Virus record (IMG/VR): IMGVR_UViG_3300017786_003484
Coordinates: 1 to 64,000 of that record
Strand: one strand, 5' to 3'
Length of the DNA: 64,000 nt
Part shown: positions 1 through 64,000 of the stretch, in pieces
How the letters are laid out: every line of letters starts with the position of its first letter
Position numbering within the stretch: the first letter of the stretch is position 1
Notes under the pieces: model-generated
The model's database searches: none
What the model was told of the DNA's origin: nothing
Seen by the model: the letters and a program-made list of their open reading frames with translations, nothing else
Position numbers and translations under genes: made by a program

Positions 1-231
1 ATTATCTCCAGCAATACGTTTTAATGCAGTAGATAGTTCCTCTCCTGGATTCTCTTCTGGCCAATTCAATCCAGCACCAGCTACTGCAGGAAGTACTTGA
101 CAACCTACTTTTAATCCTAACCACGAATCAGCAAAAGCCTTACATAGTTTTATTTTTAATTTATTAAGCCCTTCAATATCAATGTGATTGTCTAAGTTAA
201 CGTAAGGCTTTCCATTAATTTTGTATATCAT
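1..231 (-). CDS. Hypothetical protein, N-terminal part (runs off window)
   Basis: Hand-translated open frame MIYKINGKPYVNLDNHIDIEGLNKLK... starting at 231, overlapping the thyX stop; not in ORF track. Confidence 0.6.
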   Translation of the reverse strand, partial: MIYKINGKPYVNLDNHIDIEGLNKLKIKLCKAFADSWLGLKVGCQVLPAVAGAGLNWPEENPGEELSTALKRIAGDN

Positions 232-1084
232 TCAACCCAAATTTTTCTACAATCTCTTGCATTTCTCGTTTACTGATACCAAAGTTTTCGCCTATCTCGT
301 CTATCCTATTAATATCAATTTCTCTAAACATAAGAGATTTAACAAATACAAGTTCTTGTTTACTCAGCTTTACTGATTGCTCTTGGTAATCCTCAAAGGC
401 TTCACATGCTACAGGAAACTTTTCTTTTACCATATCATACATTGCTCTAGCATATTCTTGTATTTCCCATTGTGCATGGCTATCCATTCGTAGTCTAGCA
501 TAATGTAAAAAGTTTTTAAGATTGGATTTCCAGTAACATTCTGTATATCCGCCTACTGGAAGAACTTGCCTCGCAGTCTCTCTAGCCAAGTTAAGGTTAT
601 CGGAATGTTCTGTGTAGAGGGAGTAATCACGATCCCATGACTCGTTAATATCGTCACTGATTCGTCTTTTTGTTTCTTCGTCAAGCTCTCCTTCTCTACC
701 TTGCTTATTGGTTGTACTTTGTGGCTTGATGTTCTCTGAGTTGGGTACATAGACTTCGTCTGTAAGTACCGAGTAGCGGGCTGAATATTCATTTAATGAT
801 GCCGTCCTATGTCTAACTAATTGCCTCATTACAAAAATAGGCAGTTTAATGTGAAACTTTACTTCGCACATCTCGAATGGCGTAGTGTGTTCATGTCGCA
901 TTAGATAACGTATTAATGCTCTATCACTGCTGGCTTTTTTAGTACCATCACCGTAACTAACACGAGCGGCTTGTACAATAGAGTTATCTGTGCCCATATA
1001 ATCAACTAGGCCAATAAATCCTTTATCTAATACTTGTTTGTAATTCGGGTCTTTATCAAAATCTATCTCCGAACATAATGTCAT
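215..1084 (-). CDS. thyX: FAD-dependent thymidylate synthase ThyX
   Basis: AARVSY, HTTPFE, RQLVRHR-x-SLNEYSARY and LRMDSHAQWEI motifs. Start placed at 1084 (ATGA overlap with upstream stop) rather than 1192. Confidence 0.95.
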   Translation of the reverse strand: MTLCSEIDFDKDPNYKQVLDKGFIGLVDYMGTDNSIVQAARVSYGDGTKKASSDRALIRYLMRHEHTTPFEMCEVKFHIKLPIFVMRQLVRHRTASLNEYSARYSVLTDEVYVPNSENIKPQSTTNKQGREGELDEETKRRISDDINESWDRDYSLYTEHSDNLNLARETARQVLPVGGYTECYWKSNLKNFLHYARLRMDSHAQWEIQEYARAMYDMVKEKFPVACEAFEDYQEQSVKLSKQELVFVKSLMFREIDINRIDEIGENFGISKREMQEIVEKFGLNDIQN

Positions 1085-1992
1085 ACTGTTTCCTTTGCTT
1101 CTGAGTTTCTTTCTATTATAGCATGTTTTCTGTTTCCCCACAACCTTTTTATTTCCGAAAGTGGAGCAAACGGTAACATTATAATTAAGCAAGGATCAAA
1201 CTCGTGCCATCTACCACTTACACTTGCTCCAAAATCAAAGCTACTTGCTTCTCTATGATGGTTATTATGCCAACCACTTCCAAAATGAAAATATCCTATT
1301 GGCCAACAGTTTGTACTACAGTCTTTGTTATTAAAGTTTTGGTAGCCTGCGGCAGGAACATGTCCAAATGTATTAACCATTCCGTCCATGTGTAAACTAG
1401 ATAATGCTCCCATAATCCAAAACCAAAATGTAAATTGCCATCCAAATAATAACAAACTAACTAGTAATGTTCCGTATATAATTTTATTATAATGATTATG
1501 CAACCACACAATCTTTTTATCTCTTAATAGGTCAACGGCATAACGAAAACTTACACTATCCTGTTTAATATCAAACTGCCAACCCATATAACTATGCCAC
1601 CAGCCGTTTTCTACAGGAGTGTGAATGTCCTTGCCTGGCTGATCACTAACTTTATGATGATGTCCTCGATGTAATGATGCCCACCATAGAGGACTTCCTT
1701 CTCCTACCATAACTGCTAACCAGTATAAGAATGGTTTCATCCATTCACGTGGCTTCCAGGATTTATGACTTAATAGTCGATGTAGTGTTAAATTATTTCC
1801 AATACCATCTAATGTAATCCATCCACATAACATTGCAACTAAGTACCACCATTCCCAACCAGTGTAAATTAAATAAGGTATTAGTGTTACAGCAAGTAAA
1901 TGATATGGTAACCAAATTGCTACTATAAAAGGTATTTGTTTTGTTTTTTTGTATAGGCCTACCTGCCCTTGTATCCAAGTACTAATTGCCAT
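1081..1992 (-). CDS. Membrane fatty acid desaturase (delta-9/DesC-like)
   Basis: Three His boxes (HRLLSH, HRGHHH, GWHNNHH), DxHTP-GWWHSYMGW, VNTFGH, transmembrane stretches. Confidence 0.9.
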   Translation of the reverse strand: MAISTWIQGQVGLYKKTKQIPFIVAIWLPYHLLAVTLIPYLIYTGWEWWYLVAMLCGWITLDGIGNNLTLHRLLSHKSWKPREWMKPFLYWLAVMVGEGSPLWWASLHRGHHHKVSDQPGKDIHTPVENGWWHSYMGWQFDIKQDSVSFRYAVDLLRDKKIVWLHNHYNKIIYGTLLVSLLLFGWQFTFWFWIMGALSSLHMDGMVNTFGHVPAAGYQNFNNKDCSTNCWPIGYFHFGSGWHNNHHREASSFDFGASVSGRWHEFDPCLIIMLPFAPLSEIKRLWGNRKHAIIERNSEAKETV

Positions 1993-2635
1993 TTATTCTC
2001 CTATTATTTCTGATTGCTTTGCCACCTTCTGAGGGTGCTTCTGTATCAGTTCTTCGTAGTATATATCTTCTAAAGTTCATATTATGAGGATGTAGTGTTC
2101 TTCCTAGCAGTTCATTAACTAAACTATAGTGTGTTAATGTTTTTGCTGGAATTGTCATCTCAACAAAGGTATAATACTTTTCCCGTAAGAATAACATAAT
2201 ACGACTATACGGATCTTCTCTATCTTCCGGATAAGTTAAAAAGAATTCATTTAATCCAATAGCTTCGTGTATATTACAAAGCTCTGTAACTATTTCTCTA
2301 AACATTGGTACAAATTTAATTCCCATTGAAGGCGACAAAATCCAAGCAAAGCACCAACTAGGAGAATGAGGTAAACGTCTTACTCCTACAGCTGAAATTA
2401 GTTTATCATTTTTATATACTCCCCAACAGGCTCGCTGACTAAAGTTTTTAAACTTGTCAGGATCTAACATAAACATTCTAAAAAACTTTTCTCTTTCTTT
2501 AACCTGATCAATATCAAATCCTACTCTAAAATCTGGATACTTACTAGGATCCACTCCATCGTAGATACTATCAGCAAGTTCTAAAACTTGTTGTAGATTA
2601 GTATGGTTAAATTGTTTTAGTTTATATGCTGACAT
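1982..2635 (-). CDS. Hypothetical protein, possible GNAT-like acyltransferase
   Basis: Beta-strand pattern CWGVYKNDKLISAVGVRR resembles GNAT core; translationally coupled to neighbours. Confidence 0.45.
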   Translation of the reverse strand: MSAYKLKQFNHTNLQQVLELADSIYDGVDPSKYPDFRVGFDIDQVKEREKFFRMFMLDPDKFKNFSQRACWGVYKNDKLISAVGVRRLPHSPSWCFAWILSPSMGIKFVPMFREIVTELCNIHEAIGLNEFFLTYPEDREDPYSRIMLFLREKYYTFVEMTIPAKTLTHYSLVNELLGRTLHPHNMNFRRYILRRTDTEAPSEGGKAIRNNRRINGN

Positions 2636-3564
2636 ACTGTTTCAATCCCTTGCTCTAAATTATGCTTTAATAGGTCTGTTGGTATAGTATACTCTACAGG
2701 AGTATAACTGTCTAATGAAGGATGTCTATTTTCTTCTACATAGTCCCATAAGTGCATATAGTTTTCCATACCATGATACTTTGGTCTCATTCTAAATTTA
2801 AATCCTGCCTCAGAGTAAATTCTCATTTTACTACTAGTCCATCCGTATTTGTATTCAAAGTTATCGTTTATTAATAAACTTGCTGTTGGTATATTTAAAA
2901 AAGCAAGCATTGCTTCAGGTGTATATGTGTAGAAATTATTTAATGCTATTTGTCCTGTCTTATCTTGGAATCGTCTCCACACACCGTCTTGATCTTCCTT
3001 TTTTAAGAAAACCCAACCCCACGTTGTCTCACCTGTATTGTAATCTACAGTTGGCTTCTTTTCTAATTCTACTTCATCAACAGACATCATAGGCTCTTTA
3101 AAATCCTCAACAACCTTCATTAGTATTTGTTGATAAAAAGTATAAGATTGATATTTCTCTGCAATGTCTAAATACTCTCCACTTAAACAAAACTCTTCTG
3201 GATCAAACTCTATAATCTCAACTTTCTCATTAAATTCAGATTTCATCATTTCCATCATTGGTCCAATATCATACATGTTAGATTCATCTTTAAATTTAAT
3301 GGTTGCCAGTCTCGGTTTAACACCAGCCGCCTTAAAACTACGAAATGCAATTTCGCTATCTAGACCGCCACTCATAAAAAGTGTTAAGTCTGGATACTGA
3401 TCAATTATCATTTGGGCAATGCGACGCCATTCAATCTTTGCACTAAAAGTTGGTCTAGTACAACCACCAATAGACATACTAGTAATATCTGTTTCGCTAG
3501 TTCTCCATACAGATTCTTTATCTTCGTTATACCAATATCTTAAATGATTGTTTAACGTGTTCAT
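2617..3564 (-). CDS. PP-loop (adenine nucleotide alpha-hydrolase) protein, asparagine synthetase/QueC-like
   Basis: LTLFMSGGLDSE PP-loop motif. Confidence 0.65.
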   Translation of the reverse strand: MNTLNNHLRYWYNEDKESVWRTSETDITSMSIGGCTRPTFSAKIEWRRIAQMIIDQYPDLTLFMSGGLDSEIAFRSFKAAGVKPRLATIKFKDESNMYDIGPMMEMMKSEFNEKVEIIEFDPEEFCLSGEYLDIAEKYQSYTFYQQILMKVVEDFKEPMMSVDEVELEKKPTVDYNTGETTWGWVFLKKEDQDGVWRRFQDKTGQIALNNFYTYTPEAMLAFLNIPTASLLINDNFEYKYGWTSSKMRIYSEAGFKFRMRPKYHGMENYMHLWDYVEENRHPSLDSYTPVEYTIPTDLLKHNLEQGIETVCQHIN

Positions 3565-3774
3565 TTAAATAAATTCCAATACAAAAACATATGCTCCATA
3601 GGCATACAAAAGTGTTACTGGAATAATAGCAACCATGTTAGGGTCATGAAAAAATTTAATTACCTTTTTCATATTATTATTCTCCGTTTTTATCCACATA
3701 TTAAAGTTAAGCATTATATAAAAAACCATAACAATCGATGCTAAACCTAAACCTAATATTATGCCTGTACTCAT
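3565..3774 (-). CDS. Small two-TM membrane protein
   Basis: 69 aa with two hydrophobic segments; abuts neighbours. Confidence 0.6.
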   Translation of the reverse strand: MSTGIILGLGLASIVMVFYIMLNFNMWIKTENNNMKKVIKFFHDPNMVAIIPVTLLYAYGAYVFVLEFI

Positions 3775-3932
3775 TTATCGTCCTCAAAGTTTTCTCCGTT
3801 TACTACCCAGTCTAGTCCGTTAATGTCTGCGTCATGTTGTGCTACTCTATACTCTAGTGCTTTGATTCTAGTATATAATTCATCAATAAGTTCTGAGGAA
3901 ACATATGTATATCCATTTTTAACTGTAGTCAT
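3771..3932 (-). CDS. Small hypothetical protein (53 aa)
   Basis: Hand-translated MTTVKNGYTYVSSELIDELYTRIKALEYRVAQHDADINGLDWVVNGENFEDDK; fills the gap, ATGA overlap with next gene. Confidence 0.6.
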   Translation of the reverse strand: MTTVKNGYTYVSSELIDELYTRIKALEYRVAQHDADINGLDWVVNGENFEDDK

Positions 3933-4566
3933 TTTGTATCCTTTTCACATCATGTTTAAGTTGATCCATTGAAAAGCGAGTACAAGGTTTAATAACTGCC
4001 CATTGTGTAGTTGAATGAACTGTTATTGGATTCTCAATAGGAACACAATCAGTCCACCAGTTACTCCATATACCACTAACACTAGAAGGGGTTTTGCCTG
4101 TCGTATGTGCTTGAGAAATAACTTCCCATATTAATTTGTTATATTCATTAAAAGTTAGTATCATTCCATTTTTATTATTTGTCATTGCCCAGTTTAAGTT
4201 TGCTGTTAGTAAGTGTTTTGTTATATTATGATTTTCTCTGTATTCTTTATCCATCCATAAACGATTTCCGCCACTAGCATAATCAGGATGTAAGTTAGAA
4301 TGTTCTACTGCACTAACGCCTACTATTGAACCTTTTTCTAAATCATATAATAAATCAATTTGTCCTGTATCTCTTGTCCAACGTCTATGCTCATTTCTTT
4401 CTTCTTTAATAAGGTATAATAGTCCTGAAGGTTCAGAATTATCCATATTAGGTATTACATGTGATTTTTCGTAGTCTTTAGTCATTCTTTGTAGGAATGT
4501 ATTGTATGCAGATTCATGTTTTTTAAAACTCTCTGCATTTGTGGTTTTTATTTCTAAACTTTGCAT
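3919..4566 (-). CDS. GNAT-family acyltransferase-like protein
   Basis: IVGVSAVE...GGNRLWMDKEYRENH resembles GNAT motif A. Confidence 0.55.
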   Translation of the reverse strand: MQSLEIKTTNAESFKKHESAYNTFLQRMTKDYEKSHVIPNMDNSEPSGLLYLIKEERNEHRRWTRDTGQIDLLYDLEKGSIVGVSAVEHSNLHPDYASGGNRLWMDKEYRENHNITKHLLTANLNWAMTNNKNGMILTFNEYNKLIWEVISQAHTTGKTPSSVSGIWSNWWTDCVPIENPITVHSTTQWAVIKPCTRFSMDQLKHDVKRIQNDYS

Positions 4567-4581
4567 ACTAGTATGTATCTA

Positions 4582-5109
4582 TCAATCGATGTCGTTGCTG
4601 TCCAAGCTCATCAGTAGGTGCCAACGTTTTTCGTTTCCACAATTTATTGCAGTATGTAACTCTCTTGTGTCGACTTTGAACACTCCACCATTGGCAGGTA
4701 TCTCTACTAATTCAGGAGGATCAACAAATAAAAACCGAGCTTGTTTGTTTGTATATGTTGCTATATGTAATCTTTGATGAGGATCTCTATGCATACTATA
4801 ACAGCTACGAGGCTCCATAATCATTATTCTTGTGCGATATACTTTCCATGGAAATTCGTCAAAGAACTTTTCCCAATATGTTCCAATTAAGTCTGGACGT
4901 AATTTATCCCATTGATGCTCGTTGTCGCCTAAATATGTTCCTGTACCTTCAGCATGATCTCCTATGCCGCCTGATTGTAATGCTGTTTGAGATCTAAAGT
5001 CTCCTAGTTCGTTATCCCATGCTAATTTTTTACATTCCTCATGCAACTGTTCTACATCGTTGATAACATAAGGCTTGTCGTTATGTCGCATACGGTACTT
5101 CTTACTCAT
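4582..5109 (-). CDS. Cupin/2OG-Fe(II) oxygenase, aspartyl/asparaginyl beta-hydroxylase-like
   Basis: RTRIMIMEPRSCYSMHRD...RLHI...VDTRELHTAINCG..RWHL: HxD...H triad in a double-stranded beta-helix pattern. Confidence 0.7.
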   Translation of the reverse strand: MSKKYRMRHNDKPYVINDVEQLHEECKKLAWDNELGDFRSQTALQSGGIGDHAEGTGTYLGDNEHQWDKLRPDLIGTYWEKFFDEFPWKVYRTRIMIMEPRSCYSMHRDPHQRLHIATYTNKQARFLFVDPPELVEIPANGGVFKVDTRELHTAINCGNEKRWHLLMSLDSNDID

Positions 5110-6374
5110 TATACCTCTCCTATAACCATAAACCTATTGCATTTTTCTAAGTTTAATTCACCTTGATAATGTATCTTCGATACTCCACATTCTTCAACAA
5201 ACTCGTCTAAATGAGAAAAGCAATTAACATGATCTGGAACATCAAACATATTGTTACCTTGTAATACAACTCTAGTTCCTTTAGGAAGAGACTCGACCCA
5301 ACCTCCGTGGTCATGAAAGTGTTCTGTTATTGTATCAACTATAACAAAATTTTCCATTTTGGTAAAGTCCATGGATCTAATATCTTCATTTGATACTCGG
5401 TAACGTTCAGTTGATACTCCTGCCATTGACATCTCGTTACCATCAACATCTGTTATGTCTGGTGCTGGTACATTTAATATACAAGATGGATCGTTAACAG
5501 TCTTGTCAATATCTACATTAACAACTTTTCCAAACTCTTGTTTACGACAGTTTGCTAAGAAAGGCAATATTCCGAGCCAACCTCCAACTATAATTGTAGT
5601 AGTATCTTCTGTAATCCAGTTTACTTCTTTTAATTTGTCTAGTAACCAAACTTTACTTTTAATTTGATTTCTACTTAATGCATCGTGCCAGTTTAACTTT
5701 GGACTATATGCTATTGCTTTAGACATACGTTTGAGTTCTGATTGTAATTCAGGAAAATAATTTATACTTGCATTATTTGCAAGTACTTCAATATTATCGT
5801 CAACTAAATTTTCTAACATAGTTGTTCTTCCTACTAACAGTCTTGCAAAGTAACATACCTCATAGATGTTTCCTTGTTTTGCTTCTGCTAGTTTATTAGC
5901 ACCCCAGGCTATGTTTTCTAATGCATCAGTTCCGTTTTCTTTTATCCAACCTGCTGTAGCCCATACAGGTTGAGCAATATCTTCTACTACTTGGCAACCT
6001 TTCCAAATTGTATTAATTACTTCATTGGGTGCAGATGTAAACTTGATATTATTATCTTCTCTATGATACATTCCAAGTGCTAGTGCTAGTCTTAACTGAT
6101 TCCATCTTGTTTTTTCTTTAGCAGGTTCTACACATGCTACTAAATCCTGAAAGTTTAAGAAGTTTTCGATTCCAACATTATAAAACAAATGTTCTAAGTC
6201 ATCGTCTGATCCTGTTTCTAAGTTTCTTCTAAGCCAATGTAAGCTACTACGAAACCCAATAAACTCCTCCATAAAATACAAAAAAGCTATTCTATTTTTT
6301 CTAATAGTATCTTCTTTACTTCCTGGTACTAGTCTAGTATTATTCTTTTGTTTTGCTTCTTGTAGTCTTACCAT
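5109..6374 (-). CDS. Class I SAM-dependent methyltransferase with N-terminal extension
   Basis: IIVGGWLG motif I, VNVDID motif II, DTITEH, LQGNN. Start at 6374 (TAATG overlap). Confidence 0.7.
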   Translation of the reverse strand: MVRLQEAKQKNNTRLVPGSKEDTIRKNRIAFLYFMEEFIGFRSSLHWLRRNLETGSDDDLEHLFYNVGIENFLNFQDLVACVEPAKEKTRWNQLRLALALGMYHREDNNIKFTSAPNEVINTIWKGCQVVEDIAQPVWATAGWIKENGTDALENIAWGANKLAEAKQGNIYEVCYFARLLVGRTTMLENLVDDNIEVLANNASINYFPELQSELKRMSKAIAYSPKLNWHDALSRNQIKSKVWLLDKLKEVNWITEDTTTIIVGGWLGILPFLANCRKQEFGKVVNVDIDKTVNDPSCILNVPAPDITDVDGNEMSMAGVSTERYRVSNEDIRSMDFTKMENFVIVDTITEHFHDHGGWVESLPKGTRVVLQGNNMFDVPDHVNCFSHLDEFVEECGVSKIHYQGELNLEKCNRFMVIGEV

Positions 6375-7369
6375 TACTGCCACCATCCAAACAACTTTAA
6401 GTTAGTTCTCCAATGTACATCATCATATGTTAAAGGTTTTTCAGGATGTAACTGTAACTGTTTAAAGAGTAAACTAGCACTTTCGTCTAATATTGGCAAG
6501 TTAAATCCGTAAACCTCATTTACTGCATCTTGGAGTTCCTTCATGCCTCTTTCTGTTATTGTTTCAAAACTCTTGAAGTATTCATTAAACCATTCGTAAT
6601 CCCTGATCAATGTGTAGTCAAAATTATTAAAATATAACTGTCTAATAGCAGTACGAGCACCTATAATACTCCATATACCATTTTTAACATCAGCACCAAC
6701 TGTTAGCCATGTTAGCAATCGTTGATAGTTTGCGGCATGCATTATTTCTTTAATATTGTCTTTATTAATTACTTTTCCAGCTTCGGTTGAAAGTTTAACT
6801 CCTTCTCTAAAGCCTACACGAAAAGCCTGATAAGGAGATGCATTTGTATAAACAGTTGAATAACAACCGGGTAGTTCCTTGTACTGTGATTCGTCCCAAC
6901 AAAAATCAACTTCATCTCGTTCAGTATTTGATGCTTCGTGACTTTTCATTGACATTAGATGTTCTGTATTCCATAGTTTTAATCCGCCATTACCATACAT
7001 TAATCCATTTGTAAACTGTCTACCGCCCCAAGTGTAAGACATAAATCCTATACCTTTAGGAAGACGTAATTCAAAGAAAGCAGGATCTACTATACTATCC
7101 GCATCAACTGTGATTACATATCCAGCATTAGGAAAAACCTGAGCCGCGGCTTTATGACAAGCATCAAATCCTTTAACACCATGTACACGTTGTACTTCTT
7201 GATGTGGTGTTGTTAGTTGTAATGTTTTCCAGTTAGCGTCAGCATTTGGCTCATCAAAACTTAGAAATACAATAGGAATATCTCTGGTAGTTCTAGCAGT
7301 ATGCTTTACATTTCCTGCAAGTATCTTTGCTTTATCGTCTTTTGATAGTTTAAACATTGACATTGTCAA
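6374..7369 (-). CDS. Glycosyltransferase-like protein (GT-A), paralog 3
   Basis: VFLSFDEPNADANW, HGVKGFDACHKAAA, VDAD (DxD), NGLMYGNGGLKLW, AFRVGFREGVKL. Confidence 0.65.
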   Translation of the reverse strand: MTMSMFKLSKDDKAKILAGNVKHTARTTRDIPIVFLSFDEPNADANWKTLQLTTPHQEVQRVHGVKGFDACHKAAAQVFPNAGYVITVDADSIVDPAFFELRLPKGIGFMSYTWGGRQFTNGLMYGNGGLKLWNTEHLMSMKSHEASNTERDEVDFCWDESQYKELPGCYSTVYTNASPYQAFRVGFREGVKLSTEAGKVINKDNIKEIMHAANYQRLLTWLTVGADVKNGIWSIIGARTAIRQLYFNNFDYTLIRDYEWFNEYFKSFETITERGMKELQDAVNEVYGFNLPILDESASLLFKQLQLHPEKPLTYDDVHWRTNLKLFGWWQ

Positions 7370-8216
7370 ATTCCTTTTCTAACCATTCCCAGTTATTAAT
7401 TAGATTCATTTTCTCACTATTAGCATATTTTAAACCATGCTTAACTCCAGCTTTTGCTCCTTTAATAACCCACTCTGCATTTAATCCTTCTGATACTGTT
7501 GACCATACATGATATCTCACAGATGCTTCGAACACTTCATCAAAGTAATTATGTGTTAGCAAACTTTCTCTATACTTTTCAATTATAATACTTCTTTTGC
7601 CGCCTCTGTATGATGACTTAGATTTGCTATCCCAATCTTGTTTTTGTATATGTTCTTCCAACCTAACAAATTCTTTTTCTCTTTGTTGTTCTCTTCTTTT
7701 AATTGCACCAAAAACTGAACCTAATGATGCTAGTTTTGCACACTCTCTAAATGCGCCTATAAACGCACTATCTGGTGTTGCGTTAAATCTTGTTTCACAA
7801 CTAACTTTAGACTTAGCAATAGTAGATGCTCCTATTGTTGTAGACAAATCAATTTCCCAACTGCGACCTTCTAAAAATGGCTTTTTAGGAAACAACTTAA
7901 CTCCGCCATATCCATATTCTAATCCATTGACTGGATTAACACTATTCCATACAATTACACACTCGTCTTCTGGATGATCCCAATGTAGTTCGTTTGGATC
8001 TGGAACAAAATTAAAATCAAAGTCATCTACAATCCAAGCATCAGCATCAACTACATAGAAGTTGTCTGTTGCTGACTGTTCTGCACAAGTTTTATGTACT
8101 TCATAGATTCCTTTAACATCTCTTACTTCTTTGATGTTTGGAACAAATTTTGTTAGTCTCTGGTAGTTTTCTTCTGCGTTCCATTCGCCTTGGGAAATAA
8201 AAAATACATCTAACAT
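7350..8216 (-). CDS. Glycosyltransferase-like protein (GT-A), paralog 2
   Basis: DVFFIS..E.NAEENY, VVDAD, NPVNGLEYGYGGVKLFP, GAFRECAKL. Confidence 0.65.
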   Translation of the reverse strand: MLDVFFISQGEWNAEENYQRLTKFVPNIKEVRDVKGIYEVHKTCAEQSATDNFYVVDADAWIVDDFDFNFVPDPNELHWDHPEDECVIVWNSVNPVNGLEYGYGGVKLFPKKPFLEGRSWEIDLSTTIGASTIAKSKVSCETRFNATPDSAFIGAFRECAKLASLGSVFGAIKRREQQREKEFVRLEEHIQKQDWDSKSKSSYRGGKRSIIIEKYRESLLTHNYFDEVFEASVRYHVWSTVSEGLNAEWVIKGAKAGVKHGLKYANSEKMNLINNWEWLEKEFDNVNV

Positions 8217-8220
8217 CTAA

Positions 8221-9195
8221 TCAACCTACTATTAACTGATCAACATCAGCTTCTCTAACTAATGGTGCTAGTCTGATAGGATTAAAGTAACTGGCTTTAT
8301 AAAACTTACTTGCTTCTTCATTTAGTGTAGATATTTCTAAACCCATATCTTGCTTTAATATTCTTCCTAGCTTTTCTACTTCATTGTATAATTTTTTTGT
8401 ATTCCAAGAGAAGTCGCTTATTACACAATGCTCATCTGTTCCGTAAAACTTTGGAGCAACTTCTTCATGCCAATATTTATTATGCCATTCAAAGTCTCGT
8501 ACTAGTGTAAAATCAAATTCATTTCTTTTTAGATTTGTCATATAGCAACCTAAACGAGCACCATATATTGCCCACATACCATTCTCTACATCAGAGCCAA
8601 CACTCATCCATATTAAAAGTCTTCTATGATTTTTATAATTATTTTTCTCTGCTACTTGTCGCCAATCCATAGGCTCACCGTTATGTAATGCTAACTTAAC
8701 ACCTTCTCTAAACCCTGCTCTATATGCTTGGTAAGGAGTTCTATTATTATAAACATCACTATAGATATTGTTTAACTGATGATAATGTATATCCCAGCAA
8801 AAGTCAACAGCACCTGCTCCGCTGTCTACTTCTTCATGTGTTCTCATCTGTTCTACTACTTTTACAGGCCACAACTTAATTCCACCATTGCCATATACTA
8901 ATCCATTGATTACATTTTTACCGGACCAACTTAATACGTCAGCTTCGTGAAACTTTTCTATATCTAGTTCAAGTTCAAAGAAATCTTCTCTTACTTTATT
9001 ATCTGCATCAATACCAATGAAGCGTTCTGTTTCAGATAGTTTAGCGGCGGCTTTATGGCAAGCATCAGATCCAAATACTCCGTGACTTCTTTTAGCCCAA
9101 GGACAAATTGATTGTAAATGAGCCCAATTCTCGTCTGCATTTGGTTCATCGTAACTGATAAACACAACATCATATTCGCTTATAGGCACACTCAT
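8221..9195 (-). CDS. Glycosyltransferase-like protein (GT-A), paralog 1
   Basis: DVVFISYDEPNADENW, IDAD, NGLVYGNGGIKLWP, AYRAGFREGVKL. Confidence 0.65.
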   Translation of the reverse strand: MSVPISEYDVVFISYDEPNADENWAHLQSICPWAKRSHGVFGSDACHKAAAKLSETERFIGIDADNKVREDFFELELDIEKFHEADVLSWSGKNVINGLVYGNGGIKLWPVKVVEQMRTHEEVDSGAGAVDFCWDIHYHQLNNIYSDVYNNRTPYQAYRAGFREGVKLALHNGEPMDWRQVAEKNNYKNHRRLLIWMSVGSDVENGMWAIYGARLGCYMTNLKRNEFDFTLVRDFEWHNKYWHEEVAPKFYGTDEHCVISDFSWNTKKLYNEVEKLGRILKQDMGLEISTLNEEASKFYKASYFNPIRLAPLVREADVDQLIVG

Positions 9196-10148
9196 GTTTC
9201 TACTCCAATATCTAGATTGTTTGCTTTATATAATAGGTTTACAGCTGAGTTGTCTTGCCAATCAGCAATTTCAAAAGGAGCATTTTGCCTTAGCATTAAT
9301 GCTGGAAGTTCTACCCAGTTAACAAAATTATCTGGGTCATCACCTTTAACGAGAGCACCTTTTATATTTCCTGATATATCATCAATAGGACTACCCGGCG
9401 TATAATGACTTTGTGCCCATAGCACATTATCTTTTACATATAGTGTAATATGTGTTCCAGGTCCTGGATGCGAGATTATTGTCTGCATCTCTGATGTTCC
9501 GTTAAATGTATAGTATTTTTCTGCTCTTACAAATGTTACTCCTTTAGATACCTTTGAAAAGTTTAAACGTATGTTCTTGTCCTTGTGTATTATATCATCA
9601 ATAACTAATGGATTAATTATATCCCATAAAGAAAATTCTACATATCCTTTCTCTAGCAAAGGTTGTAACTTAACATTAATGTTTCCTAATAATATATGAG
9701 GATCTGTGCTATCTGTTATATAGATTTTAAGTGGAGCCGTTTCTTTATTTTCTACTGCACGAGTTGTCCAAATCCTATTAGGTTCTAATCGTACAATACC
9801 TTTCTTAGGAAATAATACAAATTTTAATTCTGGGTCTTTACTTTCTTCGTATAATGAAGTACTATGCCATTCACTATAACTGCTAACTGTATATTCAGAT
9901 ATAGATCGTTTGTCTACTAGATCTAATGCTCCAATTTTTTCATTTATTGTAACAATATAATTATTTTGACTTTCTGTTCCAGACAGTATATTTTGAATTT
10001 TAGAATAAGATACACTTAAGGCACTAGGATTATTGTCTTGTGTTCCTGGAGATATTTTAGTAATACTACCTTTATCATTATACTCAACTGACCAAAATTC
10101 TTGTTTAGCTCGTTTTCTTTTTCTAACTGCAAATTTAATATCAGCCAT
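9192..10148 (-). CDS. Hypothetical protein
   Basis: ~318-aa ORF coupled within the operon; internal similarity between YITDSTDPHILL and LVKGDDPDNFV segments. Confidence 0.6.
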   Translation of the reverse strand: MADIKFAVRKRKRAKQEFWSVEYNDKGSITKISPGTQDNNPSALSVSYSKIQNILSGTESQNNYIVTINEKIGALDLVDKRSISEYTVSSYSEWHSTSLYEESKDPELKFVLFPKKGIVRLEPNRIWTTRAVENKETAPLKIYITDSTDPHILLGNINVKLQPLLEKGYVEFSLWDIINPLVIDDIIHKDKNIRLNFSKVSKGVTFVRAEKYYTFNGTSEMQTIISHPGPGTHITLYVKDNVLWAQSHYTPGSPIDDISGNIKGALVKGDDPDNFVNWVELPALMLRQNAPFEIADWQDNSAVNLLYKANNLDIGVET

Positions 10149-10842
10149 TATACACATACTCTAATGTTTTTTTAGAATTATCTAGCCATACTGGAAATAA
10201 TTGTACATGATTTTCTAGTTTAAAATTTCCATTTGACGGATAATATGAAATCCAATCATGCCATGTGTTTGTTGCGTACATCACTGGATCAGTTTCTAAA
10301 TCTCTAATACTTAAATCAACTAAAGGAAAAGTATCAAGAGAAGTCCAAGAAGGAAGTAAAGAAACCATTGCACTTAACCAATGCTGGAGGTCTGACTTTT
10401 CTGGTAGGTAATTTGTCCACAACTGTTCTTCTTTAAAGTTTGCTATTAACATTAAAGATTCAACTGCACTCATTGAATCCCCTATTAACATAATATAAGG
10501 AATACTTGTTTGATTATTTTCTTCTTGTACTTTTCTTTTTAAAAGTTTCTTGTTTGGGATTTCAAGTAACCTATGATCTACAAGTTTTCCTGGAACAATA
10601 TTTTCTTTATTTTCCTTAGCAATTTCTAATAGTTTAAATGATAGTGGCCTAGGAGCAAGTCCAGCCTGGCATAACATATCTCCATCTTCTAGTGGAATTC
10701 TAGACAGTTCTAATAATTGTTTTTTTGGATTATCTTCTAATAACTCTATATAAATTGTTTCAACATCATTATTAATTGTAAGTACATCTTCTTTAGTTAC
10801 ATTATAAAGATCTATGTCTTTTCCAAATACATAACACCTCAT
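10141..10842 (-). CDS. Hypothetical protein, possibly a degenerate glycosyltransferase-like paralog
   Basis: Coupled ORF between GT-like genes; no intact DxD seen. Confidence 0.45.
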   Translation of the reverse strand: MRCYVFGKDIDLYNVTKEDVLTINNDVETIYIELLEDNPKKQLLELSRIPLEDGDMLCQAGLAPRPLSFKLLEIAKENKENIVPGKLVDHRLLEIPNKKLLKRKVQEENNQTSIPYIMLIGDSMSAVESLMLIANFKEEQLWTNYLPEKSDLQHWLSAMVSLLPSWTSLDTFPLVDLSIRDLETDPVMYATNTWHDWISYYPSNGNFKLENHVQLFPVWLDNSKKTLEYVYNG

Positions 10843-11717
10843 GCCATACACCTCATAATACTTCTATAGTTACGAAGTATACTTAACTTGTTCATCATAT
10901 GTACATCTTCTCCTGTAATTCTTACTGCAATATTTTTATATTCGTCTGGCATATTACTTAACATAATCCAATCATTTGCATCTTTAACTTCTACAATATC
11001 ATCACGTTGATCTTGATAACGCATATGTAAAGGTATGCGTCCAATAAATCCTCCGTCTTGCATTCCGTCACATAAATGACAAGCTACAGAAGCGGCATAA
11101 TCAGTACGATATAAACTACCAGGAAATTTATATAAGAACCTATAATATTCCCAATGGTCCTTTACATGAGCCCAAACATTAAAAAAGTGTTCTGCCTCTT
11201 CTGATTTTCTCCAGTAAACTACAGTTGACCACCACATGCGTATTCCTGCATAGTGTAACCATCTTTCAGTAGTATAGGGTTCTTCGCAACGTAAATTCAT
11301 TGCGTCTCGATGCATTGCAACACTACTTTGTCCTCCAAATAATTTTTCTAAGTTATTACTACCAACTAGATAATCAGTATCAATTAGTATAGTCTCATCA
11401 AATGGAGTTAAATTATATATGTCGTGTTTGTTTGTGTTGGTAAATTGTGCATTAAAACTTTTGTAAGCACCGTCGTTGTGTATTCTAATATTAGTTTCGT
11501 ATTCAGGATCAGTCATTATGACTTCGTCCCAGAGTGTTTTTACTAGATTACTTTGAGATTTTTTCTTATTAAAATCTTTGAGACTTCTTTCATTGGTTAC
11601 AAGGACAACAGGTATCTCTGGCATATATTTTTTTAAAGCCGAACTTGCAACAGTCGCTAATCTCATATAGTCTATTTGCTCATTGTTATAAGCAAACATC
11701 ATAAAGCCTTTTGTCAT
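10839..11717 (-). CDS. Nucleotide-diphospho-sugar transferase (GT8-like)
   Basis: KGFMMFAYNN..IDY, TPFDETILIDTD (DxD), WSTVVYW, YRTDYAAS. Confidence 0.7.
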   Translation of the reverse strand: MTKGFMMFAYNNEQIDYMRLATVASSALKKYMPEIPVVLVTNERSLKDFNKKKSQSNLVKTLWDEVIMTDPEYETNIRIHNDGAYKSFNAQFTNTNKHDIYNLTPFDETILIDTDYLVGSNNLEKLFGGQSSVAMHRDAMNLRCEEPYTTERWLHYAGIRMWWSTVVYWRKSEEAEHFFNVWAHVKDHWEYYRFLYKFPGSLYRTDYAASVACHLCDGMQDGGFIGRIPLHMRYQDQRDDIVEVKDANDWIMLSNMPDEYKNIAVRITGEDVHMMNKLSILRNYRSIMRCMA

Positions 11718-12067
11718 TTTGCTCCTACAACTGTTTTTGTAGCCCTAGCTTTTTTTAACTTTTGTTGTTCTTTATATTTTAACTCTAATGCTTTATTATA
11801 TGTTTGTAAAAGACTTTTTAAAAAGTCTTTGCTTTTTTCAACTGCACTAGTATTGCCTATAGAATCCTCTATGTATAATACTTGTTTTGGATTTACAGTT
11901 ACTTGTGCAGATACATAACCAATTAGTTCTTGTGTTACTTTAAAAATATGATTATTATAGTTTAGTAATAACATTGATTCAACCCGAGCATCAATGTTTT
12001 TTCTTTGTGTTTGCAACGTTAATCTATAATTTGCAAACGCAAGTGCCTTTTGTAGTCTATCGTCCAT
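11714..12067 (-). CDS. Hypothetical phage protein
   Basis: 117-aa ORF, first gene after a late-promoter motif. Confidence 0.7.
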   Translation of the reverse strand: MDDRLQKALAFANYRLTLQTQRKNIDARVESMLLLNYNNHIFKVTQELIGYVSAQVTVNPKQVLYIEDSIGNTSAVEKSKDFLKSLLQTYNKALELKYKEQQKLKKARATKTVVGAK

Positions 12068-12095
12068 ATTAATATCCTAGAGTTATATATGCACT

Positions 12096-12105
12096 TATTT
12101 ATTTA
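12096..12105 (-). promoter_or_regulatory. Late promoter-like TAAATA (tandem)
   Basis: Minus-strand TAAATAAATA upstream of 12067; resembles the T4 late promoter TATAAATA. Confidence 0.55.
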
Positions 12106-12128
12106 GGGATTGTAAGGCAGGTAAACCG

Positions 12129-13118
12129 TTAAGTTTGTGTCCACGGAGATGGATTTGATACTACAGGTTGTGGAATATCTAATGTTACATTTTCTTCTGT
12201 AACACTACTTGGATGAACCATACTTGCTGTTATTGAAAGATCTCCGCTTGTGGTTATTGATGTAGAAGTTCCATCTAATACAATTCTTAAATTTAGATAC
12301 TTATTACTATCTCCGTACACTCTTCCATATACCTTAACTCGTATATTAGCATAACCACCATAGCCGCCATAACCACCATAGCCACCATAGCCACCACCGC
12401 CACCTGCTGGACTAGTATAAAGTAATTTTTCTGTTGTATTCAGTTCACTAAATCCAAGGTCTTGTGTAACTCCAACACTATTTAGACTTTGTGTTGTTTC
12501 GACATTAAGTTTAATGGTTCCCATAGCTATAAATAGATCTCTCCAAGCAGTATATCCTGTACCAGTTCCATTAGCATATGCTAATTCTAATCGTAAGTCT
12601 CCTCCGGCATTAAAGAAGTGTCTAGCACTCTCATAGTATTCTGGATCAGTGCCAAACAAATAATCTAATTGTATTTCAAATTGATTAGTCCAACTTGTAG
12701 AGGAACTGTAAGTGTTTAATGTTGATAATTGTGTAAGATTTGGATCCACGTCATTGCGTTTAATTCTTGCTAATTCTAGTAAATCATGAGCAGTATTAAA
12801 AAAATCTGCTGTAATTTTTCCGCCTCTAGAAGTTACAACTAGCTCGTCATCTGAAGCATCTGTCCTGTATGTGCTAATATTAATTCTATTAACAAGTTCG
12901 TTAGCATAAGAAGATGTAACCTTATCTCCTCTTGCTACAGTCGGTACTTCTGTTCCACCCCAACCCCAACGAATATCATCTTGAACTGCGGCGTCATCTG
13001 TTTCTGATGGACCTTCATTTGCATGTGTATCTGCAAATAGTTCATTTACTTGATCTGAAAGATTATTAAAATAATCTTTCGTAATTTTATCGCCACGGCT
13101 ATTTGGGTGCCCAGACAT
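12129..13118 (-). CDS. Virion structural/tail protein with (GGY)n loop
   Basis: Three RGxK(I/V)T repeats at N-terminus, ARHFFNAGG motif, GGGGGYGGYGGYGGYGGY. Confidence 0.6.
   Translation of the reverse strand: MSGHPNSRGDKITKDYFNNLSDQVNELFADTHANEGPSETDDAAVQDDIRWGWGGTEVPTVARGDKVTSSYANELVNRINISTYRTDASDDELVVTSRGGKITADFFNTAHDLLELARIKRNDVDPNLTQLSTLNTYSSSTSWTNQFEIQLDYLFGTDPEYYESARHFFNAGGDLRLELAYANGTGTGYTAWRDLFIAMGTIKLNVETTQSLNSVGVTQDLGFSELNTTEKLLYTSPAGGGGGYGGYGGYGGYGGYANIRVKVYGRVYGDSNKYLNLRIVLDGTSTSITTSGDLSITASMVHPSSVTEENVTLDIPQPVVSNPSPWTQT
12351..12404 (-). repeat. 9-bp tandem repeat encoding GGY
   Basis: (GGNGGNTAT) x5 on minus strand, synonymous variation between units. Confidence 0.85.
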
Positions 13119-14230
13119 TATCTGACTCCTACTGTTGCCTCAATTAATCCAATACCTTCGCCATCATAATCTTGTAAACTACGGCCAATGATACTAAAAA
13201 GAGGATCGTTTTCTGTTGCTTTTCTTGCAACTCCTGGTGTTTCACTTGCTACTAATCTATCTCCTTTTCCAATTGGTCCTGAGACTTTAGTAGGAATACG
13301 TCCTGCTACTGCAATTGGCATTGCATGTTTCTCTCTTTTCTTTCTTGCGTTTAACAAGTAAGCTGGTCTAGTTGATACCACACCAAAGATACTTGGATCT
13401 CCGTCAAACATAGTGCTAGTTACTTCGTTAACACCGCCTAGTGCAACCAATGTGCCTGGCTCGTATGTTGCATCACCTACATAAATTTCTGCAACGTCAG
13501 CAAATTCTGCTTCAACTGCTACACCACGAATTTTAAAATCACTACTTGAATTTAAATTTAATCCTTTTCCAATTATACCAGTTTGGTTATAATCTCCAGA
13601 TCCTAAATTGGCATCTACGCCACCTGCGTCTGCTCCGCAAAATGATTGTAAATTTTCACTTGCATGTGGTACATAATCTGCATCACTACTTAAAATAGCA
13701 ACAAGTATTCCGTTGACTTTAAGTTTAATTGCAGGATGTATGTTTAAGTTAGGTGTTGCATCAACATAATTTGTATCTTTAATTGTTTCATTTATAACAA
13801 CGCCTGTTTCTAATCCTGGAACTCCAAAAACATTGTTTAACTGAATAAACGCAGTTCCGTCCCACATAAACACACCTTGGTTTGCTGTATCAAACCACAT
13901 ATCTCCTTTAGCTCGTTTAACTAAAGAGGGTTGAGTACCAACAAACAAGTGCCCTACTGGCTTCCAAACTCCACCGCCTTGGTAAATGTTTATTTGTTTT
14001 GGTTCTCCAACTACATCGGTATTTCTATACCAAATTTGACCAACGATAGGGTTGGCTGGTTCGTCGTTACTATTGAAATTTTCTAATAGTTTGACAAAGT
14101 TTTCAGCAATTAATTCTCCATATCCTAAATAGTTTTTTCCTAAAAGATTTAATCCATACGTTGTATCGATTTCACCTTCTTGGATATTTAGGAGAATTGT
14201 GCCATCTGTTTTGTTTACTTCATATGCCAT
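13118..14230 (-). CDS. Tail fibre/spike with C-terminal autocleaving chaperone (peptidase G2-like)
   Basis: N-terminal GKNYLGYGELIAENFVKLLENF..P.NP..GQIW; C-terminal ADVAEIY..YEPGT..GVVST..AGRIP..GDRLV. Confidence 0.7.
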   Translation of the reverse strand: MAYEVNKTDGTILLNIQEGEIDTTYGLNLLGKNYLGYGELIAENFVKLLENFNSNDEPANPIVGQIWYRNTDVVGEPKQINIYQGGGVWKPVGHLFVGTQPSLVKRAKGDMWFDTANQGVFMWDGTAFIQLNNVFGVPGLETGVVINETIKDTNYVDATPNLNIHPAIKLKVNGILVAILSSDADYVPHASENLQSFCGADAGGVDANLGSGDYNQTGIIGKGLNLNSSSDFKIRGVAVEAEFADVAEIYVGDATYEPGTLVALGGVNEVTSTMFDGDPSIFGVVSTRPAYLLNARKKREKHAMPIAVAGRIPTKVSGPIGKGDRLVASETPGVARKATENDPLFSIIGRSLQDYDGEGIGLIEATVGVR

Positions 14231-14262
14231 AGTTTATATCCTTTACCTATTATTTAGTACAA

Positions 14263-14886
14263 TTAAGCTCTTATTCTAAGTGTGTAAATAATTTGTATTC
14301 TTTGTTCTGCGGTTTTCGTAACCGGATGAAACCTATAATGCGTTAATAATCTTCCGCTATCTAAGCCTGTAATTCCTTTGCTTTTCAAGCCAATTTCATC
14401 AAAAATTATCTCTCCATTACTTGCTAATCCTGAATCATATGTTGCGTCAGTTAGATTAGTTATATACCCACCAGTTTGTGAGTTAATATCTGGGTCTGCA
14501 TAATCAAGTGTAGTTGTAACAACTAAATCAGTAAACTGCGATCCTCTAATATGATCTGTTTCTACTTTATTATCATTTGGTAAAATGTTACCAAAATCTA
14601 AAGCATCTACTAATCTATAATATAAAGGATGATACAGCCCTGCATTCTCACCAAGAATATTAGCTGGCTTATATGTAATTACTCCTGAATTAATAGTACT
14701 TGCTCCGTCACCAAAATGTATTTCGCTAACAATACTGTTACCACTACTCATTACTTCAGCTAAGGTTTGACTCATGTTTTCTTTATGAACTGAGTTCTTT
14801 CCTTCGCGAAGTATTTGTTTTGTGTCTAGATCGACAATTTTTACGAAACCTTCGATGCTTGCATTTATATCTTGAATATGTGTCAT
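14263..14886 (-). CDS. Virion structural protein (baseplate-associated)
   Basis: FDEIGL...LLTH..FHPV.K...IQI.YTLRI motif; position in structural operon. Confidence 0.55.
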   Translation of the reverse strand: MTHIQDINASIEGFVKIVDLDTKQILREGKNSVHKENMSQTLAEVMSSGNSIVSEIHFGDGASTINSGVITYKPANILGENAGLYHPLYYRLVDALDFGNILPNDNKVETDHIRGSQFTDLVVTTTLDYADPDINSQTGGYITNLTDATYDSGLASNGEIIFDEIGLKSKGITGLDSGRLLTHYRFHPVTKTAEQRIQIIYTLRIRA

Positions 14887-14917
14887 TAGTAATATTTAGC
14901 CTGTTTGTTATAACCCG

Positions 14918-17900
14918 TTATATCGTAGGAACTACCTCAGATGCTCCATTTGGATCAACCTCTACTAGTGTTGATGTTGAAACATCTGGATTAAGGAAAC
15001 TAATCGTATTTCCATCTTCATCAGTAAGTACTGCGTCATCTATGCTAACTGTAAATTCTTCTGTTTCAATATTCATTATCAATGATTCAGTAATACCAAC
15101 GTTTATTGTATCGTTGCTTGATAATTTATTATTAAAGTTTGCTACTTTAGTATGATAAGGTTTTACTTCTTGTATATAAGTTGCAACTTGCTCTGCTAAT
15201 TTATCGTAAAATAAAGAAACGCCTCTTAAATCATCTGATGATGTTTTAGAAATATCTAAGTAAGTAGATTTAATTGCCCAACTTGAATTTGGAATTTGAT
15301 TAAGTGATTCTTTTACCATATCAAAGAAAAATAAGTTAAAGAATCCAATGTCGTTTGTGACTAATAAATCTTCTCTTAATGCAGTTAATAAACTTTCTAA
15401 TACTTCGCTACCATCTTCGTCCCATGGAAATTTATCCCACCTTGCGGTATCCCATGCATCACCTAATGATCCATCCCATACTGTATCTAGGAATTGTATT
15501 GTTCCACCACGTTGAAAAACTAATTCAATGTCTAATCCGTTTTTATTAAATGATCTTTCTAGCTCTCCATTTGAGTCTAGTAATCCAAAAATAGTAATAT
15601 CAGACGACAATGTTGTTATCTCTGATAAGTTATCTACAAAAGCCTGTTCGCTTCCAACAACATATCCAGTATCAAGGTAATCAACAAACTCCCAATAAGG
15701 TGTTAAATCTTTTACATAAGGTCCAAACAATGGCTGGTATGTTAATAGATGTGCATCATATGTTGCTTTTGAAACAACATTTGCCTGTAATAGATATTTG
15801 TTTGCTGAATAAACAAAATTACGTCTTGCCTCTTTTATATCTTTATACCATGTTTGTGGTAACGGAACATACTGATTTCCGTACCTACGAAGTGGATGAA
15901 GTTTAGTATCAGGCACTCGTCTTCTTGCTGGAATAACTGCTAAGTACTCTCCGTTTAATCCGCCTGCTTCTTGTACTGCGGTTGCTCCACTTACTACCAT
16001 ATTCCAATCACTTAGTGCATCTGCTACAAAGTCACTAGTTGATGTATAACCTGTTTTGTTTGTTATAAGCATTGGCCTATGTAACTTTTTCTTAGTTTCT
16101 AATCTAGTATCAGTTGATAATGCAAATATGTTTCCTAACGAGTCAACTAAGTTTCCAGTTCCTTCGTCAATTTGATAAATTGGTCTAAGTACTCCTTCTA
16201 CTTTTTCTCTAGTATCGTTTAAGAATTTTATCACAGGAACATCATTATCATTATAGGTACTTGTTGTAACTACTTGCGAAAGATTATAGTTTATAACAAC
16301 ATCTCCTTCGTTATAAAGTGTATTGGGTATCCATTCTTTTAAAGCATGTGTTCTTCTATATTGATCTCTACCAGATATACTTGTTTTAAGTCTACGAAAT
16401 AAGTATTCAGGAATAACACTTCCTGACTTTCCTTCGCTTACTAATAAACTATTAACATGTTGTTGTAGTCCGTCTGTTCTTTCGACTATTCTAAGTATTA
16501 CACTTTTTCTACTTGCTAAGAATCCATTAGCATTTGAAAGTACTAATGCGTTAGTTGCAATTGGACTTGCCCAAGTTATTCCTGCAATATCTGGACTGTT
16601 TAATGCAGATTGTATTGCAAGAGCAGAGTAAATTCTTTTTGCTTCTGTAGGAATATCTGAAGGATTTTTACTCCAATAATAATATTTTGTTACTAATGCC
16701 CCGTTGTTATTATATTCTTGATTTTCAGTATATCTAATTATACCGTCACCATCAGAGTAATCTATTCTTGCATCAGGATGTGTGTCTACTGCTGGTTCTT
16801 CATCTGATGAATACCATTCGTAAATTTCTACTTCACTATCTGCAAATTGCTCTCCCCAGTAGTTTGCTCTATACTCTACATTATTTCTTTGCTCGTATTC
16901 TGCATAACGTAGTTTACTGGTATCCCACCATAGTTTTCCAATCTGTGTGTTTTCCCAATATGTTGTTGCATCAAGTTCTTCGTTTCCAAATTCATCTATG
17001 TTGTAAACTGCCGGATCTGCTCCTTGCCTGTAGTTTAAATATTGTACTACATCGTCAATAGTAAATCCTTTATAAGGATCAAACAATTCAATGTTAGCAA
17101 TTTTATTTCCTGTATCACCATCTAATAATGTAATACTGTCAATTGCAGTTGAGTCTACCATGTTGCCTTGTAACGTTGTTGCTTCTTCGTTAATGATCCA
17201 AGCAGTTCCGTTAAATTCATATACTGTATATTCTCCTTGAGCAGTACTATCTGGCTCAAGATAAAACTTAGTTCCTACAGCAATATTTGTTAGGTTTGTT
17301 GGTAAATCTGCTGTAGTTTTGCCCTTGGTATTCATCATTGTTATAGATACTAGGTTTTCTGTTTTTGTTGAAACTCTAGTAGGAATTAAAATATTATAAG
17401 CATCAATAACTTTTGTAACTACATGAAAAGTTCTAATTGTTTCTTCGTTAGTTCCTAATATCAATAACATGTCATCAACTGCTAATCCATGTGCATTGGC
17501 AAATGTAACTTTACTTTCTTCTAATGCAGGATCACCATTAGGACAAATTTCATTTATTAATGCTGGAACAGTACCTTGTAAAATATTCCAACTAACTTCA
17601 GTTTCACCTGTTTCTGTTGTTGTAAAATCTTTGAAGTTAAAGTCACTTAACCATACTGTAGGAGGAAGTGAAATAGCATCTTCAGTAACAACAGTCCATT
17701 GTGCTGAATCAAATGCAGTATTTTGTCCACCAGTTACATTTTCTATTGCTTGATATAGTAAGCCATTATTCCAAACTCTATCACCTTCTTTGTATATTCC
17801 AAACTTACTAAAAGATCTTAATTCGTCTAAACGTTCAAATTTATCATCTTCAAATAATCCAATGTTAGATCCAAACAGCTCATTGACACTTCTTTTCTGT

Positions 17901-20900
17901 ACATTGGTTTCAACTAAGTTGCCAACTCCTGCACTTGGTAACCAATTATTTTTCTTGACATAGTCTGGTGTTATATCTGATCGAGCTATGGTTTTAAAAT
18001 TAATATCTTTTGATCTTGATACCCATCTACTATCATTCTTTAGTATATCAATAATGTTATCGCTTCTAAAGTCAACATCATCTTCGCCTTCTTTAAAACG
18101 TATAATCTGTCTGGTACTTGTCATGTCTTCTGCTCTGACTTCTATTTCCCAAACACGTCTATTACCTAACTTTCCAAATTCTCCATCAGTAAATAACCAT
18201 TGTTCGTTAATTTCTAAATCCTGTAATGTTCCTGGAATGTCAATAGCTGAATTCCTAAACAAAGCGTCAATTGCTAGATTAGTTCCTGATGCTGAATTTA
18301 ATCCCTGTTTGTAAGCAAACTCAACCGATTCATCTGAAATGATTTCTTCTATAATTGATTTTTTAGAAGGTATAATATCTCCCTTACTAACGTCACTTAA
18401 GAATGTGTTAAACTGGCTCTTCTCTGAATCTCTTGACTTAACAATATCTGTTGCTAAACTTTCTAATCCAGGTAGTAATCCTGTATTTGTTACAATCACT
18501 CCTTGTGCAAATGGCTTTCCGTCCCAGCCTCTTGTTCTTCTAGCAACCATTTTTAGATTTTGTAATCTATACTGTAATTGGCTATTATTGATTACATCAC
18601 CAAATCTAGTAGAGTTATTAAAGAAGAATATATGATCATAACTTCTTAAAGAGAAGTCAATAAATGTAACTTGCTTTTTTGAAGTAATTTCTACAAGGTC
18701 TTGTTTTTCGTTATAATTTCTAGATATTAATAAGTCATTTGGTTGTGCTAATTTTCCGTCTGAAAATATAATCTTTCCTCGTCTAGTTAAATCATTGTCT
18801 AACTTGTCTAAATGTCCTAGTTGGTGTTCGTATAAAAATCCTTTAGAGTCAATTGGTCCACCTAACCAGTAAGTATCTGTTCCCCAATTTTCACCAATCC
18901 AGGTCATTGCATCTAATGCTACCTGTTCCCAATTACCAACAGTTCCTCTTGAATTTAATTTATCAAAAACTAAACCATTGCGTTCTTGTAATGCTTGCAC
19001 ACCTATAAAGAATTCGTACAATTCTTGTTTTGTCTCAAACTTGTGACCGTAAGGAATATTAATAACATCTGTTTCATGTTGTTTGTATAATATAAGAGTG
19101 TCAGTATCTGTTTCTACAGTTCTTTGAAATGTTCCACTTGTACCATCTTTAATTGGTAATACAGTAGTGAAGTATCGTTGTTCTGGGTCAAAACCATAAA
19201 CTCTAAAACCGTCATCTTCTCGTTCTAGTCTTACTGCACTATACCTTAAGTCGTTAGTACCAACTCCTGCATCTAATGTTAAGTTAAAATCTTCGTCTGG
19301 AACAAATGTTCCATCAGATACTTTTGCATGTGGCATTTTAAATCTAGCTTCTTGATTGCTAAATCCACCCATACCAAACATTAACACAACTCCTAGATTT
19401 TCTAGTTCATTAATTACTTCTGATCCTGGGAAGTTTAACTCTTTATTACTTTCAAAAAGTAATGCTCCAATACCAACTGTTGGTCTTAGTTGTACCCAAG
19501 GAACATCTGGAAAAATACTATACTGTCCTAAGGCTTCTGTTGTATTATTATTGTTTGTTACAACATAAGGATTAATTCCTTTTTCTACAAATTCGTTTAC
19601 AGTATTATTATTTCCAATTTTATCAAAGATCTGATGGTATGCTCCTGCAGAGCTTCTTGCCCATAAGTCTTCCCACACGCCATAACTACCAATTTCCCAA
19701 GGTGCTCCGGCGGCGTCTTCTGTTACAGTTATTCCTAACCAATCATTTGGATGTATAAGTTTAACGTCTGTTGTAACTGGAAAGCCGTTTGGATATTCTC
19801 TTCTAGAGCCATAATCATATACTGCAGGTGTTCCTGGTTCGCTTACAAGACCTGTTTCTAACGCTGATTCTAATGCAACACGCTGGGTTGGCTCTCCCCA
19901 TTGATAATGATGATCCCACCAGTCTGGTTTATTGCTAAAGTTTAATATTTCCCAAGGACGGCTATCAGGCTGATAAGTTCCAAACAGTCTAATGTACATT
20001 CCTCTCCAACTTTCGCCGTTGTAATTCCATGTCCACGGATCTGCAAAATCAAAATCTTGTGAACGGTCTCTGAAGTCAATATCGTTGGATTCAAACCACC
20101 TAACTTCAGCTAACGAACGTAGGCTGGTAATATCAGGATTACAATATAACCCTGAATTTTCTCTTAACGTGGCTCCTGGCAATTCTATACAGCTGACATA
20201 AATTCTTCTTTCTAATTCTAATATTAAGTAGTCTCTTGGATCAGGTGCCGAATAAATGTTATCTTGGTGGGCCATTACTTTACTGCCGTCATGTCTTAAA
20301 ATTAAGAATCGATCAAACATTCCCCATCGTTCTCTAATAAGTTCTGGCTTGGTTAGTCCTTTCAATCCTAGCTTAGTAGGACTTGCTGGTACTCCGCTCA
20401 ATAAAGGAGTTGCGGAACCTCTGTAATAAATTGCTACTATACTTCCTTCACTAACTGGATTTGAAAATATTACATTAGGAGTAGTATCAACACTATATCC
20501 TTCAATTTGTAATATATTATCAACATAAACATATACATGATCTGGATCATATTCGTCTTGGTTTAATATACTACTACCAATGTTAACTGCAAAAGTTGTT
20601 TCGCTAGTTCCTTGAACAGTATAGTTAACTTTAAGCATATTAGTAGTAGAGAAAACCATTCCACTTTCAGCATCTGTTGAATTTGTATTAACTTCAATGT
20701 TTAATTGATCTAACATTAAATCTAATATTTCTCTTGAATTTGATGTTGTTACTTCGTATGCATTATTAAAAGTTTCTACTAACTTAATAAAACGTCTATG
20801 CCATCTCCATGCATTCATACTTCTGTTAATAACTACTTCACCTAAATCAGGGTTTAATCTTTGTGTTGTCCACATTCCTCTCATTGCTGAAATGTCAGCA

Positions 20901-23830
20901 GTATAAGATCCATTTATTGAAGGAATTTGAAAACTATTACTCCAGTTTTCATTTCCTCTTGAGTTGGCTAATATATTTTTCTCAAATGATTCATTTAATA
21001 TTGAAGGAGTTACTCCGTTTACAAAAGAAATGTTTTGTGTTGGATTATATGCTAATCCAGGAATTGCTGTACAATGTTGACTCTTTACATCAGCATTGGT
21101 TACAAATTCTCCTTGGTGCATTATTTCAACAGATTTGTTATCTTCGTGTTCTTCTAATGTAATTGAAAAACCTGTGGCAAAATTATCTGCATCTCTACTA
21201 ACAGTTGGTGTCCAGCTTGTAATAAATCCATTAACTTTTACTTTTAAAGTTCTAGGATCATTTTTTGGTTCAATTATCATTAAAGGTACAGAGTAATAGT
21301 TTGGTCCAAACTTAGCAGTATAAAATCCAATATCTAATGCTGTATCTACTTTTATAATTCCTTGAGCATCTGCTGTACCTGATAGTACTAACGTATTACT
21401 ATCATCATATATGTTTACATCTGTTAACGCAGTAGTCTTTAATATTAAAGGTTCATTAGATCCTCCAACTATCATATTGTAAACTACATTTTTAAAATTG
21501 TCTGCATGTTGTACAAGAATGTTATCACCGTGTGGCACTATTACCCATTCATATGTTGGCCATGCACTCTTTGAAAATTCTATTCCGTTGACTATGTCTG
21601 TGCTATCAATTCTTAAACTAGCCCAGCTCTTTAATCTAAACCAAGCCTTAAGAACACCAGTACTCATTCCGTCATTAACACTTTGTGGTAATCCTGTAAC
21701 TACCGAATGTAATCGTCTAAAGTTAATTGGTCCTGGAACATCTGCATCTCTATCCCCAGAAGTTAAAAACTTTGTAGCATCTTGTAATGTATAGTTAAAC
21801 AATATATCTGCTGGTTTATTTTTAGAATTATTGTTTAATTCAACTGAAAAGTTACTGTTATCAAACGATAATCTAAATCCACTTTCTTTATCTGCAGAAC
21901 CACTTCCGTCTTTATACTCAATAATAGTTGAACTCTGTCTAGTTGGAACGTCACCAAGTTGTTCTGCCCATTTATCCAAAGGAACTTGGTTTCTATCATA
22001 TAGTCTCCATAAAGGTACATGCGTTCTGCTCAATCTTGTCTGCGCCGGGTATACAACTGATCCGTCTACCTTATATTCAAAGTATGCTTTTAACCCAGCT
22101 CTGATATACATAGACTGTCCATCTTTAGGTGTATCAATAATAAAGTGTGTGCATATTCCTTGACTGTTAGCTCTAAAGACAATTATTTTATTTTTGTAAG
22201 CACCGTCTCTCAACCATAATATATTTTCACCAAATAATCTTATACCTTGTCTTTGTCTTACTGCAATTAAGTTCAAGTCAGTGAGTGCAGTACGAGCTTT
22301 TTGATTTGTACTAAATGCTTGAGTTAGAAAATTTTCTATCGCTACTTCGTCGCCATTAATTAACGCCTGATAAATTAATTCATTACGAGCTTGTTCAGCA
22401 GATCCTAAGAACATATCTACTAATATTCTTATAATATCTAATCCAACATAATCATCTGGTTGCTGTGAAACTCCTTCTTCGTTTTCAGCTACTGCTCCAA
22501 TTCTTCCTTTAAAAGTAGTTCCGTGGTTAAAAGTTTCTAAACTATTCTCAAATTCAATAATAGGTCTTAGAGCAACGTCTTTATCTGAAACAATGTCTGA
22601 TTGTTTAATATTAAGAAAATTACAAGTTTCATTAATTGTGTCTTTATGAAGCCAAACATTTGATCTAGAGAATGCACTTCTATTTTCTGCACCAGATTCT
22701 TGTGTAACATAATGCTTTTGATTTATTCCTAGTATGTCGCCTTCCCATGATAGTTCGTCCCATGATAAATTAGTCTGATCCCACAATGATGTTAGTTCAG
22801 TACTATAAACTGTTTGTCTATCTTGGTGTGATTGAGATAATAACTTAATTCCAGAAGGAGTACCAACTCCAGAAACTTGAAAAACTCTTTGAGTGTTTAC
22901 TGAACCTACTTGTAAAATTTCATCAGCATTAACATAGTAATCGTTTAACGTGAGAATAACCTGAGATCCTACTGCTGGTATACTTGTTGCATTCCATATA
23001 ATGCTTTCTCCTACAAAATCAAAGTCGTTGTTTTGTCCAACAGTTTTAACAACTCCGTCAACTTCTACTACTACTTTTAAGAATTTACTAAATCCCCATT
23101 CTCCAGAAACCTCATTATAGAAATCTAATTGGTTGGTTCCGTCAGCAATATGTGATTCTGAAATTGTGCCGTTAATTGATTCTCTGCCATCTACTGTCTT
23201 TTTAAAACTAACTCTCATTCCATTTTTAAGAGATAGTGTTCTTCCGTTTGCTTGTAAAGGTGTTGTATAATATTGCTTTCCAATAATATCACTGAGAATA
23301 TTAATTGGAGCACTTGTATCTGAAATGATTGATCCAGTTAAATGTATAATTGGAACCTGAGGAGCAATCCACATATAGTTACTCCAGTTAATAAATTTAT
23401 CTGGGTTAATCGGAAAATCATTTACACTTACAGGAACCAAAGGTTCGTTGTCATGCTCGTCAAGAAAGCCTTGCGATAATGCAAGATTATCTGATGTTAA
23501 TGTGTAAACTTTATTATCATTTCTTCTAACAACTATTCCTTCTTCTAGTTGTCGTTTTTTATTATCTGCTGTAGGTAAAAAGTCATTGTTTGAAGAAGTT
23601 AATTGCCCTGAAGCCGCAGTTGGCCTGCCAATATTATAGTTTACATTTTCAATAACATTAGGTTGAAACATGTCTTCAACTGTTGCTGTAAATAACTTCT
23701 TATTAATATCTGTTTTAAAGATATCAGGTAAAAGATTTATTGCAAGAGGATCAACCTTCTCTACTTTCTTTTCATTGGTATATGTATTGCTTTCAATACT
23801 TTTACCATTAAACTTTTTAGCATTTGCCAT
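14918..23830 (-). CDS. Giant virion structural protein (2970 aa), probable baseplate wedge/fibre-anchoring protein
   Basis: Directly follows gp6-like gene; LLPDIFKTDINKKL, INPDKFINWSNY, RPIIEF and YIQEVKPYHTK blocks; Ig-like and CBM-like inserts. Confidence 0.7.
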   Translation of the reverse strand: MANAKKFNGKSIESNTYTNEKKVEKVDPLAINLLPDIFKTDINKKLFTATVEDMFQPNVIENVNYNIGRPTAASGQLTSSNNDFLPTADNKKRQLEEGIVVRRNDNKVYTLTSDNLALSQGFLDEHDNEPLVPVSVNDFPINPDKFINWSNYMWIAPQVPIIHLTGSIISDTSAPINILSDIIGKQYYTTPLQANGRTLSLKNGMRVSFKKTVDGRESINGTISESHIADGTNQLDFYNEVSGEWGFSKFLKVVVEVDGVVKTVGQNNDFDFVGESIIWNATSIPAVGSQVILTLNDYYVNADEILQVGSVNTQRVFQVSGVGTPSGIKLLSQSHQDRQTVYSTELTSLWDQTNLSWDELSWEGDILGINQKHYVTQESGAENRSAFSRSNVWLHKDTINETCNFLNIKQSDIVSDKDVALRPIIEFENSLETFNHGTTFKGRIGAVAENEEGVSQQPDDYVGLDIIRILVDMFLGSAEQARNELIYQALINGDEVAIENFLTQAFSTNQKARTALTDLNLIAVRQRQGIRLFGENILWLRDGAYKNKIIVFRANSQGICTHFIIDTPKDGQSMYIRAGLKAYFEYKVDGSVVYPAQTRLSRTHVPLWRLYDRNQVPLDKWAEQLGDVPTRQSSTIIEYKDGSGSADKESGFRLSFDNSNFSVELNNNSKNKPADILFNYTLQDATKFLTSGDRDADVPGPINFRRLHSVVTGLPQSVNDGMSTGVLKAWFRLKSWASLRIDSTDIVNGIEFSKSAWPTYEWVIVPHGDNILVQHADNFKNVVYNMIVGGSNEPLILKTTALTDVNIYDDSNTLVLSGTADAQGIIKVDTALDIGFYTAKFGPNYYSVPLMIIEPKNDPRTLKVKVNGFITSWTPTVSRDADNFATGFSITLEEHEDNKSVEIMHQGEFVTNADVKSQHCTAIPGLAYNPTQNISFVNGVTPSILNESFEKNILANSRGNENWSNSFQIPSINGSYTADISAMRGMWTTQRLNPDLGEVVINRSMNAWRWHRRFIKLVETFNNAYEVTTSNSREILDLMLDQLNIEVNTNSTDAESGMVFSTTNMLKVNYTVQGTSETTFAVNIGSSILNQDEYDPDHVYVYVDNILQIEGYSVDTTPNVIFSNPVSEGSIVAIYYRGSATPLLSGVPASPTKLGLKGLTKPELIRERWGMFDRFLILRHDGSKVMAHQDNIYSAPDPRDYLILELERRIYVSCIELPGATLRENSGLYCNPDITSLRSLAEVRWFESNDIDFRDRSQDFDFADPWTWNYNGESWRGMYIRLFGTYQPDSRPWEILNFSNKPDWWDHHYQWGEPTQRVALESALETGLVSEPGTPAVYDYGSRREYPNGFPVTTDVKLIHPNDWLGITVTEDAAGAPWEIGSYGVWEDLWARSSAGAYHQIFDKIGNNNTVNEFVEKGINPYVVTNNNNTTEALGQYSIFPDVPWVQLRPTVGIGALLFESNKELNFPGSEVINELENLGVVLMFGMGGFSNQEARFKMPHAKVSDGTFVPDEDFNLTLDAGVGTNDLRYSAVRLEREDDGFRVYGFDPEQRYFTTVLPIKDGTSGTFQRTVETDTDTLILYKQHETDVINIPYGHKFETKQELYEFFIGVQALQERNGLVFDKLNSRGTVGNWEQVALDAMTWIGENWGTDTYWLGGPIDSKGFLYEHQLGHLDKLDNDLTRRGKIIFSDGKLAQPNDLLISRNYNEKQDLVEITSKKQVTFIDFSLRSYDHIFFFNNSTRFGDVINNSQLQYRLQNLKMVARRTRGWDGKPFAQGVIVTNTGLLPGLESLATDIVKSRDSEKSQFNTFLSDVSKGDIIPSKKSIIEEIISDESVEFAYKQGLNSASGTNLAIDALFRNSAIDIPGTLQDLEINEQWLFTDGEFGKLGNRRVWEIEVRAEDMTSTRQIIRFKEGEDDVDFRSDNIIDILKNDSRWVSRSKDINFKTIARSDITPDYVKKNNWLPSAGVGNLVETNVQKRSVNELFGSNIGLFEDDKFERLDELRSFSKFGIYKEGDRVWNNGLLYQAIENVTGGQNTAFDSAQWTVVTEDAISLPPTVWLSDFNFKDFTTTETGETEVSWNILQGTVPALINEICPNGDPALEESKVTFANAHGLAVDDMLLILGTNEETIRTFHVVTKVIDAYNILIPTRVSTKTENLVSITMMNTKGKTTADLPTNLTNIAVGTKFYLEPDSTAQGEYTVYEFNGTAWIINEEATTLQGNMVDSTAIDSITLLDGDTGNKIANIELFDPYKGFTIDDVVQYLNYRQGADPAVYNIDEFGNEELDATTYWENTQIGKLWWDTSKLRYAEYEQRNNVEYRANYWGEQFADSEVEIYEWYSSDEEPAVDTHPDARIDYSDGDGIIRYTENQEYNNNGALVTKYYYWSKNPSDIPTEAKRIYSALAIQSALNSPDIAGITWASPIATNALVLSNANGFLASRKSVILRIVERTDGLQQHVNSLLVSEGKSGSVIPEYLFRRLKTSISGRDQYRRTHALKEWIPNTLYNEGDVVINYNLSQVVTTSTYNDNDVPVIKFLNDTREKVEGVLRPIYQIDEGTGNLVDSLGNIFALSTDTRLETKKKLHRPMLITNKTGYTSTSDFVADALSDWNMVVSGATAVQEAGGLNGEYLAVIPARRRVPDTKLHPLRRYGNQYVPLPQTWYKDIKEARRNFVYSANKYLLQANVVSKATYDAHLLTYQPLFGPYVKDLTPYWEFVDYLDTGYVVGSEQAFVDNLSEITTLSSDITIFGLLDSNGELERSFNKNGLDIELVFQRGGTIQFLDTVWDGSLGDAWDTARWDKFPWDEDGSEVLESLLTALREDLLVTNDIGFFNLFFFDMVKESLNQIPNSSWAIKSTYLDISKTSSDDLRGVSLFYDKLAEQVATYIQEVKPYHTKVANFNNKLSSNDTINVGITESLIMNIETEEFTVSIDDAVLTDEDGNTISFLNPDVSTSTLVEVDPNGASEVVPTI

Positions 23831-23835
23831 TTATG

Positions 23836-26800
23836 TTAAGCCCTTCTTGGTAACGGAACTTGTTCGGTTGTAATAATTTCAATATTATCTGCTGTAGCAC
23901 TACTAATAAACAACTCGTTTTCTTCGCATTTGATTTGAAATATATCACTAACCGATACTGTTGCTTGTACAGGTACTAAAGCTACACTTGAGACAACTCC
24001 AGCTAATTGCTGATGTATCCATGCCGCCATATCTGTAAAATAAAATGTTTCTCCAAAATCCCAGTTTTCAACTGAGAAATAATCGTTAATTGATGCAATT
24101 ACTCTACTTCTAACTTCTGCATTACTTACTTTAGTCCCGTCGCTTCTTGTTACTCTAATTGTTACTTGATCTCTAATGTTTGCATTTTCTCCAAATATAA
24201 TTTTATATTTTATTGGATGATATATTATAGTATCACTTACACTTTTATAAGGAGTAATGCTAGACATAAAGTCACTAAGTTCAGTTGACGTCATTGTAGT
24301 TGGAACCTCGTCAAATTCTGTTCCGGTTGCTAACCAATTTCTAAAATTAGAATCATATTCGTCTGTTAATACAAACATATCAATAATATTAGTAGTTGTT
24401 GCATCTACTCTGTTTTCCCTTAAAGGAACATGATTATGTTGTATTGTTAGGCTTTGCCTTCCAGTAACTGTTTTTGAAGGAGTTGTAATATCGTTTATAG
24501 CTCTTGGTGCTAAAGTGAACTGACCTTCTGCATCATCAAATTCTTTCTCTACTAGCTCAATAGTTTGCGATACTCCTTGTACTGTAAATATTAAACTAAA
24601 CAAGTTAGGATTTTTAGGAATTAAATCATCACTGATTCCCGGAAGTTGTACAATAACTCTCTTAGGATCATACCTACCATCATCAAGTGTAAAGTAATCC
24701 GATACTTCTAGTTCTGCTCTCCTTGTAACACCTGGATTGTTTGCGGCACTACTTGAAAGTACTTGTACTGTATCTTGGATAACTCTTCTAGTTACAGAAT
24801 CCAATGCTTGTCCAAATTTTTGATTGTGAAAAACTATTTGTGATTCACTACCTAGTACTACAATATCTCTTCTTGTAGTTGCTGTCCAAGTATTACTATC
24901 ATTGCTATGAGTAAAACGTAGTAACCAACTTGTACCAACAGTAGATGAATCAAAATTTCCTTCAGTGACTATTTCATCTGCGTTAATAATCTTCCAATCA
25001 TCTAATACATGATCGTAACGTAAACCAAAGTTTCGTTGTGCTTGTAATTCATCTAAGATGTTTCTTTTTTCGCCATCTGTAAATACAACACGAAGATTAG
25101 GCATCCAGGACACTACGTCTTGGTTTGCAGAAATTCCTTCAATAAACACAGCTCCTTCACCGTTTGCTCTTTTTCCTGTGTTAACACCGTCTGATGATGT
25201 TAATCCAAATCCATCTCTGAAAACATCTTGTATCTTGTACCAGCCTAAATCGGCTAGTCTAACTAAAGAATTTTTCTTTAATGTTCTTATATCTTGTTCT
25301 ACTGAACTTCTTCCAATTCTTTTAGGATCAACATTGCCTGTAAAGTATCCATGTGTTGATCCAATTGTAGTATCTACTGTTTTCCAATAAACTGGGTTTG
25401 CAGGTGAGATAGGTGTAAATCTTCTGTAGTATAACTGATGTAAAGGACGATACTGTAGTGTATCTAATAACCATTTCATAATTTTGTTTGTTCCAACTGA
25501 GTCAGCTATTTTTGTGTCTACAGTTGATTCGTCAGTATATAAAAATGCATCATCTGCCAATGTAATAACTGGTCTATAAGATGCTGTTGGATCAGCTAAA
25601 TCTGAGTACAGGCTTTGTCCTGTGTGTATTCTGTTTATAGATTTTATTCTAGATATACCAGACACTTTACCTTGAGGATAATTATTATAATCATCTGCTG
25701 TAATCATTCTATTTTGACTAGCGGCGGTTCTGCTTGCATTATTTTTAATGTCGGTAATAGACTCACTCTCAATGCCAGCCATGTTATTTTTAGGACTAAT
25801 ATTACAAACTATTTCTTGAGGCTGTCCTAAAGAATCTACATAAACTAAATTTAAATCTACATCAGTAGTTTCGCCTTTTTGTATAATAAAGTCTTCGTTA
25901 GCACTAACTCTAAACCAAATTCTAATATTACCAAATGGTACATTACCAAATGATCCATTGCCAAATTTAATTGATATCTGGTCGTTAGTTCTAGTAATTA
26001 TTTCAAAGATATTTCTATCTTCTTTATCAATATCATTAAAAGATATGTTGTTACCAACAACACTTTCAACCTTTGTCCAATATGTTAATATTGTGCCTGT
26101 CTGGTCCACAGTTTGTACCCATACATCAGTATCATTGATATTATTTGCATTAATATCAATTACTCTGTTTTCTACAACATTATCAATAATAATATCCTGA
26201 AACTGAAGTGTTCCTTGCTTACAACTAAAGAACCAACCATTTGATTCACCAGCAAATCCTGTTCCGTCATTATTAAAAGTAAGACTCTTTGCATTTAACG
26301 GAGATGGTGGGCTTTCAATTAATGCTCCGTCTTCTAGTGTTACTGGAATAATATCAAACGTATATGATTGTCCTGCTCTACTATTCAATGAAACATTTTC
26401 TATCAAGCTAGAATCATCTGTTTCTTCAAACTCATAAATTTCTCTAGTCATTGCTCCTGACTGAAATGTACTAATTGGTCTTCCGATAGGATTACTTTTA
26501 CTAAATGCTTCGTTTAATATTAAGTTAAATTGTTCTTGAAAATCACTGTTTAGCGGATCTGCCCATACAATATTTTGACCTGCTAGGTTGACTCCTCTAC
26601 TATCGTATATTTCTTGAGAACTTGAAATACTGTTAATTCTTAAAAAACCTTCAGCAGTTTTATTTCTATGTGGCTTGTATCCTATTTGTCTAGCAATAGA
26701 TAATACGTTTTCTCTTACTTCAGCAGTTTCTAAGAATGTTTCTCTTAAATTTAAATCTGCTCTGAATGCTATGTTTTGTCCGAGGAATGAAATTAAATCA

Positions 26801-26994
26801 ACTAATGCAACATATTCACTGCTATTAATAAAGTCATTAAAATCTTCTCCGTAATTAACCTGGATATGATCTAGTAGTGCTTCTCTTAATGATTCAAAAT
26901 CATATGCTTTAAAATCTGCATTGACTAAATCTCTATAACTATTAAGCCAGCTCTCTGCGGCGTTTAACTGACTTAGACGCTTTGTCTGACTCAT
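23836..26994 (-). CDS. Baseplate wedge subunit, T4 gp6-like
   Basis: DFKAYDFESLRE, ETFLETAE..ENVL..ARQIGYKP, IKFGNGSFGNVP, ESITDIK, QNRMITADDY. Confidence 0.85.
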   Translation of the reverse strand: MSQTKRLSQLNAAESWLNSYRDLVNADFKAYDFESLREALLDHIQVNYGEDFNDFINSSEYVALVDLISFLGQNIAFRADLNLRETFLETAEVRENVLSIARQIGYKPHRNKTAEGFLRINSISSSQEIYDSRGVNLAGQNIVWADPLNSDFQEQFNLILNEAFSKSNPIGRPISTFQSGAMTREIYEFEETDDSSLIENVSLNSRAGQSYTFDIIPVTLEDGALIESPPSPLNAKSLTFNNDGTGFAGESNGWFFSCKQGTLQFQDIIIDNVVENRVIDINANNINDTDVWVQTVDQTGTILTYWTKVESVVGNNISFNDIDKEDRNIFEIITRTNDQISIKFGNGSFGNVPFGNIRIWFRVSANEDFIIQKGETTDVDLNLVYVDSLGQPQEIVCNISPKNNMAGIESESITDIKNNASRTAASQNRMITADDYNNYPQGKVSGISRIKSINRIHTGQSLYSDLADPTASYRPVITLADDAFLYTDESTVDTKIADSVGTNKIMKWLLDTLQYRPLHQLYYRRFTPISPANPVYWKTVDTTIGSTHGYFTGNVDPKRIGRSSVEQDIRTLKKNSLVRLADLGWYKIQDVFRDGFGLTSSDGVNTGKRANGEGAVFIEGISANQDVVSWMPNLRVVFTDGEKRNILDELQAQRNFGLRYDHVLDDWKIINADEIVTEGNFDSSTVGTSWLLRFTHSNDSNTWTATTRRDIVVLGSESQIVFHNQKFGQALDSVTRRVIQDTVQVLSSSAANNPGVTRRAELEVSDYFTLDDGRYDPKRVIVQLPGISDDLIPKNPNLFSLIFTVQGVSQTIELVEKEFDDAEGQFTLAPRAINDITTPSKTVTGRQSLTIQHNHVPLRENRVDATTTNIIDMFVLTDEYDSNFRNWLATGTEFDEVPTTMTSTELSDFMSSITPYKSVSDTIIYHPIKYKIIFGENANIRDQVTIRVTRSDGTKVSNAEVRSRVIASINDYFSVENWDFGETFYFTDMAAWIHQQLAGVVSSVALVPVQATVSVSDIFQIKCEENELFISSATADNIEIITTEQVPLPRRA

Positions 26995-27368
26995 TAAAAT
27001 TCTCCTTTATTAAATTCCAAAGGAAGTGTAGTTACTTCATTCTCTGGACGATAAATTAGTGTTACATCAACATTAACTGAATGTTCATTTTCTATTGTCT
27101 GAACTTCAACGAATTCCCATCTAGGATCTTCTGAAATAATTCTAACAACATCATCTCTTATTAGTTGTCTTGTACTGTCATCAAGTGGATCAAAAAGCAA
27201 TTCCCATATTATACTGCCATGCGATGGTAGCATAATACGTTCGCCTAGCTTTGTTCCAAATTGATTCAATAAATCTTGTTTTGCTAGATCAAAGTTAGTC
27301 AGCACTGGTTTTGTAAAACTAGTGCCTATTGTACTGTATCCTTTGTATTTTGTTGTCAATGTAGCCAT
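26994..27368 (-). CDS. Baseplate wedge subunit, T4 gp25-like
   Basis: DLLNQFGTKLGERIMLPSHGSIIWELLFDP...EDPR. Confidence 0.85.
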   Translation of the reverse strand: MATLTTKYKGYSTIGTSFTKPVLTNFDLAKQDLLNQFGTKLGERIMLPSHGSIIWELLFDPLDDSTRQLIRDDVVRIISEDPRWEFVEVQTIENEHSVNVDVTLIYRPENEVTTLPLEFNKGEF

Positions 27369-27407
27369 AACTATATTTAGCACCCTTATTAAGCAGGGTT
27401 ATTACTG

Positions 27408-29591
27408 TTATGCCCTTGTAGGTGTATTTGGCGGATTATTTTCGCCAGTATGAGGATTTCCATGTTTATTTTGTAATGATGCAACTTGTGTTATAGTAGA
27501 ACCAGGAGGTATTTTTCCTGTGTTTAAAAAGTAGCTTCTTTCGTACTGTGCTCGTTGTAATTTGTTAGGAGGAAGGTACTTTGATTGTAGTCTTTTACCA
27601 GTAGATGGCCCATTGCCCAAATCAGTTTTCCATTGGTCGTTTTGTGGTTGTCTTGCTCTTTTCTTTTGTACACTTTTAAAGTCAGCAGTAACTCCTTCGT
27701 TCATAAGTTCACTTGCACTTTTCTGAGCTCCTTGTACTTCGCCTGTTATTGCATATTTTGCTTCTGAGTTACGTTGAGTAGCATTTGGTGTATAATACGC
27801 ATTTGCCCATATAGTTGCAATATCTTTAGGTTGAGGTCTGCCATCACCACTTGCTTTTCCGCTATCTACTAATTGATCTGCCATTTTATAAGCATTACCT
27901 GGATTTCCAAAAGAAGCCATACACAATGCATCAAACATTGTTTGTGTAATACAAACTGTGTCTTTACCAATCCTCTTAATTAGACGGCGCCTTAGAGGAG
28001 GAGTCATATGTCTATCAATAATTTGTCTACTTGCAATTCTTGCTTCTGCTTCACTTGGTCCATCAACTAGTGCTTGTTTTATACTTGCATCTAGTTTGCT
28101 TGCAGAGTTTTGTGGTCCCCAGATATCAACTCTAGTTCCATATCCAACACTATATCCTTGAAAATCTGCATACATCATTCCTCTATATGCTTCTCTACTT
28201 TTCATCATATTAAATGCTTTTTCACTCATTACTGCTCCTTTTAAACTTAAAGGAGGCATACAAGAAACAGCATCAGCAGTCAATGGAATTCCTGTTTGTT
28301 GAGAAACTAGTTCTCCTTCAGCATTTGCAACAGGCAACAATGATTCATAACTTTCTGGAGCTGGAACTACTGTAGGACTACCAGGAACACTTGCTAAAAC
28401 TGCTTCGGGTGAGTTTGGACTTAACGTTCCAACTGGCAATGTAATTTTTTCACCAACTTCGAACTTTCCGTGTCCTGCCCAAGGCTCATGCTCTGGTACT
28501 CTAGCAGATACACTTTCTCCTACTAGTTCATTTACAATATGATTATGTACTTCGGGCTTAGTTGCCTTTGCCGCAACAGGTCCGTTCATATCAATTCTTT
28601 TTGCAGTTTCTTTATAAACTGCCGCTACATTGACATCCATTCCTGCTAGTGATGTTTGAAATAGCCCTTGACCAGCTGTAACATTATAACTCTGTCCTGT
28701 TTCAATTTTAGTGTTTTCTTTTGACTTCACGTTAATATCTTTGACTGCTTCTATATTAATATTTTTACCGGCATGCATATTAATATTCTCTTCTGCATGA
28801 AAAGATATGTCCTTCTGTGAGTACACATCAATGTTTCCTTCTTCGTCTAATTCTATCCAAGCAGTACCTTTTGCATTAATAATGTTAATATACCCGCCCT
28901 CTTCGTGCATCTGTATTTGGTGCCCACTAGAAGTACGAAAACGTATTTGTCCGTCGAGTCCTTCTTCTCCGTCGTCTAACATAAGACTATGCTGATTAGG
29001 AGTTAATATACCATATGCTAATCCAGGATGGCTTGAAGCATTTCTAAAAGGACCAGCATTAGTTTGACCTCTTCTTAAATCTTTATCAATTCCTTGTTCA
29101 CTTAATCTAAAACTAGCAGGGTGTTCAGGCCTACGCATGATATTTTTATCTGAAACATTCCATCTATTTCTATCGCCAATTGGCCTTACTAAACCTTCGT
29201 GTGTGGCTCCTGACGCAACTCCTGGCAATGCATGTGTTTTATCGTCATGTGGTACACATGCCCACCATACGCCTAAGTTTTTATCTCCATTAATAAAAGA
29301 GCATATTACAAACACATTTAAGTCTGGTGGAACATGCCATATACCATAGGCTCTATCTGTTTCTTCATAATCAACTGAACCTTTAACTGGCTTCTCTGCT
29401 TGGTGGTTTGTTGATCCAGCAAAAGGAGGACAATACTTTACTCTTCTCCAATGATCTGGATTATTTTCATCTCCGAGAAACTCTTTGATATAAACTTCAA
29501 GTACACCCATGCCATAGGGGTCTGCATTGTTTTTAATTTTACCAAGATACACTCCTGTAAAACTTTCTAAATCATATGGTCCTGTTGACAT
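27408..29591 (-). CDS. Baseplate hub/spike, T4 gp5/VgrG-like, with C-terminal lysozyme-like domain
   Basis: OB-fold (DPYGMGVLEVYI..PPDLNVFV), RTSSGHQI, beta-helix repeats (ENINMHAGKNINIEA), then EAYRGMMYADFQGYSVGYG...FDALC. Confidence 0.75.
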   Translation of the reverse strand: MSTGPYDLESFTGVYLGKIKNNADPYGMGVLEVYIKEFLGDENNPDHWRRVKYCPPFAGSTNHQAEKPVKGSVDYEETDRAYGIWHVPPDLNVFVICSFINGDKNLGVWWACVPHDDKTHALPGVASGATHEGLVRPIGDRNRWNVSDKNIMRRPEHPASFRLSEQGIDKDLRRGQTNAGPFRNASSHPGLAYGILTPNQHSLMLDDGEEGLDGQIRFRTSSGHQIQMHEEGGYINIINAKGTAWIELDEEGNIDVYSQKDISFHAEENINMHAGKNINIEAVKDINVKSKENTKIETGQSYNVTAGQGLFQTSLAGMDVNVAAVYKETAKRIDMNGPVAAKATKPEVHNHIVNELVGESVSARVPEHEPWAGHGKFEVGEKITLPVGTLSPNSPEAVLASVPGSPTVVPAPESYESLLPVANAEGELVSQQTGIPLTADAVSCMPPLSLKGAVMSEKAFNMMKSREAYRGMMYADFQGYSVGYGTRVDIWGPQNSASKLDASIKQALVDGPSEAEARIASRQIIDRHMTPPLRRRLIKRIGKDTVCITQTMFDALCMASFGNPGNAYKMADQLVDSGKASGDGRPQPKDIATIWANAYYTPNATQRNSEAKYAITGEVQGAQKSASELMNEGVTADFKSVQKKRARQPQNDQWKTDLGNGPSTGKRLQSKYLPPNKLQRAQYERSYFLNTGKIPPGSTITQVASLQNKHGNPHTGENNPPNTPTRA

Positions 29592-29592
29592 A

Positions 29593-31683
29593 TTATACTC
29601 CTGCTTTTCCTGCTTCGTTTGCTTTTTTAAACTTTACATTTCTTTCTTTTTTGATCTTCTTCTGCATTGCTTCTTTTGCTTTTTGTCCTAAAAGAGGATC
29701 TTTTGTTCCTTTTAACTTTGATGTAAACTTTCCACCTGTAAATGTATGTACAGTTGAAAAAATCCTATATACACCCGTAATCAAATCTTCTTTGTCTAGG
29801 TCCATAAGGTCTTTGTCGTTTCTATCTGCACTTGGTACTCCGACTTCTAAGTAGACTGAATTATCTACATTTTGCCCAGCTGTTTTTGCTAAGTGTTCTT
29901 TTAGTGCTTCCTTGTAGTTTCCTATATTTTCGATATAAAAATTTATGTCATCTTGTACTGGTGCTTTTCCTTCTACTCCTGCTGGTGTTTGGTGTAGCCA
30001 AAACGGATCTCCTAAAACATCAAAATCTAATGTTATTAAATCTCCACTACCTGCACTTGCACCAGCATGTAATTGTTTAAACAAATGTTTTGAAACAAAC
30101 TCTGCTCTTTTGCCTTCTGATTGTGTATCTTTTGTTTTACCTTGTGTATTAGTTGGAGTAAACATAGTCTTATAGATATTTGCTTCTTTTTCTTGTGCTT
30201 TATTTACATCAGGTTCTGTTAAATCTTCAGCAAATCTAAAAGGAGCAAGTTTTTCATCTTGTATTCTTTTTATTGTCGCTTCATCTCTTCTTTTATTTTC
30301 AGCATTTTGTTTTCTTGCAACTTCTCTTAATTCCTTGGCTGATGGTTTGTTCTTTGTAGTTTTTGCTTGTGGAACAGAAAGGTCATTAATTATTGACAGA
30401 GGAATTCTCCAAAGGTTATTAAACTTAAGATCTAAGTTTAATATTTCAGTATTTTCTCCTGAATAAATCCACTTATATGCTTTTCTAATAAGTCCGTTTT
30501 CAATATAATCATCAATCCTAGCAGATACATCATCTATAGATGAAGTCTGTTCTAATTCATTAGGATCCATAAGATCTTTGGCTAAAGCCCTTGCACCTAC
30601 AAATACTTCTACATCTACTGCTTCTTTCATTCGTTTAGCATCAAATGAATCTTTGCCTTGTACAGTAACTCCTGTAACAACTAATATTGACTTCTTTAAC
30701 TTTTTAAGAGACTCTGGTTTTGGTTTTACACTTTCTTGGTCAAATGCATCATTTGTTAAATATTTTACAAGCTCTGGCGAAGTGCCAAACATTTGATGTA
30801 TAAACCCTTGTATTGTTTCTCCTGGTGCTAGTGCAATATTACCATCCGTAAATATACTCATAAAAAAGCCTTCGCTTTTTGTTGCAATTAGTTTTGAATC
30901 AAAATCAAATTTTAATTTCTTTAGTGTGTCGCAAACATAAAATTTATAGGTGTCTGCTTTTTCTTGTATTCCGTCTTTAACTAATTCTTTTTGGTACTTG
31001 TTTAATCCAGTTTCTAATCTTGTAATAAGACCTTGTATATTATTCTGTTTACTATTATCATTGTCTTTGTCGACAGATACACCTTTTTCTATTTTCAACA
31101 CTTCTGTATTACTAGAAGAACCTAAGTTTGTTACTAGTTGTAAACTATATGTTGAACCTCTTAAATCTAGACTCATTTCTAAATCAGTAATTGTAACATA
31201 CCATTTATAGACCATTTCGTTACCTAATCCATCTTTGCATATAACTGGCATGTCGTTTTCGTAACCCTTGAAGTTTACTTCTAATAAAAATATTGCTTCT
31301 TGAGAATTAGGATAGTTAAACGATCTTGCAGACTTTGCAATCATCTCTGGTAGTTTAGCACCCAAAGGTTCAGTTATTCCCATTTTAAATGTATGATCTA
31401 TTGCAGACATATAAAAGGGTTGTGGGTGTCCAGGATTAGCTGTTGTTATTTCAAGCGATTCTAATACAATCGAACCAACTGATGCCGAGTCTAATACTTT
31501 AATCCCTCTTCCGTGATTAAATGATCTTTCTTTTATTTTAAGTGTTCTTTCGTCGCTGGGCATCATAGTTAACACTATATTATAGGTATAACTAGGATAT
31601 GCTAATAAAGGATTATCTCCTACTTCACTAGCAAGTTTTGGAGGAGCTTGAATTGACTCAGGTGCAAGTTTCGCTATGGCCAT
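29593..31683 (-). CDS. Baseplate hub protein, gp27-like
   Basis: NPLLAYPSYTYN, ITEPLG, YSGENTEIL, VLGDPFWL, GVYRI..V.HTFTGGKFT..L; upstream of gp5-like gene. Confidence 0.6.
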   Translation of the reverse strand: MAIAKLAPESIQAPPKLASEVGDNPLLAYPSYTYNIVLTMMPSDERTLKIKERSFNHGRGIKVLDSASVGSIVLESLEITTANPGHPQPFYMSAIDHTFKMGITEPLGAKLPEMIAKSARSFNYPNSQEAIFLLEVNFKGYENDMPVICKDGLGNEMVYKWYVTITDLEMSLDLRGSTYSLQLVTNLGSSSNTEVLKIEKGVSVDKDNDNSKQNNIQGLITRLETGLNKYQKELVKDGIQEKADTYKFYVCDTLKKLKFDFDSKLIATKSEGFFMSIFTDGNIALAPGETIQGFIHQMFGTSPELVKYLTNDAFDQESVKPKPESLKKLKKSILVVTGVTVQGKDSFDAKRMKEAVDVEVFVGARALAKDLMDPNELEQTSSIDDVSARIDDYIENGLIRKAYKWIYSGENTEILNLDLKFNNLWRIPLSIINDLSVPQAKTTKNKPSAKELREVARKQNAENKRRDEATIKRIQDEKLAPFRFAEDLTEPDVNKAQEKEANIYKTMFTPTNTQGKTKDTQSEGKRAEFVSKHLFKQLHAGASAGSGDLITLDFDVLGDPFWLHQTPAGVEGKAPVQDDINFYIENIGNYKEALKEHLAKTAGQNVDNSVYLEVGVPSADRNDKDLMDLDKEDLITGVYRIFSTVHTFTGGKFTSKLKGTKDPLLGQKAKEAMQKKIKKERNVKFKKANEAGKAGV

Positions 31684-31684
31684 T

Positions 31685-31975
31685 TTAAATTCCGTCTGTG
31701 CTAGTAAGTACCTCTAGTACTGTTCCAGCTTTTAAATCTCTAATAGGATCAACAAGTGCATTTCTATTGAGCATTGCAATAGTCCACCAATACTTACTGT
31801 TACCATATAAATCATAACTTAGTTTGTCTGGTCTATGTGCCTGAGCTGGTGTAACTATATGTTGTTGGGTTTCGGTCCCAGGTGATACTAAATCGTCGAC
31901 TGTCTGTGCATTATAGATATCTAAGAAAAAGTCTTTAACTTTTGTATTTCCGTAATGTGCTTTGCCTGTTGCCAT
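31685..31975 (-). CDS. Baseplate wedge protein, gp53/LysM-like
   Basis: HRPDKLSYDLYGNSKYWWTIA..N..DPI.D..AG. Confidence 0.8.
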   Translation of the reverse strand: MATGKAHYGNTKVKDFFLDIYNAQTVDDLVSPGTETQQHIVTPAQAHRPDKLSYDLYGNSKYWWTIAMLNRNALVDPIRDLKAGTVLEVLTSTDGI

Positions 31976-32574
31976 TAAATATATCCTTTGCCTAATAGTT
32001 TACCTGATGCAAAATCCTCTAACTTAAAGTCTTTAACTACTTCAAGTGGGCTAAGTTGAACAAGTAATGTTACGGAGATATCAAATAATACAGGTACTGT
32101 CTGAAATCCATCTGCCATGCTTACTGTAATGTAATCTACGTCCTGTGGATAATCAAAAGAAAACGATTGTACTACAACTGGTGTATTATTATAAAGCCCG
32201 TAAGCATTTAGTCTTCCAATTGGAGGAGGCGTTCCTCTTGTTTCTTTTTCTTGTTTTCTACCATAAAACATCATAGTAGATGTTCTTAACAAATGTATTG
32301 CATTTAATGCTCTGCGTCCTTCTTTTTCATCTCTACTAACAAAAGGTCCACTAATTGATATTGAAGGAACTTTTCTATTACCAAACGCACTTGGTTGATA
32401 ATTTGTATGTTGTAATTCAATAGTATTATAGTTAACTTCAATAGATTGTGTTATTCTCGGAGTATAGTCCCATTCAATAATATTAGTGTTAAAAGCCGCA
32501 TTATCCGAAGTTGGTGTAACTTCAGGCTTTAGTGCTTTAAACGATAATTTTACTTTATCCGCAACTTGAGCCAT
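31975..32574 (-). CDS. Baseplate/tail tube initiator-like protein
   Basis: YTPRI, HTNY, GTPPPI..LNAYG..NNTPVVVQSFSFDYPQDVDY. Confidence 0.6.
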   Translation of the reverse strand: MAQVADKVKLSFKALKPEVTPTSDNAAFNTNIIEWDYTPRITQSIEVNYNTIELQHTNYQPSAFGNRKVPSISISGPFVSRDEKEGRRALNAIHLLRTSTMMFYGRKQEKETRGTPPPIGRLNAYGLYNNTPVVVQSFSFDYPQDVDYITVSMADGFQTVPVLFDISVTLLVQLSPLEVVKDFKLEDFASGKLLGKGYI

Positions 32575-32575
32575 G

Positions 32576-33226
32576 TTATGTTAGCCTCCTGCTAAAAATA
32601 CTAAGGATCTTTTTCTGTAAACCTTCGTCTGCGTTTGGGTATAGATCTTTTACAATTCTTTCTTGTTCCTCTGTACTTCCGCTTGCAAACATACTTCTAA
32701 TCTCTGATGCACTTCCTGCTGTTTGCCCTGCAACTGTAAACTTATAATCTTTAACAGGATATATGTACCCATGTCCAGGGCGTTCTGTTCCTTCACCTTT
32801 GTCGTTTGTAAAAGGTTTCATCTTACCACCTGTGTACTTTTGAAAATAAGAAGGCGAACCATTTTTTAATGGTGTGAACTGAAATCTAGGATCTTCTTGC
32901 ATATCCTTTGATCCTACTCCAAATACCATAACATCTGTGTTAGGATCAAGACCTAATGCAGTTGGTAATATCTTTGGATTATAAGGAACCGGTTCTTCAA
33001 TAACCTGGCTTGGATTAATACCCGTTGCTTGTATCATTGCTTTTTTCTCGTCAAAAGAAAAAGGACTCTTATTCGGCTCTACTTTGCCGCTAGAAGCGAT
33101 ATAAGTATTGTTAATGCCAAACTTAGACGCTAGTTCTTTATATGCAGAAGCATGTCCATGATGGAACGGATGAAACCTTCCACCATAAATGGCAATTACT
33201 TGGGGTTGCAAATCACTAATTTTCAT
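32576..33226 (-). CDS. HxGH-superfamily nucleotidyltransferase (cytidyltransferase-like)
   Basis: IYGGRFHPFHHGH, PFSFDEK, SASEIR. Confidence 0.8.
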   Translation of the reverse strand: MKISDLQPQVIAIYGGRFHPFHHGHASAYKELASKFGINNTYIASSGKVEPNKSPFSFDEKKAMIQATGINPSQVIEEPVPYNPKILPTALGLDPNTDVMVFGVGSKDMQEDPRFQFTPLKNGSPSYFQKYTGGKMKPFTNDKGEGTERPGHGYIYPVKDYKFTVAGQTAGSASEIRSMFASGSTEEQERIVKDLYPNADEGLQKKILSIFSRRLT

Positions 33227-33245
33227 GTTATAATATCTCCAACTA

Positions 33246-33251
33246 TATTTA
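33246..33251 (-). promoter_or_regulatory. Late promoter-like TAAATA heading the baseplate operon
   Basis: Minus strand GGTAAATATAG followed by GGAG RBS and ATG at 33226. Confidence 0.6.
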
Positions 33252-33280
33252 CCGTTTTTATAAAGTGGGTAGATAACCTA

Positions 33281-33309
33281 TTGACAATAAGAACAATATT
33301 TGCTATACT
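33281..33309 (+). promoter_or_regulatory. sigma70-type promoter
   Basis: TTGACA-17 bp-TATACT, then AAGGA RBS before 33330. Confidence 0.85.
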
Positions 33310-33329
33310 AATGAAAATAAGGAATTAAT

Positions 33330-34298
33330 ATGACAACTAATCTAAAAAACGTATACTTAAAGAATAAAGACTTACTTCTTCAGATCCATAAAAGCAAACT
33401 TCAGTTTTGCTGGAAAGAAGATAGGAAATATGGTGATTATGATATCATTTTGCATGACCTAAAACATTTCCATAATCGCAAGACTATAGCATTTCCGGAA
33501 GGAGCTCTTAACATTGCAAAGGCTACTCGAGCCAAAAGATTTGCAGAAGCACTTCATAAAGAGGCTATTAAGCAATGGGAAGAAGAAGGAAAACGTCCTA
33601 GCAAGAAACCAAAAATGGATCAATTTATGGTACCAACAAAATCTATTTCTAACGATGAAATAGTGGTTAGGCTCATGGATTGGGATCATATTCCAGAAGA
33701 ACCAGGACGTAAGACTAATCCTAAAACACCTGCAGATTACAGAGCTAAAGTTAACTTTCCTCCTTTTAAACATTATGTTAAGGAAGACGGAGAGTGGAAA
33801 GAAGTAGTTCGTAGTCATTGGAAAGGTGATTTAGAAACTGGCCACTTTAGTATTGATCATGGAAAGATTACTAATAGGCTTGGCGCAATGTTTCTAAAAT
33901 TATGTGAACGTTATAGTTTACGAAGTAACTGGAGAGGATATAGTTATATTGACGAAATGAGAGGACAGGCTCTTATACAATTAACGCAGATTGCTTTACA
34001 ATTTGATGAGAGCAAGAGTCAAAACCCGTTTGCTTATTATACTGCCGCCGTAACTAATAGTTTTACTCGAGTATTAAATGTTGAAAAGAGACAACGTGAT
34101 ATACGTGACGATTTACTACAAGAAGCAGGGCAAACTCCAAGTTGGACCAGACAAGCAGAGCATATTGAAAAAGTAAAAGCAGAAGTTGAAAGAGCTCTTG
34201 CTTTAAAAGAAGCAGAGAAAGCAGAAAAAGAAAAAGAAGAAAAAGAACCATTATCAGAGATGATTGGACATAATAATCCGCCACCAGAATTTCAGTAA
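33330..34298 (+). CDS. Late-transcription sigma factor, T4 gp55-like
   Basis: YLKNKDLL, NWRGYSYIDEM, FDESKSQNPFAYYT..NSF.R....EK; upstream of gp47/gp46 as in T4-like phages. Confidence 0.85.
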   Translation: MTTNLKNVYLKNKDLLLQIHKSKLQFCWKEDRKYGDYDIILHDLKHFHNRKTIAFPEGALNIAKATRAKRFAEALHKEAIKQWEEEGKRPSKKPKMDQFMVPTKSISNDEIVVRLMDWDHIPEEPGRKTNPKTPADYRAKVNFPPFKHYVKEDGEWKEVVRSHWKGDLETGHFSIDHGKITNRLGAMFLKLCERYSLRSNWRGYSYIDEMRGQALIQLTQIALQFDESKSQNPFAYYTAAVTNSFTRVLNVEKRQRDIRDDLLQEAGQTPSWTRQAEHIEKVKAEVERALALKEAEKAEKEKEEKEPLSEMIGHNNPPPEFQ

Positions 34299-34308
34299 GG
34301 AGTAATAA

Positions 34309-34692
34309 ATGACAAATCCATTTGAAGACCAGGAACGTTTTATGTTAGCATGTGATCAAACTGTTGCAGAAGAAAACATTCCACAATACCAGCTATACCT
34401 TTCGTTAATTAACGAAGAAGCAAAGGAGTTAGTTGATGCAATTAAAGCCAGTGATAAACAGGAACAATTAGATGCCTTAATTGATATTCTTGTTGTTACA
34501 ATTGGCGCAATCCATTCTATGGGAGCCGATGGCGAAGGTGCTTGGAGCGAAGTAATGTCTACAAACTTTGCCAAAATTGATGAAGTAACTGGTAAAGTTA
34601 ATAAAAGAAGTGACGGTAAAATTCTTAAGCCAAAAGATTGGGAAAGCCCAAAATTGGAGCAATATTTACAAAGGAAACTCGAAGATGAATAG
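34309..34692 (+). CDS. MazG-like NTP pyrophosphohydrolase (PRA-PH family)
   Basis: LINEEAKEL..DALIDILVV..G, EVMSTNFAK, DGKILKP. Confidence 0.85.
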   Translation: MTNPFEDQERFMLACDQTVAEENIPQYQLYLSLINEEAKELVDAIKASDKQEQLDALIDILVVTIGAIHSMGADGEGAWSEVMSTNFAKIDEVTGKVNKRSDGKILKPKDWESPKLEQYLQRKLEDE

Positions 34693-34843
34693 AGCATTAG
34701 AACGACTCGAATATAAACACAAAGTTCTTAAGAAACTTGTTGAGGGTGCAACAGGAGACCTTGTACAAAAACTAAAGAAAGAAAAACTTTTTATAAAAGA
34801 TCAGTTAGTTAGAGCTAGACAACAAGCAAAAGAAGTGTTATAA
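34685..34843 (+). CDS. Small coiled-coil protein (DUF465-like)
   Basis: 52 aa, LKKEKLFIKDQL. Confidence 0.55.
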   Translation: MNRALERLEYKHKVLKKLVEGATGDLVQKLKKEKLFIKDQLVRARQQAKEVL

Positions 34844-34849
34844 TATAGA

Positions 34850-35872
34850 ATGAATCAACCTTTTAAGAAAGCCGCATATTTTACGGATATTCATTTTGGT
34901 TTAAGAAATAACAGTCGAGCTCATAATGATGACTGTGAAAACTTTATCAAGTGGTTTGTAGAAGAAGCTCACAAAGAAGGATGCGAAACTTGTATCTTTG
35001 GTGGCGATTGGCATAATAGCCGTAGTAATATTAATGTTAGTACACTTAATTATACTACCACAAATTTAGAATACTTGAGCCAAAACTTTGAAAATGTCTA
35101 TGTGATTATGGGCAATCATGACTTGGCTTATAGAGAAAAACGAGAAATTAATTCTCTGCCTTTTGGCGAATATTTGACAAATTTGCATATTATTAATGAA
35201 CTTACTACTATTGGTGACATGACTATTGTTCCTTGGTTAGTTGGTGAAGAATGGACAGAAATGAGAAATATACATTCTCGTTACATATTTGGACACTTTG
35301 AACTTCCTCGTTTTAAAATGAATGCTATGGTAGAGATGCCGGACCATGGAGGGCTAAATGGGGATCATTTTCCTAATCAGGAATTTGTATTCAGCGGACA
35401 CTTTCATAAGAGGCAAAGAAGAGGAAATGTAATCTACACAGGTAATGCTTTCCCTCATAATTTTGCTGATGCAGGTGATGACGAAAGAGGCATGATGATA
35501 CTTCCTTATGGTGGAGAGTATGTATTTAGACAGTGGCCAGATGCTCCTAAATTTAAAACTATGTCGTTGACACATGCAATTGACAACCATACACATTTGT
35601 TTGATCATACAACTTTTGCTCGTATTACTATTGATGTTGATATTAGTTACGAAGAAGCATCTTATATCAAAGAAAAGTGGTATAACGAATATGGAATGCG
35701 TGAATTATCTCTTATACCAAATGCTAAGGAAGAACATTCTAAAGAATGGGATGGCGGAGAAATTAAATTTGAAAGTGTTGATGCTATTGTTCTAAATCAA
35801 ATTCAATCTATTGATTCTGATGTAATAGATAGAAAATTATTAACAGAAATATACCAAGGATTGAATAAATGA
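34850..35872 (+). CDS. Recombination nuclease, T4 gp47/SbcD/Mre11-like
   Basis: Metallophosphoesterase motifs DIHFG, GD, GNHD, GHFE, SGHFH. Confidence 0.92.
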   Translation: MNQPFKKAAYFTDIHFGLRNNSRAHNDDCENFIKWFVEEAHKEGCETCIFGGDWHNSRSNINVSTLNYTTTNLEYLSQNFENVYVIMGNHDLAYREKREINSLPFGEYLTNLHIINELTTIGDMTIVPWLVGEEWTEMRNIHSRYIFGHFELPRFKMNAMVEMPDHGGLNGDHFPNQEFVFSGHFHKRQRRGNVIYTGNAFPHNFADAGDDERGMMILPYGGEYVFRQWPDAPKFKTMSLTHAIDNHTHLFDHTTFARITIDVDISYEEASYIKEKWYNEYGMRELSLIPNAKEEHSKEWDGGEIKFESVDAIVLNQIQSIDSDVIDRKLLTEIYQGLNK

Positions 35873-37638
35873 TTATATTCAAGAATATTACAATAAAAAA
35901 CTTTATGAGTGTTGGTAATGTTACTCAGGCATTAAACTTAGACAAAGATGGTTTGACTCTTGTACTAGGAAATAACTTAGATTTAGGTGGCGATGGAGCT
36001 CGTAATGGTGTTGGTAAAACAACTATTGTTAATGCTTTGTCTTTTGCACTTTATGGTGATGCATTAACTACAATCCGTAAACATAACCTAATTAACAAAA
36101 CTAATGGCAAGAATATGCTTGTTACATTAGAGTTTGAAAAGAACGGCGAAAAGTTTAAAATTGAACGTGGACGTAGTCCAAATGTCTTACATTTTTATAT
36201 TAACGATAGTAAGTTAGGTGATGTAACAGATGAAGGACAAGGCGAAAATAGAGTTACACAAAAAGAAATAGATAGGCTTATTGGCATGGGCAAAGAAATG
36301 TTCAAACACCTTGTTGCATTGAACACTTATACACAACCTTTCTTATCTTTACGGGCCAATGAACAACGAGAAATTATTGAAGAACTTCTCGGTATTACAC
36401 AACTTAGTGAAAAAGCTGACATACTTAAAGAAGGTATTAGAAATACTAAGGATCTGGTTAAAGATGAAGAATCAAGGCATCGTGCATTAGAAGAAAGTAA
36501 TGCTAGAGTTAAGTCTACTATTGACGATTTAAAAAGACGTAGCAGGACATGGGCTAAGAAAAAAGATGCTGACTTAACTAATTTGTTGGCTGGTATTACA
36601 GAGTTAGAATCAACAGATATTGATGCAGAACTTGCATCTCACAGGGCATTAGAAGTTTTTAAAGAAAACGATAATCGCCTAAAGTTAGCCAATAAAGAAC
36701 TTGCTTCTAGACAGAGTAATATTAATAAACTTAAGGAATCTTTTAAATTATCTGAAAATAATTTAGTATCTTTAAAGGATAATAAGTGCCATACTTGTGG
36801 TACTAAGTTACAAGACGAAAAGCAAAAAACTTTAATAACAGAATCTAACAATATGCTAAATCAGATTAAAGATGCTCTTAAAGAAGAACATGGTCTTTTA
36901 GCACAAGCAGATATTGCTGTTCGAGATATTGGAGATATGGGTACAAGACCTAGTACAAAATATTTGAATATTGAAGAAGCAATTAAACACCAGAGTAATT
37001 TAGAAAACTTAAAAAGTACTCTGGTAAACAAGGAAGGAGAGGCAGATCCTTACCAGGAGCAAATAGAAGCTCTTGAAACTACTGCCCTTGCAGAAATATC
37101 ATGGGAGAACATGAATGAGTATACAAAACTGCAAGAACACCAAGAATTTTTGTTAAAATTGCTTACTAACAAGGACTCATTTGTCCGTAAACGCATTATC
37201 GAGCAGAATTTAGCATATTTGAACCACAGACTAGGTTATTACTTGGATAAGTTACAATTACCACATGAAGTGGAATTTAAAAGCGACTTAGAGGTTGACA
37301 TTACTCAATTGGGTCAAACATTTGATTTTGACAACCTAAGCAGGGGAGAACGTAACAGGTTAATCTTAGCTCTAAGTTGGAGTTTTAGAGATGTGTATGA
37401 GAGTTTCACAGAACCTATGAATTTATTGTTTATTGATGAATTAGTAGACTCAGGCATGGACCAAGTTGGTATTGAGTTATCAATGAGTGTCTTAAAGAAA
37501 ATGGGCCGTGAAATGAAACGTAATGTCTTTTTAATCAGCCATCGAGACGAACTCGCTGGTCGTGTAAACAACGTACTAATGGTTGTTAAGCAAAATGGTT
37601 TTACCGAGCTTGACAATTCTACTGAAATTATTTTATAA
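35869..37638 (+). CDS. Recombination ATPase, T4 gp46/SbcC/Rad50-like
   Basis: Walker A NGVGKTT, zinc hook CHTC, signature LSRGE, Walker B LFIDE, ISH. Confidence 0.93.
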   Translation: MIIFKNITIKNFMSVGNVTQALNLDKDGLTLVLGNNLDLGGDGARNGVGKTTIVNALSFALYGDALTTIRKHNLINKTNGKNMLVTLEFEKNGEKFKIERGRSPNVLHFYINDSKLGDVTDEGQGENRVTQKEIDRLIGMGKEMFKHLVALNTYTQPFLSLRANEQREIIEELLGITQLSEKADILKEGIRNTKDLVKDEESRHRALEESNARVKSTIDDLKRRSRTWAKKKDADLTNLLAGITELESTDIDAELASHRALEVFKENDNRLKLANKELASRQSNINKLKESFKLSENNLVSLKDNKCHTCGTKLQDEKQKTLITESNNMLNQIKDALKEEHGLLAQADIAVRDIGDMGTRPSTKYLNIEEAIKHQSNLENLKSTLVNKEGEADPYQEQIEALETTALAEISWENMNEYTKLQEHQEFLLKLLTNKDSFVRKRIIEQNLAYLNHRLGYYLDKLQLPHEVEFKSDLEVDITQLGQTFDFDNLSRGERNRLILALSWSFRDVYESFTEPMNLLFIDELVDSGMDQVGIELSMSVLKKMGREMKRNVFLISHRDELAGRVNNVLMVVKQNGFTELDNSTEIIL

Positions 37639-37648
37639 GGAGAATAAT

Positions 37649-37843
37649 ATGACAGACCCAAGAGATTCAGCTCACCATATAGCACTAATGGAAAATATGG
37701 ATACTTATATGGCAGAGAACAGAAAGTTTGTAGAAAAGGGAGTTAAGGCTTCTGCAACTAGAGCTCGTAAAGCTCTTCAGGCTATTGCTGTTGCTGTTAA
37801 AGAAAGACGTAAAGAAATCACAGAAGAGAAAAACGCACTTTAA
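37649..37843 (+). CDS. Histone H1-like (Hc1-type) small basic protein
   Basis: KFVEKGVKASATRARKAL...RKEI; AAGGAG RBS before ATG 37649. Confidence 0.65.
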   Translation: MTDPRDSAHHIALMENMDTYMAENRKFVEKGVKASATRARKALQAIAVAVKERRKEITEEKNAL

Positions 37844-38355
37844 TGCCAAGTAAAAGTAAAACTAAAGGATCAAGTTTTGAGAGGGAGGTTGCAACACATC
37901 TCTCAGAAATTTACAACGAAAGTTTTGTAAGAGTTCCAAACTCAGGAGCTTTTGTTGGAGGAATGAATCAGGCTCGTAAAAGCTATCTAAGTGAAGAACA
38001 AATTAGAGGCTTTAAAGGAGATATTATTCCTGGTCCTAGTTTTCCTTTATTGGTATTTGAATGCAAATTTTATGCAGACTTTCCTTTCCATCAGTTACTT
38101 CAAAATACGGACGTACTGATATTAGATGACTGGATAAATCAAACTATAGACTGTATGGATGATGGCGACTTAGGACTTCTTTGTATGAAGTTTAATAGAA
38201 AAGGTCGTTATGTTGCATACGAGGACAAGTTTAAATTTAAGACAACAAGATCTATAAACTATAAAAATTGGCTCATAACAGAATACGATTCCTTTTGGGA
38301 ATTGAATGTAGAACAAGTAAAAACATACTCAAAACTCACAGAGACCATCTCTTAG
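37843..38355 (+). CDS. Holliday junction resolvase (PD-(D/E)xK, Hjc-like)
   Basis: SKTKGSSFERE, SGA, GDII, FECK. Confidence 0.75.
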   Translation: MPSKSKTKGSSFEREVATHLSEIYNESFVRVPNSGAFVGGMNQARKSYLSEEQIRGFKGDIIPGPSFPLLVFECKFYADFPFHQLLQNTDVLILDDWINQTIDCMDDGDLGLLCMKFNRKGRYVAYEDKFKFKTTRSINYKNWLITEYDSFWELNVEQVKTYSKLTETIS

Positions 38356-38359
38356 ACAC

Positions 38360-38890
38360 ATTGGCAAGCTATCTACTGATAGGTTAGTGCAAGCCGTTTA
38401 TATTGCACCCATAAAATCTGGATCAATTAAGGATCGCAGAGGACGGAAGTTCTGAGCAGTAGCAGAGACATATCACCACTATCCTTGACAGGACGTAGTT
38501 CAAACAGCATGAAACTGGACTGGTGTATGTATAGTATTGCTAAAATGAGTAGGCTCTGGTGAACTATTACAACCTACATAACAATAGAATTGGTTTGGTT
38601 TGGTTCTATTTGTTTGCGTTATTACAGTCTAGTGTAAAAGGGTACCGCGTAACCGCCCTAACAGAAATGTTGCTTTAACCAAAGTGTGGTAGAGGTCTGT
38701 GTCAAGACAACCATTTATCTTAGCCCCTAAACGGGGCTAAGTGTGGATAGTTAATCTATGTCAAGCTAAACTTAAAAATATTAGAGTCAAACTTATATAA
38801 TAAAAACTATGTGTTATCGTTTGAAATATAAAATTGAATGAGTAGAGCAACGCGATACGATATTCATGGACGAAGTATTCGTCCTGTAAC
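38360..38890 (+). ncRNA. Candidate large structured non-coding element (ncRNA or origin); strand tentative
   Basis: Largest ORF-free gap in the window, packed with at least 9 helices including a GAAA tetraloop and a 9-bp perfect stem. Confidence 0.45.
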
Positions 38891-38922
38891 TGATTCTTAA
38901 CAATGTTAATGAGCAACTCTGG

Positions 38923-39150
38923 CTAACGCATCTGATTAGCAATACCCTTTTTACCATACATTGTATCTATCTTCTCTTTAACTACTTCTGATAAGATTAC
39001 TCTGTCAGTATATGGCATATCCCATACAACTTGTATAGGGTTGCTACTCCAAACACTTAAATTACATATATCTTGGGTTAGGGCTCTTGACTCAGATTCA
39101 AAACTTTCGATATACTTTGTAATCTTATTTGAATCAGTTCCTAGACTCAA
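38923..39150 (-). CDS. gp51-like small protein; likely -1 frameshift extension of the upstream gene
   Basis: VWDMPYTDRVIL motif; only a TTG start overlapping the upstream stop; frame is open back to a T8 run. Confidence 0.6.
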   Translation of the reverse strand: MSLGTDSNKITKYIESFESESRALTQDICNLSVWSSNPIQVVWDMPYTDRVILSEVVKEKIDTMYGKKGIANQMR

Positions 39151-40040
39151 GAGCCTTCGGAAAAAAAACTTGTTGGATCAAAAAGCATATCTGTTTTGTA
39201 TTCTTCTTGGCAAAAATCACATTTAGCTGAAACTTCTCTGATAATTCCAAATTCTTGGAATGCTTTTAATTCTTCTTCTAACCTATCAACTGAGCCTCTG
39301 TCGAGGTTACCCAACCAGTCAGCAATAAATTTTATATCAGTTATTTCTTGTGGTTCTGCTTCTCCGGTACCTGGGATAACAACTTTAAGAATTGCGCCAA
39401 TCATTAAGTCATGACTTAGATCAACTAATTGAGCAAAGCCTGCATTTGCAATTTCAGTTTGTCTTTCTACTGGTTCTTCTCGTTGTTCACTTGACTGTAA
39501 TGCCCTCATCGAATCAAATTGCATTCGTAGTAAACGTGATTGATCTTTTAAATTATACGGTCTTAGATGTACTTCTAAGTTATTTGCAAGTTTCACGATG
39601 CCTAATTTAGCTGGAATTGGCTTTAATGTACCAATTATCTGTCCTAAACTTACATTTATTCGTTGAGACTTACCATCAGACTCGTTACAGCCATGACTGA
39701 TATCCATTGGCATATCGTCTCCGTAACTTGCCATTTTAATTGCAACTAAAATCATATCAACATCTGCTGACGGAACTTCATCAACATCAGCAATGTCTGG
39801 ACAAGAACTTTTGATTACACCTCTCATTGCTTCACCGTTAAATAAAGCGTCAGGGTTTTTAAGGCGTAATTCGTCTTTTGCAGTCATTGGATATATTGCA
39901 AGTTCCCCGCTTTCAGTTAACTTAGGTGGCTGTTTATAGTATCTTCCATTAGAAGGAAGAGTAATATATGTTCCAGGTTGCCTAAAATAATCCGATAAAG
40001 GGTTAGCAGTTTGCCCGGAAAGTGGGTTTTTATTATCCAT
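39147..40040 (-). CDS. Baseplate hub/tail assembly chaperone, T4 gp26-like
   Basis: ITLPSNGRYY, PMTAKDE, DVDMILVAIK..SYG, C-terminal CDFC...DPTSFF. Confidence 0.75.
   Translation of the reverse strand: MDNKNPLSGQTANPLSDYFRQPGTYITLPSNGRYYKQPPKLTESGELAIYPMTAKDELRLKNPDALFNGEAMRGVIKSSCPDIADVDEVPSADVDMILVAIKMASYGDDMPMDISHGCNESDGKSQRINVSLGQIIGTLKPIPAKLGIVKLANNLEVHLRPYNLKDQSRLLRMQFDSMRALQSSEQREEPVERQTEIANAGFAQLVDLSHDLMIGAILKVVIPGTGEAEPQEITDIKFIADWLGNLDRGSVDRLEEELKAFQEFGIIREVSAKCDFCQEEYKTDMLFDPTSFFSEGS
39161..39168 (-). other. Slippery sequence T TTT TTT (-1 frameshift site)
   Basis: Minus strand AGT TTT TTT TCC GAA GGC TCT TGA; -1 frame reads TTT TTC CGA AGG CTC TTG AGT... into the downstream ORF. 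Confidence 0.6.
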
Positions 40041-40134
40041 GTAGTTAATCCTATCAGGTAAATAGGCTTATAGAAACCTATATTTGTAACTATACTTATA
40101 TTCGGTTATAAAGCACAAAGGTCCAAAAGGTAAT

Positions 40135-43134
40135 ATGGAAGAAGAATTAAAAGAAGCAATTGGTAAATTAACCGATCAGATTTCCAGTATGAATAAACAA
40201 ACAGGCTCAAGACCTGGTGGAAGTCGTGGATCTACAGGTCCTAAAGTTGATGCTACTGCTTCGGCAATGGACAAACTAAAAGATGGGGTCAAAGGTACTA
40301 CTTCAAGTTTAAAGAAAACTGCTGAATCAAACGAAAAACTTGTACAAGCATCTAAAAAACTTACCTGGGAGCAAAAATCACAAATAAGAGGATTGCAAAA
40401 TTTTGGTAAAGGATTACTTGACGGAAGTAAAAAAGGACAAGATTCTTTAAACCAGTTATCCGGAGCTCTAACAAATAGCACAGGAAAAGTTACTAAAGTA
40501 CTTGGCGCCTTTGCCGCTGGTTTAGGTTTTGCATGGGGAACATTAGAAAATTTTGCAGATGCCGCTAGAGGAGCAAGTGGAGCATTAAACTTAGGTGCTG
40601 TTGGTGTTGGCTTAATGCAAACACAAAGTATGATGTCAGGACTTGGCAAAGAGTTTGCAACTGTTATTAATGAAAGCGGAGGCGGTTTTAAATTATTAGG
40701 AGCAACTACAGAAGACGCAGTTAGAAACTTATCTCAAATGTCGAGAGCAGTTAGAAACGGTTCTTCTATGATGGGCAACCTTACAAAAGAATTTGGTGTG
40801 TCAGCAAAAGCAGTCGACGAAACTGCAAAGTTAACTGCTCAGTTAGGACTTACAGAAAAAGATAGTGCCAGCTTAATGGCCGCTAGTTTAGATGTTGCAA
40901 GAAGGTCTGGTGCTTCACAAGAAACAGCAATGCAGACTGCAATTAAAAGTTATGCTACTACTGCAAAGACAGCTCGAGGATTAAGCGATCAATTTGGTGT
41001 TAGTGCCAAGGTAATTATGCAGGCTTCAATGGCTTTCCAGAAATCTATTGCAGGACAAAGAGCCGCAATGCTTGGAGTAGGAACAGATGCTACTGAAATC
41101 CAAGGAGTAATGGGTCAAATGCTTGGTAATCTAAGCCAAGATCAAAGAGATAGAGCATCAGCCGCAATGGCCGCAGGAGAAATTGGACAAGCTATTGCTA
41201 TTGCAACTGAAGGTAAATCTGGAGCAGAAGCAAGTGCAACTGCTGACATGATAAGAATGATATCTGAAGCAAACACCGGAAAAGGTGATGGTACAGTTTT
41301 ACAAGCTCTTAAAGGTATGGAAAATGCTTCCATGGAACAGTTTGCAAGCAGTAGAAACTTTAGAGATCAAAATATGAATGCCGCGGCAGGAATTGGCGCC
41401 GCATTTAAACGATTAAGTGATGATGCAGATAAGTCTAATAAAGATGCTAAGAAAAATGCAGAAGAAGGTCAAACTACAGAAGCAAGCAATATTAAGTCTC
41501 TTACACAAATGTCAACAGCCGTTGATTATGCTAAAGGATCATTTTATGGTTTAATAGCAGGTGGTGTTGGATTACTAGGATCGTTTGTATCGTTAGCGGC
41601 CGCAGGTAGTGCCGCCGCTATAGCAATGGGTGGCGGAGGCTTAACAGGAATGTTAGGTGGACTTAGCAAAGGACTTAATAAAATAACATCTGGTGCGTTA
41701 GGATCAGTAGGTAAAGTAGGCGGAGCAGTATCTGGTGCAACCGGAGGAATGCTTAGTAAAGCAAAAGGATTTTTAGGAATTGGAGCAGGAGGAGGTTCTG
41801 CTACTCAGTCTGTACCTGGTGTGCCTAGCACTAAAGGAATGCAAACAGCAGTAGGTGAAGTTAAAAGCCTAGGAAAGATGATACAAGATACTTTATCAGG
41901 TATAGGAAACGGAATTGCAAAATTAGCAAGAGGCATAGGCAGTTCATTATCTTCTATTGGAACAGGAATTTCAAAGTTAGCAAAAGGAATTGGCAGATCA
42001 ATGTCCTCTCTTGGTAAAGGTATTGGAGATTTAGGAGAAGGACTAGGTAGAGGAATTGGAAAACTAGTTGAAAGTTCTTTAAAAGGAATTGGTAAAGGAC
42101 TTGCCGCAGTATCTAATCCAAAATATTTAATTGGAGCCGCAGTACTAGCCGCAACAGGTGGTGCAATGTGGATTGCTGGAAAAGCATTCCAACAGTTTGC
42201 AAATATTAATTGGGGCGGAGTAATTGCTGGAGGCATTGCCCTAGCCGCAGTAACAGCAGGTGCCGCATTAATTGGATCATCTGGTATGATTGCACCTATT
42301 CTAATTGGAGCAGTAGCAATTGGAGCTCTTGGAGCCGCACTAATACCATTTAGCTATGCCGCTAAACTTGCAGGCGAAGGAATGGTAGACTTAGGTAGAG
42401 GGTTAAGAATAATTGGTGATGTTCCAATTCCAACGTTACTTGCTATAGGTCCTGCATTAGCATTAATGGGAGTAGGTTTAGCCGCACTTTCAGCCGCTGG
42501 TGCAGTAAGTTCTCTTTTAGGAGCATTCCAAGATGAAGGACCAATTGATAAAATTGTAAAAATTGCCAAAGCCGCTCCTGGTGTTAACTTAATGGCTAAG
42601 TCTTTAAGAACATTTGGTATTAACATAATGGTCTTTAACAAAGGACTTGAAGGTTTAAGTATGACAGCATTAGATGCTTTAGAAGACTTTAATGACGTTG
42701 CAAGTAATATATCACAATCTTCTGTAACTGCAATGGCAGATTTAGCAGTAGCAACTTCGTTACTTGGATTTAATATAAAAGATATAGATTGGAATCAATT
42801 AGTTTTACCAGTAGACATTGGTGAAAGATATCATAATTTAGCAGAAGGAATGGTAGCAACTGCTGAAGCAATGGATAAGATGCCTAAGCCAGGTATGTGG
42901 GACACTATTGTTGCAGGTGTAGGCAACTTGTTTGGAGTAAATGGTGGAGAACAAGGTAGCTTGACTGAGTCAGTTCAGAAAGAAAGAACCACAACTACAA
43001 CATACAGCGATGGATCTGTTGATACAAATACAGAGATGATTACAGTTCTTAAGTCTATTGACGGACATATGGGCAAAGTTACTCAGAATACTAAGAAAGA
43101 AGTAACTGTAACAGCACCTCGCTTTGGTAGTTAA
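40135..43134 (+). CDS. Tape-measure-like protein
   Basis: 999 aa, Ala/Gly-rich helical, 11-residue GIG repeats, hydrophobic segments; divergent from chaperone gene. Confidence 0.65.
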   Translation: MEEELKEAIGKLTDQISSMNKQTGSRPGGSRGSTGPKVDATASAMDKLKDGVKGTTSSLKKTAESNEKLVQASKKLTWEQKSQIRGLQNFGKGLLDGSKKGQDSLNQLSGALTNSTGKVTKVLGAFAAGLGFAWGTLENFADAARGASGALNLGAVGVGLMQTQSMMSGLGKEFATVINESGGGFKLLGATTEDAVRNLSQMSRAVRNGSSMMGNLTKEFGVSAKAVDETAKLTAQLGLTEKDSASLMAASLDVARRSGASQETAMQTAIKSYATTAKTARGLSDQFGVSAKVIMQASMAFQKSIAGQRAAMLGVGTDATEIQGVMGQMLGNLSQDQRDRASAAMAAGEIGQAIAIATEGKSGAEASATADMIRMISEANTGKGDGTVLQALKGMENASMEQFASSRNFRDQNMNAAAGIGAAFKRLSDDADKSNKDAKKNAEEGQTTEASNIKSLTQMSTAVDYAKGSFYGLIAGGVGLLGSFVSLAAAGSAAAIAMGGGGLTGMLGGLSKGLNKITSGALGSVGKVGGAVSGATGGMLSKAKGFLGIGAGGGSATQSVPGVPSTKGMQTAVGEVKSLGKMIQDTLSGIGNGIAKLARGIGSSLSSIGTGISKLAKGIGRSMSSLGKGIGDLGEGLGRGIGKLVESSLKGIGKGLAAVSNPKYLIGAAVLAATGGAMWIAGKAFQQFANINWGGVIAGGIALAAVTAGAALIGSSGMIAPILIGAVAIGALGAALIPFSYAAKLAGEGMVDLGRGLRIIGDVPIPTLLAIGPALALMGVGLAALSAAGAVSSLLGAFQDEGPIDKIVKIAKAAPGVNLMAKSLRTFGINIMVFNKGLEGLSMTALDALEDFNDVASNISQSSVTAMADLAVATSLLGFNIKDIDWNQLVLPVDIGERYHNLAEGMVATAEAMDKMPKPGMWDTIVAGVGNLFGVNGGEQGSLTESVQKERTTTTTYSDGSVDTNTEMITVLKSIDGHMGKVTQNTKKEVTVTAPRFGS

Positions 43135-43162
43135 GTATTAATATAAAAAGGTAAGTAATAGT

Positions 43163-44827
43163 ATGGCATCATGGAAAAAACATTTTAAGATATGGGATCC
43201 CCAAGCTGAACAGACTAATAATGGTCCAAGACAGCAGGGAGGTAGTTCATCTAAGTTCGCTAGTTGGCTACAAGACGTGTACACAGGGCAACCTAACAGA
43301 GTTGAACGTTATAGTCAGTATGATCAAATGGATCAAGACTCAGAAGTTAATGCGGCCTTAGACACAATTACAGAATTTTGTACTCAGGAGGATCCTTTAA
43401 CACATCTTCCTTTTGCTTTAAGATGGTCCTCTGACCCAACACCAAGTGAAAATACAACTATTAATGAAACACTTAAAAAATGGTGTGCTATTAACGGATT
43501 TGATCAAAAACTATTTAGAACTTTTAGAAGTGCTATTAAGTTTGGAGATCACTTCTTTTTACGTGATCCGGAAACATTTGAATTATATTGGGTAAATCCA
43601 GGTGATGTTAAAAGAGCAGTAATTAACGAAGCTGAAGGTCGTAAAGTTGAACAGTATGTTATTAGTAACTTACACCCTAACTTAGGAGCAAAAGTAGCAA
43701 CTAAGCCAATTGAAAGTGTTCAATCAATGGCCAATGCAGTACAAGCAGGACCAAACAATCAATATAACGTTTCAAATAGTGCTTATAAAAGTGGTAACAC
43801 AGGAACCGAAGTTACAGTTGATGCAAAAGATATGATTCATATTAGTTTAAGCGAAGGCTTAGATGCTAACTGGCCTTTTGGAGCAAGTATACTTGATAGT
43901 GTTTTTAAAATTTATAAACAAAAAGAATTATTAGAAGATGCGATTATCATTTATCGTGTACAAAGAGCACCAGAACGTAGAGTATTTTATATTGATACAG
44001 GTAATTTACCTAGTCATCAAGCAATGGGATTTCTTGAAAGAGTTAAAAACGAAATACACCAAAGACGTATTCCTACTAGATCAGGTGGTGGTACTACTAT
44101 GGATGCAAGTTACAATCCTTTGAGCATTATGGAAGACTTTTTCTTTGCTCAATCAGCTGACGGTAGAGGAAGTAAAGTTGAAGTATTACCGGGTGGAACA
44201 AACTTAGGTGAAATTGACGATTTAAAATTCTTTTCAAACAAATTAATGAGAGGTTTAAGAATTCCTAGTAGTTATATGCCTACTGGACCTGACGATAGTG
44301 CAGTTCAATTAACAGATGGTCGTGTAGGAACAGCATTAATTCAAGAATATCGCTTTAATAGATACTGTCAGAGACTCCAAGGTTTAATTATGCCTATGCT
44401 ATGTAAAGAGTTTAAAACTTTTGTAAAGCATAGAGGTATTAATGTAGACACATCTTCTTTTGAGATTGATATGCTAGAGCCTCAAAACTTTAGTGATTAT
44501 AGACAAATTGAAGTTAATAATGCAAGGGCTAGTGTGTTTACACAATTAGCAGAAGTACCTTACATGAGTCATAGATTTAAGTTACAAAAGTTCTTAGGTT
44601 TAACTGATGCAGAGTTACTTGAAAATGAAAAACTTTGGTTAGAAGAAAATAAAAACCCAACACCAGCTGAAGGCGACGAAGAAGCTGGATTTAGCGATAT
44701 TGGTGGCGGTGCCGGCGGTGGCGGACTAAGTGATGGTGATATGGACTTTGCCGACGACTTAGAAAATGCAGAACCAGCCGCAGACGATGGTGGCGGTGAA
44801 TCTGCACCTACAGAACCAGAAGCATAA
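43163..44827 (+). CDS. Portal protein, T4 gp20-like
   Basis: EDAIIIYRVQRAPERRVFYIDTGNLP, MEDFFF, GRGSKVEVLPGG.NLGEIDD. Confidence 0.95.
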   Translation: MASWKKHFKIWDPQAEQTNNGPRQQGGSSSKFASWLQDVYTGQPNRVERYSQYDQMDQDSEVNAALDTITEFCTQEDPLTHLPFALRWSSDPTPSENTTINETLKKWCAINGFDQKLFRTFRSAIKFGDHFFLRDPETFELYWVNPGDVKRAVINEAEGRKVEQYVISNLHPNLGAKVATKPIESVQSMANAVQAGPNNQYNVSNSAYKSGNTGTEVTVDAKDMIHISLSEGLDANWPFGASILDSVFKIYKQKELLEDAIIIYRVQRAPERRVFYIDTGNLPSHQAMGFLERVKNEIHQRRIPTRSGGGTTMDASYNPLSIMEDFFFAQSADGRGSKVEVLPGGTNLGEIDDLKFFSNKLMRGLRIPSSYMPTGPDDSAVQLTDGRVGTALIQEYRFNRYCQRLQGLIMPMLCKEFKTFVKHRGINVDTSSFEIDMLEPQNFSDYRQIEVNNARASVFTQLAEVPYMSHRFKLQKFLGLTDAELLENEKLWLEENKNPTPAEGDEEAGFSDIGGGAGGGGLSDGDMDFADDLENAEPAADDGGGESAPTEPEA

Positions 44828-44844
44828 AAGGAATAAGTAAAGTT

Positions 44845-45051
44845 ATGAGATTTAATGACTTAACAAGAATACAAGACGAAATCGAAGAAGAAATCGATCC
44901 TGAGGTAGCATTCTATTCCGACATGCGTAGACACCGTATGACTTTAGAACATGTTAACAGGTTGCGTAAACTTCGTGAACTAAGGAAATACGAGCAAAAA
45001 ACAAGACTTGAAGCCATTACTAAAATGTATCAACGTCCTCCTGCAGTTTAG
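44845..45051 (+). CDS. Small head-module protein
   Basis: 68 aa, TLEHVNRLRK; between portal and scaffold. Confidence 0.65.
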   Translation: MRFNDLTRIQDEIEEEIDPEVAFYSDMRRHRMTLEHVNRLRKLRELRKYEQKTRLEAITKMYQRPPAV

Positions 45052-45212
45052 CAATATTCTTTAAAAATATTAGATTTTCATTAATAATAAGCCGGTTTGT
45101 AAAAATTGTGCCAAAAAGTACAGTTTTTACCCTATAACTACGGCTTTTTCGTGCGTCATTAGTAAGTACTTATTGGTGAATACCCGCCTTTCGCGATAAG
45201 GAGAAAAAGAAT

Positions 45213-45929
45213 ATGACAACAGTACTTGAACAGGCACTTGAGCACCTCTTGAATAAAGAAGAGGACAAAGCAAGTATCCTATTACATGATTACTATGTTG
45301 GTATTGGTCGTAAAGTCTATGAAGACATTATGTCCGACGATACTAATCTAGAAGAAGAAATTGAAGATATTGATGCCGCAGTTGATGAAGTTGAATCTGA
45401 TTTAACTGAAGAAGGTGACGATATGGAGGCAGAAATGGATGCTATTGATGCAGACGCAGACGCCGCAGAAATTGCAACAGATATGGATGCTGATGAAGCA
45501 CCTGTATCATCTGATGCCGCTGACGTTGCTGATGCAATGGTTGACGTAGAAGCCGCACTAGCTAACCTAAAAGCAGAATTTGAAGACATGCTAACAGGTG
45601 GTGACGCAGAAGCACCAGCAGAAGAAGAAATGCCAGAAGAAAGTGTACAATTTGAAGAAAAAGAAGAAAGCCTCGATGAAGCTGATTCTGAAGAGCAAAT
45701 TGACGAAGCGGCAGAACTTAAATTAGCACAGAAGCCAGATATGGCCGACCATGCAGACAATAAAGCAAGCCCAGTCGCTAAGAAAAATGACATGGGTGGT
45801 AAAGCAGTTAACATGGCAGGTGGATCTGCAGAAGGTGTAGCATCTGGAACAACTCCAGCTAAAGCTCCAGCTTCACAGGAACTACCACATGGAACTACTG
45901 AGCCAGCAATGAGCCAGGTAAAGGGTTAA
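45213..45929 (+). CDS. Acidic prohead core/scaffold-like protein
   Basis: Very Glu/Asp-rich, strong RBS, precedes the prohead protease. Confidence 0.65.
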   Translation: MTTVLEQALEHLLNKEEDKASILLHDYYVGIGRKVYEDIMSDDTNLEEEIEDIDAAVDEVESDLTEEGDDMEAEMDAIDADADAAEIATDMDADEAPVSSDAADVADAMVDVEAALANLKAEFEDMLTGGDAEAPAEEEMPEESVQFEEKEESLDEADSEEQIDEAAELKLAQKPDMADHADNKASPVAKKNDMGGKAVNMAGGSAEGVASGTTPAKAPASQELPHGTTEPAMSQVKG

Positions 45930-45933
45930 TAAG

Positions 45934-46572
45934 ATGAACTTACAACCATTAACAGAAAGACTATCATTCGACCAAGCGAATCTCGTTGTCGAAATGGCAG
46001 AGAATCAGGATGGTGGTAAGGATCTCTACATGAAAGGGATTTTCATACAAGGTGATAAAAAGAATCATAACGAAAGAGTTTATCCAGCAGATGAAATTTC
46101 TCGGGCAGTAGAGAGCATTAGTCAAAGACTAGCAGATGGCTTTTCAGTATTAGGCGAAGCAGATCATCCAGATGATTTACAGGTTAACATCGACCGTGTC
46201 AGTCATATGGTTACTGAAATGTGGATGCAAGGTTCCGATGGATATGGAAAACTAAGAATTATTCCAACTCCAATGGGAAACATTATTAAAACATTACTAG
46301 AAAGCAAAGTAAAACTAGGAGTAAGTTCTAGAGGATCCGGGAATGTAGGCAACGGTGGAAACGTTTCAGATTTTGAAATTGTTACTGTTGATGTTGTAGC
46401 ACAACCGAGTGCCCCTGATGCTTATCCAACTCCAATTTACGAAAGAGTTATGCTAGACAAAAGACGAGCCGCTCTTATGGATGTAGCCCTAGCGACGACT
46501 TACGATAAGTCCGCACAAAAGCACCTTGAAATTGAGGTACTTAGATTCCTTGAGAATCTTAAAAAAGTCTGA
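45934..46572 (+). CDS. Prohead protease, T4 gp21-like
   Basis: GIFIQGD.KNHNERVY, GEADHP, LGVSSRGSG, DVVAQPSAPDA. Confidence 0.93.
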   Translation: MNLQPLTERLSFDQANLVVEMAENQDGGKDLYMKGIFIQGDKKNHNERVYPADEISRAVESISQRLADGFSVLGEADHPDDLQVNIDRVSHMVTEMWMQGSDGYGKLRIIPTPMGNIIKTLLESKVKLGVSSRGSGNVGNGGNVSDFEIVTVDVVAQPSAPDAYPTPIYERVMLDKRRAALMDVALATTYDKSAQKHLEIEVLRFLENLKKV

Positions 46573-46583
46573 GGAGACAAATT

Positions 46584-47696
46584 ATGAGTAATGAAAACTT
46601 TACAGATTTGCTCGGCTCTGTAACATTGTCTGAAGAGGTGCGTGATAATATCAACACCGCTTGGGATCAAAAACAGATTGAAACTCGTGAAGAAGTAACA
46701 GCAGAACTCCGTGAGGAATTTGCAACACGATATGAGCACGATAAAGGTCAACTCGTTGAAGCAATGGATAAATTGATTCAAGATACCATTTCTGGTGCTA
46801 GTGACGAGTTCAAGAAACTACATGAAGATACTAAACAATCTCGTGTAAAATATGCTACTAAGATTAGTGAAGATGCGAAACTTCTACAAAAATTTGTTAT
46901 GGAAACATTAGCAAAAGAAGTTAGTGAACTTAAATCTGATCGAGCCGCACAAAAAGAAAATTTTAAAGGCTTAGAAGAATTTGCCCTACGCAAATTAACT
47001 AATGAGCTTTCAGAGTTACACGAAGACCACAAACAATTAGTTGAAGCTCGTGTTAAACTAATTTCAGAAGGTCGTACTGCTATCGAAGAAGCAAGATCGC
47101 AATTTATTAAGAAAGCAAGTGAAAAGGTTAACAGCCTTGTAACTGAATCTTTCAAAACTGAATTGTCCTCGCTTAAAACTGATATCCGTGAAGCAAAAGA
47201 AAACAACTTTGGACGTAAAATTATGGAGGCTTTTGCCGCTGAATTTATGTCAAGTAAGTTTGCAGATGGAACAGCAGTAAGTGATCTTAATGGAAAAATT
47301 ACTGAGATGGAAGTAAAATTAGCAGAAGCACATAAAGCTATTGCTGATAAAGAACATCTCATCACCGAATCAAGTCGTTTACAGCGCCTAGCGGAAGATA
47401 AAATGACTAGATCTCGTATTATGCAAGAACTAAATGCTCCTTTATCAAAAGATAAAAGAGTTATTATGGATGAATTACTTGAGACAACTCCAACAAGTAA
47501 ACTCAATGAAGCATTCCAAAAGTACTTGCCATCAGTTCTTAACGAAGAGGTCCGTAGAGACAAGAAAGTTATCGTTGAGGGTCAACAATCACAGAAGACT
47601 GTGGTTACCGGAAACAAACCAGCAAATAACGTAGACGAAGCTCCAGTTGAAGTTGATTCAACTATTGCAGATCTTCGTAAACTAGCTGGACTCTAA
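46584..47696 (+). CDS. Prohead scaffold protein, T4 gp22-like
   Basis: Long coiled coil, FGRKIMEAF; between protease and MCP. Confidence 0.8.
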   Translation: MSNENFTDLLGSVTLSEEVRDNINTAWDQKQIETREEVTAELREEFATRYEHDKGQLVEAMDKLIQDTISGASDEFKKLHEDTKQSRVKYATKISEDAKLLQKFVMETLAKEVSELKSDRAAQKENFKGLEEFALRKLTNELSELHEDHKQLVEARVKLISEGRTAIEEARSQFIKKASEKVNSLVTESFKTELSSLKTDIREAKENNFGRKIMEAFAAEFMSSKFADGTAVSDLNGKITEMEVKLAEAHKAIADKEHLITESSRLQRLAEDKMTRSRIMQELNAPLSKDKRVIMDELLETTPTSKLNEAFQKYLPSVLNEEVRRDKKVIVEGQQSQKTVVTGNKPANNVDEAPVEVDSTIADLRKLAGL

Positions 47697-47712
47697 AGAA
47701 GGAGACATTAAA

Positions 47713-48912
47713 ATGTCAGAAGCTCTTTTTGAAGCTAAAAATTGGTCCGCAACTAAAGACGCCTTAACAGAAGGTCTTAACGGACAACGTAAATCTACAA
47801 TGGAAGTTTGCTTAGAAAATACTAAAAAGTATTTGGCTGAGACAGCAACCACTGGTGCAACAGCATCTGGAAACGTAGCAGTACTTAACAAAGTAATTCT
47901 ACCAGTTATCAGACGTGTTATGCCAACAACCATCGCTAACGAATTAGTCGGTGTTCAACCTATGCAGGGACCTGTTTCTCAGATTCATACACTTCGTGTA
48001 CGTTATGCTGAGGCAGCCGCCGCTTCTTCAAACGAAGACGGTGTAGTTGGTGCAGAGGTTGTTGCTGGTGATGAAGCATTATCACCATTTGCTATTGCTA
48101 ACCAGTACTCAGGTGGTGCTGATGGTAAAGCAGACGCAACTGCTACTAAAGAGGGAACTGGTGGAAACAAAATGTCAATCCAGATCCTTAAAGAAACTGT
48201 AGAAGCTAAATCCAGAAAGCTATCAGCTCGTTGGACATTTGAAGCCGCTCAGGACGCACAAGCCATTCATGGTGTTGACGTTGAAGCTGAAATCATGGCC
48301 GCACTTGCTCAAGAAATTACTGCTGAAATTGACCAGGAAGTTATCCAGTCATTAACAGCACTTTCCGGATCTGCATTTGGTACATATGACCAAGCCGCAG
48401 TAAGTGGTACAGCTAACTTCGTAGGTGACGAGCATGCCGCTCTTGCAGTTCTAATTAACAGAGCCGCTAACGACATTGCTTCTCGTACAAGACGTGGTGC
48501 AGGTAACTACATTGTTGTAAGCCCAACAGCTTTAACAATTCTACAATCTGCTACAACTTCAGCATTCGCTAGAACAACTGAAGGAACTTTTGAAGCACCA
48601 ACAAATACTAAGTTTGTTGGAACACTTAACAGCTCAGTAAGAGTATACGTTAACCACTACAGTGGTGACGCGGCTCCTGTATTGATTGGTTATAAAGGTG
48701 CAAATGAAATGGATGCTCCGGCATTCTATTGCCCATACATTCCATTGATGAGCTCAGGTGTTGTATTAGATCCTAACACATTCGAGCCAACTGTCAGCTT
48801 TATGACACGTTACGGATATGTTGAGCTTTCTAACACAGCTTCATCTCTTGGTAACGCGGCTGATTATGTTAATAACATTGCAATCACAAGCGGTAACCTT
48901 TCTTTCATCTAG
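47713..48912 (+). CDS. Major capsid protein, T4 gp23-like
   Basis: RRVMPTTIANELVGVQPM.GP, SRKLSARWTFEAAQD, EITAEIDQE, FYCPYIPL, TRYG. Confidence 0.96.
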   Translation: MSEALFEAKNWSATKDALTEGLNGQRKSTMEVCLENTKKYLAETATTGATASGNVAVLNKVILPVIRRVMPTTIANELVGVQPMQGPVSQIHTLRVRYAEAAAASSNEDGVVGAEVVAGDEALSPFAIANQYSGGADGKADATATKEGTGGNKMSIQILKETVEAKSRKLSARWTFEAAQDAQAIHGVDVEAEIMAALAQEITAEIDQEVIQSLTALSGSAFGTYDQAAVSGTANFVGDEHAALAVLINRAANDIASRTRRGAGNYIVVSPTALTILQSATTSAFARTTEGTFEAPTNTKFVGTLNSSVRVYVNHYSGDAAPVLIGYKGANEMDAPAFYCPYIPLMSSGVVLDPNTFEPTVSFMTRYGYVELSNTASSLGNAADYVNNIAITSGNLSFI

Positions 48913-48939
48913 TCCTAGACTAAGCGAAGAAAAAAAATT

Positions 48940-48975
48940 AAGCAGGGCTAGTTTTACTAGCTCTGCTTTTTCTTT
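48940..48975 (+). terminator. Rho-independent terminator after MCP
   Basis: AAGCAGGGCTAG-TTTTA-CTAGCTCTGCTT followed by a T-run. Confidence 0.8.
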
Positions 48976-48988
48976 GATAAATATTTCT

Positions 48989-49195
48989 ATGTTAGCATCT
49001 ATGAAAGACAGATTATCAAGAGCAAAAATTTGTCATGAGTGCGAGTTTTATACTAGATTTACAAAGCAATGCAAAGAGTGCGGTTGCTTGATCAACTTAA
49101 AAATATCATTTTCTCAAACTTCATGTCCAGTAGGTAAATGGAAATCAGTTGAAAATGGTAGTCAAACTAATTTAATTAAAAATTTTATCTCTTAA
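48989..49195 (+). CDS. Small Cys-rich (zinc-binding-like) protein
   Basis: CHEC...CKECGC...CPVGKW; true start likely 48989. Confidence 0.65.
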   Translation: MLASMKDRLSRAKICHECEFYTRFTKQCKECGCLINLKISFSQTSCPVGKWKSVENGSQTNLIKNFIS

Positions 49196-49243
49196 AAAAT
49201 TAACTCAAACGGTAAATAGCATGAAGAACATGGGAGATTTATT

Positions 49244-49729
49244 ATGCCTAAATTAAGCACATATGACGACAGTGGATTTGATACATCTATTAGTATTAAA
49301 AGCAAAAATAAACTAGCTACAAGCGATAGCCTAGCAATGGTTGCAGGCGATAACAGAAATGTTACAATAGATGTTGCCGCAAGCAGAGCGGCCACTGATA
49401 ATGCCGCCGCAGTAACTACTGCCGGAGGAGCTGAAACAACTATTAAGAATACCAACGAGAATTGGGTAAACAGTAAATGGAGACCTATGATGGGTTGGGT
49501 ATACATGGGAACATGTATTTTTGATTTTATATTAGCACCAATTGGTTGGGGAATACTACAAACAATGGGAGCAGGGTCCGGAGGACAAGTAGCAGTACAA
49601 TGGGCTCCTCTAACATTACAAGGAGCAGGACTTTATCATGTTGCAATGGGTGCCGTTATTGGTGTAACAGCATTTGGTAGAACTAAAGAAAAGACTACAG
49701 CAACATCTGCATTAGGAAAACTAAAGTAA
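49244..49729 (+). CDS. Holin-like membrane protein (3TM family)
   Basis: KWRPMMGWVYM..C.FDF..P, WAPLTL..G.LYH.AMGA..G...GRT.EK. Confidence 0.6.
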   Translation: MPKLSTYDDSGFDTSISIKSKNKLATSDSLAMVAGDNRNVTIDVAASRAATDNAAAVTTAGGAETTIKNTNENWVNSKWRPMMGWVYMGTCIFDFILAPIGWGILQTMGAGSGGQVAVQWAPLTLQGAGLYHVAMGAVIGVTAFGRTKEKTTATSALGKLK

Positions 49730-49730
49730 T

Positions 49731-51764
49731 ATGGCAATCAAGACTAATCAAACAACAGATACACTAACTCCAAGTACTGGTACTATAATAGTAAACTCTA
49801 CTGGAGCATTAGAAGTACCTACAGGTAATACACTTCAAAGACCGGTAACACCAGGTGCAGGTGCCTTGCGTTTTGATTCTAGTTCTTCTACATTAGATAT
49901 ATTTGATGGATCATTATGGAATACATTAGTTTCTTTGTCTTATGTTGATACAACTGCAACAAACTTGCAAACACAGATTAATAATATTGTTAGCAACTTA
50001 GATCCTGCAACATTAGATTCTTTAACAGAAATCGTTGCCGCTTTTCAAAGCGAAGATAACACATTACTTTCTTTGATTAATACTGCTAATACAAATATTA
50101 GTGCATTACAAACAGACTTAACACAAGAAATTAGTAATAGACAGTTTGCAGATACACTTGCAACCAACGCAAGAGCAACAGAAGTTACTAATAGGACCAA
50201 TGCTGATACATTATTACAAACTAATATAACAGCAGAAGAAACTGCTCGTATAGCACAAGACAATCAATTAGCATTAGATATTCAGCAAGAAACATCAGAT
50301 AGACAAACTGCTATTTCTACATTAGATACTGCAATTACTAACGAAGAAACTGCTCGTATTGCCGCAGATTCAACTCATACTGCTAACATTACAACACTTT
50401 CTGGAGACTTAAACACAGAAATATCTGACAGACAAACTGCAATTACTACCGAAGCCAATGCTCGTATTGCTGGCGATGCCGCAAACGGTGCTGATATTAG
50501 CACATTAACAACAAACTTAGCAACTGAAGTAACCGACAGAACAAACGCAGACACTACATTACAAAATAATATTGATAGTAACAGTCTAAGTATATTACAA
50601 GAAATACAAGACAGAGGCGCCGCTGATACATTAATACAAACTAATCTTGATACAGAAATAATTGATAGAACAAATGCTGATACAACATTACAAACTAATA
50701 TTGATACAGAAGAAACTGATAGAATAGCCGCTGATACAGCATTACAAACTAGTATTACTACTAATACAACAAATTTAGCAACTGAGGTAACCGACAGAAC
50801 AAACGCAGACACTACATTACAATCTAATATTGATGCTGAAGAAACTGCTCGTATTGCCGGAGATGCTGGCTTACAAACAACCATTGATAACTTAGAACTA
50901 AGTGATCTAACAGATGTAACTAACACTTCTCCAACAGACGGACAGATGCTTAGTTATGATGGTACAACAGGCAACTTTAGACCACAAACAGTAGCACTTG
51001 CTCCTGTTAATAAAAACTATGTTGGTGACGGAACAACTTTACAATTTGATTTAGGACAAGATGTTCCAAGCCCAAACAATCTTGTTGTGGTAGTTGATGG
51101 AATTGCACAGAAACCTTTGTATAGTTATGTTGTTACCAACGGAGATAAGTTAGTATTTGACGAAGCTCCAGAAAGTGGATCTATAGTTGAAGTTAGAATA
51201 TTAGTAGGACAATCTACAACTGATAGACCTAGGCCTAAAATTTCAAACATTGCATACTCAGAAACTGCCGCCCCGGTTTTTAATCTTATTACATTTAATG
51301 TTACAGAGATGACTTATGGGTTTGGTGCTAAAATAGGAACGGTTCCTATTGCACACATTGAATATCCATCAGCTGGATCTATGCAATTAAAAACTGCCGA
51401 GACGTTTACCGGAAATCAATCTATTACATTAATTGATAATAGTGGAAACGAATTTGTATTTGAAGATGCGTTTGCAGAACCAGATGGAACTTCAAATCCA
51501 TTATGGACTGATGCAAGAAAATTTATTGGTACTTTTAGTGCCGGAGACAGCATTAATTACACAATAGGTGTAAATAGCACGTCAACATTGACTCTGGGTG
51601 CAACATCATCCCAGGAAACTGCTCCGACTTGGTTGTCGGTTAGTGGTTTAACTCTTGTAGGAACTGCACCAACATTGAGCAGTCCTTGCAGATACGAGTT
51701 CCAAATAATTGCAACAATAGGCAGTAAGAGTATATCTCGTAATTATTGGCTTGTTGTAATTTAA
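49731..51764 (+). CDS. Tail fibre/whisker with coiled-coil repeats and C-terminal Ig-like domains
   Basis: VPTGNT.QRP..GALRF, LDSLTEI, repeated EETARIAAD/EVTDRTNADTTLQ, GDGTTLQF..VDGIAQKP..FDEAP. Confidence 0.75.
   Translation: MAIKTNQTTDTLTPSTGTIIVNSTGALEVPTGNTLQRPVTPGAGALRFDSSSSTLDIFDGSLWNTLVSLSYVDTTATNLQTQINNIVSNLDPATLDSLTEIVAAFQSEDNTLLSLINTANTNISALQTDLTQEISNRQFADTLATNARATEVTNRTNADTLLQTNITAEETARIAQDNQLALDIQQETSDRQTAISTLDTAITNEETARIAADSTHTANITTLSGDLNTEISDRQTAITTEANARIAGDAANGADISTLTTNLATEVTDRTNADTTLQNNIDSNSLSILQEIQDRGAADTLIQTNLDTEIIDRTNADTTLQTNIDTEETDRIAADTALQTSITTNTTNLATEVTDRTNADTTLQSNIDAEETARIAGDAGLQTTIDNLELSDLTDVTNTSPTDGQMLSYDGTTGNFRPQTVALAPVNKNYVGDGTTLQFDLGQDVPSPNNLVVVVDGIAQKPLYSYVVTNGDKLVFDEAPESGSIVEVRILVGQSTTDRPRPKISNIAYSETAAPVFNLITFNVTEMTYGFGAKIGTVPIAHIEYPSAGSMQLKTAETFTGNQSITLIDNSGNEFVFEDAFAEPDGTSNPLWTDARKFIGTFSAGDSINYTIGVNSTSTLTLGATSSQETAPTWLSVSGLTLVGTAPTLSSPCRYEFQIIATIGSKSISRNYWLVVI
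50508..50822 (+). repeat. 57-bp near-identical direct repeat (50508-50564 / 50766-50822)
   Basis: ACAACAAAYTTAGCAACTGARGTAACCGACAGAACAAACGCAGACACTACATTACAA, two mismatches, in-frame offset 258. Confidence 0.85.
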
Positions 51765-51883
51765 AAAATCATCTATATAACGGAAAATATTTTCCTAATC
51801 CTTTATTGGGTCTAACCAATTTAATTTTAGACAACTATAAATGACGCATGAGTGTCATTTCTCAATAATAAGGAAAAGAAAAC

Positions 51884-54800
51884 ATGCCTTTAATTAAAGC
51901 ACGTTCGAGTTCGTTGATGAACTCAATTGATTTAAGAGGTACTCCGACTGCCGCTACTGCCGCCGCTGGTACATCGACTACCCAGCTTGCGTCAACAGGC
52001 TTCGTGTCAACAGAAATTAGCAACTTAGTTAACTCCGCACCTACTCTTCTAGATACATTAGACGAATTAGCCGCGGCGATTGGCGATGATGCCAGTTTCT
52101 CTACCACGATGACAACAGCACTATCGGAAAAAGTAGCATTAGCAGGTGGTACAATGACTGGAGCATTAGTGCTCTCAGGTGCACCAGCCAATGACCTCGA
52201 AGCATCAACAAAGAAATATGTTGACGATGGATTATTAGCTCAGCTAATTTCTTCAACAGACGATGTTCCAGAAGGAACAAACAATCTTTATCATACAACT
52301 GCAAGAGTAAGAGCAGGAATTACTTTATCATCAGATAACACTACAGTATTAGATTACGATAGTGCCACTGGTGTTATTGCATATGCTCATCCTACTACTG
52401 CTGGTATTATAGAAGATGCATCAAACTTGTACTATACAGATGCTCGTGTTAGAGCCGCTATCTCATTAACAACAACAGATAGCACAATTTTATCTTATAG
52501 TAATACAACTGGTGCATTTACTTTCGCAGAGCAAGATACTGATAAAGTTGATGAAGGTTCAACAAACCTTTATTTTACAACTACAAGAGCGAGAGATTCT
52601 GTGAGTGCAGGTACTAACGTTACATACAACTCAGCTACTGGTGTTATTTCAGCAGACGGTGCGGTTGTTAGTGTTAACGGTGCTGACGGTATTGTTACAA
52701 TAGGAACAGATGATGTAGATGAAGGTTCAAGTAACTTATACTTTTCAGATACTAGAGCAAGAAATGCTATTAGTTTAACAAGTACTGATACAAACACACT
52801 ATCTTATAGTGCTGGAACTGGTGTACTTACATATACAAAACCAAATTCAGATGGTATTGCAGAAGGTACAACTAACCTTTACTTTCTTGACAGTAGAGCA
52901 AGAGCCGCAATTAGTGCCTCTGGAGATGTTGCTTACAACTCAACTAGTGGTGTAATTACATTTAACATGGCTGATCACGATACTGATGATTTAGCAGAAG
53001 GTACAGCTAACCTTTACTTTCTTGACAGTAGAGCAAGAAGTGCAATTAGTGTAGCAGGATCTTTAGCATACAATTCTACAACTGGTGTTATTTCTTATAC
53101 AACTCCAGATACTGACGGCGTAGACGAAGGTAGTTTAAACCTTTACTACACAGATGCTAGAGCAAGAGCTTCAATTAGTGCAGGTGGTGATTTAAGTTAT
53201 GTTTCTAGTACAGGTGTTATGTCTTATACAACTCCAGATACAGATGGTATTACTGAAGGATCTGTTAACCTTTACTATACAGATGCTAGAACAAGAGCCG
53301 CAATTTCTGTAACAGGTGATTTGACATACAATGGTACAACAGGTGCAATTGGTTTTGCATTAGCAGATCATACAACAGCCGACTTAGCTGAAGGAACTAA
53401 CCTTTACTATCTTGATAGTAGAGCAAGAGCCGCTATTTCAGTTTCAGGTTCCGCATTAGCATATGATAATACAACTGGTGTTATTTCTACAAACGCATTA
53501 GTAGCAAGTGTTAACACTAAAACTGGTGTTGTAACATTAACTACAGATGATATTAACGAAGGTTCAACTAACTTGTACTATACAGATGCTCGTGTTAGAT
53601 CTGCTGTTTCATTAACTTCAGACGATACTACTGTTCTGTCATATAGTTCAGGAACTGGTGCATTTACATACGCCAAGCCTAACACAGACAAAATCAGTGA
53701 AGGTACAACTAACTTGTATTTCACAGATGCTAGAGCAAGAGCCGCATTTTCTGAAGGAACAGGTGTATCGATTACAGCTGGAGAAATTGCTATCGGTCAG
53801 GCCGTTGCTACAACAGACAATGTTACATTTAATGACCTTGTTGTTGATGGTGACTTAACTATCAATGGTACAACAACTACCGTTAATACAGCAACATTAG
53901 ATGTCGAAGATATTAACATCACAGTAGCAAAAGGTGCCGCATCAGCGGCGGCCGCTAACGGTGCTGGTTTAACAGTTGATGGTGCCGCGGCAACTATCTT
54001 GTATGTTTCTGCAACTGACACTTGGGACTTTAACAAAGACGTTAAAGGAACATTTATTGGTGATTTAACTGGTGATGTTGTTGGTGATTTAACTGGTGAT
54101 GTAACTGGTACAGTTTCAGACATTAGTAATCATGACACAGATGCTTTATCTGAAGGTACAGCTAACTTGTACTACACAGATGGTAGATCAAGAGCCGCTA
54201 TTAGTGTAAACTCAACTGAACTAGGTTATGACAACTCAACAGGTGTTATAACATATACTCAAGGTAATACTGATGGTGTTGCTGAAGGTTCAACTAACTT
54301 GTACTTCTCAGATGCTAGAGCAAGAGGTGCAATTAGTGTATCAGGCGATATGACCTACAATTCTACAACAGGCGTTATTGGTTTTGCATTAGCAGATCAT
54401 ACAACAACTGACTTAGCTGAAGGTGATAACAAGTATTACACAGATGCAAGAGCAAGAGCTTCTATTTCCGTTACAGGTGATTTAGCTTATGTAGCAGGAA
54501 CAGGTGTTATTTCTTACTCAACACCAGACACAGACGGAGTTACAGAAGGAACAACTAACCTTTACTACACAGATGCTCGTGTTAGAGCGGCTATTAGTGG
54601 TAGTGGTGACATTGTGTATGATAGTGCAACAGGTGACTTTGCATACTCAACTCCAGATACTGACGGTGTAGACGAAGGAACAACTAACCTTTATCATACA
54701 ACTGCTAGAGCAAGAGCAACAATAAGTGCAAGTGATGACTTAACTTATGATAGTGCAACTGGTGTCATGACATTTAAGATGTCTGATCATGATACTGATG

Positions 54801-55711
54801 ATTTATCTGAAGGTACAGCTAACTTGTACTACACAGATGCAAGAGTACATAGTGCGATTTCATTAACATCAGATGATCAGGATATTATGTCTTATGATAA
54901 CGCAGGTGGATTCACATTTGCTATCGGCAACATGGATACTGATGATGTTACTGAAGGTACATCAAATCTATACTTTACAACTGGTAGAGCGAGAGCTTCT
55001 GTAAGTGCTGGTAGTAACATTAGCTATGATAGTGCAACTGGTGTTATTTCAACATTAGCCGCAGTTCAGAGTGTTAATGGTGCAACTGGTGTTGTTGTTA
55101 TTGGAACTGATGACGTAGATGAGGGATCAAGCAATCTTTACTATACAGATGCAAGAGCCCAAGCCTCTATTACAATGGTTTCTGATGATACAACAATTCT
55201 AAGTTATGCTTCAGGTACTGGAACAATAACATATGTAACTCCGGATACAGATGCTATTAATGAAGGTTCTGTTAACGAATACTTTACCAATGCAAGAGCT
55301 GATGCTCGTATTGCCGCGGCAAGTATTGATGACTTATCAGATGTTGATACAGGTTCTCCCGCTGACGGTGCCGCTCTTGTTTGGAGTTCATCAGGTCAGA
55401 AGTATGTAACAACCGACTTATCAACTACAACTACAGCCGCTAACTTTACAGCTAACGGTACTGATACAGACTTTGACTTAACCAGTGTTGTAGTCGACTC
55501 AATAGAAAATACCACCGTGTTTATTAACGGTATTTTCCAAGCACCAACATATTCATACACTATTTCAAATGATGGTACTGATACTACTATTTCCTTTGAT
55601 GCCGCTCCAGAAGCTAACGACATTATTACAGTTCGTTATATTTTAGGTGGAACATTGAATACTGATGGTATACTTAACGAAAGCTCAACAATTGATGGTG
55701 GTACTTACTAA
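51884..55711 (+). CDS. Long repetitive tail fibre protein
   Basis: About 20 copies of TDxxxEGxxNLY(Y/F/H)TxxRARxAIS; LDTLDELAAA module; ends IDGGTY. Confidence 0.8.
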   Translation: MPLIKARSSSLMNSIDLRGTPTAATAAAGTSTTQLASTGFVSTEISNLVNSAPTLLDTLDELAAAIGDDASFSTTMTTALSEKVALAGGTMTGALVLSGAPANDLEASTKKYVDDGLLAQLISSTDDVPEGTNNLYHTTARVRAGITLSSDNTTVLDYDSATGVIAYAHPTTAGIIEDASNLYYTDARVRAAISLTTTDSTILSYSNTTGAFTFAEQDTDKVDEGSTNLYFTTTRARDSVSAGTNVTYNSATGVISADGAVVSVNGADGIVTIGTDDVDEGSSNLYFSDTRARNAISLTSTDTNTLSYSAGTGVLTYTKPNSDGIAEGTTNLYFLDSRARAAISASGDVAYNSTSGVITFNMADHDTDDLAEGTANLYFLDSRARSAISVAGSLAYNSTTGVISYTTPDTDGVDEGSLNLYYTDARARASISAGGDLSYVSSTGVMSYTTPDTDGITEGSVNLYYTDARTRAAISVTGDLTYNGTTGAIGFALADHTTADLAEGTNLYYLDSRARAAISVSGSALAYDNTTGVISTNALVASVNTKTGVVTLTTDDINEGSTNLYYTDARVRSAVSLTSDDTTVLSYSSGTGAFTYAKPNTDKISEGTTNLYFTDARARAAFSEGTGVSITAGEIAIGQAVATTDNVTFNDLVVDGDLTINGTTTTVNTATLDVEDINITVAKGAASAAAANGAGLTVDGAAATILYVSATDTWDFNKDVKGTFIGDLTGDVVGDLTGDVTGTVSDISNHDTDALSEGTANLYYTDGRSRAAISVNSTELGYDNSTGVITYTQGNTDGVAEGSTNLYFSDARARGAISVSGDMTYNSTTGVIGFALADHTTTDLAEGDNKYYTDARARASISVTGDLAYVAGTGVISYSTPDTDGVTEGTTNLYYTDARVRAAISGSGDIVYDSATGDFAYSTPDTDGVDEGTTNLYHTTARARATISASDDLTYDSATGVMTFKMSDHDTDDLSEGTANLYYTDARVHSAISLTSDDQDIMSYDNAGGFTFAIGNMDTDDVTEGTSNLYFTTGRARASVSAGSNISYDSATGVISTLAAVQSVNGATGVVVIGTDDVDEGSSNLYYTDARAQASITMVSDDTTILSYASGTGTITYVTPDTDAINEGSVNEYFTNARADARIAAASIDDLSDVDTGSPADGAALVWSSSGQKYVTTDLSTTTTAANFTANGTDTDFDLTSVVVDSIENTTVFINGIFQAPTYSYTISNDGTDTTISFDAAPEANDIITVRYILGGTLNTDGILNESSTIDGGTY

Positions 55712-55736
55712 TCATTAATTAGAGTTAGATTTACTG

Positions 55737-55765
55737 AATAAGGGGCTTTATGCCCCTTATTCTTT
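55737..55765 (+). terminator. Terminator hairpin
   Basis: AATAAGGGGC-TTTAT-GCCCCTTATT, then CTTT. Confidence 0.75.
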
Positions 55766-55825
55766 GACACAATTATATAGAAAAGACATAAATACCTTGT
55801 ATACTATTACTCAAAGGATAAATGC

Positions 55826-58348
55826 ATGCCACTTTTTAGAGGTCAACTAAAGCACATTAGGGGTTTAACAGACTATAAAGATAGCGTTCTTGTAGCCTCA
55901 ACAAATAATGTTGGAGTAACATCAACTATATCTTCTGTTGATGGAGTTACTTTATCTGAAGGAGATAGAATACTTCTAGTAGGACAAACTACTACAACAG
56001 AAAATGGCATCTATGCAAGTCAATCTAACGGAACAATAGCAAGAGCATTTGATGCAGATAGTACTGAAGAGTTTTCTTCTGGTATGACTGTTTATGTTGA
56101 ACAAGGAACTAGTAATGGCAAGAGCACTTGGCTCTTGATAACAACTGGAGAGATTGTTTTAGGTACAACCTCTCTTCAATTCCAAAAGCAATCGCAGATA
56201 TATGATTCTCTTGAAGGAACATATGGCGGAGCATCAAAATCTTTAACTTTAGGAATACAAAAAAACGGAGTTATTACTACTGTAACTGAAAATACATTAG
56301 ATTCAGATAATGTAACTGAAGGATCATCAAATCTTTATCATACAACTGCAAGAACTAGAAGTTCAATATCAGCCTCTGGTGGTAATTTAAGTTATAATTC
56401 ATCAACTGGTGCTATGTCATTTAGCTCTGCAAGTTTAACTCCAGGTACAGGTATTTCTGGAGATAATTTTGACACTTCAACAAACAGAACATTTGCTATT
56501 GATACATCAGTAATACCGACATTAAGTTCTGGTGTTTCTGTCTTTACAAATGATGCCGGATACATTACAGGTTATACTGTTACTGAAAGTGATGTTACAA
56601 CTCATCAAGCGGCTTTAAGTATAACCGAAAGCCAAATTAGTGATTTATCAAGTTATATTACAGCTAGTTCAACAGACACATTAACTAATAAAACGATTGG
56701 TGCGTCAACAATTTCAGGAAACTTAATTCCAGATACAACAGAAACATACGACCTTGGATCGTCAACTTATAGATTTAATGACCTTTATCTAGCAGGTAGT
56801 ACTATTGACTTAGGCGGTGCTAAACTAACAAATGATGGTAGTGATAACCTTGATATTAAAGATAGTTCAGGTAATAGAAAAATACTTAGAGCAAGTGCTA
56901 TTGAATTGGTAGATAGCTCCGGTAAAAAAATTAAAATTGAACGAGACGCCACTTCAGGTAAAATGAAATCACGTAAATTTGATTCAAGTGGTAATGCAGA
57001 AGCAGATGGAGATGACGTTAACGAAATATCAGAAGACAAAACACCACAACTAGGCGGTACATTAGATGCTAATGGAAATTATATTGATATGGGTTCAAAC
57101 AACATCACAGATACAAAAGTTGGCCAATGGGATACCTCATACGGCTGGGGAGACCATGCAAGTTCAAATTATCTAACAGATTATACTGTTACGGAATCAG
57201 ATGTTACTGGACACCAATCAGCACTAAGCATAACTGAATCACAAATTAGTGATCTAGACGATTACCTCCCAATAACTTTATCAACAGTGGTTGATTCGCG
57301 AGCCGACATTGATTCAATCTCTCAAATACGTTTTATTTTAGACGAAACTACTTCTGGTTCGCAAGGTAATATATCAAATACATCAAGTTATAATATTGCT
57401 TTGTCTGTTACCAATTCCTTTATAGGATACGATACCTCAGGAATATTTTATTTAAGCGACAGCAATCGTGGAACATACGAAGACATAATTCTAAGGACAA
57501 ATGGAGTAGGTACCAGCGCCAACGGTTTTGCTAATCCGTCAGGTGCCACTAGTATATTTGGTTTTAGAGGTAACTCAGCTACCACTGGCAATAGATCCCT
57601 TACAACTGCAAGTATTAATACATCAAGTTATACAAAACTTGGTTTTGACATAATCCAAGGTACTGGCAGTAACGGTGGTGAAGGTACTGACAGTGGTGAT
57701 GATTTTAAAATCTACTATAGTACTAACAGTGGCTCAAGTTACACACTTATGCAAACATACTATGGAAGTCCAAGAACATATTCCTCCTGGACTACTGTAT
57801 CAATTGCTTTACCATCAGGCGCTATAGGAAGTAGTGTTAAATTTAAATTTGAAAACATTCATACTGCTAGTGGAGACTTTGATCATTGGGCTATTAGTAA
57901 AGTTAATTTCAACACTACAGAAACTACTGTTCCATACTTTCGATTAGATGTAGGAAGTGGAACAGTTATAGATTCTCTTGAAAATAGTACAACTTTTACA
58001 GGCAGTTTAGTTGGTAATGTAACTGGTAATGTAACTGGTAATGTTGCAGGCAACCAGTCAGGTGGTTCGGTTAGTGCAACTTCGGGTTCCTTTAGTAGTA
58101 ATTTACAAAGTAATGGTAATTTTTATGCTAATGGATCATATACCTATCTAGCAAATAATACTAACGATAGAGTTTATATAAGAACTCCGCTATTTTATTT
58201 CAACAATGTCTTAATTACAGCCACAGGAACTGAACTTAATTATGTAGATGGTGTTACAAGTAATATTCAAACACAACTTAATACCAAAGCATCTCTTACT
58301 GGTACAGAAACCTTGGATAACAAGAGCATAGACGGTGGTTCTTTCTAA
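55826..58348 (+). CDS. Tail fibre protein with reelin-repeat-like/Asp-box domain
   Basis: VDGVTL..GDRILL.GQT...ENGIY, YDLGSST.RF.DLYL, YSTNSGSSY..DHWAISKV; ends IDGGSF. Confidence 0.75.
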   Translation: MPLFRGQLKHIRGLTDYKDSVLVASTNNVGVTSTISSVDGVTLSEGDRILLVGQTTTTENGIYASQSNGTIARAFDADSTEEFSSGMTVYVEQGTSNGKSTWLLITTGEIVLGTTSLQFQKQSQIYDSLEGTYGGASKSLTLGIQKNGVITTVTENTLDSDNVTEGSSNLYHTTARTRSSISASGGNLSYNSSTGAMSFSSASLTPGTGISGDNFDTSTNRTFAIDTSVIPTLSSGVSVFTNDAGYITGYTVTESDVTTHQAALSITESQISDLSSYITASSTDTLTNKTIGASTISGNLIPDTTETYDLGSSTYRFNDLYLAGSTIDLGGAKLTNDGSDNLDIKDSSGNRKILRASAIELVDSSGKKIKIERDATSGKMKSRKFDSSGNAEADGDDVNEISEDKTPQLGGTLDANGNYIDMGSNNITDTKVGQWDTSYGWGDHASSNYLTDYTVTESDVTGHQSALSITESQISDLDDYLPITLSTVVDSRADIDSISQIRFILDETTSGSQGNISNTSSYNIALSVTNSFIGYDTSGIFYLSDSNRGTYEDIILRTNGVGTSANGFANPSGATSIFGFRGNSATTGNRSLTTASINTSSYTKLGFDIIQGTGSNGGEGTDSGDDFKIYYSTNSGSSYTLMQTYYGSPRTYSSWTTVSIALPSGAIGSSVKFKFENIHTASGDFDHWAISKVNFNTTETTVPYFRLDVGSGTVIDSLENSTTFTGSLVGNVTGNVTGNVAGNQSGGSVSATSGSFSSNLQSNGNFYANGSYTYLANNTNDRVYIRTPLFYFNNVLITATGTELNYVDGVTSNIQTQLNTKASLTGTETLDNKSIDGGSF

Positions 58349-58398
58349 TAATTTATATTATTATTAGCTCTAATAAAACACACAAATAGAAGAAATTG

Positions 58399-58406
58399 TA
58401 TAAATA
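58399..58406 (+). promoter_or_regulatory. T4-type late promoter TATAAATA
   Basis: Exact TATAAATA upstream of the fibre gene at 58474. Confidence 0.7.
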
Positions 58407-58473
58407 ACAACGGAACACAAAAAATGAGAGCCGACCTCTCATTGTGCTTATATAACCCGGGAGTATATACTCA

Positions 58474-59976
58474 ATGGCAAATACCATTATTTTAAAAAGA
58501 TCCGCAACACAAGGCAACACCCCTACTACCTCACAACTTGAGCTTGGTGAAGTAGCAATCAACACATATGACGGTAAAGTTTACATTAAAAAATCTGTCT
58601 CTGGTTCAGCCAGTATTGTTGAGGTTGGTCCTGTTGTTAGTGTTAACGGTTCTACAGGAGCAGTAACAATTGGAACAGATGAAACTGCAGAAGGTTCAAC
58701 TAACCTTTATTACACAGATGCGAGAGCAAGAGCGGCAATTTCCGCAGGAACTGGCATCACATACAATTCAACATCAGGTGAGATTCAAACAGCTCAAGAT
58801 ATAACAACTGCAGGATCACCATCATTTGCTGGTTTAACATTAACTGGCAATGCAGAAACACTAAGTCTTATCCCAGCCTCAGACAACGTATACAGTTTAG
58901 GCTCGGCTACTAAAGCATATGCTGACATTTATGTTGGTCCAGGATCGCTTTACATTAACGGTAAGAAAGCAATCGAAGACGATTCAGATACAATGACGTT
59001 TTCTACAGATACAGACCAAGATTTAAGAATGAATACATCAGGTTCTGGTTCTGTTGAATTACTTGCAAGTGGAACAGGTAGCATTCAGGCTATGGGAACA
59101 CTTTCAATACAAACATCAAAGAGAATTGTTGACTCAGCAGGAGTTAATGTTGAATTTGGTAATCCAGTTCACATGAATTCTAATAAAATTACTAACTTAG
59201 CAGAACCTACAGCTAGTACAGATGGTGCAACTAAGAATTATGTTGATACAGCAATTACTAACTTAGTAGATGCTTCACCAACTACACTTGATACATTGAA
59301 CGAGTTAGCCGCGGCACTTGGTGACGATGCAAACTTTTCAACAACAATTACTACTTCAATTGCAACTAAGTTAAACTCAGCAGACTATACTGCCTCTGAT
59401 GTTTTAACTAAAATTAAAACAGTTGATGGAGCCGCATCTGGTTTAGATGCTGACATCTTAGATGGTCAACAAGGTTCTTACTACTTAGATGGTAATAACA
59501 TGATTAACATGCCAGCAACTGGTGTTACATCTGTTTCAACTGGAAACGGTTTAAGCGGTGGAGACATTACAGGAACAGGTACTTTAACAATGTCTGGATC
59601 TTACTCAGGAACATTTAGTGTTACTGGTGAAATTAAGGCAACTGGTGAAGTAACAGCTTACTTCTCAGATGAAAGACTTAAAAAAGATATCGTACCAATT
59701 GACGGAGCACTTAAAGGTGTTATGGCAATGGGTGGTTATAACTATAAAGCAAACGGTTTAGCTAAAGAACTTGGCGTTGAAAGAACTGACAATCAAATTG
59801 GACTTCTAGCACAAGAAGTTGAAGCACAATTTCCTGAGTTAGTTACAGAGTCTGCTTTAGAAGGTTATAAGACAATTAGATATGACAAGATGGTTACAGT
59901 TTTAGTTGAAGCAATGAAAGAGCAACAAGCAATGATTGAACAACTACAAGCTGATGTGAAGAAGACTTTACATTGA
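58474..59976 (+). CDS. Tail fibre with C-terminal intramolecular chaperone (peptidase S74)
   Basis: N-terminal IILKRS..P....LELGEVAINTYDGK; SGLDADILDG; C-terminal SDERLKKDI..GLLAQEVE..PELV..Y..LVEAMKEQQ. Confidence 0.88.
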   Translation: MANTIILKRSATQGNTPTTSQLELGEVAINTYDGKVYIKKSVSGSASIVEVGPVVSVNGSTGAVTIGTDETAEGSTNLYYTDARARAAISAGTGITYNSTSGEIQTAQDITTAGSPSFAGLTLTGNAETLSLIPASDNVYSLGSATKAYADIYVGPGSLYINGKKAIEDDSDTMTFSTDTDQDLRMNTSGSGSVELLASGTGSIQAMGTLSIQTSKRIVDSAGVNVEFGNPVHMNSNKITNLAEPTASTDGATKNYVDTAITNLVDASPTTLDTLNELAAALGDDANFSTTITTSIATKLNSADYTASDVLTKIKTVDGAASGLDADILDGQQGSYYLDGNNMINMPATGVTSVSTGNGLSGGDITGTGTLTMSGSYSGTFSVTGEIKATGEVTAYFSDERLKKDIVPIDGALKGVMAMGGYNYKANGLAKELGVERTDNQIGLLAQEVEAQFPELVTESALEGYKTIRYDKMVTVLVEAMKEQQAMIEQLQADVKKTLH

Positions 59977-60002
59977 TTTTTAAACTAATAGGAGTATAAG
60001 AT

Positions 60003-60215
60003 ATGGCAAACGCCTTTCCAGCTACTGGGTCTACAAAATCAATGGGTCGTATCAGAAGAGGATTTGTTGCTTCTGGTAGTCACTATGCAACTGGAGGCTT
60101 CACATTAAGAGGTACTTTAGGAGGCTACTTAGGTATTACTAGTGGCGCGGTATCAATTAGTTCAACATTTGGAGGTTACTACTCACCAAATTCAACTGAT
60201 GATTCTGACAACTAG
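60003..60215 (+). CDS. Small Gly/Ser-rich protein, likely fibre-associated
   Basis: 70 aa, AGGAG RBS, followed by a terminator. Confidence 0.7.
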   Translation: MANAFPATGSTKSMGRIRRGFVASGSHYATGGFTLRGTLGGYLGITSGAVSISSTFGGYYSPNSTDDSDN

Positions 60216-60246
60216 GCTTTAACACAGACCCTAATATAGAGTCACC

Positions 60247-60275
60247 GAAAGGAGCAGAAATGCTCCTTTCTTTAT
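60247..60275 (+). terminator. Rho-independent terminator
   Basis: GAAAGGAGCA-GAAA-TGCTCCTTTC, then TTTAT. Confidence 0.85.
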
Positions 60276-60331
60276 GGCTAGAACACCACATAAAAAGTTA
60301 GATATATAGTAACGAGTCAAAAGGAGGCACC

Positions 60332-60856
60332 ATGACAAAGTCAGTAGAAGAAATTATGAATGCGGTGTATAATATACAATCTGGTACCCCATTTAGAACA
60401 AGTTTTGAGAGAGAAAATTTTGTTTATAATGAAGCAGAAGGTCCTAGATTAGTACTAATTTTATGTCAAGACCTTACTCAGCTTTCTAACCATCATGAAA
60501 CAGCATGTCAATCGGAATGGGAAAAAGAAGCAGTAGTTAAAGAAATGAATATTGTACAAGAGAAGTTAAACGAAGTGATGGAAGAGCTTGGTATAACTAA
60601 TCCAGAAGAGTTTAATAATGCATTAGAAGAAGCAGAACCAGAGTATTGGTCAGAGACATTATCAAGACGTGCGGCAGTTGAAGCATTATCAAACAAACAA
60701 AGTACTGCTAATATGAGTGATATGTTAAACTTACCACTTGAAGTATATGAACAAACAATTATGAAAACGCAAACGTACCTCAATGTAGTTAATAAAACAA
60801 CCAGGGTAGCAGAACGTACAGCAAATAGAAGAGCACAGGACGAAGACGAAGAATAG
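60332..60856 (+). CDS. Hypothetical helical protein
   Basis: 174 aa, AAGGAGG RBS, EEAEPEYW motif. Confidence 0.7.
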   Translation: MTKSVEEIMNAVYNIQSGTPFRTSFERENFVYNEAEGPRLVLILCQDLTQLSNHHETACQSEWEKEAVVKEMNIVQEKLNEVMEELGITNPEEFNNALEEAEPEYWSETLSRRAAVEALSNKQSTANMSDMLNLPLEVYEQTIMKTQTYLNVVNKTTRVAERTANRRAQDEDEE

Positions 60857-60857
60857 A

Positions 60858-61505
60858 ATGTTCGGTAAGAATCTAAAAGCCGTGCCTGTAACCAGTAAAG
60901 GAAGTCATATTGCTATATGTATTCCAACTAATGGACTTTTACATTCTGAATTCGCATTTTTTCTAATTGACGCAATACGTTATACGGAAAGACAAGGATA
61001 CATAGTCGACATACTTATGGATCTTGGAACAGTATTAAGTAGTCAGAGGCAATTCTTAGCTAGGCGAGCTATCAATGATCATAATGCAGATTATATTATG
61101 TGGTTTGATAGTGATATGACATTTCCAGAAGATACGATTGTTAATTTATTAGAAAGAAATAAAGATGTAGTTTGTGCAACATATTCTAAAAGAGTAGAGC
61201 CCTTTCATGCAACTGCCTTTGAAGAAATTAATCCTGTTGTCCCAGTTGAAATGAGCGGTAGTTTAAAAAAAGTAAAGTATGCTGGAATGGGCTGTATGTT
61301 AGTTAAAGCAGATGTATATGCGTCAATTGACGCTCCGTGGTTTCCTTTAACATGGCATGAACAAACAGATAGCTGGCATGGAGAAGATATGGGATTTTGT
61401 ACAAAAGCTATTGAAGCCGGTTATGATATCTGGTGTGATATTGATCTTAGTGTTAACATTGGTCATTTAGGTCAACGAGAATTTTTGTTGAGTCGGGAAG
61501 ACTAG
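60858..61505 (+). CDS. Glycosyltransferase family 2-like
   Basis: IAICIP, YIMWFDSDM (DxD), GMGCMLV, GED..FC, IWCD..V..GH.G. Confidence 0.8.
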   Translation: MFGKNLKAVPVTSKGSHIAICIPTNGLLHSEFAFFLIDAIRYTERQGYIVDILMDLGTVLSSQRQFLARRAINDHNADYIMWFDSDMTFPEDTIVNLLERNKDVVCATYSKRVEPFHATAFEEINPVVPVEMSGSLKKVKYAGMGCMLVKADVYASIDAPWFPLTWHEQTDSWHGEDMGFCTKAIEAGYDIWCDIDLSVNIGHLGQREFLLSRED

Positions 61506-61878
61506 AAAAGAATCCACACCATCTATGCAACTTTTTTAAGTTAATCCCAGCACTAATATGAAATTCTGGTAGAGAAACATTATTAACAACATTCCTCATT
61601 AATACACCATCAATGACTGTACTTTTTACAAGTTTAGCCTTTAGGTTAGTATCTTCGCATATAATTTGTATAATTGGATGGTTCCAGTTTTCGTCAAATA
61701 TAATCTTTCTGGCTTCTAAGTACCAACGTTCTGTGTAGCAAATATTATCTTTATATAACTTGTTTAACAGAGGATTATTCAATCTTTCTTCGTTACACAA
61801 TGTAAATTGCATCTGTTTATGGGGACCACTGTAAAACTCAGCTGGAATTTTATCTTTAACTAATTTTAAACTCATCAC
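61453..61878 (-). CDS. Hypothetical protein
   Basis: 141-aa ORF downstream of the NUDIX gene. Confidence 0.55.
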   Translation of the reverse strand: MMSLKLVKDKIPAEFYSGPHKQMQFTLCNEERLNNPLLNKLYKDNICYTERWYLEARKIIFDENWNHPIIQIICEDTNLKAKLVKSTVIDGVLMRNVVNNVSLPEFHISAGINLKKLHRWCGFFSSLPDSTKILVDLNDQC

Positions 61879-62293
61879 TTAGTATACTCTTTAACGTTTC
61901 TTTAAATGCTCTGCTCTTGAACATTTTTCCTGTATTATAATGGAGTGGTGACGGCCATGAATTTAGTTTAACCCAACAGTATCCAGCACTCTCGTTGTTT
62001 AATATAGGATTAAATTCTTCCTCGCATAAAACAGCATAACTTACATGCCTAAAATGTCGATTTCTTGTTGTGAATGTATAGATATGACTGATACCAATAG
62101 TATCAGGAACTCCTGGATGTCCGAGTTCTTCGACTAGCTCTCTTTTAAGTCCTTCTAAGTCGCCTTCGTTGCCTATGAGTTTTCCTCCCCATAACCCCCA
62201 ACACATACTATGACGCTCTTCTTCACTTCTTAATTGCATCATCGCTCTTTGTGTTTTCTGACATATAATTAATGCTCCTACTGCTCTTAACAT
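61856..62293 (-). CDS. NUDIX hydrolase
   Basis: Nudix box GGKLIGNEGDLEGLKRELVEELG; LNNESAGYCW. Confidence 0.85.
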   Translation of the reverse strand: MLRAVGALIICQKTQRAMMQLRSEEERHSMCWGLWGGKLIGNEGDLEGLKRELVEELGHPGVPDTIGISHIYTFTTRNRHFRHVSYAVLCEEEFNPILNNESAGYCWVKLNSWPSPLHYNTGKMFKSRAFKETLKSILSDEFKIS

Positions 62294-62300
62294 GATAAAA

Positions 62301-63674
62301 CTAGTTAACTATCCTCCAATAACCTTGTTCAAATATTCCTTCTATTGCTATTACCCAAGTTTCTCCGTCGTAATACAACTTCTCACCTGAGTTAGCATTA
62401 GTAGTATACCCTATTGTGTTTACCGCCGTTGAGTCGAAACTGACTACCCAATCTGTACCATTATATTCAATAATATCGTCTTCTCCTGCTTCTAATAATC
62501 CCCACGGACCTCCATCAAATGGGACAATATTATTAACTAGTAGATATCTCTGACCGGTTGCTTCTGCTGGTAAATTTCCAACTCCGGGTTGTGATTTCTG
62601 TGGATTAATAATACCATTGATAGAAGTAATTGTATCATTTGGCAATGTATCTTGATTCAATGTAAAAGCAATTAGATTTTCGTTGCCACTTACAATAGCA
62701 TCACATATTAATATAACTTCGTCGGCTTCGTCTGCAAAAGCTGAACTTGGACCTATTCTTAATCTAATTTCTGTAATACCCGGTTTGAATCCACCATGCA
62801 AATTAAAATGGGTTGTCCAATTTAATAAATCTGTACCTTGTGTTCTATCAATATTAGTATTATCATTATTTAATAATTCAATATTATCTGAATTTACTTT
62901 AATATGTCTATTTTCAAAAGTAAGCCATTGTCTTTGTGTATTTCCGTTAAAATTAATATTTAAACTTTCAATACTTACATTATCAATATCTTCATATGCA
63001 GATTGTAATATACTATGAATAAGAACTTGTCTTTTAATTTTTGCAGGTGGTGTTAAGTAGATTGGTAATTGATATATCAAACTTGAAACATCAATAATAT
63101 CATCTTGTCCATTTGGAATCTGTCTTGCTGTCCATGTGGTATTGATTAACTCAACAACTCCTAAACTTGTCCAATCAAATGGATTATCACTACTTTGTAA
63201 GTTAACACTTGGATTAAAGAGCAATAGTATTTGCTCTAGTAATTGTAACTTTTGTTCTGTATTACTAGTCCATATATCAACATTAAGAGTTAGGTCATAA
63301 GGAATAGGAGATATTCTTTCTAGTGTATAAGACTCGCCAAGTTCATCTAAAAACTCATTATTATTAGAATCAAACTTCTTTTCTAATACTTGAGCTCTAT
63401 CAATATGAGTTGGATTTAATCTTCTTTCCGGACTAGGAATTAATTCTGAGATATAAACAGATATAAACGGAACAGTATTGATTTTATTTTCTGAATTTTC
63501 TTTAATAATATGAGATGCCATTCTGCTAGTATCGCCATATCTAACCGGTACTAAATGAAAGTAATCTGCTCCATTGTCGTCTTTACCCATCTTAACAGAA
63601 AATCCGCCAAATACTCTCATAAATTGTACTAGCCATCTTCTTATTTGTTGATCATAAAAATATGTTTGTGCCAT
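62301..63674 (-). CDS. Tail sheath stabiliser/terminator, T4 gp15-like, with C-terminal extension
   Basis: YFYDQQIRR, VPVRYG, PIPYDL...DIW..N..QKLQLLEQI..LFNP. Confidence 0.75.
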   Translation of the reverse strand: MAQTYFYDQQIRRWLVQFMRVFGGFSVKMGKDDNGADYFHLVPVRYGDTSRMASHIIKENSENKINTVPFISVYISELIPSPERRLNPTHIDRAQVLEKKFDSNNNEFLDELGESYTLERISPIPYDLTLNVDIWTSNTEQKLQLLEQILLLFNPSVNLQSSDNPFDWTSLGVVELINTTWTARQIPNGQDDIIDVSSLIYQLPIYLTPPAKIKRQVLIHSILQSAYEDIDNVSIESLNINFNGNTQRQWLTFENRHIKVNSDNIELLNNDNTNIDRTQGTDLLNWTTHFNLHGGFKPGITEIRLRIGPSSAFADEADEVILICDAIVSGNENLIAFTLNQDTLPNDTITSINGIINPQKSQPGVGNLPAEATGQRYLLVNNIVPFDGGPWGLLEAGEDDIIEYNGTDWVVSFDSTAVNTIGYTTNANSGEKLYYDGETWVIAIEGIFEQGYWRIVN

Positions 63675-63919
63675 TATTTTTTATCCTGTTTCAATATTTG
63701 TTTTTGCATTTCCTCAAGAGTTTCATTGTTTACACATTGTATATTTAACTCTGTTATGTTTGGAAAAGCCGATCTTAAACCTTTATCTAAACCGTCTGCA
63801 TATATTGTTTGGTATCCCTTGCAATCGTTAGCATTTTCAAATTTTAAAGACGTGTTTATTTTTAACTCAACCTCTTCAGATCCTGCAAACATTACTAAAG
63901 CCACTAGAAACCAAGTCAT
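63674..63919 (-). CDS. Small hypothetical protein with hydrophobic N-terminus
   Basis: 81 aa, MTWFLVALVMFAG, two Cys. Confidence 0.55.
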   Translation of the reverse strand: MTWFLVALVMFAGSEEVELKINTSLKFENANDCKGYQTIYADGLDKGLRSAFPNITELNIQCVNNETLEEMQKQILKQDKK

Positions 63920-64000
63920 CTAATCATCCGTCCTAGGTTTTTTAAATACTTTAGATAAAGTTTGCTTTTCGCTAGTAATACCTTTTTCGTCTGCTGGATT
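63920..64000 (-). CDS. C-terminal end of an upstream gene (possibly neck protein)
   Basis: Open frame ...EKQTLSKVFKKPRTDD* abutting the next ATG. Confidence 0.45.
   Translation of the reverse strand, partial: NPADEKGITSEKQTLSKVFKKPRTDD

What the first reader, a model, noticed from the sequence alone, without database searches (positions are those of the whole stretch)
38356..38922. Candidate large structured ncRNA (or structured origin) between the resolvase and gp26-like genes
Seen: a ~570-bp ORF-free gap in a window where genes usually abut or overlap, dense with helices. Pairings: GTGCAA 38387-92/TTGCAC 38403-08; ACATATCACCA 38468-78/TGGTGTATGT 38521-30 enclosing TCCT-TGAC-AGGA; GTAGG 38549-53/CCTAC 38573-77; AACAATAGAA 38580-89/TTCTATTTGTT 38604-14; AGGGT 38639-43/GCCCT 38655-59; AACA-GAAA-TGTT 38660-71 (GNRA tetraloop); CTTAGCCCC-TAAAC-GGGGCTAAG 38719-41; GGACGAA-GTA-TTCGTCC 38868-84. 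Inference: G-U pairs, bulges and a GNRA loop on the plus strand suggest a multi-domain RNA rather than simple terminators. I could not match it to tRNA, tmRNA, RNase P or group I/II intron consensus, so it may be an undescribed phage RNA.
Basis: partly seen in the sequence, partly recalled or inferred. Interest (0 to 1): 0.8.

Follow-up and report, generated by a model that had tools for sequence, protein, structure and literature searches.

The report
Large pseudoknotted RNA gene in phage
The gene-free gap holds a real, roughly 515-base, intricately folded non-coding RNA; its first third is the catalogued 'Polynucleobacter-1' motif of unknown function, and the whole RNA is conserved in well over a hundred sampled giant T4-like phage contigs from natural waters and in Polynucleobacter chromosomes.

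Summary
Window 38373-38890 (+ strand) is one non-coding RNA gene that fills the gap between a small nuclease gene and the convergent baseplate genes. Its 5' third (38382-38530) is a full-length member of Rfam RF01718, Polynucleobacter-1 (91.6 bits, threshold 37), a 141-nt motif described in 2010 with no known function. So it is not wholly undescribed. What appears to be new: the motif is only the 5' domain of a much larger RNA. A 3' core of about 235 nt, a variable linker and a terminal two-hairpin motif are colinear and conserved in 66 plus 61 phage contigs and in 11 of 13 bacterial loci, mostly Polynucleobacter. G-U pairs outnumber A-C mismatches five to one, which places the RNA on the + strand. 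In phages it starts a median 11 nt after a catalytic-domain-only nuclease gene. In bacteria it sits in genomic islands beside a 188-aa tyrosine recombinase. Function is unknown. My best guess is a trans-acting structural or catalytic RNA of mobile elements. A role as RNA partner of the adjacent DNA-cutting enzyme is the most novel reading not excluded. An origin of replication is not supported.

The parts
38373..38890 (+). Whole non-coding RNA gene (about 515 nt): 5' domain, 3' core, linker, terminal motif
   Evidence: All blocks are colinear and conserved in phage and bacterial copies. The 5' limit is set by the covarying Pa strand. The 3' limit is set by hairpin H2. The ends are inferred, not mapped.
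38373..38378 (+). Pa 5' strand (CUACUG), pairing with CAGUAG at 38457-62 in the loop of P3: a pseudoknot that locks the 5' end
   Evidence: The pairing covaries across lineages, e.g. AACGG/CCGUU, UACAG/CUGUA, UUCAG/CUGAA, AGCAG/CUGCU, CUGCCA/UGGCAG, ACUACCGA/GCGGUAGC.
38382..38530 (+). 5' domain = Rfam RF01718 Polynucleobacter-1 (P1, P2, P3, P4, P4a, P4b; small pseudoknot 38382-84/38393-95)
   Evidence: cmscan gives 91.6 bits against a gathering score of 37, E 3.9e-20, model positions 1-141 of 141. Helices covary.
38531..38766 (+). 3' core domain, absent from the Rfam model: PK2 strand 38538-41 (pairs with P4b loop 38506-09), P5, P5b, P6, the P7/Px/P7b/P8 knot, P9, P10, P11
   Evidence: 68-76% identical and colinear in distant contigs. 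Covariation. Retained even where the 5' domain is replaced. No Rfam match up to E = 10 apart from one chance-level hit (psbNH, 12.7 bits against a gathering score of 45, E 4.4, - strand, 38721-41).
38594..38600 (+). PK3: loop of P6 pairs with 38677-38683 (7 bp, long-range pseudoknot)
   Evidence: Different but complementary sequences in each lineage (UUCAACUA/UAGUUGAA, AUUGGUUU/AAACCAAU, CCACUUA/UAAGUGG, GCACUUC/GAAGUGC). Duplex energy of cognate partners is -7.95 against -3.05 kcal/mol for non-cognate partners.
38616..38656 (+). P7 (38616-22 with 38649-56), which crosses Px (about 38631-34/38671-74) and P7b (38639-41/38657-59)
   Evidence: 97.4% paired, 3 of 7 pairs covary, 0 of 500 shuffles reach the score. 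This helix was not in the model used to align. P7b pair 38640/38658: AU 44, GC 41, 100% canonical.
38719..38741 (+). P10, a 9-bp hairpin with no U-tract after it: a structural helix, not a terminator
   Evidence: 8 pairs are 97-100% canonical with several pair types. The terminator scan finds nothing here.
38767..38832 (+). Variable A+T-rich linker (GC 0.23); length 25-100 nt in relatives
   Evidence: Conservation collapses here and indels appear. Several marine lineages carry a C(UUCG)G hairpin in it. No guide-like match elsewhere in the window.
38835..38866 (+). Terminal motif H1: helix 38835-39/38862-66, internal loop GA/GA(U), distal stem 38842-48/38852-58 (a GC[GNNA]GC mini-hairpin in most relatives)
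   Evidence: A strict descriptor finds it in 79 of 108 unique downstream segments against 1 of 108 shuffled. There are 21 different complementary H1 combinations.
38868..38884 (+). H2: 7-bp hairpin with a GUA loop, probable 3' end or terminator of the RNA (possibly bidirectional)
   Evidence: Present after H1 in all 79 descriptor matches, with varying stem sequence. The U-tail is weak in the window and clearer in some lineages. The consensus terminator scan does not call it.
37843..38355 (+). Context: 170-aa PDDEXK_15 nuclease gene immediately upstream (17 nt before the RNA)
   Evidence: Pfam PF24608, E 6.9e-24. Other clades carry a 142-aa SegE_GIY-YIG nuclease in the same slot. Metatranscriptome contigs bridge the junction between coding sequence and RNA.
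38923..39150 (-). Context: convergent 75-aa ORF, followed by the gp26 baseplate hub gene (39147-40040)
   Evidence: Conserved in syntenic contigs.

Best explanation
Window 38373-38890 (+) is a single gene for a non-coding RNA of about 515 nt. Shown: its 5' third is a bona fide Polynucleobacter-1 (RF01718) element. It continues into a conserved 3' core, a variable linker and a terminal two-hairpin motif. The fold is held together by at least five pseudoknot or long-range pairings (Pa, PK1, PK2, PK3, P7). It is on the + strand. In phages it begins a median 11 nt after a small nuclease gene on the same strand, and RNA-library contigs run from that gene into it. The same RNA occurs in Polynucleobacter genomic islands, downstream of a divergently transcribed gene. 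Inferred: it is made as the 3' part of the nuclease transcript (or from its own promoter in bacteria), ends at hairpin H2, folds into a compact globular particle, and acts in trans as a structural or catalytic RNA (an RNP core or RNA-only machine) that mobile elements bring into cells of this host range. On this view it does not control a neighbouring gene. I put about 0.95 on 'one large structured + strand RNA gene whose 5' part is RF01718' and about 0.4 on the trans-acting mode of action. The cellular target is unknown.
For: Rfam match. Colinear conservation of all blocks in 66 IMG/VR contigs found by DNA pattern, in 61 of 80 contigs found through the GIY-YIG gene, and in 11 of the 13 bacterial loci found by the pattern; of the other two, L077 diverges after the 5' domain and L081 is cut off. 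The RNA is conserved where gp26 has fallen to 32% identity. Covariation: 94.5% paired against 71.1% shuffled, 25 of 30 pairs with changes on both sides; P7 pseudoknot; Pa; PK3 and P6, cognate against non-cognate. G-U 263 against A-C 55. All 61 copies are on the strand of the nuclease gene, starting a median 11 nt after it. Contigs 38096-38689, 38200-38540 and 38017-38447 in three RNA libraries. The next downstream ORF of at least 80 aa within about 900 nt lies on the opposite strand in 32 loci and on the same strand in 18, so there is no constant regulated target. The 5' domain can be exchanged while the 3' core and terminal motif stay. The bacterial copies lie downstream of a divergently transcribed gene.
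Against: No experiment shows a discrete stable RNA. Metatranscriptome depth over the RNA (3-6) is no higher than over flanking genes, and nothing covers 38694-38930. The data are low-depth contigs without strand, and DNA carry-over cannot be excluded. No promoter was found in phages, and none was mapped or scanned for in the bacterial copies. H2 lacks a good U-tract in the window. Constant adjacency to a nuclease or recombinase gene could mean a dedicated partnership or cis role instead. No protein partner, target or catalytic activity is known.
Confidence: 0.5

Rival explanations
1. RNA partner of the adjacent DNA-cutting enzyme. The RNA binds the neighbouring catalytic-domain-only protein (142-aa GIY-YIG, 170-aa PDDEXK or 188-aa tyrosine recombinase) and supplies targeting, activation or inhibition, in the way omega-RNA (formerly HEARO), tracrRNA or bridge RNA serve their proteins.
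For: The RNA starts a median 11 nt after the nuclease ORF, always on the same strand. Three unrelated small enzymes lacking the DNA-binding domains of their longer relatives neighbour it in different lineages. The GIY-YIG protein is 71-80% identical across clades, more conserved than gp46 or gp26. Weinberg 2010 had already noted the same upstream gene family.
Against: The GIY-YIG gene is widespread without the RNA: 420 cultured phage records carry it; in Melnitz, the only one examined for the RNA, the 148-nt gap after the gene gives no profile hit; and about 11 of 80 close homologues are followed directly by another ORF. No homologue of the bacterial recombinase or of DUF6641 was found in the window or in the phage loci fetched (L009-L074). 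No terminal variable guide segment was found, and the variable linker has no significant match in the window. The two nuclease types in one slot can be explained as non-orthologous replacement of a phage junction-resolving enzyme (inference).
Confidence: 0.15
2. Cis-acting mRNA element: a long structured 3' UTR (in phage) or leader (in bacteria) that controls the stability, termination or translation of the neighbouring gene, possibly with the 5' domain as a ligand-sensing aptamer. This was the original 2010 suggestion.
For: Apparently co-transcribed with the upstream gene. The 2010 table marks it as probably cis-regulatory with 'switch?' left open. In bacteria it lies about 350-400 nt upstream of the co-oriented recombinase gene, with a hairpin between them. 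The 5' domain is exchangeable, as sensor domains are.
Against: In phages it lies after, not before, its only constant neighbour. The next downstream ORF is on the opposite strand in 32 of 50 loci. About 515 nt with five pseudoknots is far beyond known 3' stabilisers or attenuators. No expression platform with alternative pairings was seen. The upstream gene can be exchanged for an unrelated one without change in the RNA.
Confidence: 0.15
3. Self-processing ribozyme: the pseudoknotted 5' domain cleaves the transcript at or near its own 5' end and so releases the RNA from the nuclease mRNA.
For: No promoter motif stands out by eye upstream of the phage copies (only the window was scanned), although the 5' boundary is sharply conserved and locked in a pseudoknot. 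The dense pseudoknots and invariant junction nucleotides are ribozyme-like.
Against: No match to any ribozyme family in Rfam up to E = 10. Contigs in three RNA libraries span the putative site uncut. Bacterial copies probably start at their own promoter.
Confidence: 0.1
4. DNA-level element: a replication origin (R-loop or unwinding element, as in T4 oriF or ColE1 RNA II), a packaging signal or a recombination site.
For: An A+T-rich stretch (GC 0.23) follows the structured part. Recombination and repair genes lie nearby. In T4, oriF lies near genes 25/26 (my own knowledge).
Against: The GC-skew sign change is at about 33 kb, not here. Transcription is convergent, not divergent, at this site. 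Helices keep G-U but not A-C (263 against 55), which only an RNA of the + strand explains. Pseudoknots and loop-loop pairings make no sense as duplex DNA. The A+T-rich stretch is the least conserved part.
Confidence: 0.03

Closest known systems
Rfam RF01718, Polynucleobacter-1 RNA motif (Weinberg et al. 2010, PMC2864571)
   Same: Window 38382-38530 matches the whole 141-position model at 91.6 bits. Relatives score 67-120 bits. The habitats match (marine, estuary and fresh water, plus Polynucleobacter), and so does the upstream gene family noted in 2010.
   Different: The family as described has 141 nt, 16 members, none in any sequenced phage, and a tentative cis-regulatory label. Here it is the 5' third of an RNA of about 515 nt, with an extra 5' strand (Pa), a 3' core, a terminal motif and several pseudoknots. 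It sits at a fixed position in well over a hundred T4-like phage contigs. Sixteen relatives keep the 3' part but replace the Rfam domain.
HEARO / omega-RNA of IscB and TnpB, and other nuclease-adjacent guide RNAs
   Same: A large structured RNA directly abutting the ORF of a small nuclease in mobile elements. HEARO too was first catalogued as an orphan motif by the same laboratory (the alignment file is listed).
   Different: No sequence or Rfam relationship. The neighbouring enzymes are GIY-YIG, PDDEXK or tyrosine recombinase, not RuvC or HNH. No guide segment was identified. The nuclease often occurs without the RNA.
GOLLD and ROOL: large ornate RNAs of phages and prophages with unknown function
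   Same: Several hundred nucleotides, many conserved helices and pseudoknots, carried by phages and mobile elements, no known function (comparison from my own knowledge).
   Different: No homology (no Rfam hit). Smaller. Not next to tRNA genes (none in the window). Multimer formation was not tested.
ColE1 RNA II and the T4 oriF/oriG primer transcripts
   Same: A long transcript followed by an A+T-rich stretch, near recombination genes.
   Different: No skew or divergent-transcription signature of an origin. The A+T-rich part is unconserved. The conserved features are those of an RNA tertiary fold.

Membership tests
Rfam RF01718 Polynucleobacter-1 | Covariance-model score at or above the curated gathering score (37 bits) over the full model | tested here: met
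   91.6 bits, E 3.9e-20, model positions 1-141 of 141, window 38382-38530 +
Rfam RF01718 Polynucleobacter-1 | The model's helices (P1, P2, P3, P4 with two inner hairpins) are kept by compensatory change | tested here: met
   Pair counts. Cognate against non-cognate duplex energies for P1, P2, P3, P4, P4b.
Rfam RF01718 Polynucleobacter-1 | Lies downstream of the GOS11034-type gene (Weinberg 2010 supplement) | tested here: inconclusive
   Not in the window, where a PDDEXK_15 gene occupies the slot. In all other phage clades a SegE_GIY-YIG gene precedes it. That this gene is GOS11034 is my inference.
Intrinsic (Rho-independent) terminator, for hairpins 38719-41 and 38868-84 | G+C-rich hairpin directly followed by a U-tract | tested here: not met
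   The consensus scan calls neither hairpin. No U-run follows P10. After H2 the tail is UGUAACUG in the window; some relatives have UUU(C/A)UU. H2 may still mark the 3' end.
tRNA / tmRNA | Detected by ARAGORN | tested here: not met
   No gene found in 64 kb
RNase P RNA, group I/II introns, known ribozymes and riboswitches, 6S, GOLLD, ROOL, HEARO | Match to the Rfam covariance model | tested here: not met
   Only RF01718 reaches its threshold in the window. A relaxed scan of 38200-39100 up to E = 10 gives only chance-level hits. The RNA does not interrupt a gene.
Guide RNA of an RNA-guided nuclease or recombinase (omega-RNA / bridge-RNA type) | Obligate co-occurrence of RNA and effector gene | tested here: not met
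   The RNA always has a small nuclease or recombinase gene nearby. The GIY-YIG gene, however, occurs without the RNA in Melnitz and in about 11 of 80 close homologues; cyanophage records were not checked for the RNA here.
Guide RNA of an RNA-guided nuclease or recombinase (omega-RNA / bridge-RNA type) | A hypervariable unpaired segment complementary to a DNA target | tested here: inconclusive
   The only hypervariable part is the internal linker. Its best match in the window is 15 nt, reached by 7 of 200 shuffles. Host genomes could not be searched.
Replication origin | Cumulative GC-skew extremum or divergent transcription at the site | tested here: not met
   The skew changes sign at about 32-34 kb, and the site lies between convergent genes.
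Cis-regulatory leader or riboswitch | Constant position upstream of a co-oriented regulated gene | tested here: not met
   Convergent in the window. In 50 further loci the next downstream ORF is on the opposite strand in 32 and on the same strand in 18. Met only in the bacterial loci.

The most novel reading that the evidence does not exclude
The RNA is the nucleic-acid subunit of a new kind of RNA-dependent DNA enzyme. A common 3' core with exchangeable 5' domains would recruit, target or gate catalytic-domain-only proteins encoded beside it: a GIY-YIG or PDDEXK nuclease in phages and a 188-aa tyrosine recombinase in Polynucleobacter islands. This would repeat the history of HEARO, which was catalogued as an orphan motif and later found to be the guide RNA of IscB.
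Probability: 0.1. Interest if true: 0.9.

Novelty: new member of a known kind. Interest (0 to 1): 0.55.

Why it matters
Large bacterial and phage RNAs with ribozyme-grade architecture and no known function are few (OLE, GOLLD, ROOL, raiA; HEARO until recently), and each one solved has revealed new biochemistry. This work moves an obscure 141-nt orphan motif into that group. The RNA is about 515 nt long with at least five pseudoknot or long-range pairings. It has a modular 5' domain and a fixed place next to small DNA-cutting enzymes, and it occurs in a whole lineage of uncultured jumbo T4-like phages. Chromosomal copies in culturable Polynucleobacter isolates make its function testable for the first time. 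The work also shows that the Rfam model is truncated and should be rebuilt. If the RNA proves to work with the adjacent nuclease or recombinase, it would be a new class of RNA-dependent DNA enzyme.

Tried and rejected
1. tRNA or tmRNA: none.
2. Other Rfam families, including a relaxed scan: nothing beyond RF01718.
3. DNA similarity to GenBank phages: none.
4. Promoter and terminator consensus scan: counts no higher than in shuffles, and nothing convincing in the gap.
5. Single-sequence folding energy: weak, and it does not tell the strands apart.
6. RNAalifold on a mixed phage and bacterial MAFFT alignment: recovered only part of the structure because variable helices were out of register. A strict column-pair scan failed for the same reason. 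I replaced these with cognate against non-cognate duplex energies and a covariance-model alignment.
7. Bacterial neighbours as defence genes: no PADLOC hit. DUF6641 stays uncharacterised: no PDB relative and only a faint MobI lead.
8. Homologues of the bacterial neighbours in the window and the phage loci held at that point: none.
9. Similarity between the GIY-YIG protein and the PDDEXK or DUF6641 proteins: none.
10. Linker as a guide: no significant target in the window.
11. Proteins downstream of the RNA in marine lineages: no PHROG hit.
12. Literature search for an RNA-associated GIY-YIG system: nothing relevant. The only paper naming the motif is Weinberg 2010.
13. A 3'-core DNA pattern for a further collection scan was designed but not run: recall was only 74 of 131 and about 200 chance hits were expected.
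14. The metagenome collection was not scanned.

Full report
**Setting.** The window is part of an uncultured jumbo T4-like myophage. One contig that shares the locus at 100% identity is 244 kb long. The genes around the finding are gp47 and gp46 (SbcCD-like), an Hc1 histone-like protein and a 170-aa PDDEXK_15 nuclease, all on the + strand and ending at 38355. Opposite them, on the - strand, are a 75-aa ORF (38923-39150) and the gp26 baseplate hub. The portal gene lies further on. The nearest cultured relatives by portal protein are Atu_ph07, PA5oct and Phosso, at about 50% identity. The same DNA occurs in marine, estuary and seawater metagenomes. The gap therefore lies between convergent genes.

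**What the gap is.** Infernal against Rfam 15 gives one hit above threshold in the whole window. It is RF01718, Polynucleobacter-1 RNA, at 38382-38530 on the + strand: 91.6 bits against a gathering score of 37, covering the full model. ARAGORN finds nothing.

Weinberg et al. described this motif in 2010 from 16 sequences. They noted that most copies lie downstream of one gene family with a possible cyanophage homologue, and that none had been found in a sequenced phage. Its function is unknown.

**The RNA is much longer than the Rfam model.**
- In close relatives, 38356 to about 38752 is nearly invariant and better conserved than the flanking coding sequence. Conservation then collapses in an A+T-rich stretch and returns around the hairpin at 38868-84.
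- An exact-pattern scan for the motif core found 66 IMG/VR contigs and 13 bacterial contigs. The bacterial ones are mostly Polynucleobacter and include two isolates and one complete Oxalobacteraceae chromosome.
- In nearly all of them the 230 nt after the Rfam part are colinear and 68-76% identical to the window. A second conserved block lies at about 38833-38886.
- All 66 phage contigs show the same local gene order as far as each contig extends. gp26 identity falls to 32% while the RNA stays recognisable.
- Starting from the upstream gene of the other clades, a further 61 of 80 contigs carry the RNA, many of them far more divergent (52-60% identical to the window). At least 560 IMG/VR contigs encode that gene.

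**Structure.** In window coordinates the helices are:

| Helix | Strands |
|---|---|
| Pa | 38373-78 / 38457-62 |
| PK1 | 38382-84 / 38393-95 |
| P1 | 38387-91 / 38404-08 |
| P2 | 38418-24 / 38432-39 |
| P3 | 38451-54 / 38463-66 |
| P4 | 38469-77 / 38522-29 |
| P4a | 38482-84 / 38491-93 |
| P4b | 38497-501 / 38517-21 |
| PK2 | 38506-09 / 38538-41 |
| P5 | 38549-53 / 38573-77 |
| P5b | 38557-59 / 38569-71 |
| P6 | 38580-89 / 38604-14 |
| PK3 | 38594-600 / 38677-83 |
| P7 | 38616-22 / 38649-56 |
| Px | about 38631-34 / 38671-74 |
| P7b | 38639-41 / 38657-59 |
| P8 | 38660-63 / 38668-71 |
| P10 | 38719-27 / 38733-41 |
| P9 and P11 | tentative |

Evidence for these pairings:
- A covariance model of 38545-38676 was aligned to 63 phage and bacterial copies. 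94.5% of cells are paired against 71.1% in shuffles (0 of 500). 25 of 30 pairs change on both sides. The covariation score is 0.644, against 0.212 in shuffles and 0.05-0.14 for slid partners.
- P7 was not part of that model, and it crosses Px and P7b. It is 97.4% paired with three covarying pairs.
- In a sequence-only profile alignment of 94 distinct copies, the pair 38640/38658 is AU 44 and GC 41, with no exception.
- Where helix length varies I compared duplex energies of each sequence's own two strands with those of strands taken from other sequences:

| Helix | Cognate (kcal/mol) | Non-cognate (kcal/mol) |
|---|---|---|
| P6 | -10.1 | -3.3 |
| PK3 | -7.95 | -3.05 |
| P1 | -7.3 | -3.2 |

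- Pa is invariant in the first set of sequences, but it covaries freely in the divergent set.
- G-U pairs outnumber A-C mismatches 263 to 55, so the folded molecule is the + strand transcript.
- PK1 and PK2 are supported more weakly.

**The 3' end.** After a linker of 25-100 nt comes a two-hairpin motif. The first hairpin (H1) has a helix, a GA/GAA internal loop and a GC[GNNA]GC tip, which in the window is extended into a longer stem. After two or three nucleotides comes a 7-9-bp hairpin, H2. A strict descriptor finds this motif in 79 of 108 distinct downstream segments and in 1 of 108 shuffled ones. H1 occurs in 21 different complementary versions. It has a usable U-tail in some lineages but not in the window. 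Taking the RNA to end there is an inference.

**Context.**
- In every non-window phage clade the preceding gene is a 141-142-aa SegE_GIY-YIG catalytic domain (E about 1e-32), 71-80% identical across clades. The window clade has the unrelated PDDEXK_15 protein in the same slot.
- The RNA begins a median 11 nt after that ORF, and all 61 copies are on its strand.
- The coupling is not obligatory. About 11 of the 80 homologues are followed directly by another ORF. The cultured phage Melnitz has the gene (52% identity) but no RNA.
- In bacteria the RNA lies between a divergent DUF6641 gene and, 350-400 nt downstream, a 188-aa tyrosine recombinase made of the catalytic domain only. Full-length integrases lie a few kb away, so the setting is a genomic island. 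No defence-system match was found.
- The next ORF downstream of the phage RNA is on the opposite strand in 32 loci and on the same strand in 18.
- Sixteen loci keep the 3' core and terminal motif behind a different 5' domain that has no Rfam match in the four examples scanned.

**Expression.** Four metatranscriptomes hold contigs over the flanking genes at depth 2-9. Three of them have a contig running from the nuclease gene into the RNA (38096-38689, 38200-38540, 38017-38447). None covers 38694-38930. This fits co-transcription and an RNA that is not hugely abundant. The data are unstranded and low-depth, and they may include DNA.

**Interpretation.** It is shown that this is one large, conserved, + strand RNA with a knotted fold. 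Its function is not shown. The compact architecture, the invariant junction nucleotides, the exchangeable 5' domain and the lack of a constant downstream target make a trans-acting structural or catalytic RNA of mobile elements the best fit (about 0.4). A partnership with the adjacent enzyme comes next, then a cis role on the neighbouring mRNA, then self-processing. An origin of replication is not supported: the GC-skew sign change lies at about 33 kb.

**Novelty.** The window copy is a new member of a known, function-less family. The full-length architecture, the pseudoknots, the phage lineage and the bacterial island context do not appear in the one paper that names the motif or in Rfam.

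Noticed in passing
window 37843-38355 versus L009:331-759 and equivalents: The same genomic slot (after the Hc1-like gene, before the RNA) holds two unrelated small nucleases: PDDEXK_15 in the window clade and SegE_GIY-YIG in all other clades. This looks like non-orthologous replacement. The GIY-YIG protein is among the most conserved proteins of the lineage (71-80% identity).
   Followed up: partly
L096, L097, L099, L101, L109, L111, L131, L133, L134, L140, L143, L144, L149, L157, L160, L161: Sixteen phage loci carry the 3' core and terminal motif behind a different 5' domain of about 120 nt. It has its own covarying hairpins, and the four examples scanned (L096, L097, L099, L101) have no Rfam match. 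In a few of these loci another gene separates the RNA from the GIY-YIG gene.
   Followed up: partly
window 38701-38706 and 38760-38765: The hexamer G-N-CAAG occurs twice, each time at the 3' side of a small hairpin. The N changes in parallel in both copies between lineages (U/U in most, A/A in L011, L016 and L017). This suggests that both copies contact a common partner.
   Followed up: no
L087, L078, L084, L082, L075 (about 20 nt after the RNA's last hairpin): Polynucleobacter loci share a further conserved block (GGGGTATAGGTAGAAAATCACCACCC, then a second block) between the RNA and the 188-aa recombinase gene. It could be more RNA or the recombinase's site.
   Followed up: no
window 37583-37843 (+): A chlamydial-type histone H1-like (Hc1, PF07432) gene sits in a T4-like phage. 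It is conserved at this position in all syntenic contigs that extend far enough upstream.
   Followed up: no
window about 32.5-33.4 kb: The GC and AT skew change sign where transcription diverges (216-aa ORF on the - strand ending at 33226, 322-aa ORF on the + strand from 33330). This is the only skew turning point in the first 60 kb of the window; a second sign change in the last 2 kb follows the minus-strand ORFs there.
   Followed up: no
window 14918-23830 (-) and 23836-26994 (-): Two very long ORFs (2970 aa and 1052 aa) that were not examined.
   Followed up: no
window 38272-38308 (+): A sub-threshold Rfam hit to CRISPR-DR63 (30.1 bits, gathering score 37). It is an 8-bp hairpin inside the end of the PDDEXK coding sequence. 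There is no repeat array, so it is probably chance.
   Followed up: no
L128, L104, L114, L163, L092, L135 (linker between the 3' core and the terminal motif): Several marine lineages have a short C(UUCG)G tetraloop hairpin in the otherwise unconserved linker. This is a typical RNA feature and suggests that the linker is transcribed.
   Followed up: no
L168 (Methylophilales phage Melnitz, MZ577097.1 27452-33844): In this cultured phage the GIY-YIG homologue follows the ribonucleotide reductase genes and is annotated as hypothetical. In many cyanophage records the homologue is annotated as 'NAD synthetase', which looks like a propagated mis-annotation.
   Followed up: no

What the first reader, a model, noticed from the sequence alone, without database searches (positions are those of the whole stretch)
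38923..40040. Programmed -1 frameshift fusing a gp26-like gene to a gp51-like ORF (lambda G/GT logic in a T4-like phage)
Seen: the gp26-like ORF ends ...DPTSFFSEGS* over AGT TTT TTT TCC, an X XXY YYZ heptamer. A -1 slip gives ...SFF-FRRLLSLGTDSNK... in frame with the 75-aa ORF, which otherwise has only a TTG start and a weak RBS. The gene sits head-to-head with the tape-measure-like gene. Established: tail-assembly chaperones G/GT are made by -1 frameshifting next to tape-measure genes in many long-tailed phages. Inference: this gp26/gp51-type pair is the equivalent, giving ~297-aa and ~370-aa products.
Basis: partly seen in the sequence, partly recalled or inferred. Interest (0 to 1): 0.7.

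Follow-up and report, generated by a model that had tools for sequence, protein, structure and literature searches.

The report
Frameshifted tail chaperone gene, jumbo phage
A marine jumbo phage most likely makes a short and a long version of its T4 gp26/gp51-type tail/baseplate assembly chaperone from one gene by a programmed -1 ribosomal slip, a known phage trick that is conserved in this whole phage group but mostly missing from genome annotations.

Summary
The 297-aa gp26-like ORF (40040..39147, minus strand; PF12322) ends over a T8 run. A -1 slip on T_TTT_TTT (39168..39162) opens a 79-codon frame, giving a product of about 372 aa.

Comparison across relatives makes a programmed frameshift very likely:
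- All 71 distinct relatives (32-100% identity, including PA5oct, Atu_ph07, Phosso, 121Q-like, Serratia BF and RAS14) keep T_TTT_TTC or T_TTT_TTT in the same phase.
- A 75-81-aa -1 ORF follows the heptamer.
- The most variable codon position moves from the 0 frame to the -1 frame exactly at the heptamer.
- Several clades have no start codon for the small ORF.
- An 8-9 bp stem starts 6 nt downstream of the heptamer and shows compensatory changes.
- Independent metagenome assemblies confirm T8.
- One lineage instead carries two tandem genes: a short one, and a long one with core and extension in a single frame.

T4 gp26 (short) and gp51 (long) both belong to PF12322. The extension resembles gp51's C-terminal helices, with modest statistics. 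Citing papers report that Vladimirov et al. 2022, which I could not read, identified the T4-like tail assembly chaperones as a short gene plus a longer fused gene. I file this as a well-supported new member of a known kind. No protein-level evidence exists yet.

The parts
39147..40040 (-). 0-frame gene for the short product (297 aa): gp26-like PF12322 'T4_baseplate' / phrog_150 protein. It is the only PF12322 gene in the 244-kb record.
39162..39168 (-). Slippery heptamer T_TTT_TTT (X_XXY_YYZ; P-site TTT 39167..39165, A-site TTT 39164..39162). The rest of the family has T_TTT_TTC at the same place.
39156..39161 (-). 6-nt spacer (TCCGAA) between the heptamer and the stem. The length is invariant in all 42 aligned sequences.
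39147..39155 (-). 5' arm of the stimulatory stem (GGCTCTTGA). It contains the 0-frame stop TGA 39149..39147 and encodes R-L-L in the -1 frame.
39082..39090 (-). 3' arm of the stem (TCAAGAGCC), about 58 nt downstream of the 5' arm. It encodes S-R-A of the extension.
38923..39162 (-). -1-frame extension: 79 codons plus TAG. It is predicted to be read only after the slip, giving a long product of about 372 aa (residues 1-293 of the short product plus 79).
39178..39180 (-). TGA that closes the -1 frame just upstream of the heptamer. It is present in 43 of 46 main-clade sequences, so the -1 frame cannot be entered from further upstream.
40135..43134 (+). Divergently transcribed 999-aa Gly/Ala-rich protein, tape-measure-like (phrog_167, E 3e-6). 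The equivalent divergent neighbours in PA5oct, Ecwhy_1 and Serratia BF are annotated as structural or virion structural proteins.

Best explanation
One gene gives two proteins. Most ribosomes translate the gp26-like frame to the TGA at 39149..39147 and release a 297-aa short form. A minority pause where an RNA stem begins 6 nt past the heptamer U_UUU_UUU (39168..39162). The two tRNA-Phe slip back one base, and translation continues in the -1 frame for 79 more codons. The result is a long form of about 372 aa carrying an extra four-helix C-terminal domain. The pair corresponds to the short and long tail assembly chaperones of long-tailed phages (lambda G/GT). Within the T4 lineage it corresponds to gp26 (short) and gp51 (long), which T4 encodes as two diverged paralogous genes. 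Shown here: the recoding signals and their conservation, and that core plus extension exists as a single natural polypeptide in one lineage. Inferred: that the slip is ribosomal, its efficiency, and the chaperone role for the neighbouring tape-measure-like protein and the baseplate hub.
For: (1) Heptamer. 71 of 71 distinct genes have TTTTTTC (64) or TTTTTTT (7) in X_XXY_YYZ phase. The preceding codon varies (AGT, GAT, ACT, CAT) but always ends in T (58% T elsewhere in these genes), and the first Phe codon is always TTT (78% elsewhere).
(2) -1 ORF. An ORF of 75-81 aa follows in 79 of 80 metagenomic loci and in PA5oct, Atu_ph07, Phosso, Ecwhy_1, Serratia BF and RAS14. The 0-frame stop moves between 1 and 11 codons after the heptamer.
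(3) Frame of selection. The most variable codon position switches from 0-frame position 3 to -1-frame position 3 exactly at the heptamer. The two codons after it read R/Q/F then R/Q in the -1 frame, but 7-8 unrelated residues in the 0 frame.
(4) No start. There is no ATG/GTG/TTG before codon 13-28, or none at all, in the clades of L066, L067, L069-L075 and L080. The main clade has only a TTG without a Shine-Dalgarno sequence, although the residues before it are conserved.
(5) RNA stem. RNAalifold predicts an 8-bp stem at a fixed 6-nt spacing. 98.2% of cells are paired, with 18 compensatory cells against 3.5 in shuffles (0 of 500 shuffles reach this), and the signal collapses when the partner is slid. 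Some compensating changes are synonymous on both arms (L067). A structure downstream of the slip site can act on ribosomes but not on RNA polymerase.
(6) Natural fusion. P0303 (351 aa) matches a profile of the fused products over positions 23-353 (E 1.8e-53) with no slippery site. It sits next to a 294-aa short paralogue. Its AlphaFold2 model is confident across the junction (pLDDT 89.6, pTM 0.85).
(7) Rarity of other forms. 103 of 105 profile hits among 1.84 billion representative proteins are orphan ORFs of 30-98 aa, and all but four of the 120 listed homologues of the core are 293-298 aa (none near 370).
(8) T4 link. gp26 and gp51 both match PF12322 and phrog_150, and gp51 carries the extra C-terminal part. 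The extension aligns to gp51 columns 204-253 (E 0.0031; 0 of 40 column shuffles reach the score). After the beta-hairpin both models show the same order of helices: short, long, very short, long.
(9) T8 is confirmed in independent assemblies.
(10) Literature. Leiman et al. 2010 list gp26 and gp51 as hub assembly chaperones (PMC3004832). PMC10885494 summarises Vladimirov et al. 2022 as finding that some T4-like phages carry a short and a longer fused TAC gene instead of frameshifting. G/GT biology is described in PMC5009743.
Against: There is no protein, ribosome-profiling or reporter evidence. In the main clade the invariant TTG overlapping the TGA (TTGA) could support termination-reinitiation. 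Seven sequences and Phosso have an ATG at codon 2 of the -1 frame. The extension gets no Pfam or PHROG hit by itself. HMMER finds no gp51 with the extension profile, so the gp51 link rests on modest hhalign statistics and secondary-structure order. The long-range stem is not evident in Ecwhy_1, Serratia BF or RAS14. One locus, L074, has the -1 ORF cut after 11 codons. The gene is divergent from the tape-measure-like gene rather than directly upstream and co-directional as in the classic arrangement, and the tape-measure assignment is itself weak (E 3e-6).
Confidence: 0.82

Rival explanations
1. Two separate genes. The 75-aa ORF is translated on its own by termination-reinitiation at the TTGA overlap (ATGA in Phosso and some clades), and the T run merely encodes a conserved Phe-Phe.
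For: TTG overlaps TGA in all main-clade sequences. An ATG lies at codon 2 of the -1 frame in 7 metagenomic sequences and in Phosso. Gene callers and several GenBank records list the ORF as a separate small protein.
Against: The -1-frame codons upstream of the TTG are conserved as R/Q-R-L while the 0 frame there is free. Several clades have no start codon within 13-28 codons, or none. There is no Shine-Dalgarno sequence. The heptamer is kept at the nucleotide level, including the third base of a variable preceding codon. A natural single-frame fusion exists. The TTG and TGA lie inside a conserved stem.
Confidence: 0.07
2. The long product is real, but it arises by transcriptional slippage: RNA polymerase adds one U in the T run, so that ordinary translation reads through. 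The ribosome does not slip.
For: The window clade has T8, near the length at which bacterial RNA polymerase slips appreciably (my own knowledge; general treatment in PMC5009743). The title of Vladimirov et al. [quoted passage not shown] I could not read the paper, and PMC10885494 summarises that mechanism as two genes.
Against: 64 of 71 genes have only T6 followed by C. The conserved, covarying stem lies downstream of the run at the 6-nt spacing typical of ribosomal -1 stimulators, and a structure not yet transcribed cannot act on the polymerase. The strict X_XXY_YYZ phase is what tRNA re-pairing needs. The one contig from an RNA library that covers the run shows T8, but contigs hide minor species.
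Confidence: 0.09
3. Artefact or decay: a homopolymer sequencing error or a recently broken gene, the true gene being one continuous ORF of about 370 aa.
For: Homopolymers are error-prone. The UNVERIFIED record CMSTMSU has T5 at this site, alongside other frame breaks.
Against: The same break in the same phase is present in 71 distinct genes from many samples and in cultured phages. All but four of the 120 listed homologues are 293-298 aa and none is near 370 aa. Two independent runs give T8.
Confidence: 0.01

Closest known systems
Lambda gpG / gpGT tail assembly chaperones and the conserved -1 frameshift of long-tailed phages (Levin et al. 1993; Xu, Hendrix & Duda 2004, 2013, 2014, as reviewed in PMC5009743)
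   Same: Two overlapping frames. [quoted passage not shown] The second frame has no start of its own. The result is a short major product and a C-terminally extended minor one. The gene sits next to a tape-measure-like gene.
   Different: The protein family is unrelated (PF12322, about 300 aa, against about 140 aa for gpG). The gene is divergent from the tape-measure-like gene rather than immediately upstream of it. The heptamer is U_UUU_UUC/U rather than G_GGA_AAG (my own knowledge). A conserved long-range stem is present. Binding partners and product ratio are untested.
T4 gp26 and gp51 (hub assembly chaperones; reported as the T4-like tail assembly chaperones by Vladimirov, Gautam & Davidson 2022, PMID 34826709; not readable here, summarised in PMC10885494 and PMC12846349)
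   Same: Same Pfam and PHROG family for the core. gp26 ends 3 residues after the conserved Phe-Phe (EFFELL*), where the window's short form ends. gp51 continues into a helical C-terminal tail that aligns with the -1 extension and has the same order of helices.
   Different: T4 uses two diverged genes on opposite strands and has no slippery site (TTC TTT). The window phage has a single PF12322 gene and a frameshift. The extension is about 79 aa against about 50 aa in gp51. The homology of the tails is only modestly supported.
Tandem short and long PF12322 genes of the uncultured phage contig L090
   Same: The long gene (P0303, 351 aa) is core plus extension in one frame and matches the fused profile end to end. 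The short gene (294 aa) ends at NFFTDNK*.
   Different: There is no frameshift. The short gene still has AAT TTT TTC, but its -1 frame is closed at once. This lineage is rare, with only 2 protein clusters.
E. coli dnaX -1 frameshift (heptamer, short spacer, downstream stem-loop; my own knowledge, general treatment in PMC5009743)
   Same: Homopolymeric-type heptamer followed after about 6 nt by a stable helix.
   Different: No upstream Shine-Dalgarno-like stimulator is seen here. The helix closes a domain of about 58 nt rather than a simple hairpin. In dnaX the shifted frame terminates at once, whereas here it adds a domain.

Membership tests
PF12322 T4_baseplate (gp26/gp51 family) | Match to the family profile above the curated cut-off | tested here: met
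   P0001: 39.4 bits against a cut-off of 24.5, E 6.9e-10, profile positions 12-218 of 219. phrog_150 E 7e-15. Whole-genome scan gave 38.5 bits and found a single copy. BFVD fold matches to 'baseplate hub assembly protein' for the related long form.
Frameshifted tail assembly chaperone (G/GT type) | Second ORF in the -1 frame overlapping the 3' end of the first, without an initiation signal of its own | tested here: met
   The overlap window is 39177..39150. The main clade has only a TTG and no Shine-Dalgarno sequence. Several clades have no start codon for 13-28 codons, or none.
Frameshifted tail assembly chaperone (G/GT type) | X_XXY_YYZ slippery heptamer inside the overlap, conserved among homologues | tested here: met
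   71 of 71 distinct genes: TTTTTTC in 64 and TTTTTTT in 7, always in phase.
Frameshifted tail assembly chaperone (G/GT type) | Purifying selection on the -1 frame beginning at the shift site | tested here: met
   Shift of codon-position entropy at the heptamer, and residue counts in both frames.
Frameshifted tail assembly chaperone (G/GT type) | Gene lies immediately upstream of, and co-directional with, the tape measure gene, downstream of the tube gene | tested here: not met
   The gene is adjacent but divergent (40040 against 40135). The neighbour is only weakly tape-measure-like (phrog_167, E 3e-6). No tube gene is nearby; the next genes are portal, protease and major head protein. T4 gene 26 is likewise on the opposite strand from the 51-27-28 (then 29, my own knowledge) gene cluster.
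Frameshifted tail assembly chaperone (G/GT type) | Short form binds the tape measure, the added domain binds the tube protein; neither is in the virion; fixed low ratio of long to short | not testable with these tools
   Only a hint: in the PA5oct RefSeq record the neighbouring structural and portal proteins carry an 'ESI-MS/MS' note and the baseplate-hub homologue does not.
T4 gp51 (long form: PF12322 core plus gp51-specific C-terminal domain, listed as PF28602 in precomputed annotations) | Homology of the C-terminal domain | tested here: inconclusive
   hhalign E 0.006 and 0.0031, correct co-linear placement, 0 of 40 column shuffles reach the score, same helix order in two AlphaFold2 models. 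However, there is no HMMER, Pfam or PHROG hit, and PF28602 is not in the local Pfam copy.
Rfam frameshift elements | Match to a curated covariance model | tested here: not met
   Only a chance snoRNA match at E 0.76.

The most novel reading that the evidence does not exclude
The -1 frameshift in a single PF12322 gene may be the ancestral way of making the short and long forms of this chaperone. T4's gp26 + gp51, and independently the tandem pair of L090, would then be later resolutions of it into two genes. The signal (U_UUU_UUC, a 6-nt spacer and a covarying long-range stem that encloses the 0-frame stop) would be an undescribed recoding element shared by a very large group of jumbo phages and missing from their annotations.
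Probability: 0.3. Interest if true: 0.6.

Novelty: new member of a known kind. Interest (0 to 1): 0.45.

Why it matters
The finding supplies frameshift-based evidence that the gp26/gp51 family really is the T4-lineage counterpart of the G/GT tail assembly chaperones, because members of the family carry the hallmark -1 frameshift. It also explains why T4 has two paralogous 'hub assembly' proteins.

On the practical side, a conserved protein domain is unannotated or mis-annotated as an orphan ORF in RefSeq and GenBank jumbo-phage genomes (PA5oct, Atu_ph07, Phosso, 121Q-like phages, Serratia BF) and in about a hundred metagenomic protein clusters. The compact, strongly conserved signal is a good test case for frameshift predictors and for bench assays in the cultured relatives.

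Tried and rejected
- A search of the region and of the 79-aa peptide against the phage collection (blastn and tblastn respectively) found nothing.
- Pfam and PHROG scans of the extension, alone and for 41 relatives, gave nothing meaningful.
- Reading the fused product with four-letter codon words scrambled the frame, so I abandoned it. The fused product was therefore built only inside scripts and never sent to the restricted tools.
I rebuilt the alignment without that sequence.
- A mixed core-plus-extension alignment was misaligned by MAFFT. I replaced it with one checked offline.
- HMMER with the fused profile against T4 gp26 and gp51 was not significant.
- Fold searches of the long-form model against PDB and AlphaFold-DB Swiss-Prot gave no match.
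- The sigma-70 promoter and terminator scan stayed at chance level.
- Rfam gave nothing.
- A search for the tube gene (PF06841) gave only a weak hit outside the window. I therefore did not attempt a complex prediction, and no binding claim rests on one.
- The reads available are assembler contigs, so minority T9 transcripts could not be assessed.
- Vladimirov et al. 2022 is not held in the library.

Full report
WHAT IS THERE. The window is the first 64 kb of a 244-kb IMG/VR phage record, estimated 74% complete. Its relatives occur in many marine metagenomes. The gene in question lies on the minus strand. The ORF 40040..39147 encodes 297 aa and matches PF12322 'T4_baseplate' (39.4 bits against a cut-off of 24.5) and phrog_150 'baseplate hub'.

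It ends ...GAT CCA ACA AGT TTT TTT TCC GAA GGC TCT TGA, with T8 at 39168..39161. The -1 frame is closed by TGA 39180..39178. It then reads S-N-K-F-F-F-R-R-L-L-S-L-G-T-D... to TAG 38925..38923. A slip on T_TTT_TTT (39168..39162) therefore joins residues 1-293 to 79 further residues, about 372 aa in all. The '75-aa ORF' of the ORF list starts at a TTG that overlaps the TGA (TTGA).

NOT AN ERROR. Loci from other metagenomes at 82-100% identity carry the same T8 (L005-L012). Logan contigs of two independent DNA runs span 38800..40200 without an indel. Of the 120 listed homologous proteins, all but four are 293-298 aa, none is near 370 aa, and almost all end in ...FDPTSFFxxGS.

COMPARATIVE EVIDENCE FOR RECODING. 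I fetched 80 IMG/VR loci whose product is 32-100% identical to the short form. I also looked at cultured jumbo phages found by tblastn: PA5oct, Atu_ph07, Phosso, Ecwhy_1 (Asteriusvirus), Serratia BF and Stenotrophomonas RAS14.

- Heptamer. In 71 distinct genes the heptamer is TTTTTTC (64) or TTTTTTT (7), always as X_XXY_YYZ. The codon before it encodes Ser, Asp, Thr or His but always ends in T, against 58% T in comparable codons elsewhere in these genes. The first Phe codon is always TTT, against 78% elsewhere.
- -1 ORF. The 0-frame stop lies 1, 4, 6 or 11 codons further on, depending on the clade. The -1 frame always opens into a homologous peptide of 75-81 aa with consensus FF-R-x-R-L-L-x-L-G-x-D...E-R-x-V-L-S-E-x-x-K-E. 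The one exception is L074, which is cut after 11 codons.
- Frame of selection. Entropy by nucleotide position shows the most variable codon position moving from 0-frame position 3 to -1-frame position 3 exactly at the heptamer. The two codons after it read R/Q/F then R/Q in the -1 frame, with synonymous CGN and AGG/CGG changes. In the 0 frame the same positions hold 7-8 unrelated residues.
- Initiation. The main clade has only the TTG at -1 codon 5 and no Shine-Dalgarno sequence. The clades of L066, L067, L069-L075 and L080 have no ATG, GTG or TTG before codon 13-28, or none at all, although the residues before that point are conserved.

RNA SIGNAL. Nine bases, GGCTCTTGA, are invariant in the main clade, including positions that are synonymous in both frames. 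They are the 5' arm (39155..39147) of a stem whose 3' arm, TCAAGAGCC (39090..39082), lies about 58 nt downstream.

RNAalifold, run on 42 diverse sequences, predicts exactly this 8-bp helix. It starts after a spacer that is 6 nt long in every sequence. 98.2% of cells are paired. Three pairs show changes on both sides, in 18 cells against 3.5 in shuffles, and 0 of 500 shuffles reach the observed values. Sliding the partner by one column drops pairing to 47-62%.

Examples of covariation: GGCTCTTG/CAAGAGCC in the main clade, Phosso and Atu_ph07; GGCTTTTG/CAAAAGCC; GGCTCCTG/CAGGAGCC, which is synonymous on both arms; and GGCTTTCT/AGAAGGCC. A heptamer, a 6-nt spacer and a downstream helix are the classical anatomy of bacterial -1 ribosomal frameshifting. 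A downstream helix cannot influence RNA polymerase. Together with T6 in most members, this argues against transcriptional slippage as the general mechanism. In the window clade (T8) it may contribute. The same helix is not evident in Ecwhy_1, Serratia BF or RAS14, which have other local hairpins. No Rfam family matches.

THE EXTENSION IS A C-TERMINAL DOMAIN OF THIS PROTEIN FAMILY. A profile of 40 extensions was searched against 1.84 billion representative proteins and found 105 proteins. Of these, 103 are orphan ORFs of 30-98 aa, one is a repetitive 879-aa protein that is probably spurious, and one is P0303, 351 aa.

The contig carrying P0303 (L090) has two tandem PF12322 genes. Gene A is 294 aa and ends NFFTDNK*; its -1 frame is closed immediately. 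Gene B is P0303. It matches a profile of the conceptual fused products over positions 23-353 (E 1.8e-53) and has no slippery site at the junction (...DWSSSF-RSRILTK...). Only one further cluster of this long type exists.

The AlphaFold2 model of P0303 is confident (pLDDT 89.6, pTM 0.85). It shows the extension as four helices (271-280, 284-311, 318-322, 326-344) following the Cys-rich beta-hairpin. The model has no match in PDB or AlphaFold-DB Swiss-Prot. In BFVD it has 53 matches, named 'baseplate hub assembly protein', 'baseplate hub subunit' or 'hub assembly chaperone'.

RELATION TO T4. In T4, gene 26 (208 aa) is followed by gene 25 and is divergent from gene 51 (249 aa). The small ORF is therefore not 'gp51' by position. 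However, gp26 and gp51 both match PF12322 (E 9e-64 and 4e-52) and phrog_150. gp26 covers profile positions 14-235 and gp51 covers 13-280. gp51 homologues carry a second, C-terminal Pfam entry in the precomputed lists.

gp26 ends ...EFFELL*, three residues after the conserved Phe-Phe, encoded by the non-slippery TTC TTT. gp51 continues at that point...VFKLLVNPDE.... Profile-profile comparison places the extension on gp51's C-terminal tail. With 41 sequences the E-value is 0.006. For the whole fused profile, co-linear over 243 columns, it is 0.0037. With 170 sequences it is 0.0031, aligning extension columns 30-92 to gp51 columns 204-253. The reversed alignment and 40 column-shuffled controls score at most 19.6, against 24.5 for the real one.

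A model of a gp51 homologue 95% identical to T4 gp51 (pLDDT 91.5) has the same succession after the beta-hairpin: short, long, very short and long helices at 196-203, 208-221, 226-230 and 234-249. I regard the homology as likely but not proven.

The window's record holds only one PF12322 gene. The simplest reading is that its 0-frame product is the gp26 equivalent and its frameshift product is the gp51 equivalent.

FUNCTION. Leiman et al. 2010 list gp26 and gp51 as hub assembly chaperones, and state that gp51 is required for assembly but absent from the particle (PMC3004832). [quoted passage not shown] PMC10885494 summarises it as finding that some T4-like phages carry one short gene and one longer fused gene instead of frameshifting. 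PMC12846349 cites it for poly-T slippery signals in TAC-N genes of T4-like phages.

The lambda paradigm is summarised in PMC5009743: G binds the tape measure, the T domain binds the tube protein, and the ratio is about 30:1. Consistent with a chaperone role, the gene is the divergent neighbour of a 999-aa tape-measure-like protein here (phrog_167, E 3e-6). In PA5oct, Ecwhy_1 and Serratia BF it is the divergent neighbour of large structural or virion structural proteins. Binding partners, product ratio and absence from the virion are untested.

VERDICT. Two refinements apply: 'gp51-like' describes the long product as a whole, and the signal includes a conserved covarying stem. Tail-chaperone frameshifts are a textbook feature, and the gp26/gp51 family has been proposed as the T4-type chaperone. 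This is therefore a new, unusually well-documented member of a known kind. It has annotation consequences for many jumbo-phage genomes. Whether it has already been described for these phages depends on a paper I could not read.

Noticed in passing
L002 (PA5oct NC_071039, about 77856..77620 of the record), L004 (Atu_ph07), L003 (Phosso), L086 (Ecwhy_1), L089 (Serratia BF): The conserved -1 extension is handled inconsistently in public records. It is unannotated in PA5oct. In Atu_ph07 it is annotated only as a 41-aa fragment (gp687). In Phosso, Ecwhy_1 and Serratia BF it is listed as a separate hypothetical protein starting at an internal ATG. No record viewed shows a joined (slippage) CDS.
   Followed up: partly
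L090:411-2389: This contig of an uncultured phage carries tandem PF12322 paralogues: a 294-aa short gene that keeps AAT TTT TTC but has a closed -1 frame, followed by a 351-aa gene with core and extension in one frame. It is a two-gene solution like T4 gp26 + gp51.
   Followed up: yes
L087 (Escherichia phage CMSTMSU MH494197, UNVERIFIED_ORG): The T run is T5 instead of T6, and the gp26-like gene is split into two annotated CDS by another frame break. These are probably homopolymer sequencing errors rather than biology.
   Followed up: partly
L074 (IMGVR_UViG_3300010885_020795): This is the only one of the 80 loci in which the -1 ORF is cut short (RMRLLTLKSGP then a stop). The heptamer and stem are intact. 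It could be a sequencing error or a decayed copy.
   Followed up: no
window 38720-38740: A perfect GC-rich hairpin (TTAGCCCC-TAAAC-GGGGCTAA) lies between the convergent RusA-like gene (37843..38355, +) and the end of the extension (38923, -). It is possibly a bidirectional terminator, but it has no T tail and the scan did not call it.
   Followed up: partly
window 35869-38355; L002; L003: Synteny is conserved across very distant jumbo phages. A RusA-like Holliday junction resolvase lies near the gp26-like gene in the window, PA5oct and Phosso. An SbcC-like nuclease subunit (phrog_77) lies upstream in the window, and a gp46-like exonuclease lies nearby in Atu_ph07.
   Followed up: no
window 40135-48912: The tape-measure-like gene is followed directly by head genes: portal (43163..44827), prohead protease (45934..46572) and major head protein (47713..48912). 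No tube or sheath genes follow. PA5oct has the same order (structural protein, then portal).
   Followed up: partly
G000:C1:71188-71526 (outside the window; L092): The only match to the T4 gp19 tube family is weak (18.8 bits, below the cut-off) and lies inside a 399-aa ORF. The tube protein of this phage was not identified.
   Followed up: no
BFVD matches of model md24ea5f0ad7b: Proteins of about 450-690 aa from other jumbo phages (Erwinia phiEaH2 and Special G, Ralstonia RSF1, Klebsiella Eowyn, Aeromonas PS1) share the fold at E 1e-4 to 1e-7. The family may be wider than PF12322 suggests.
   Followed up: no
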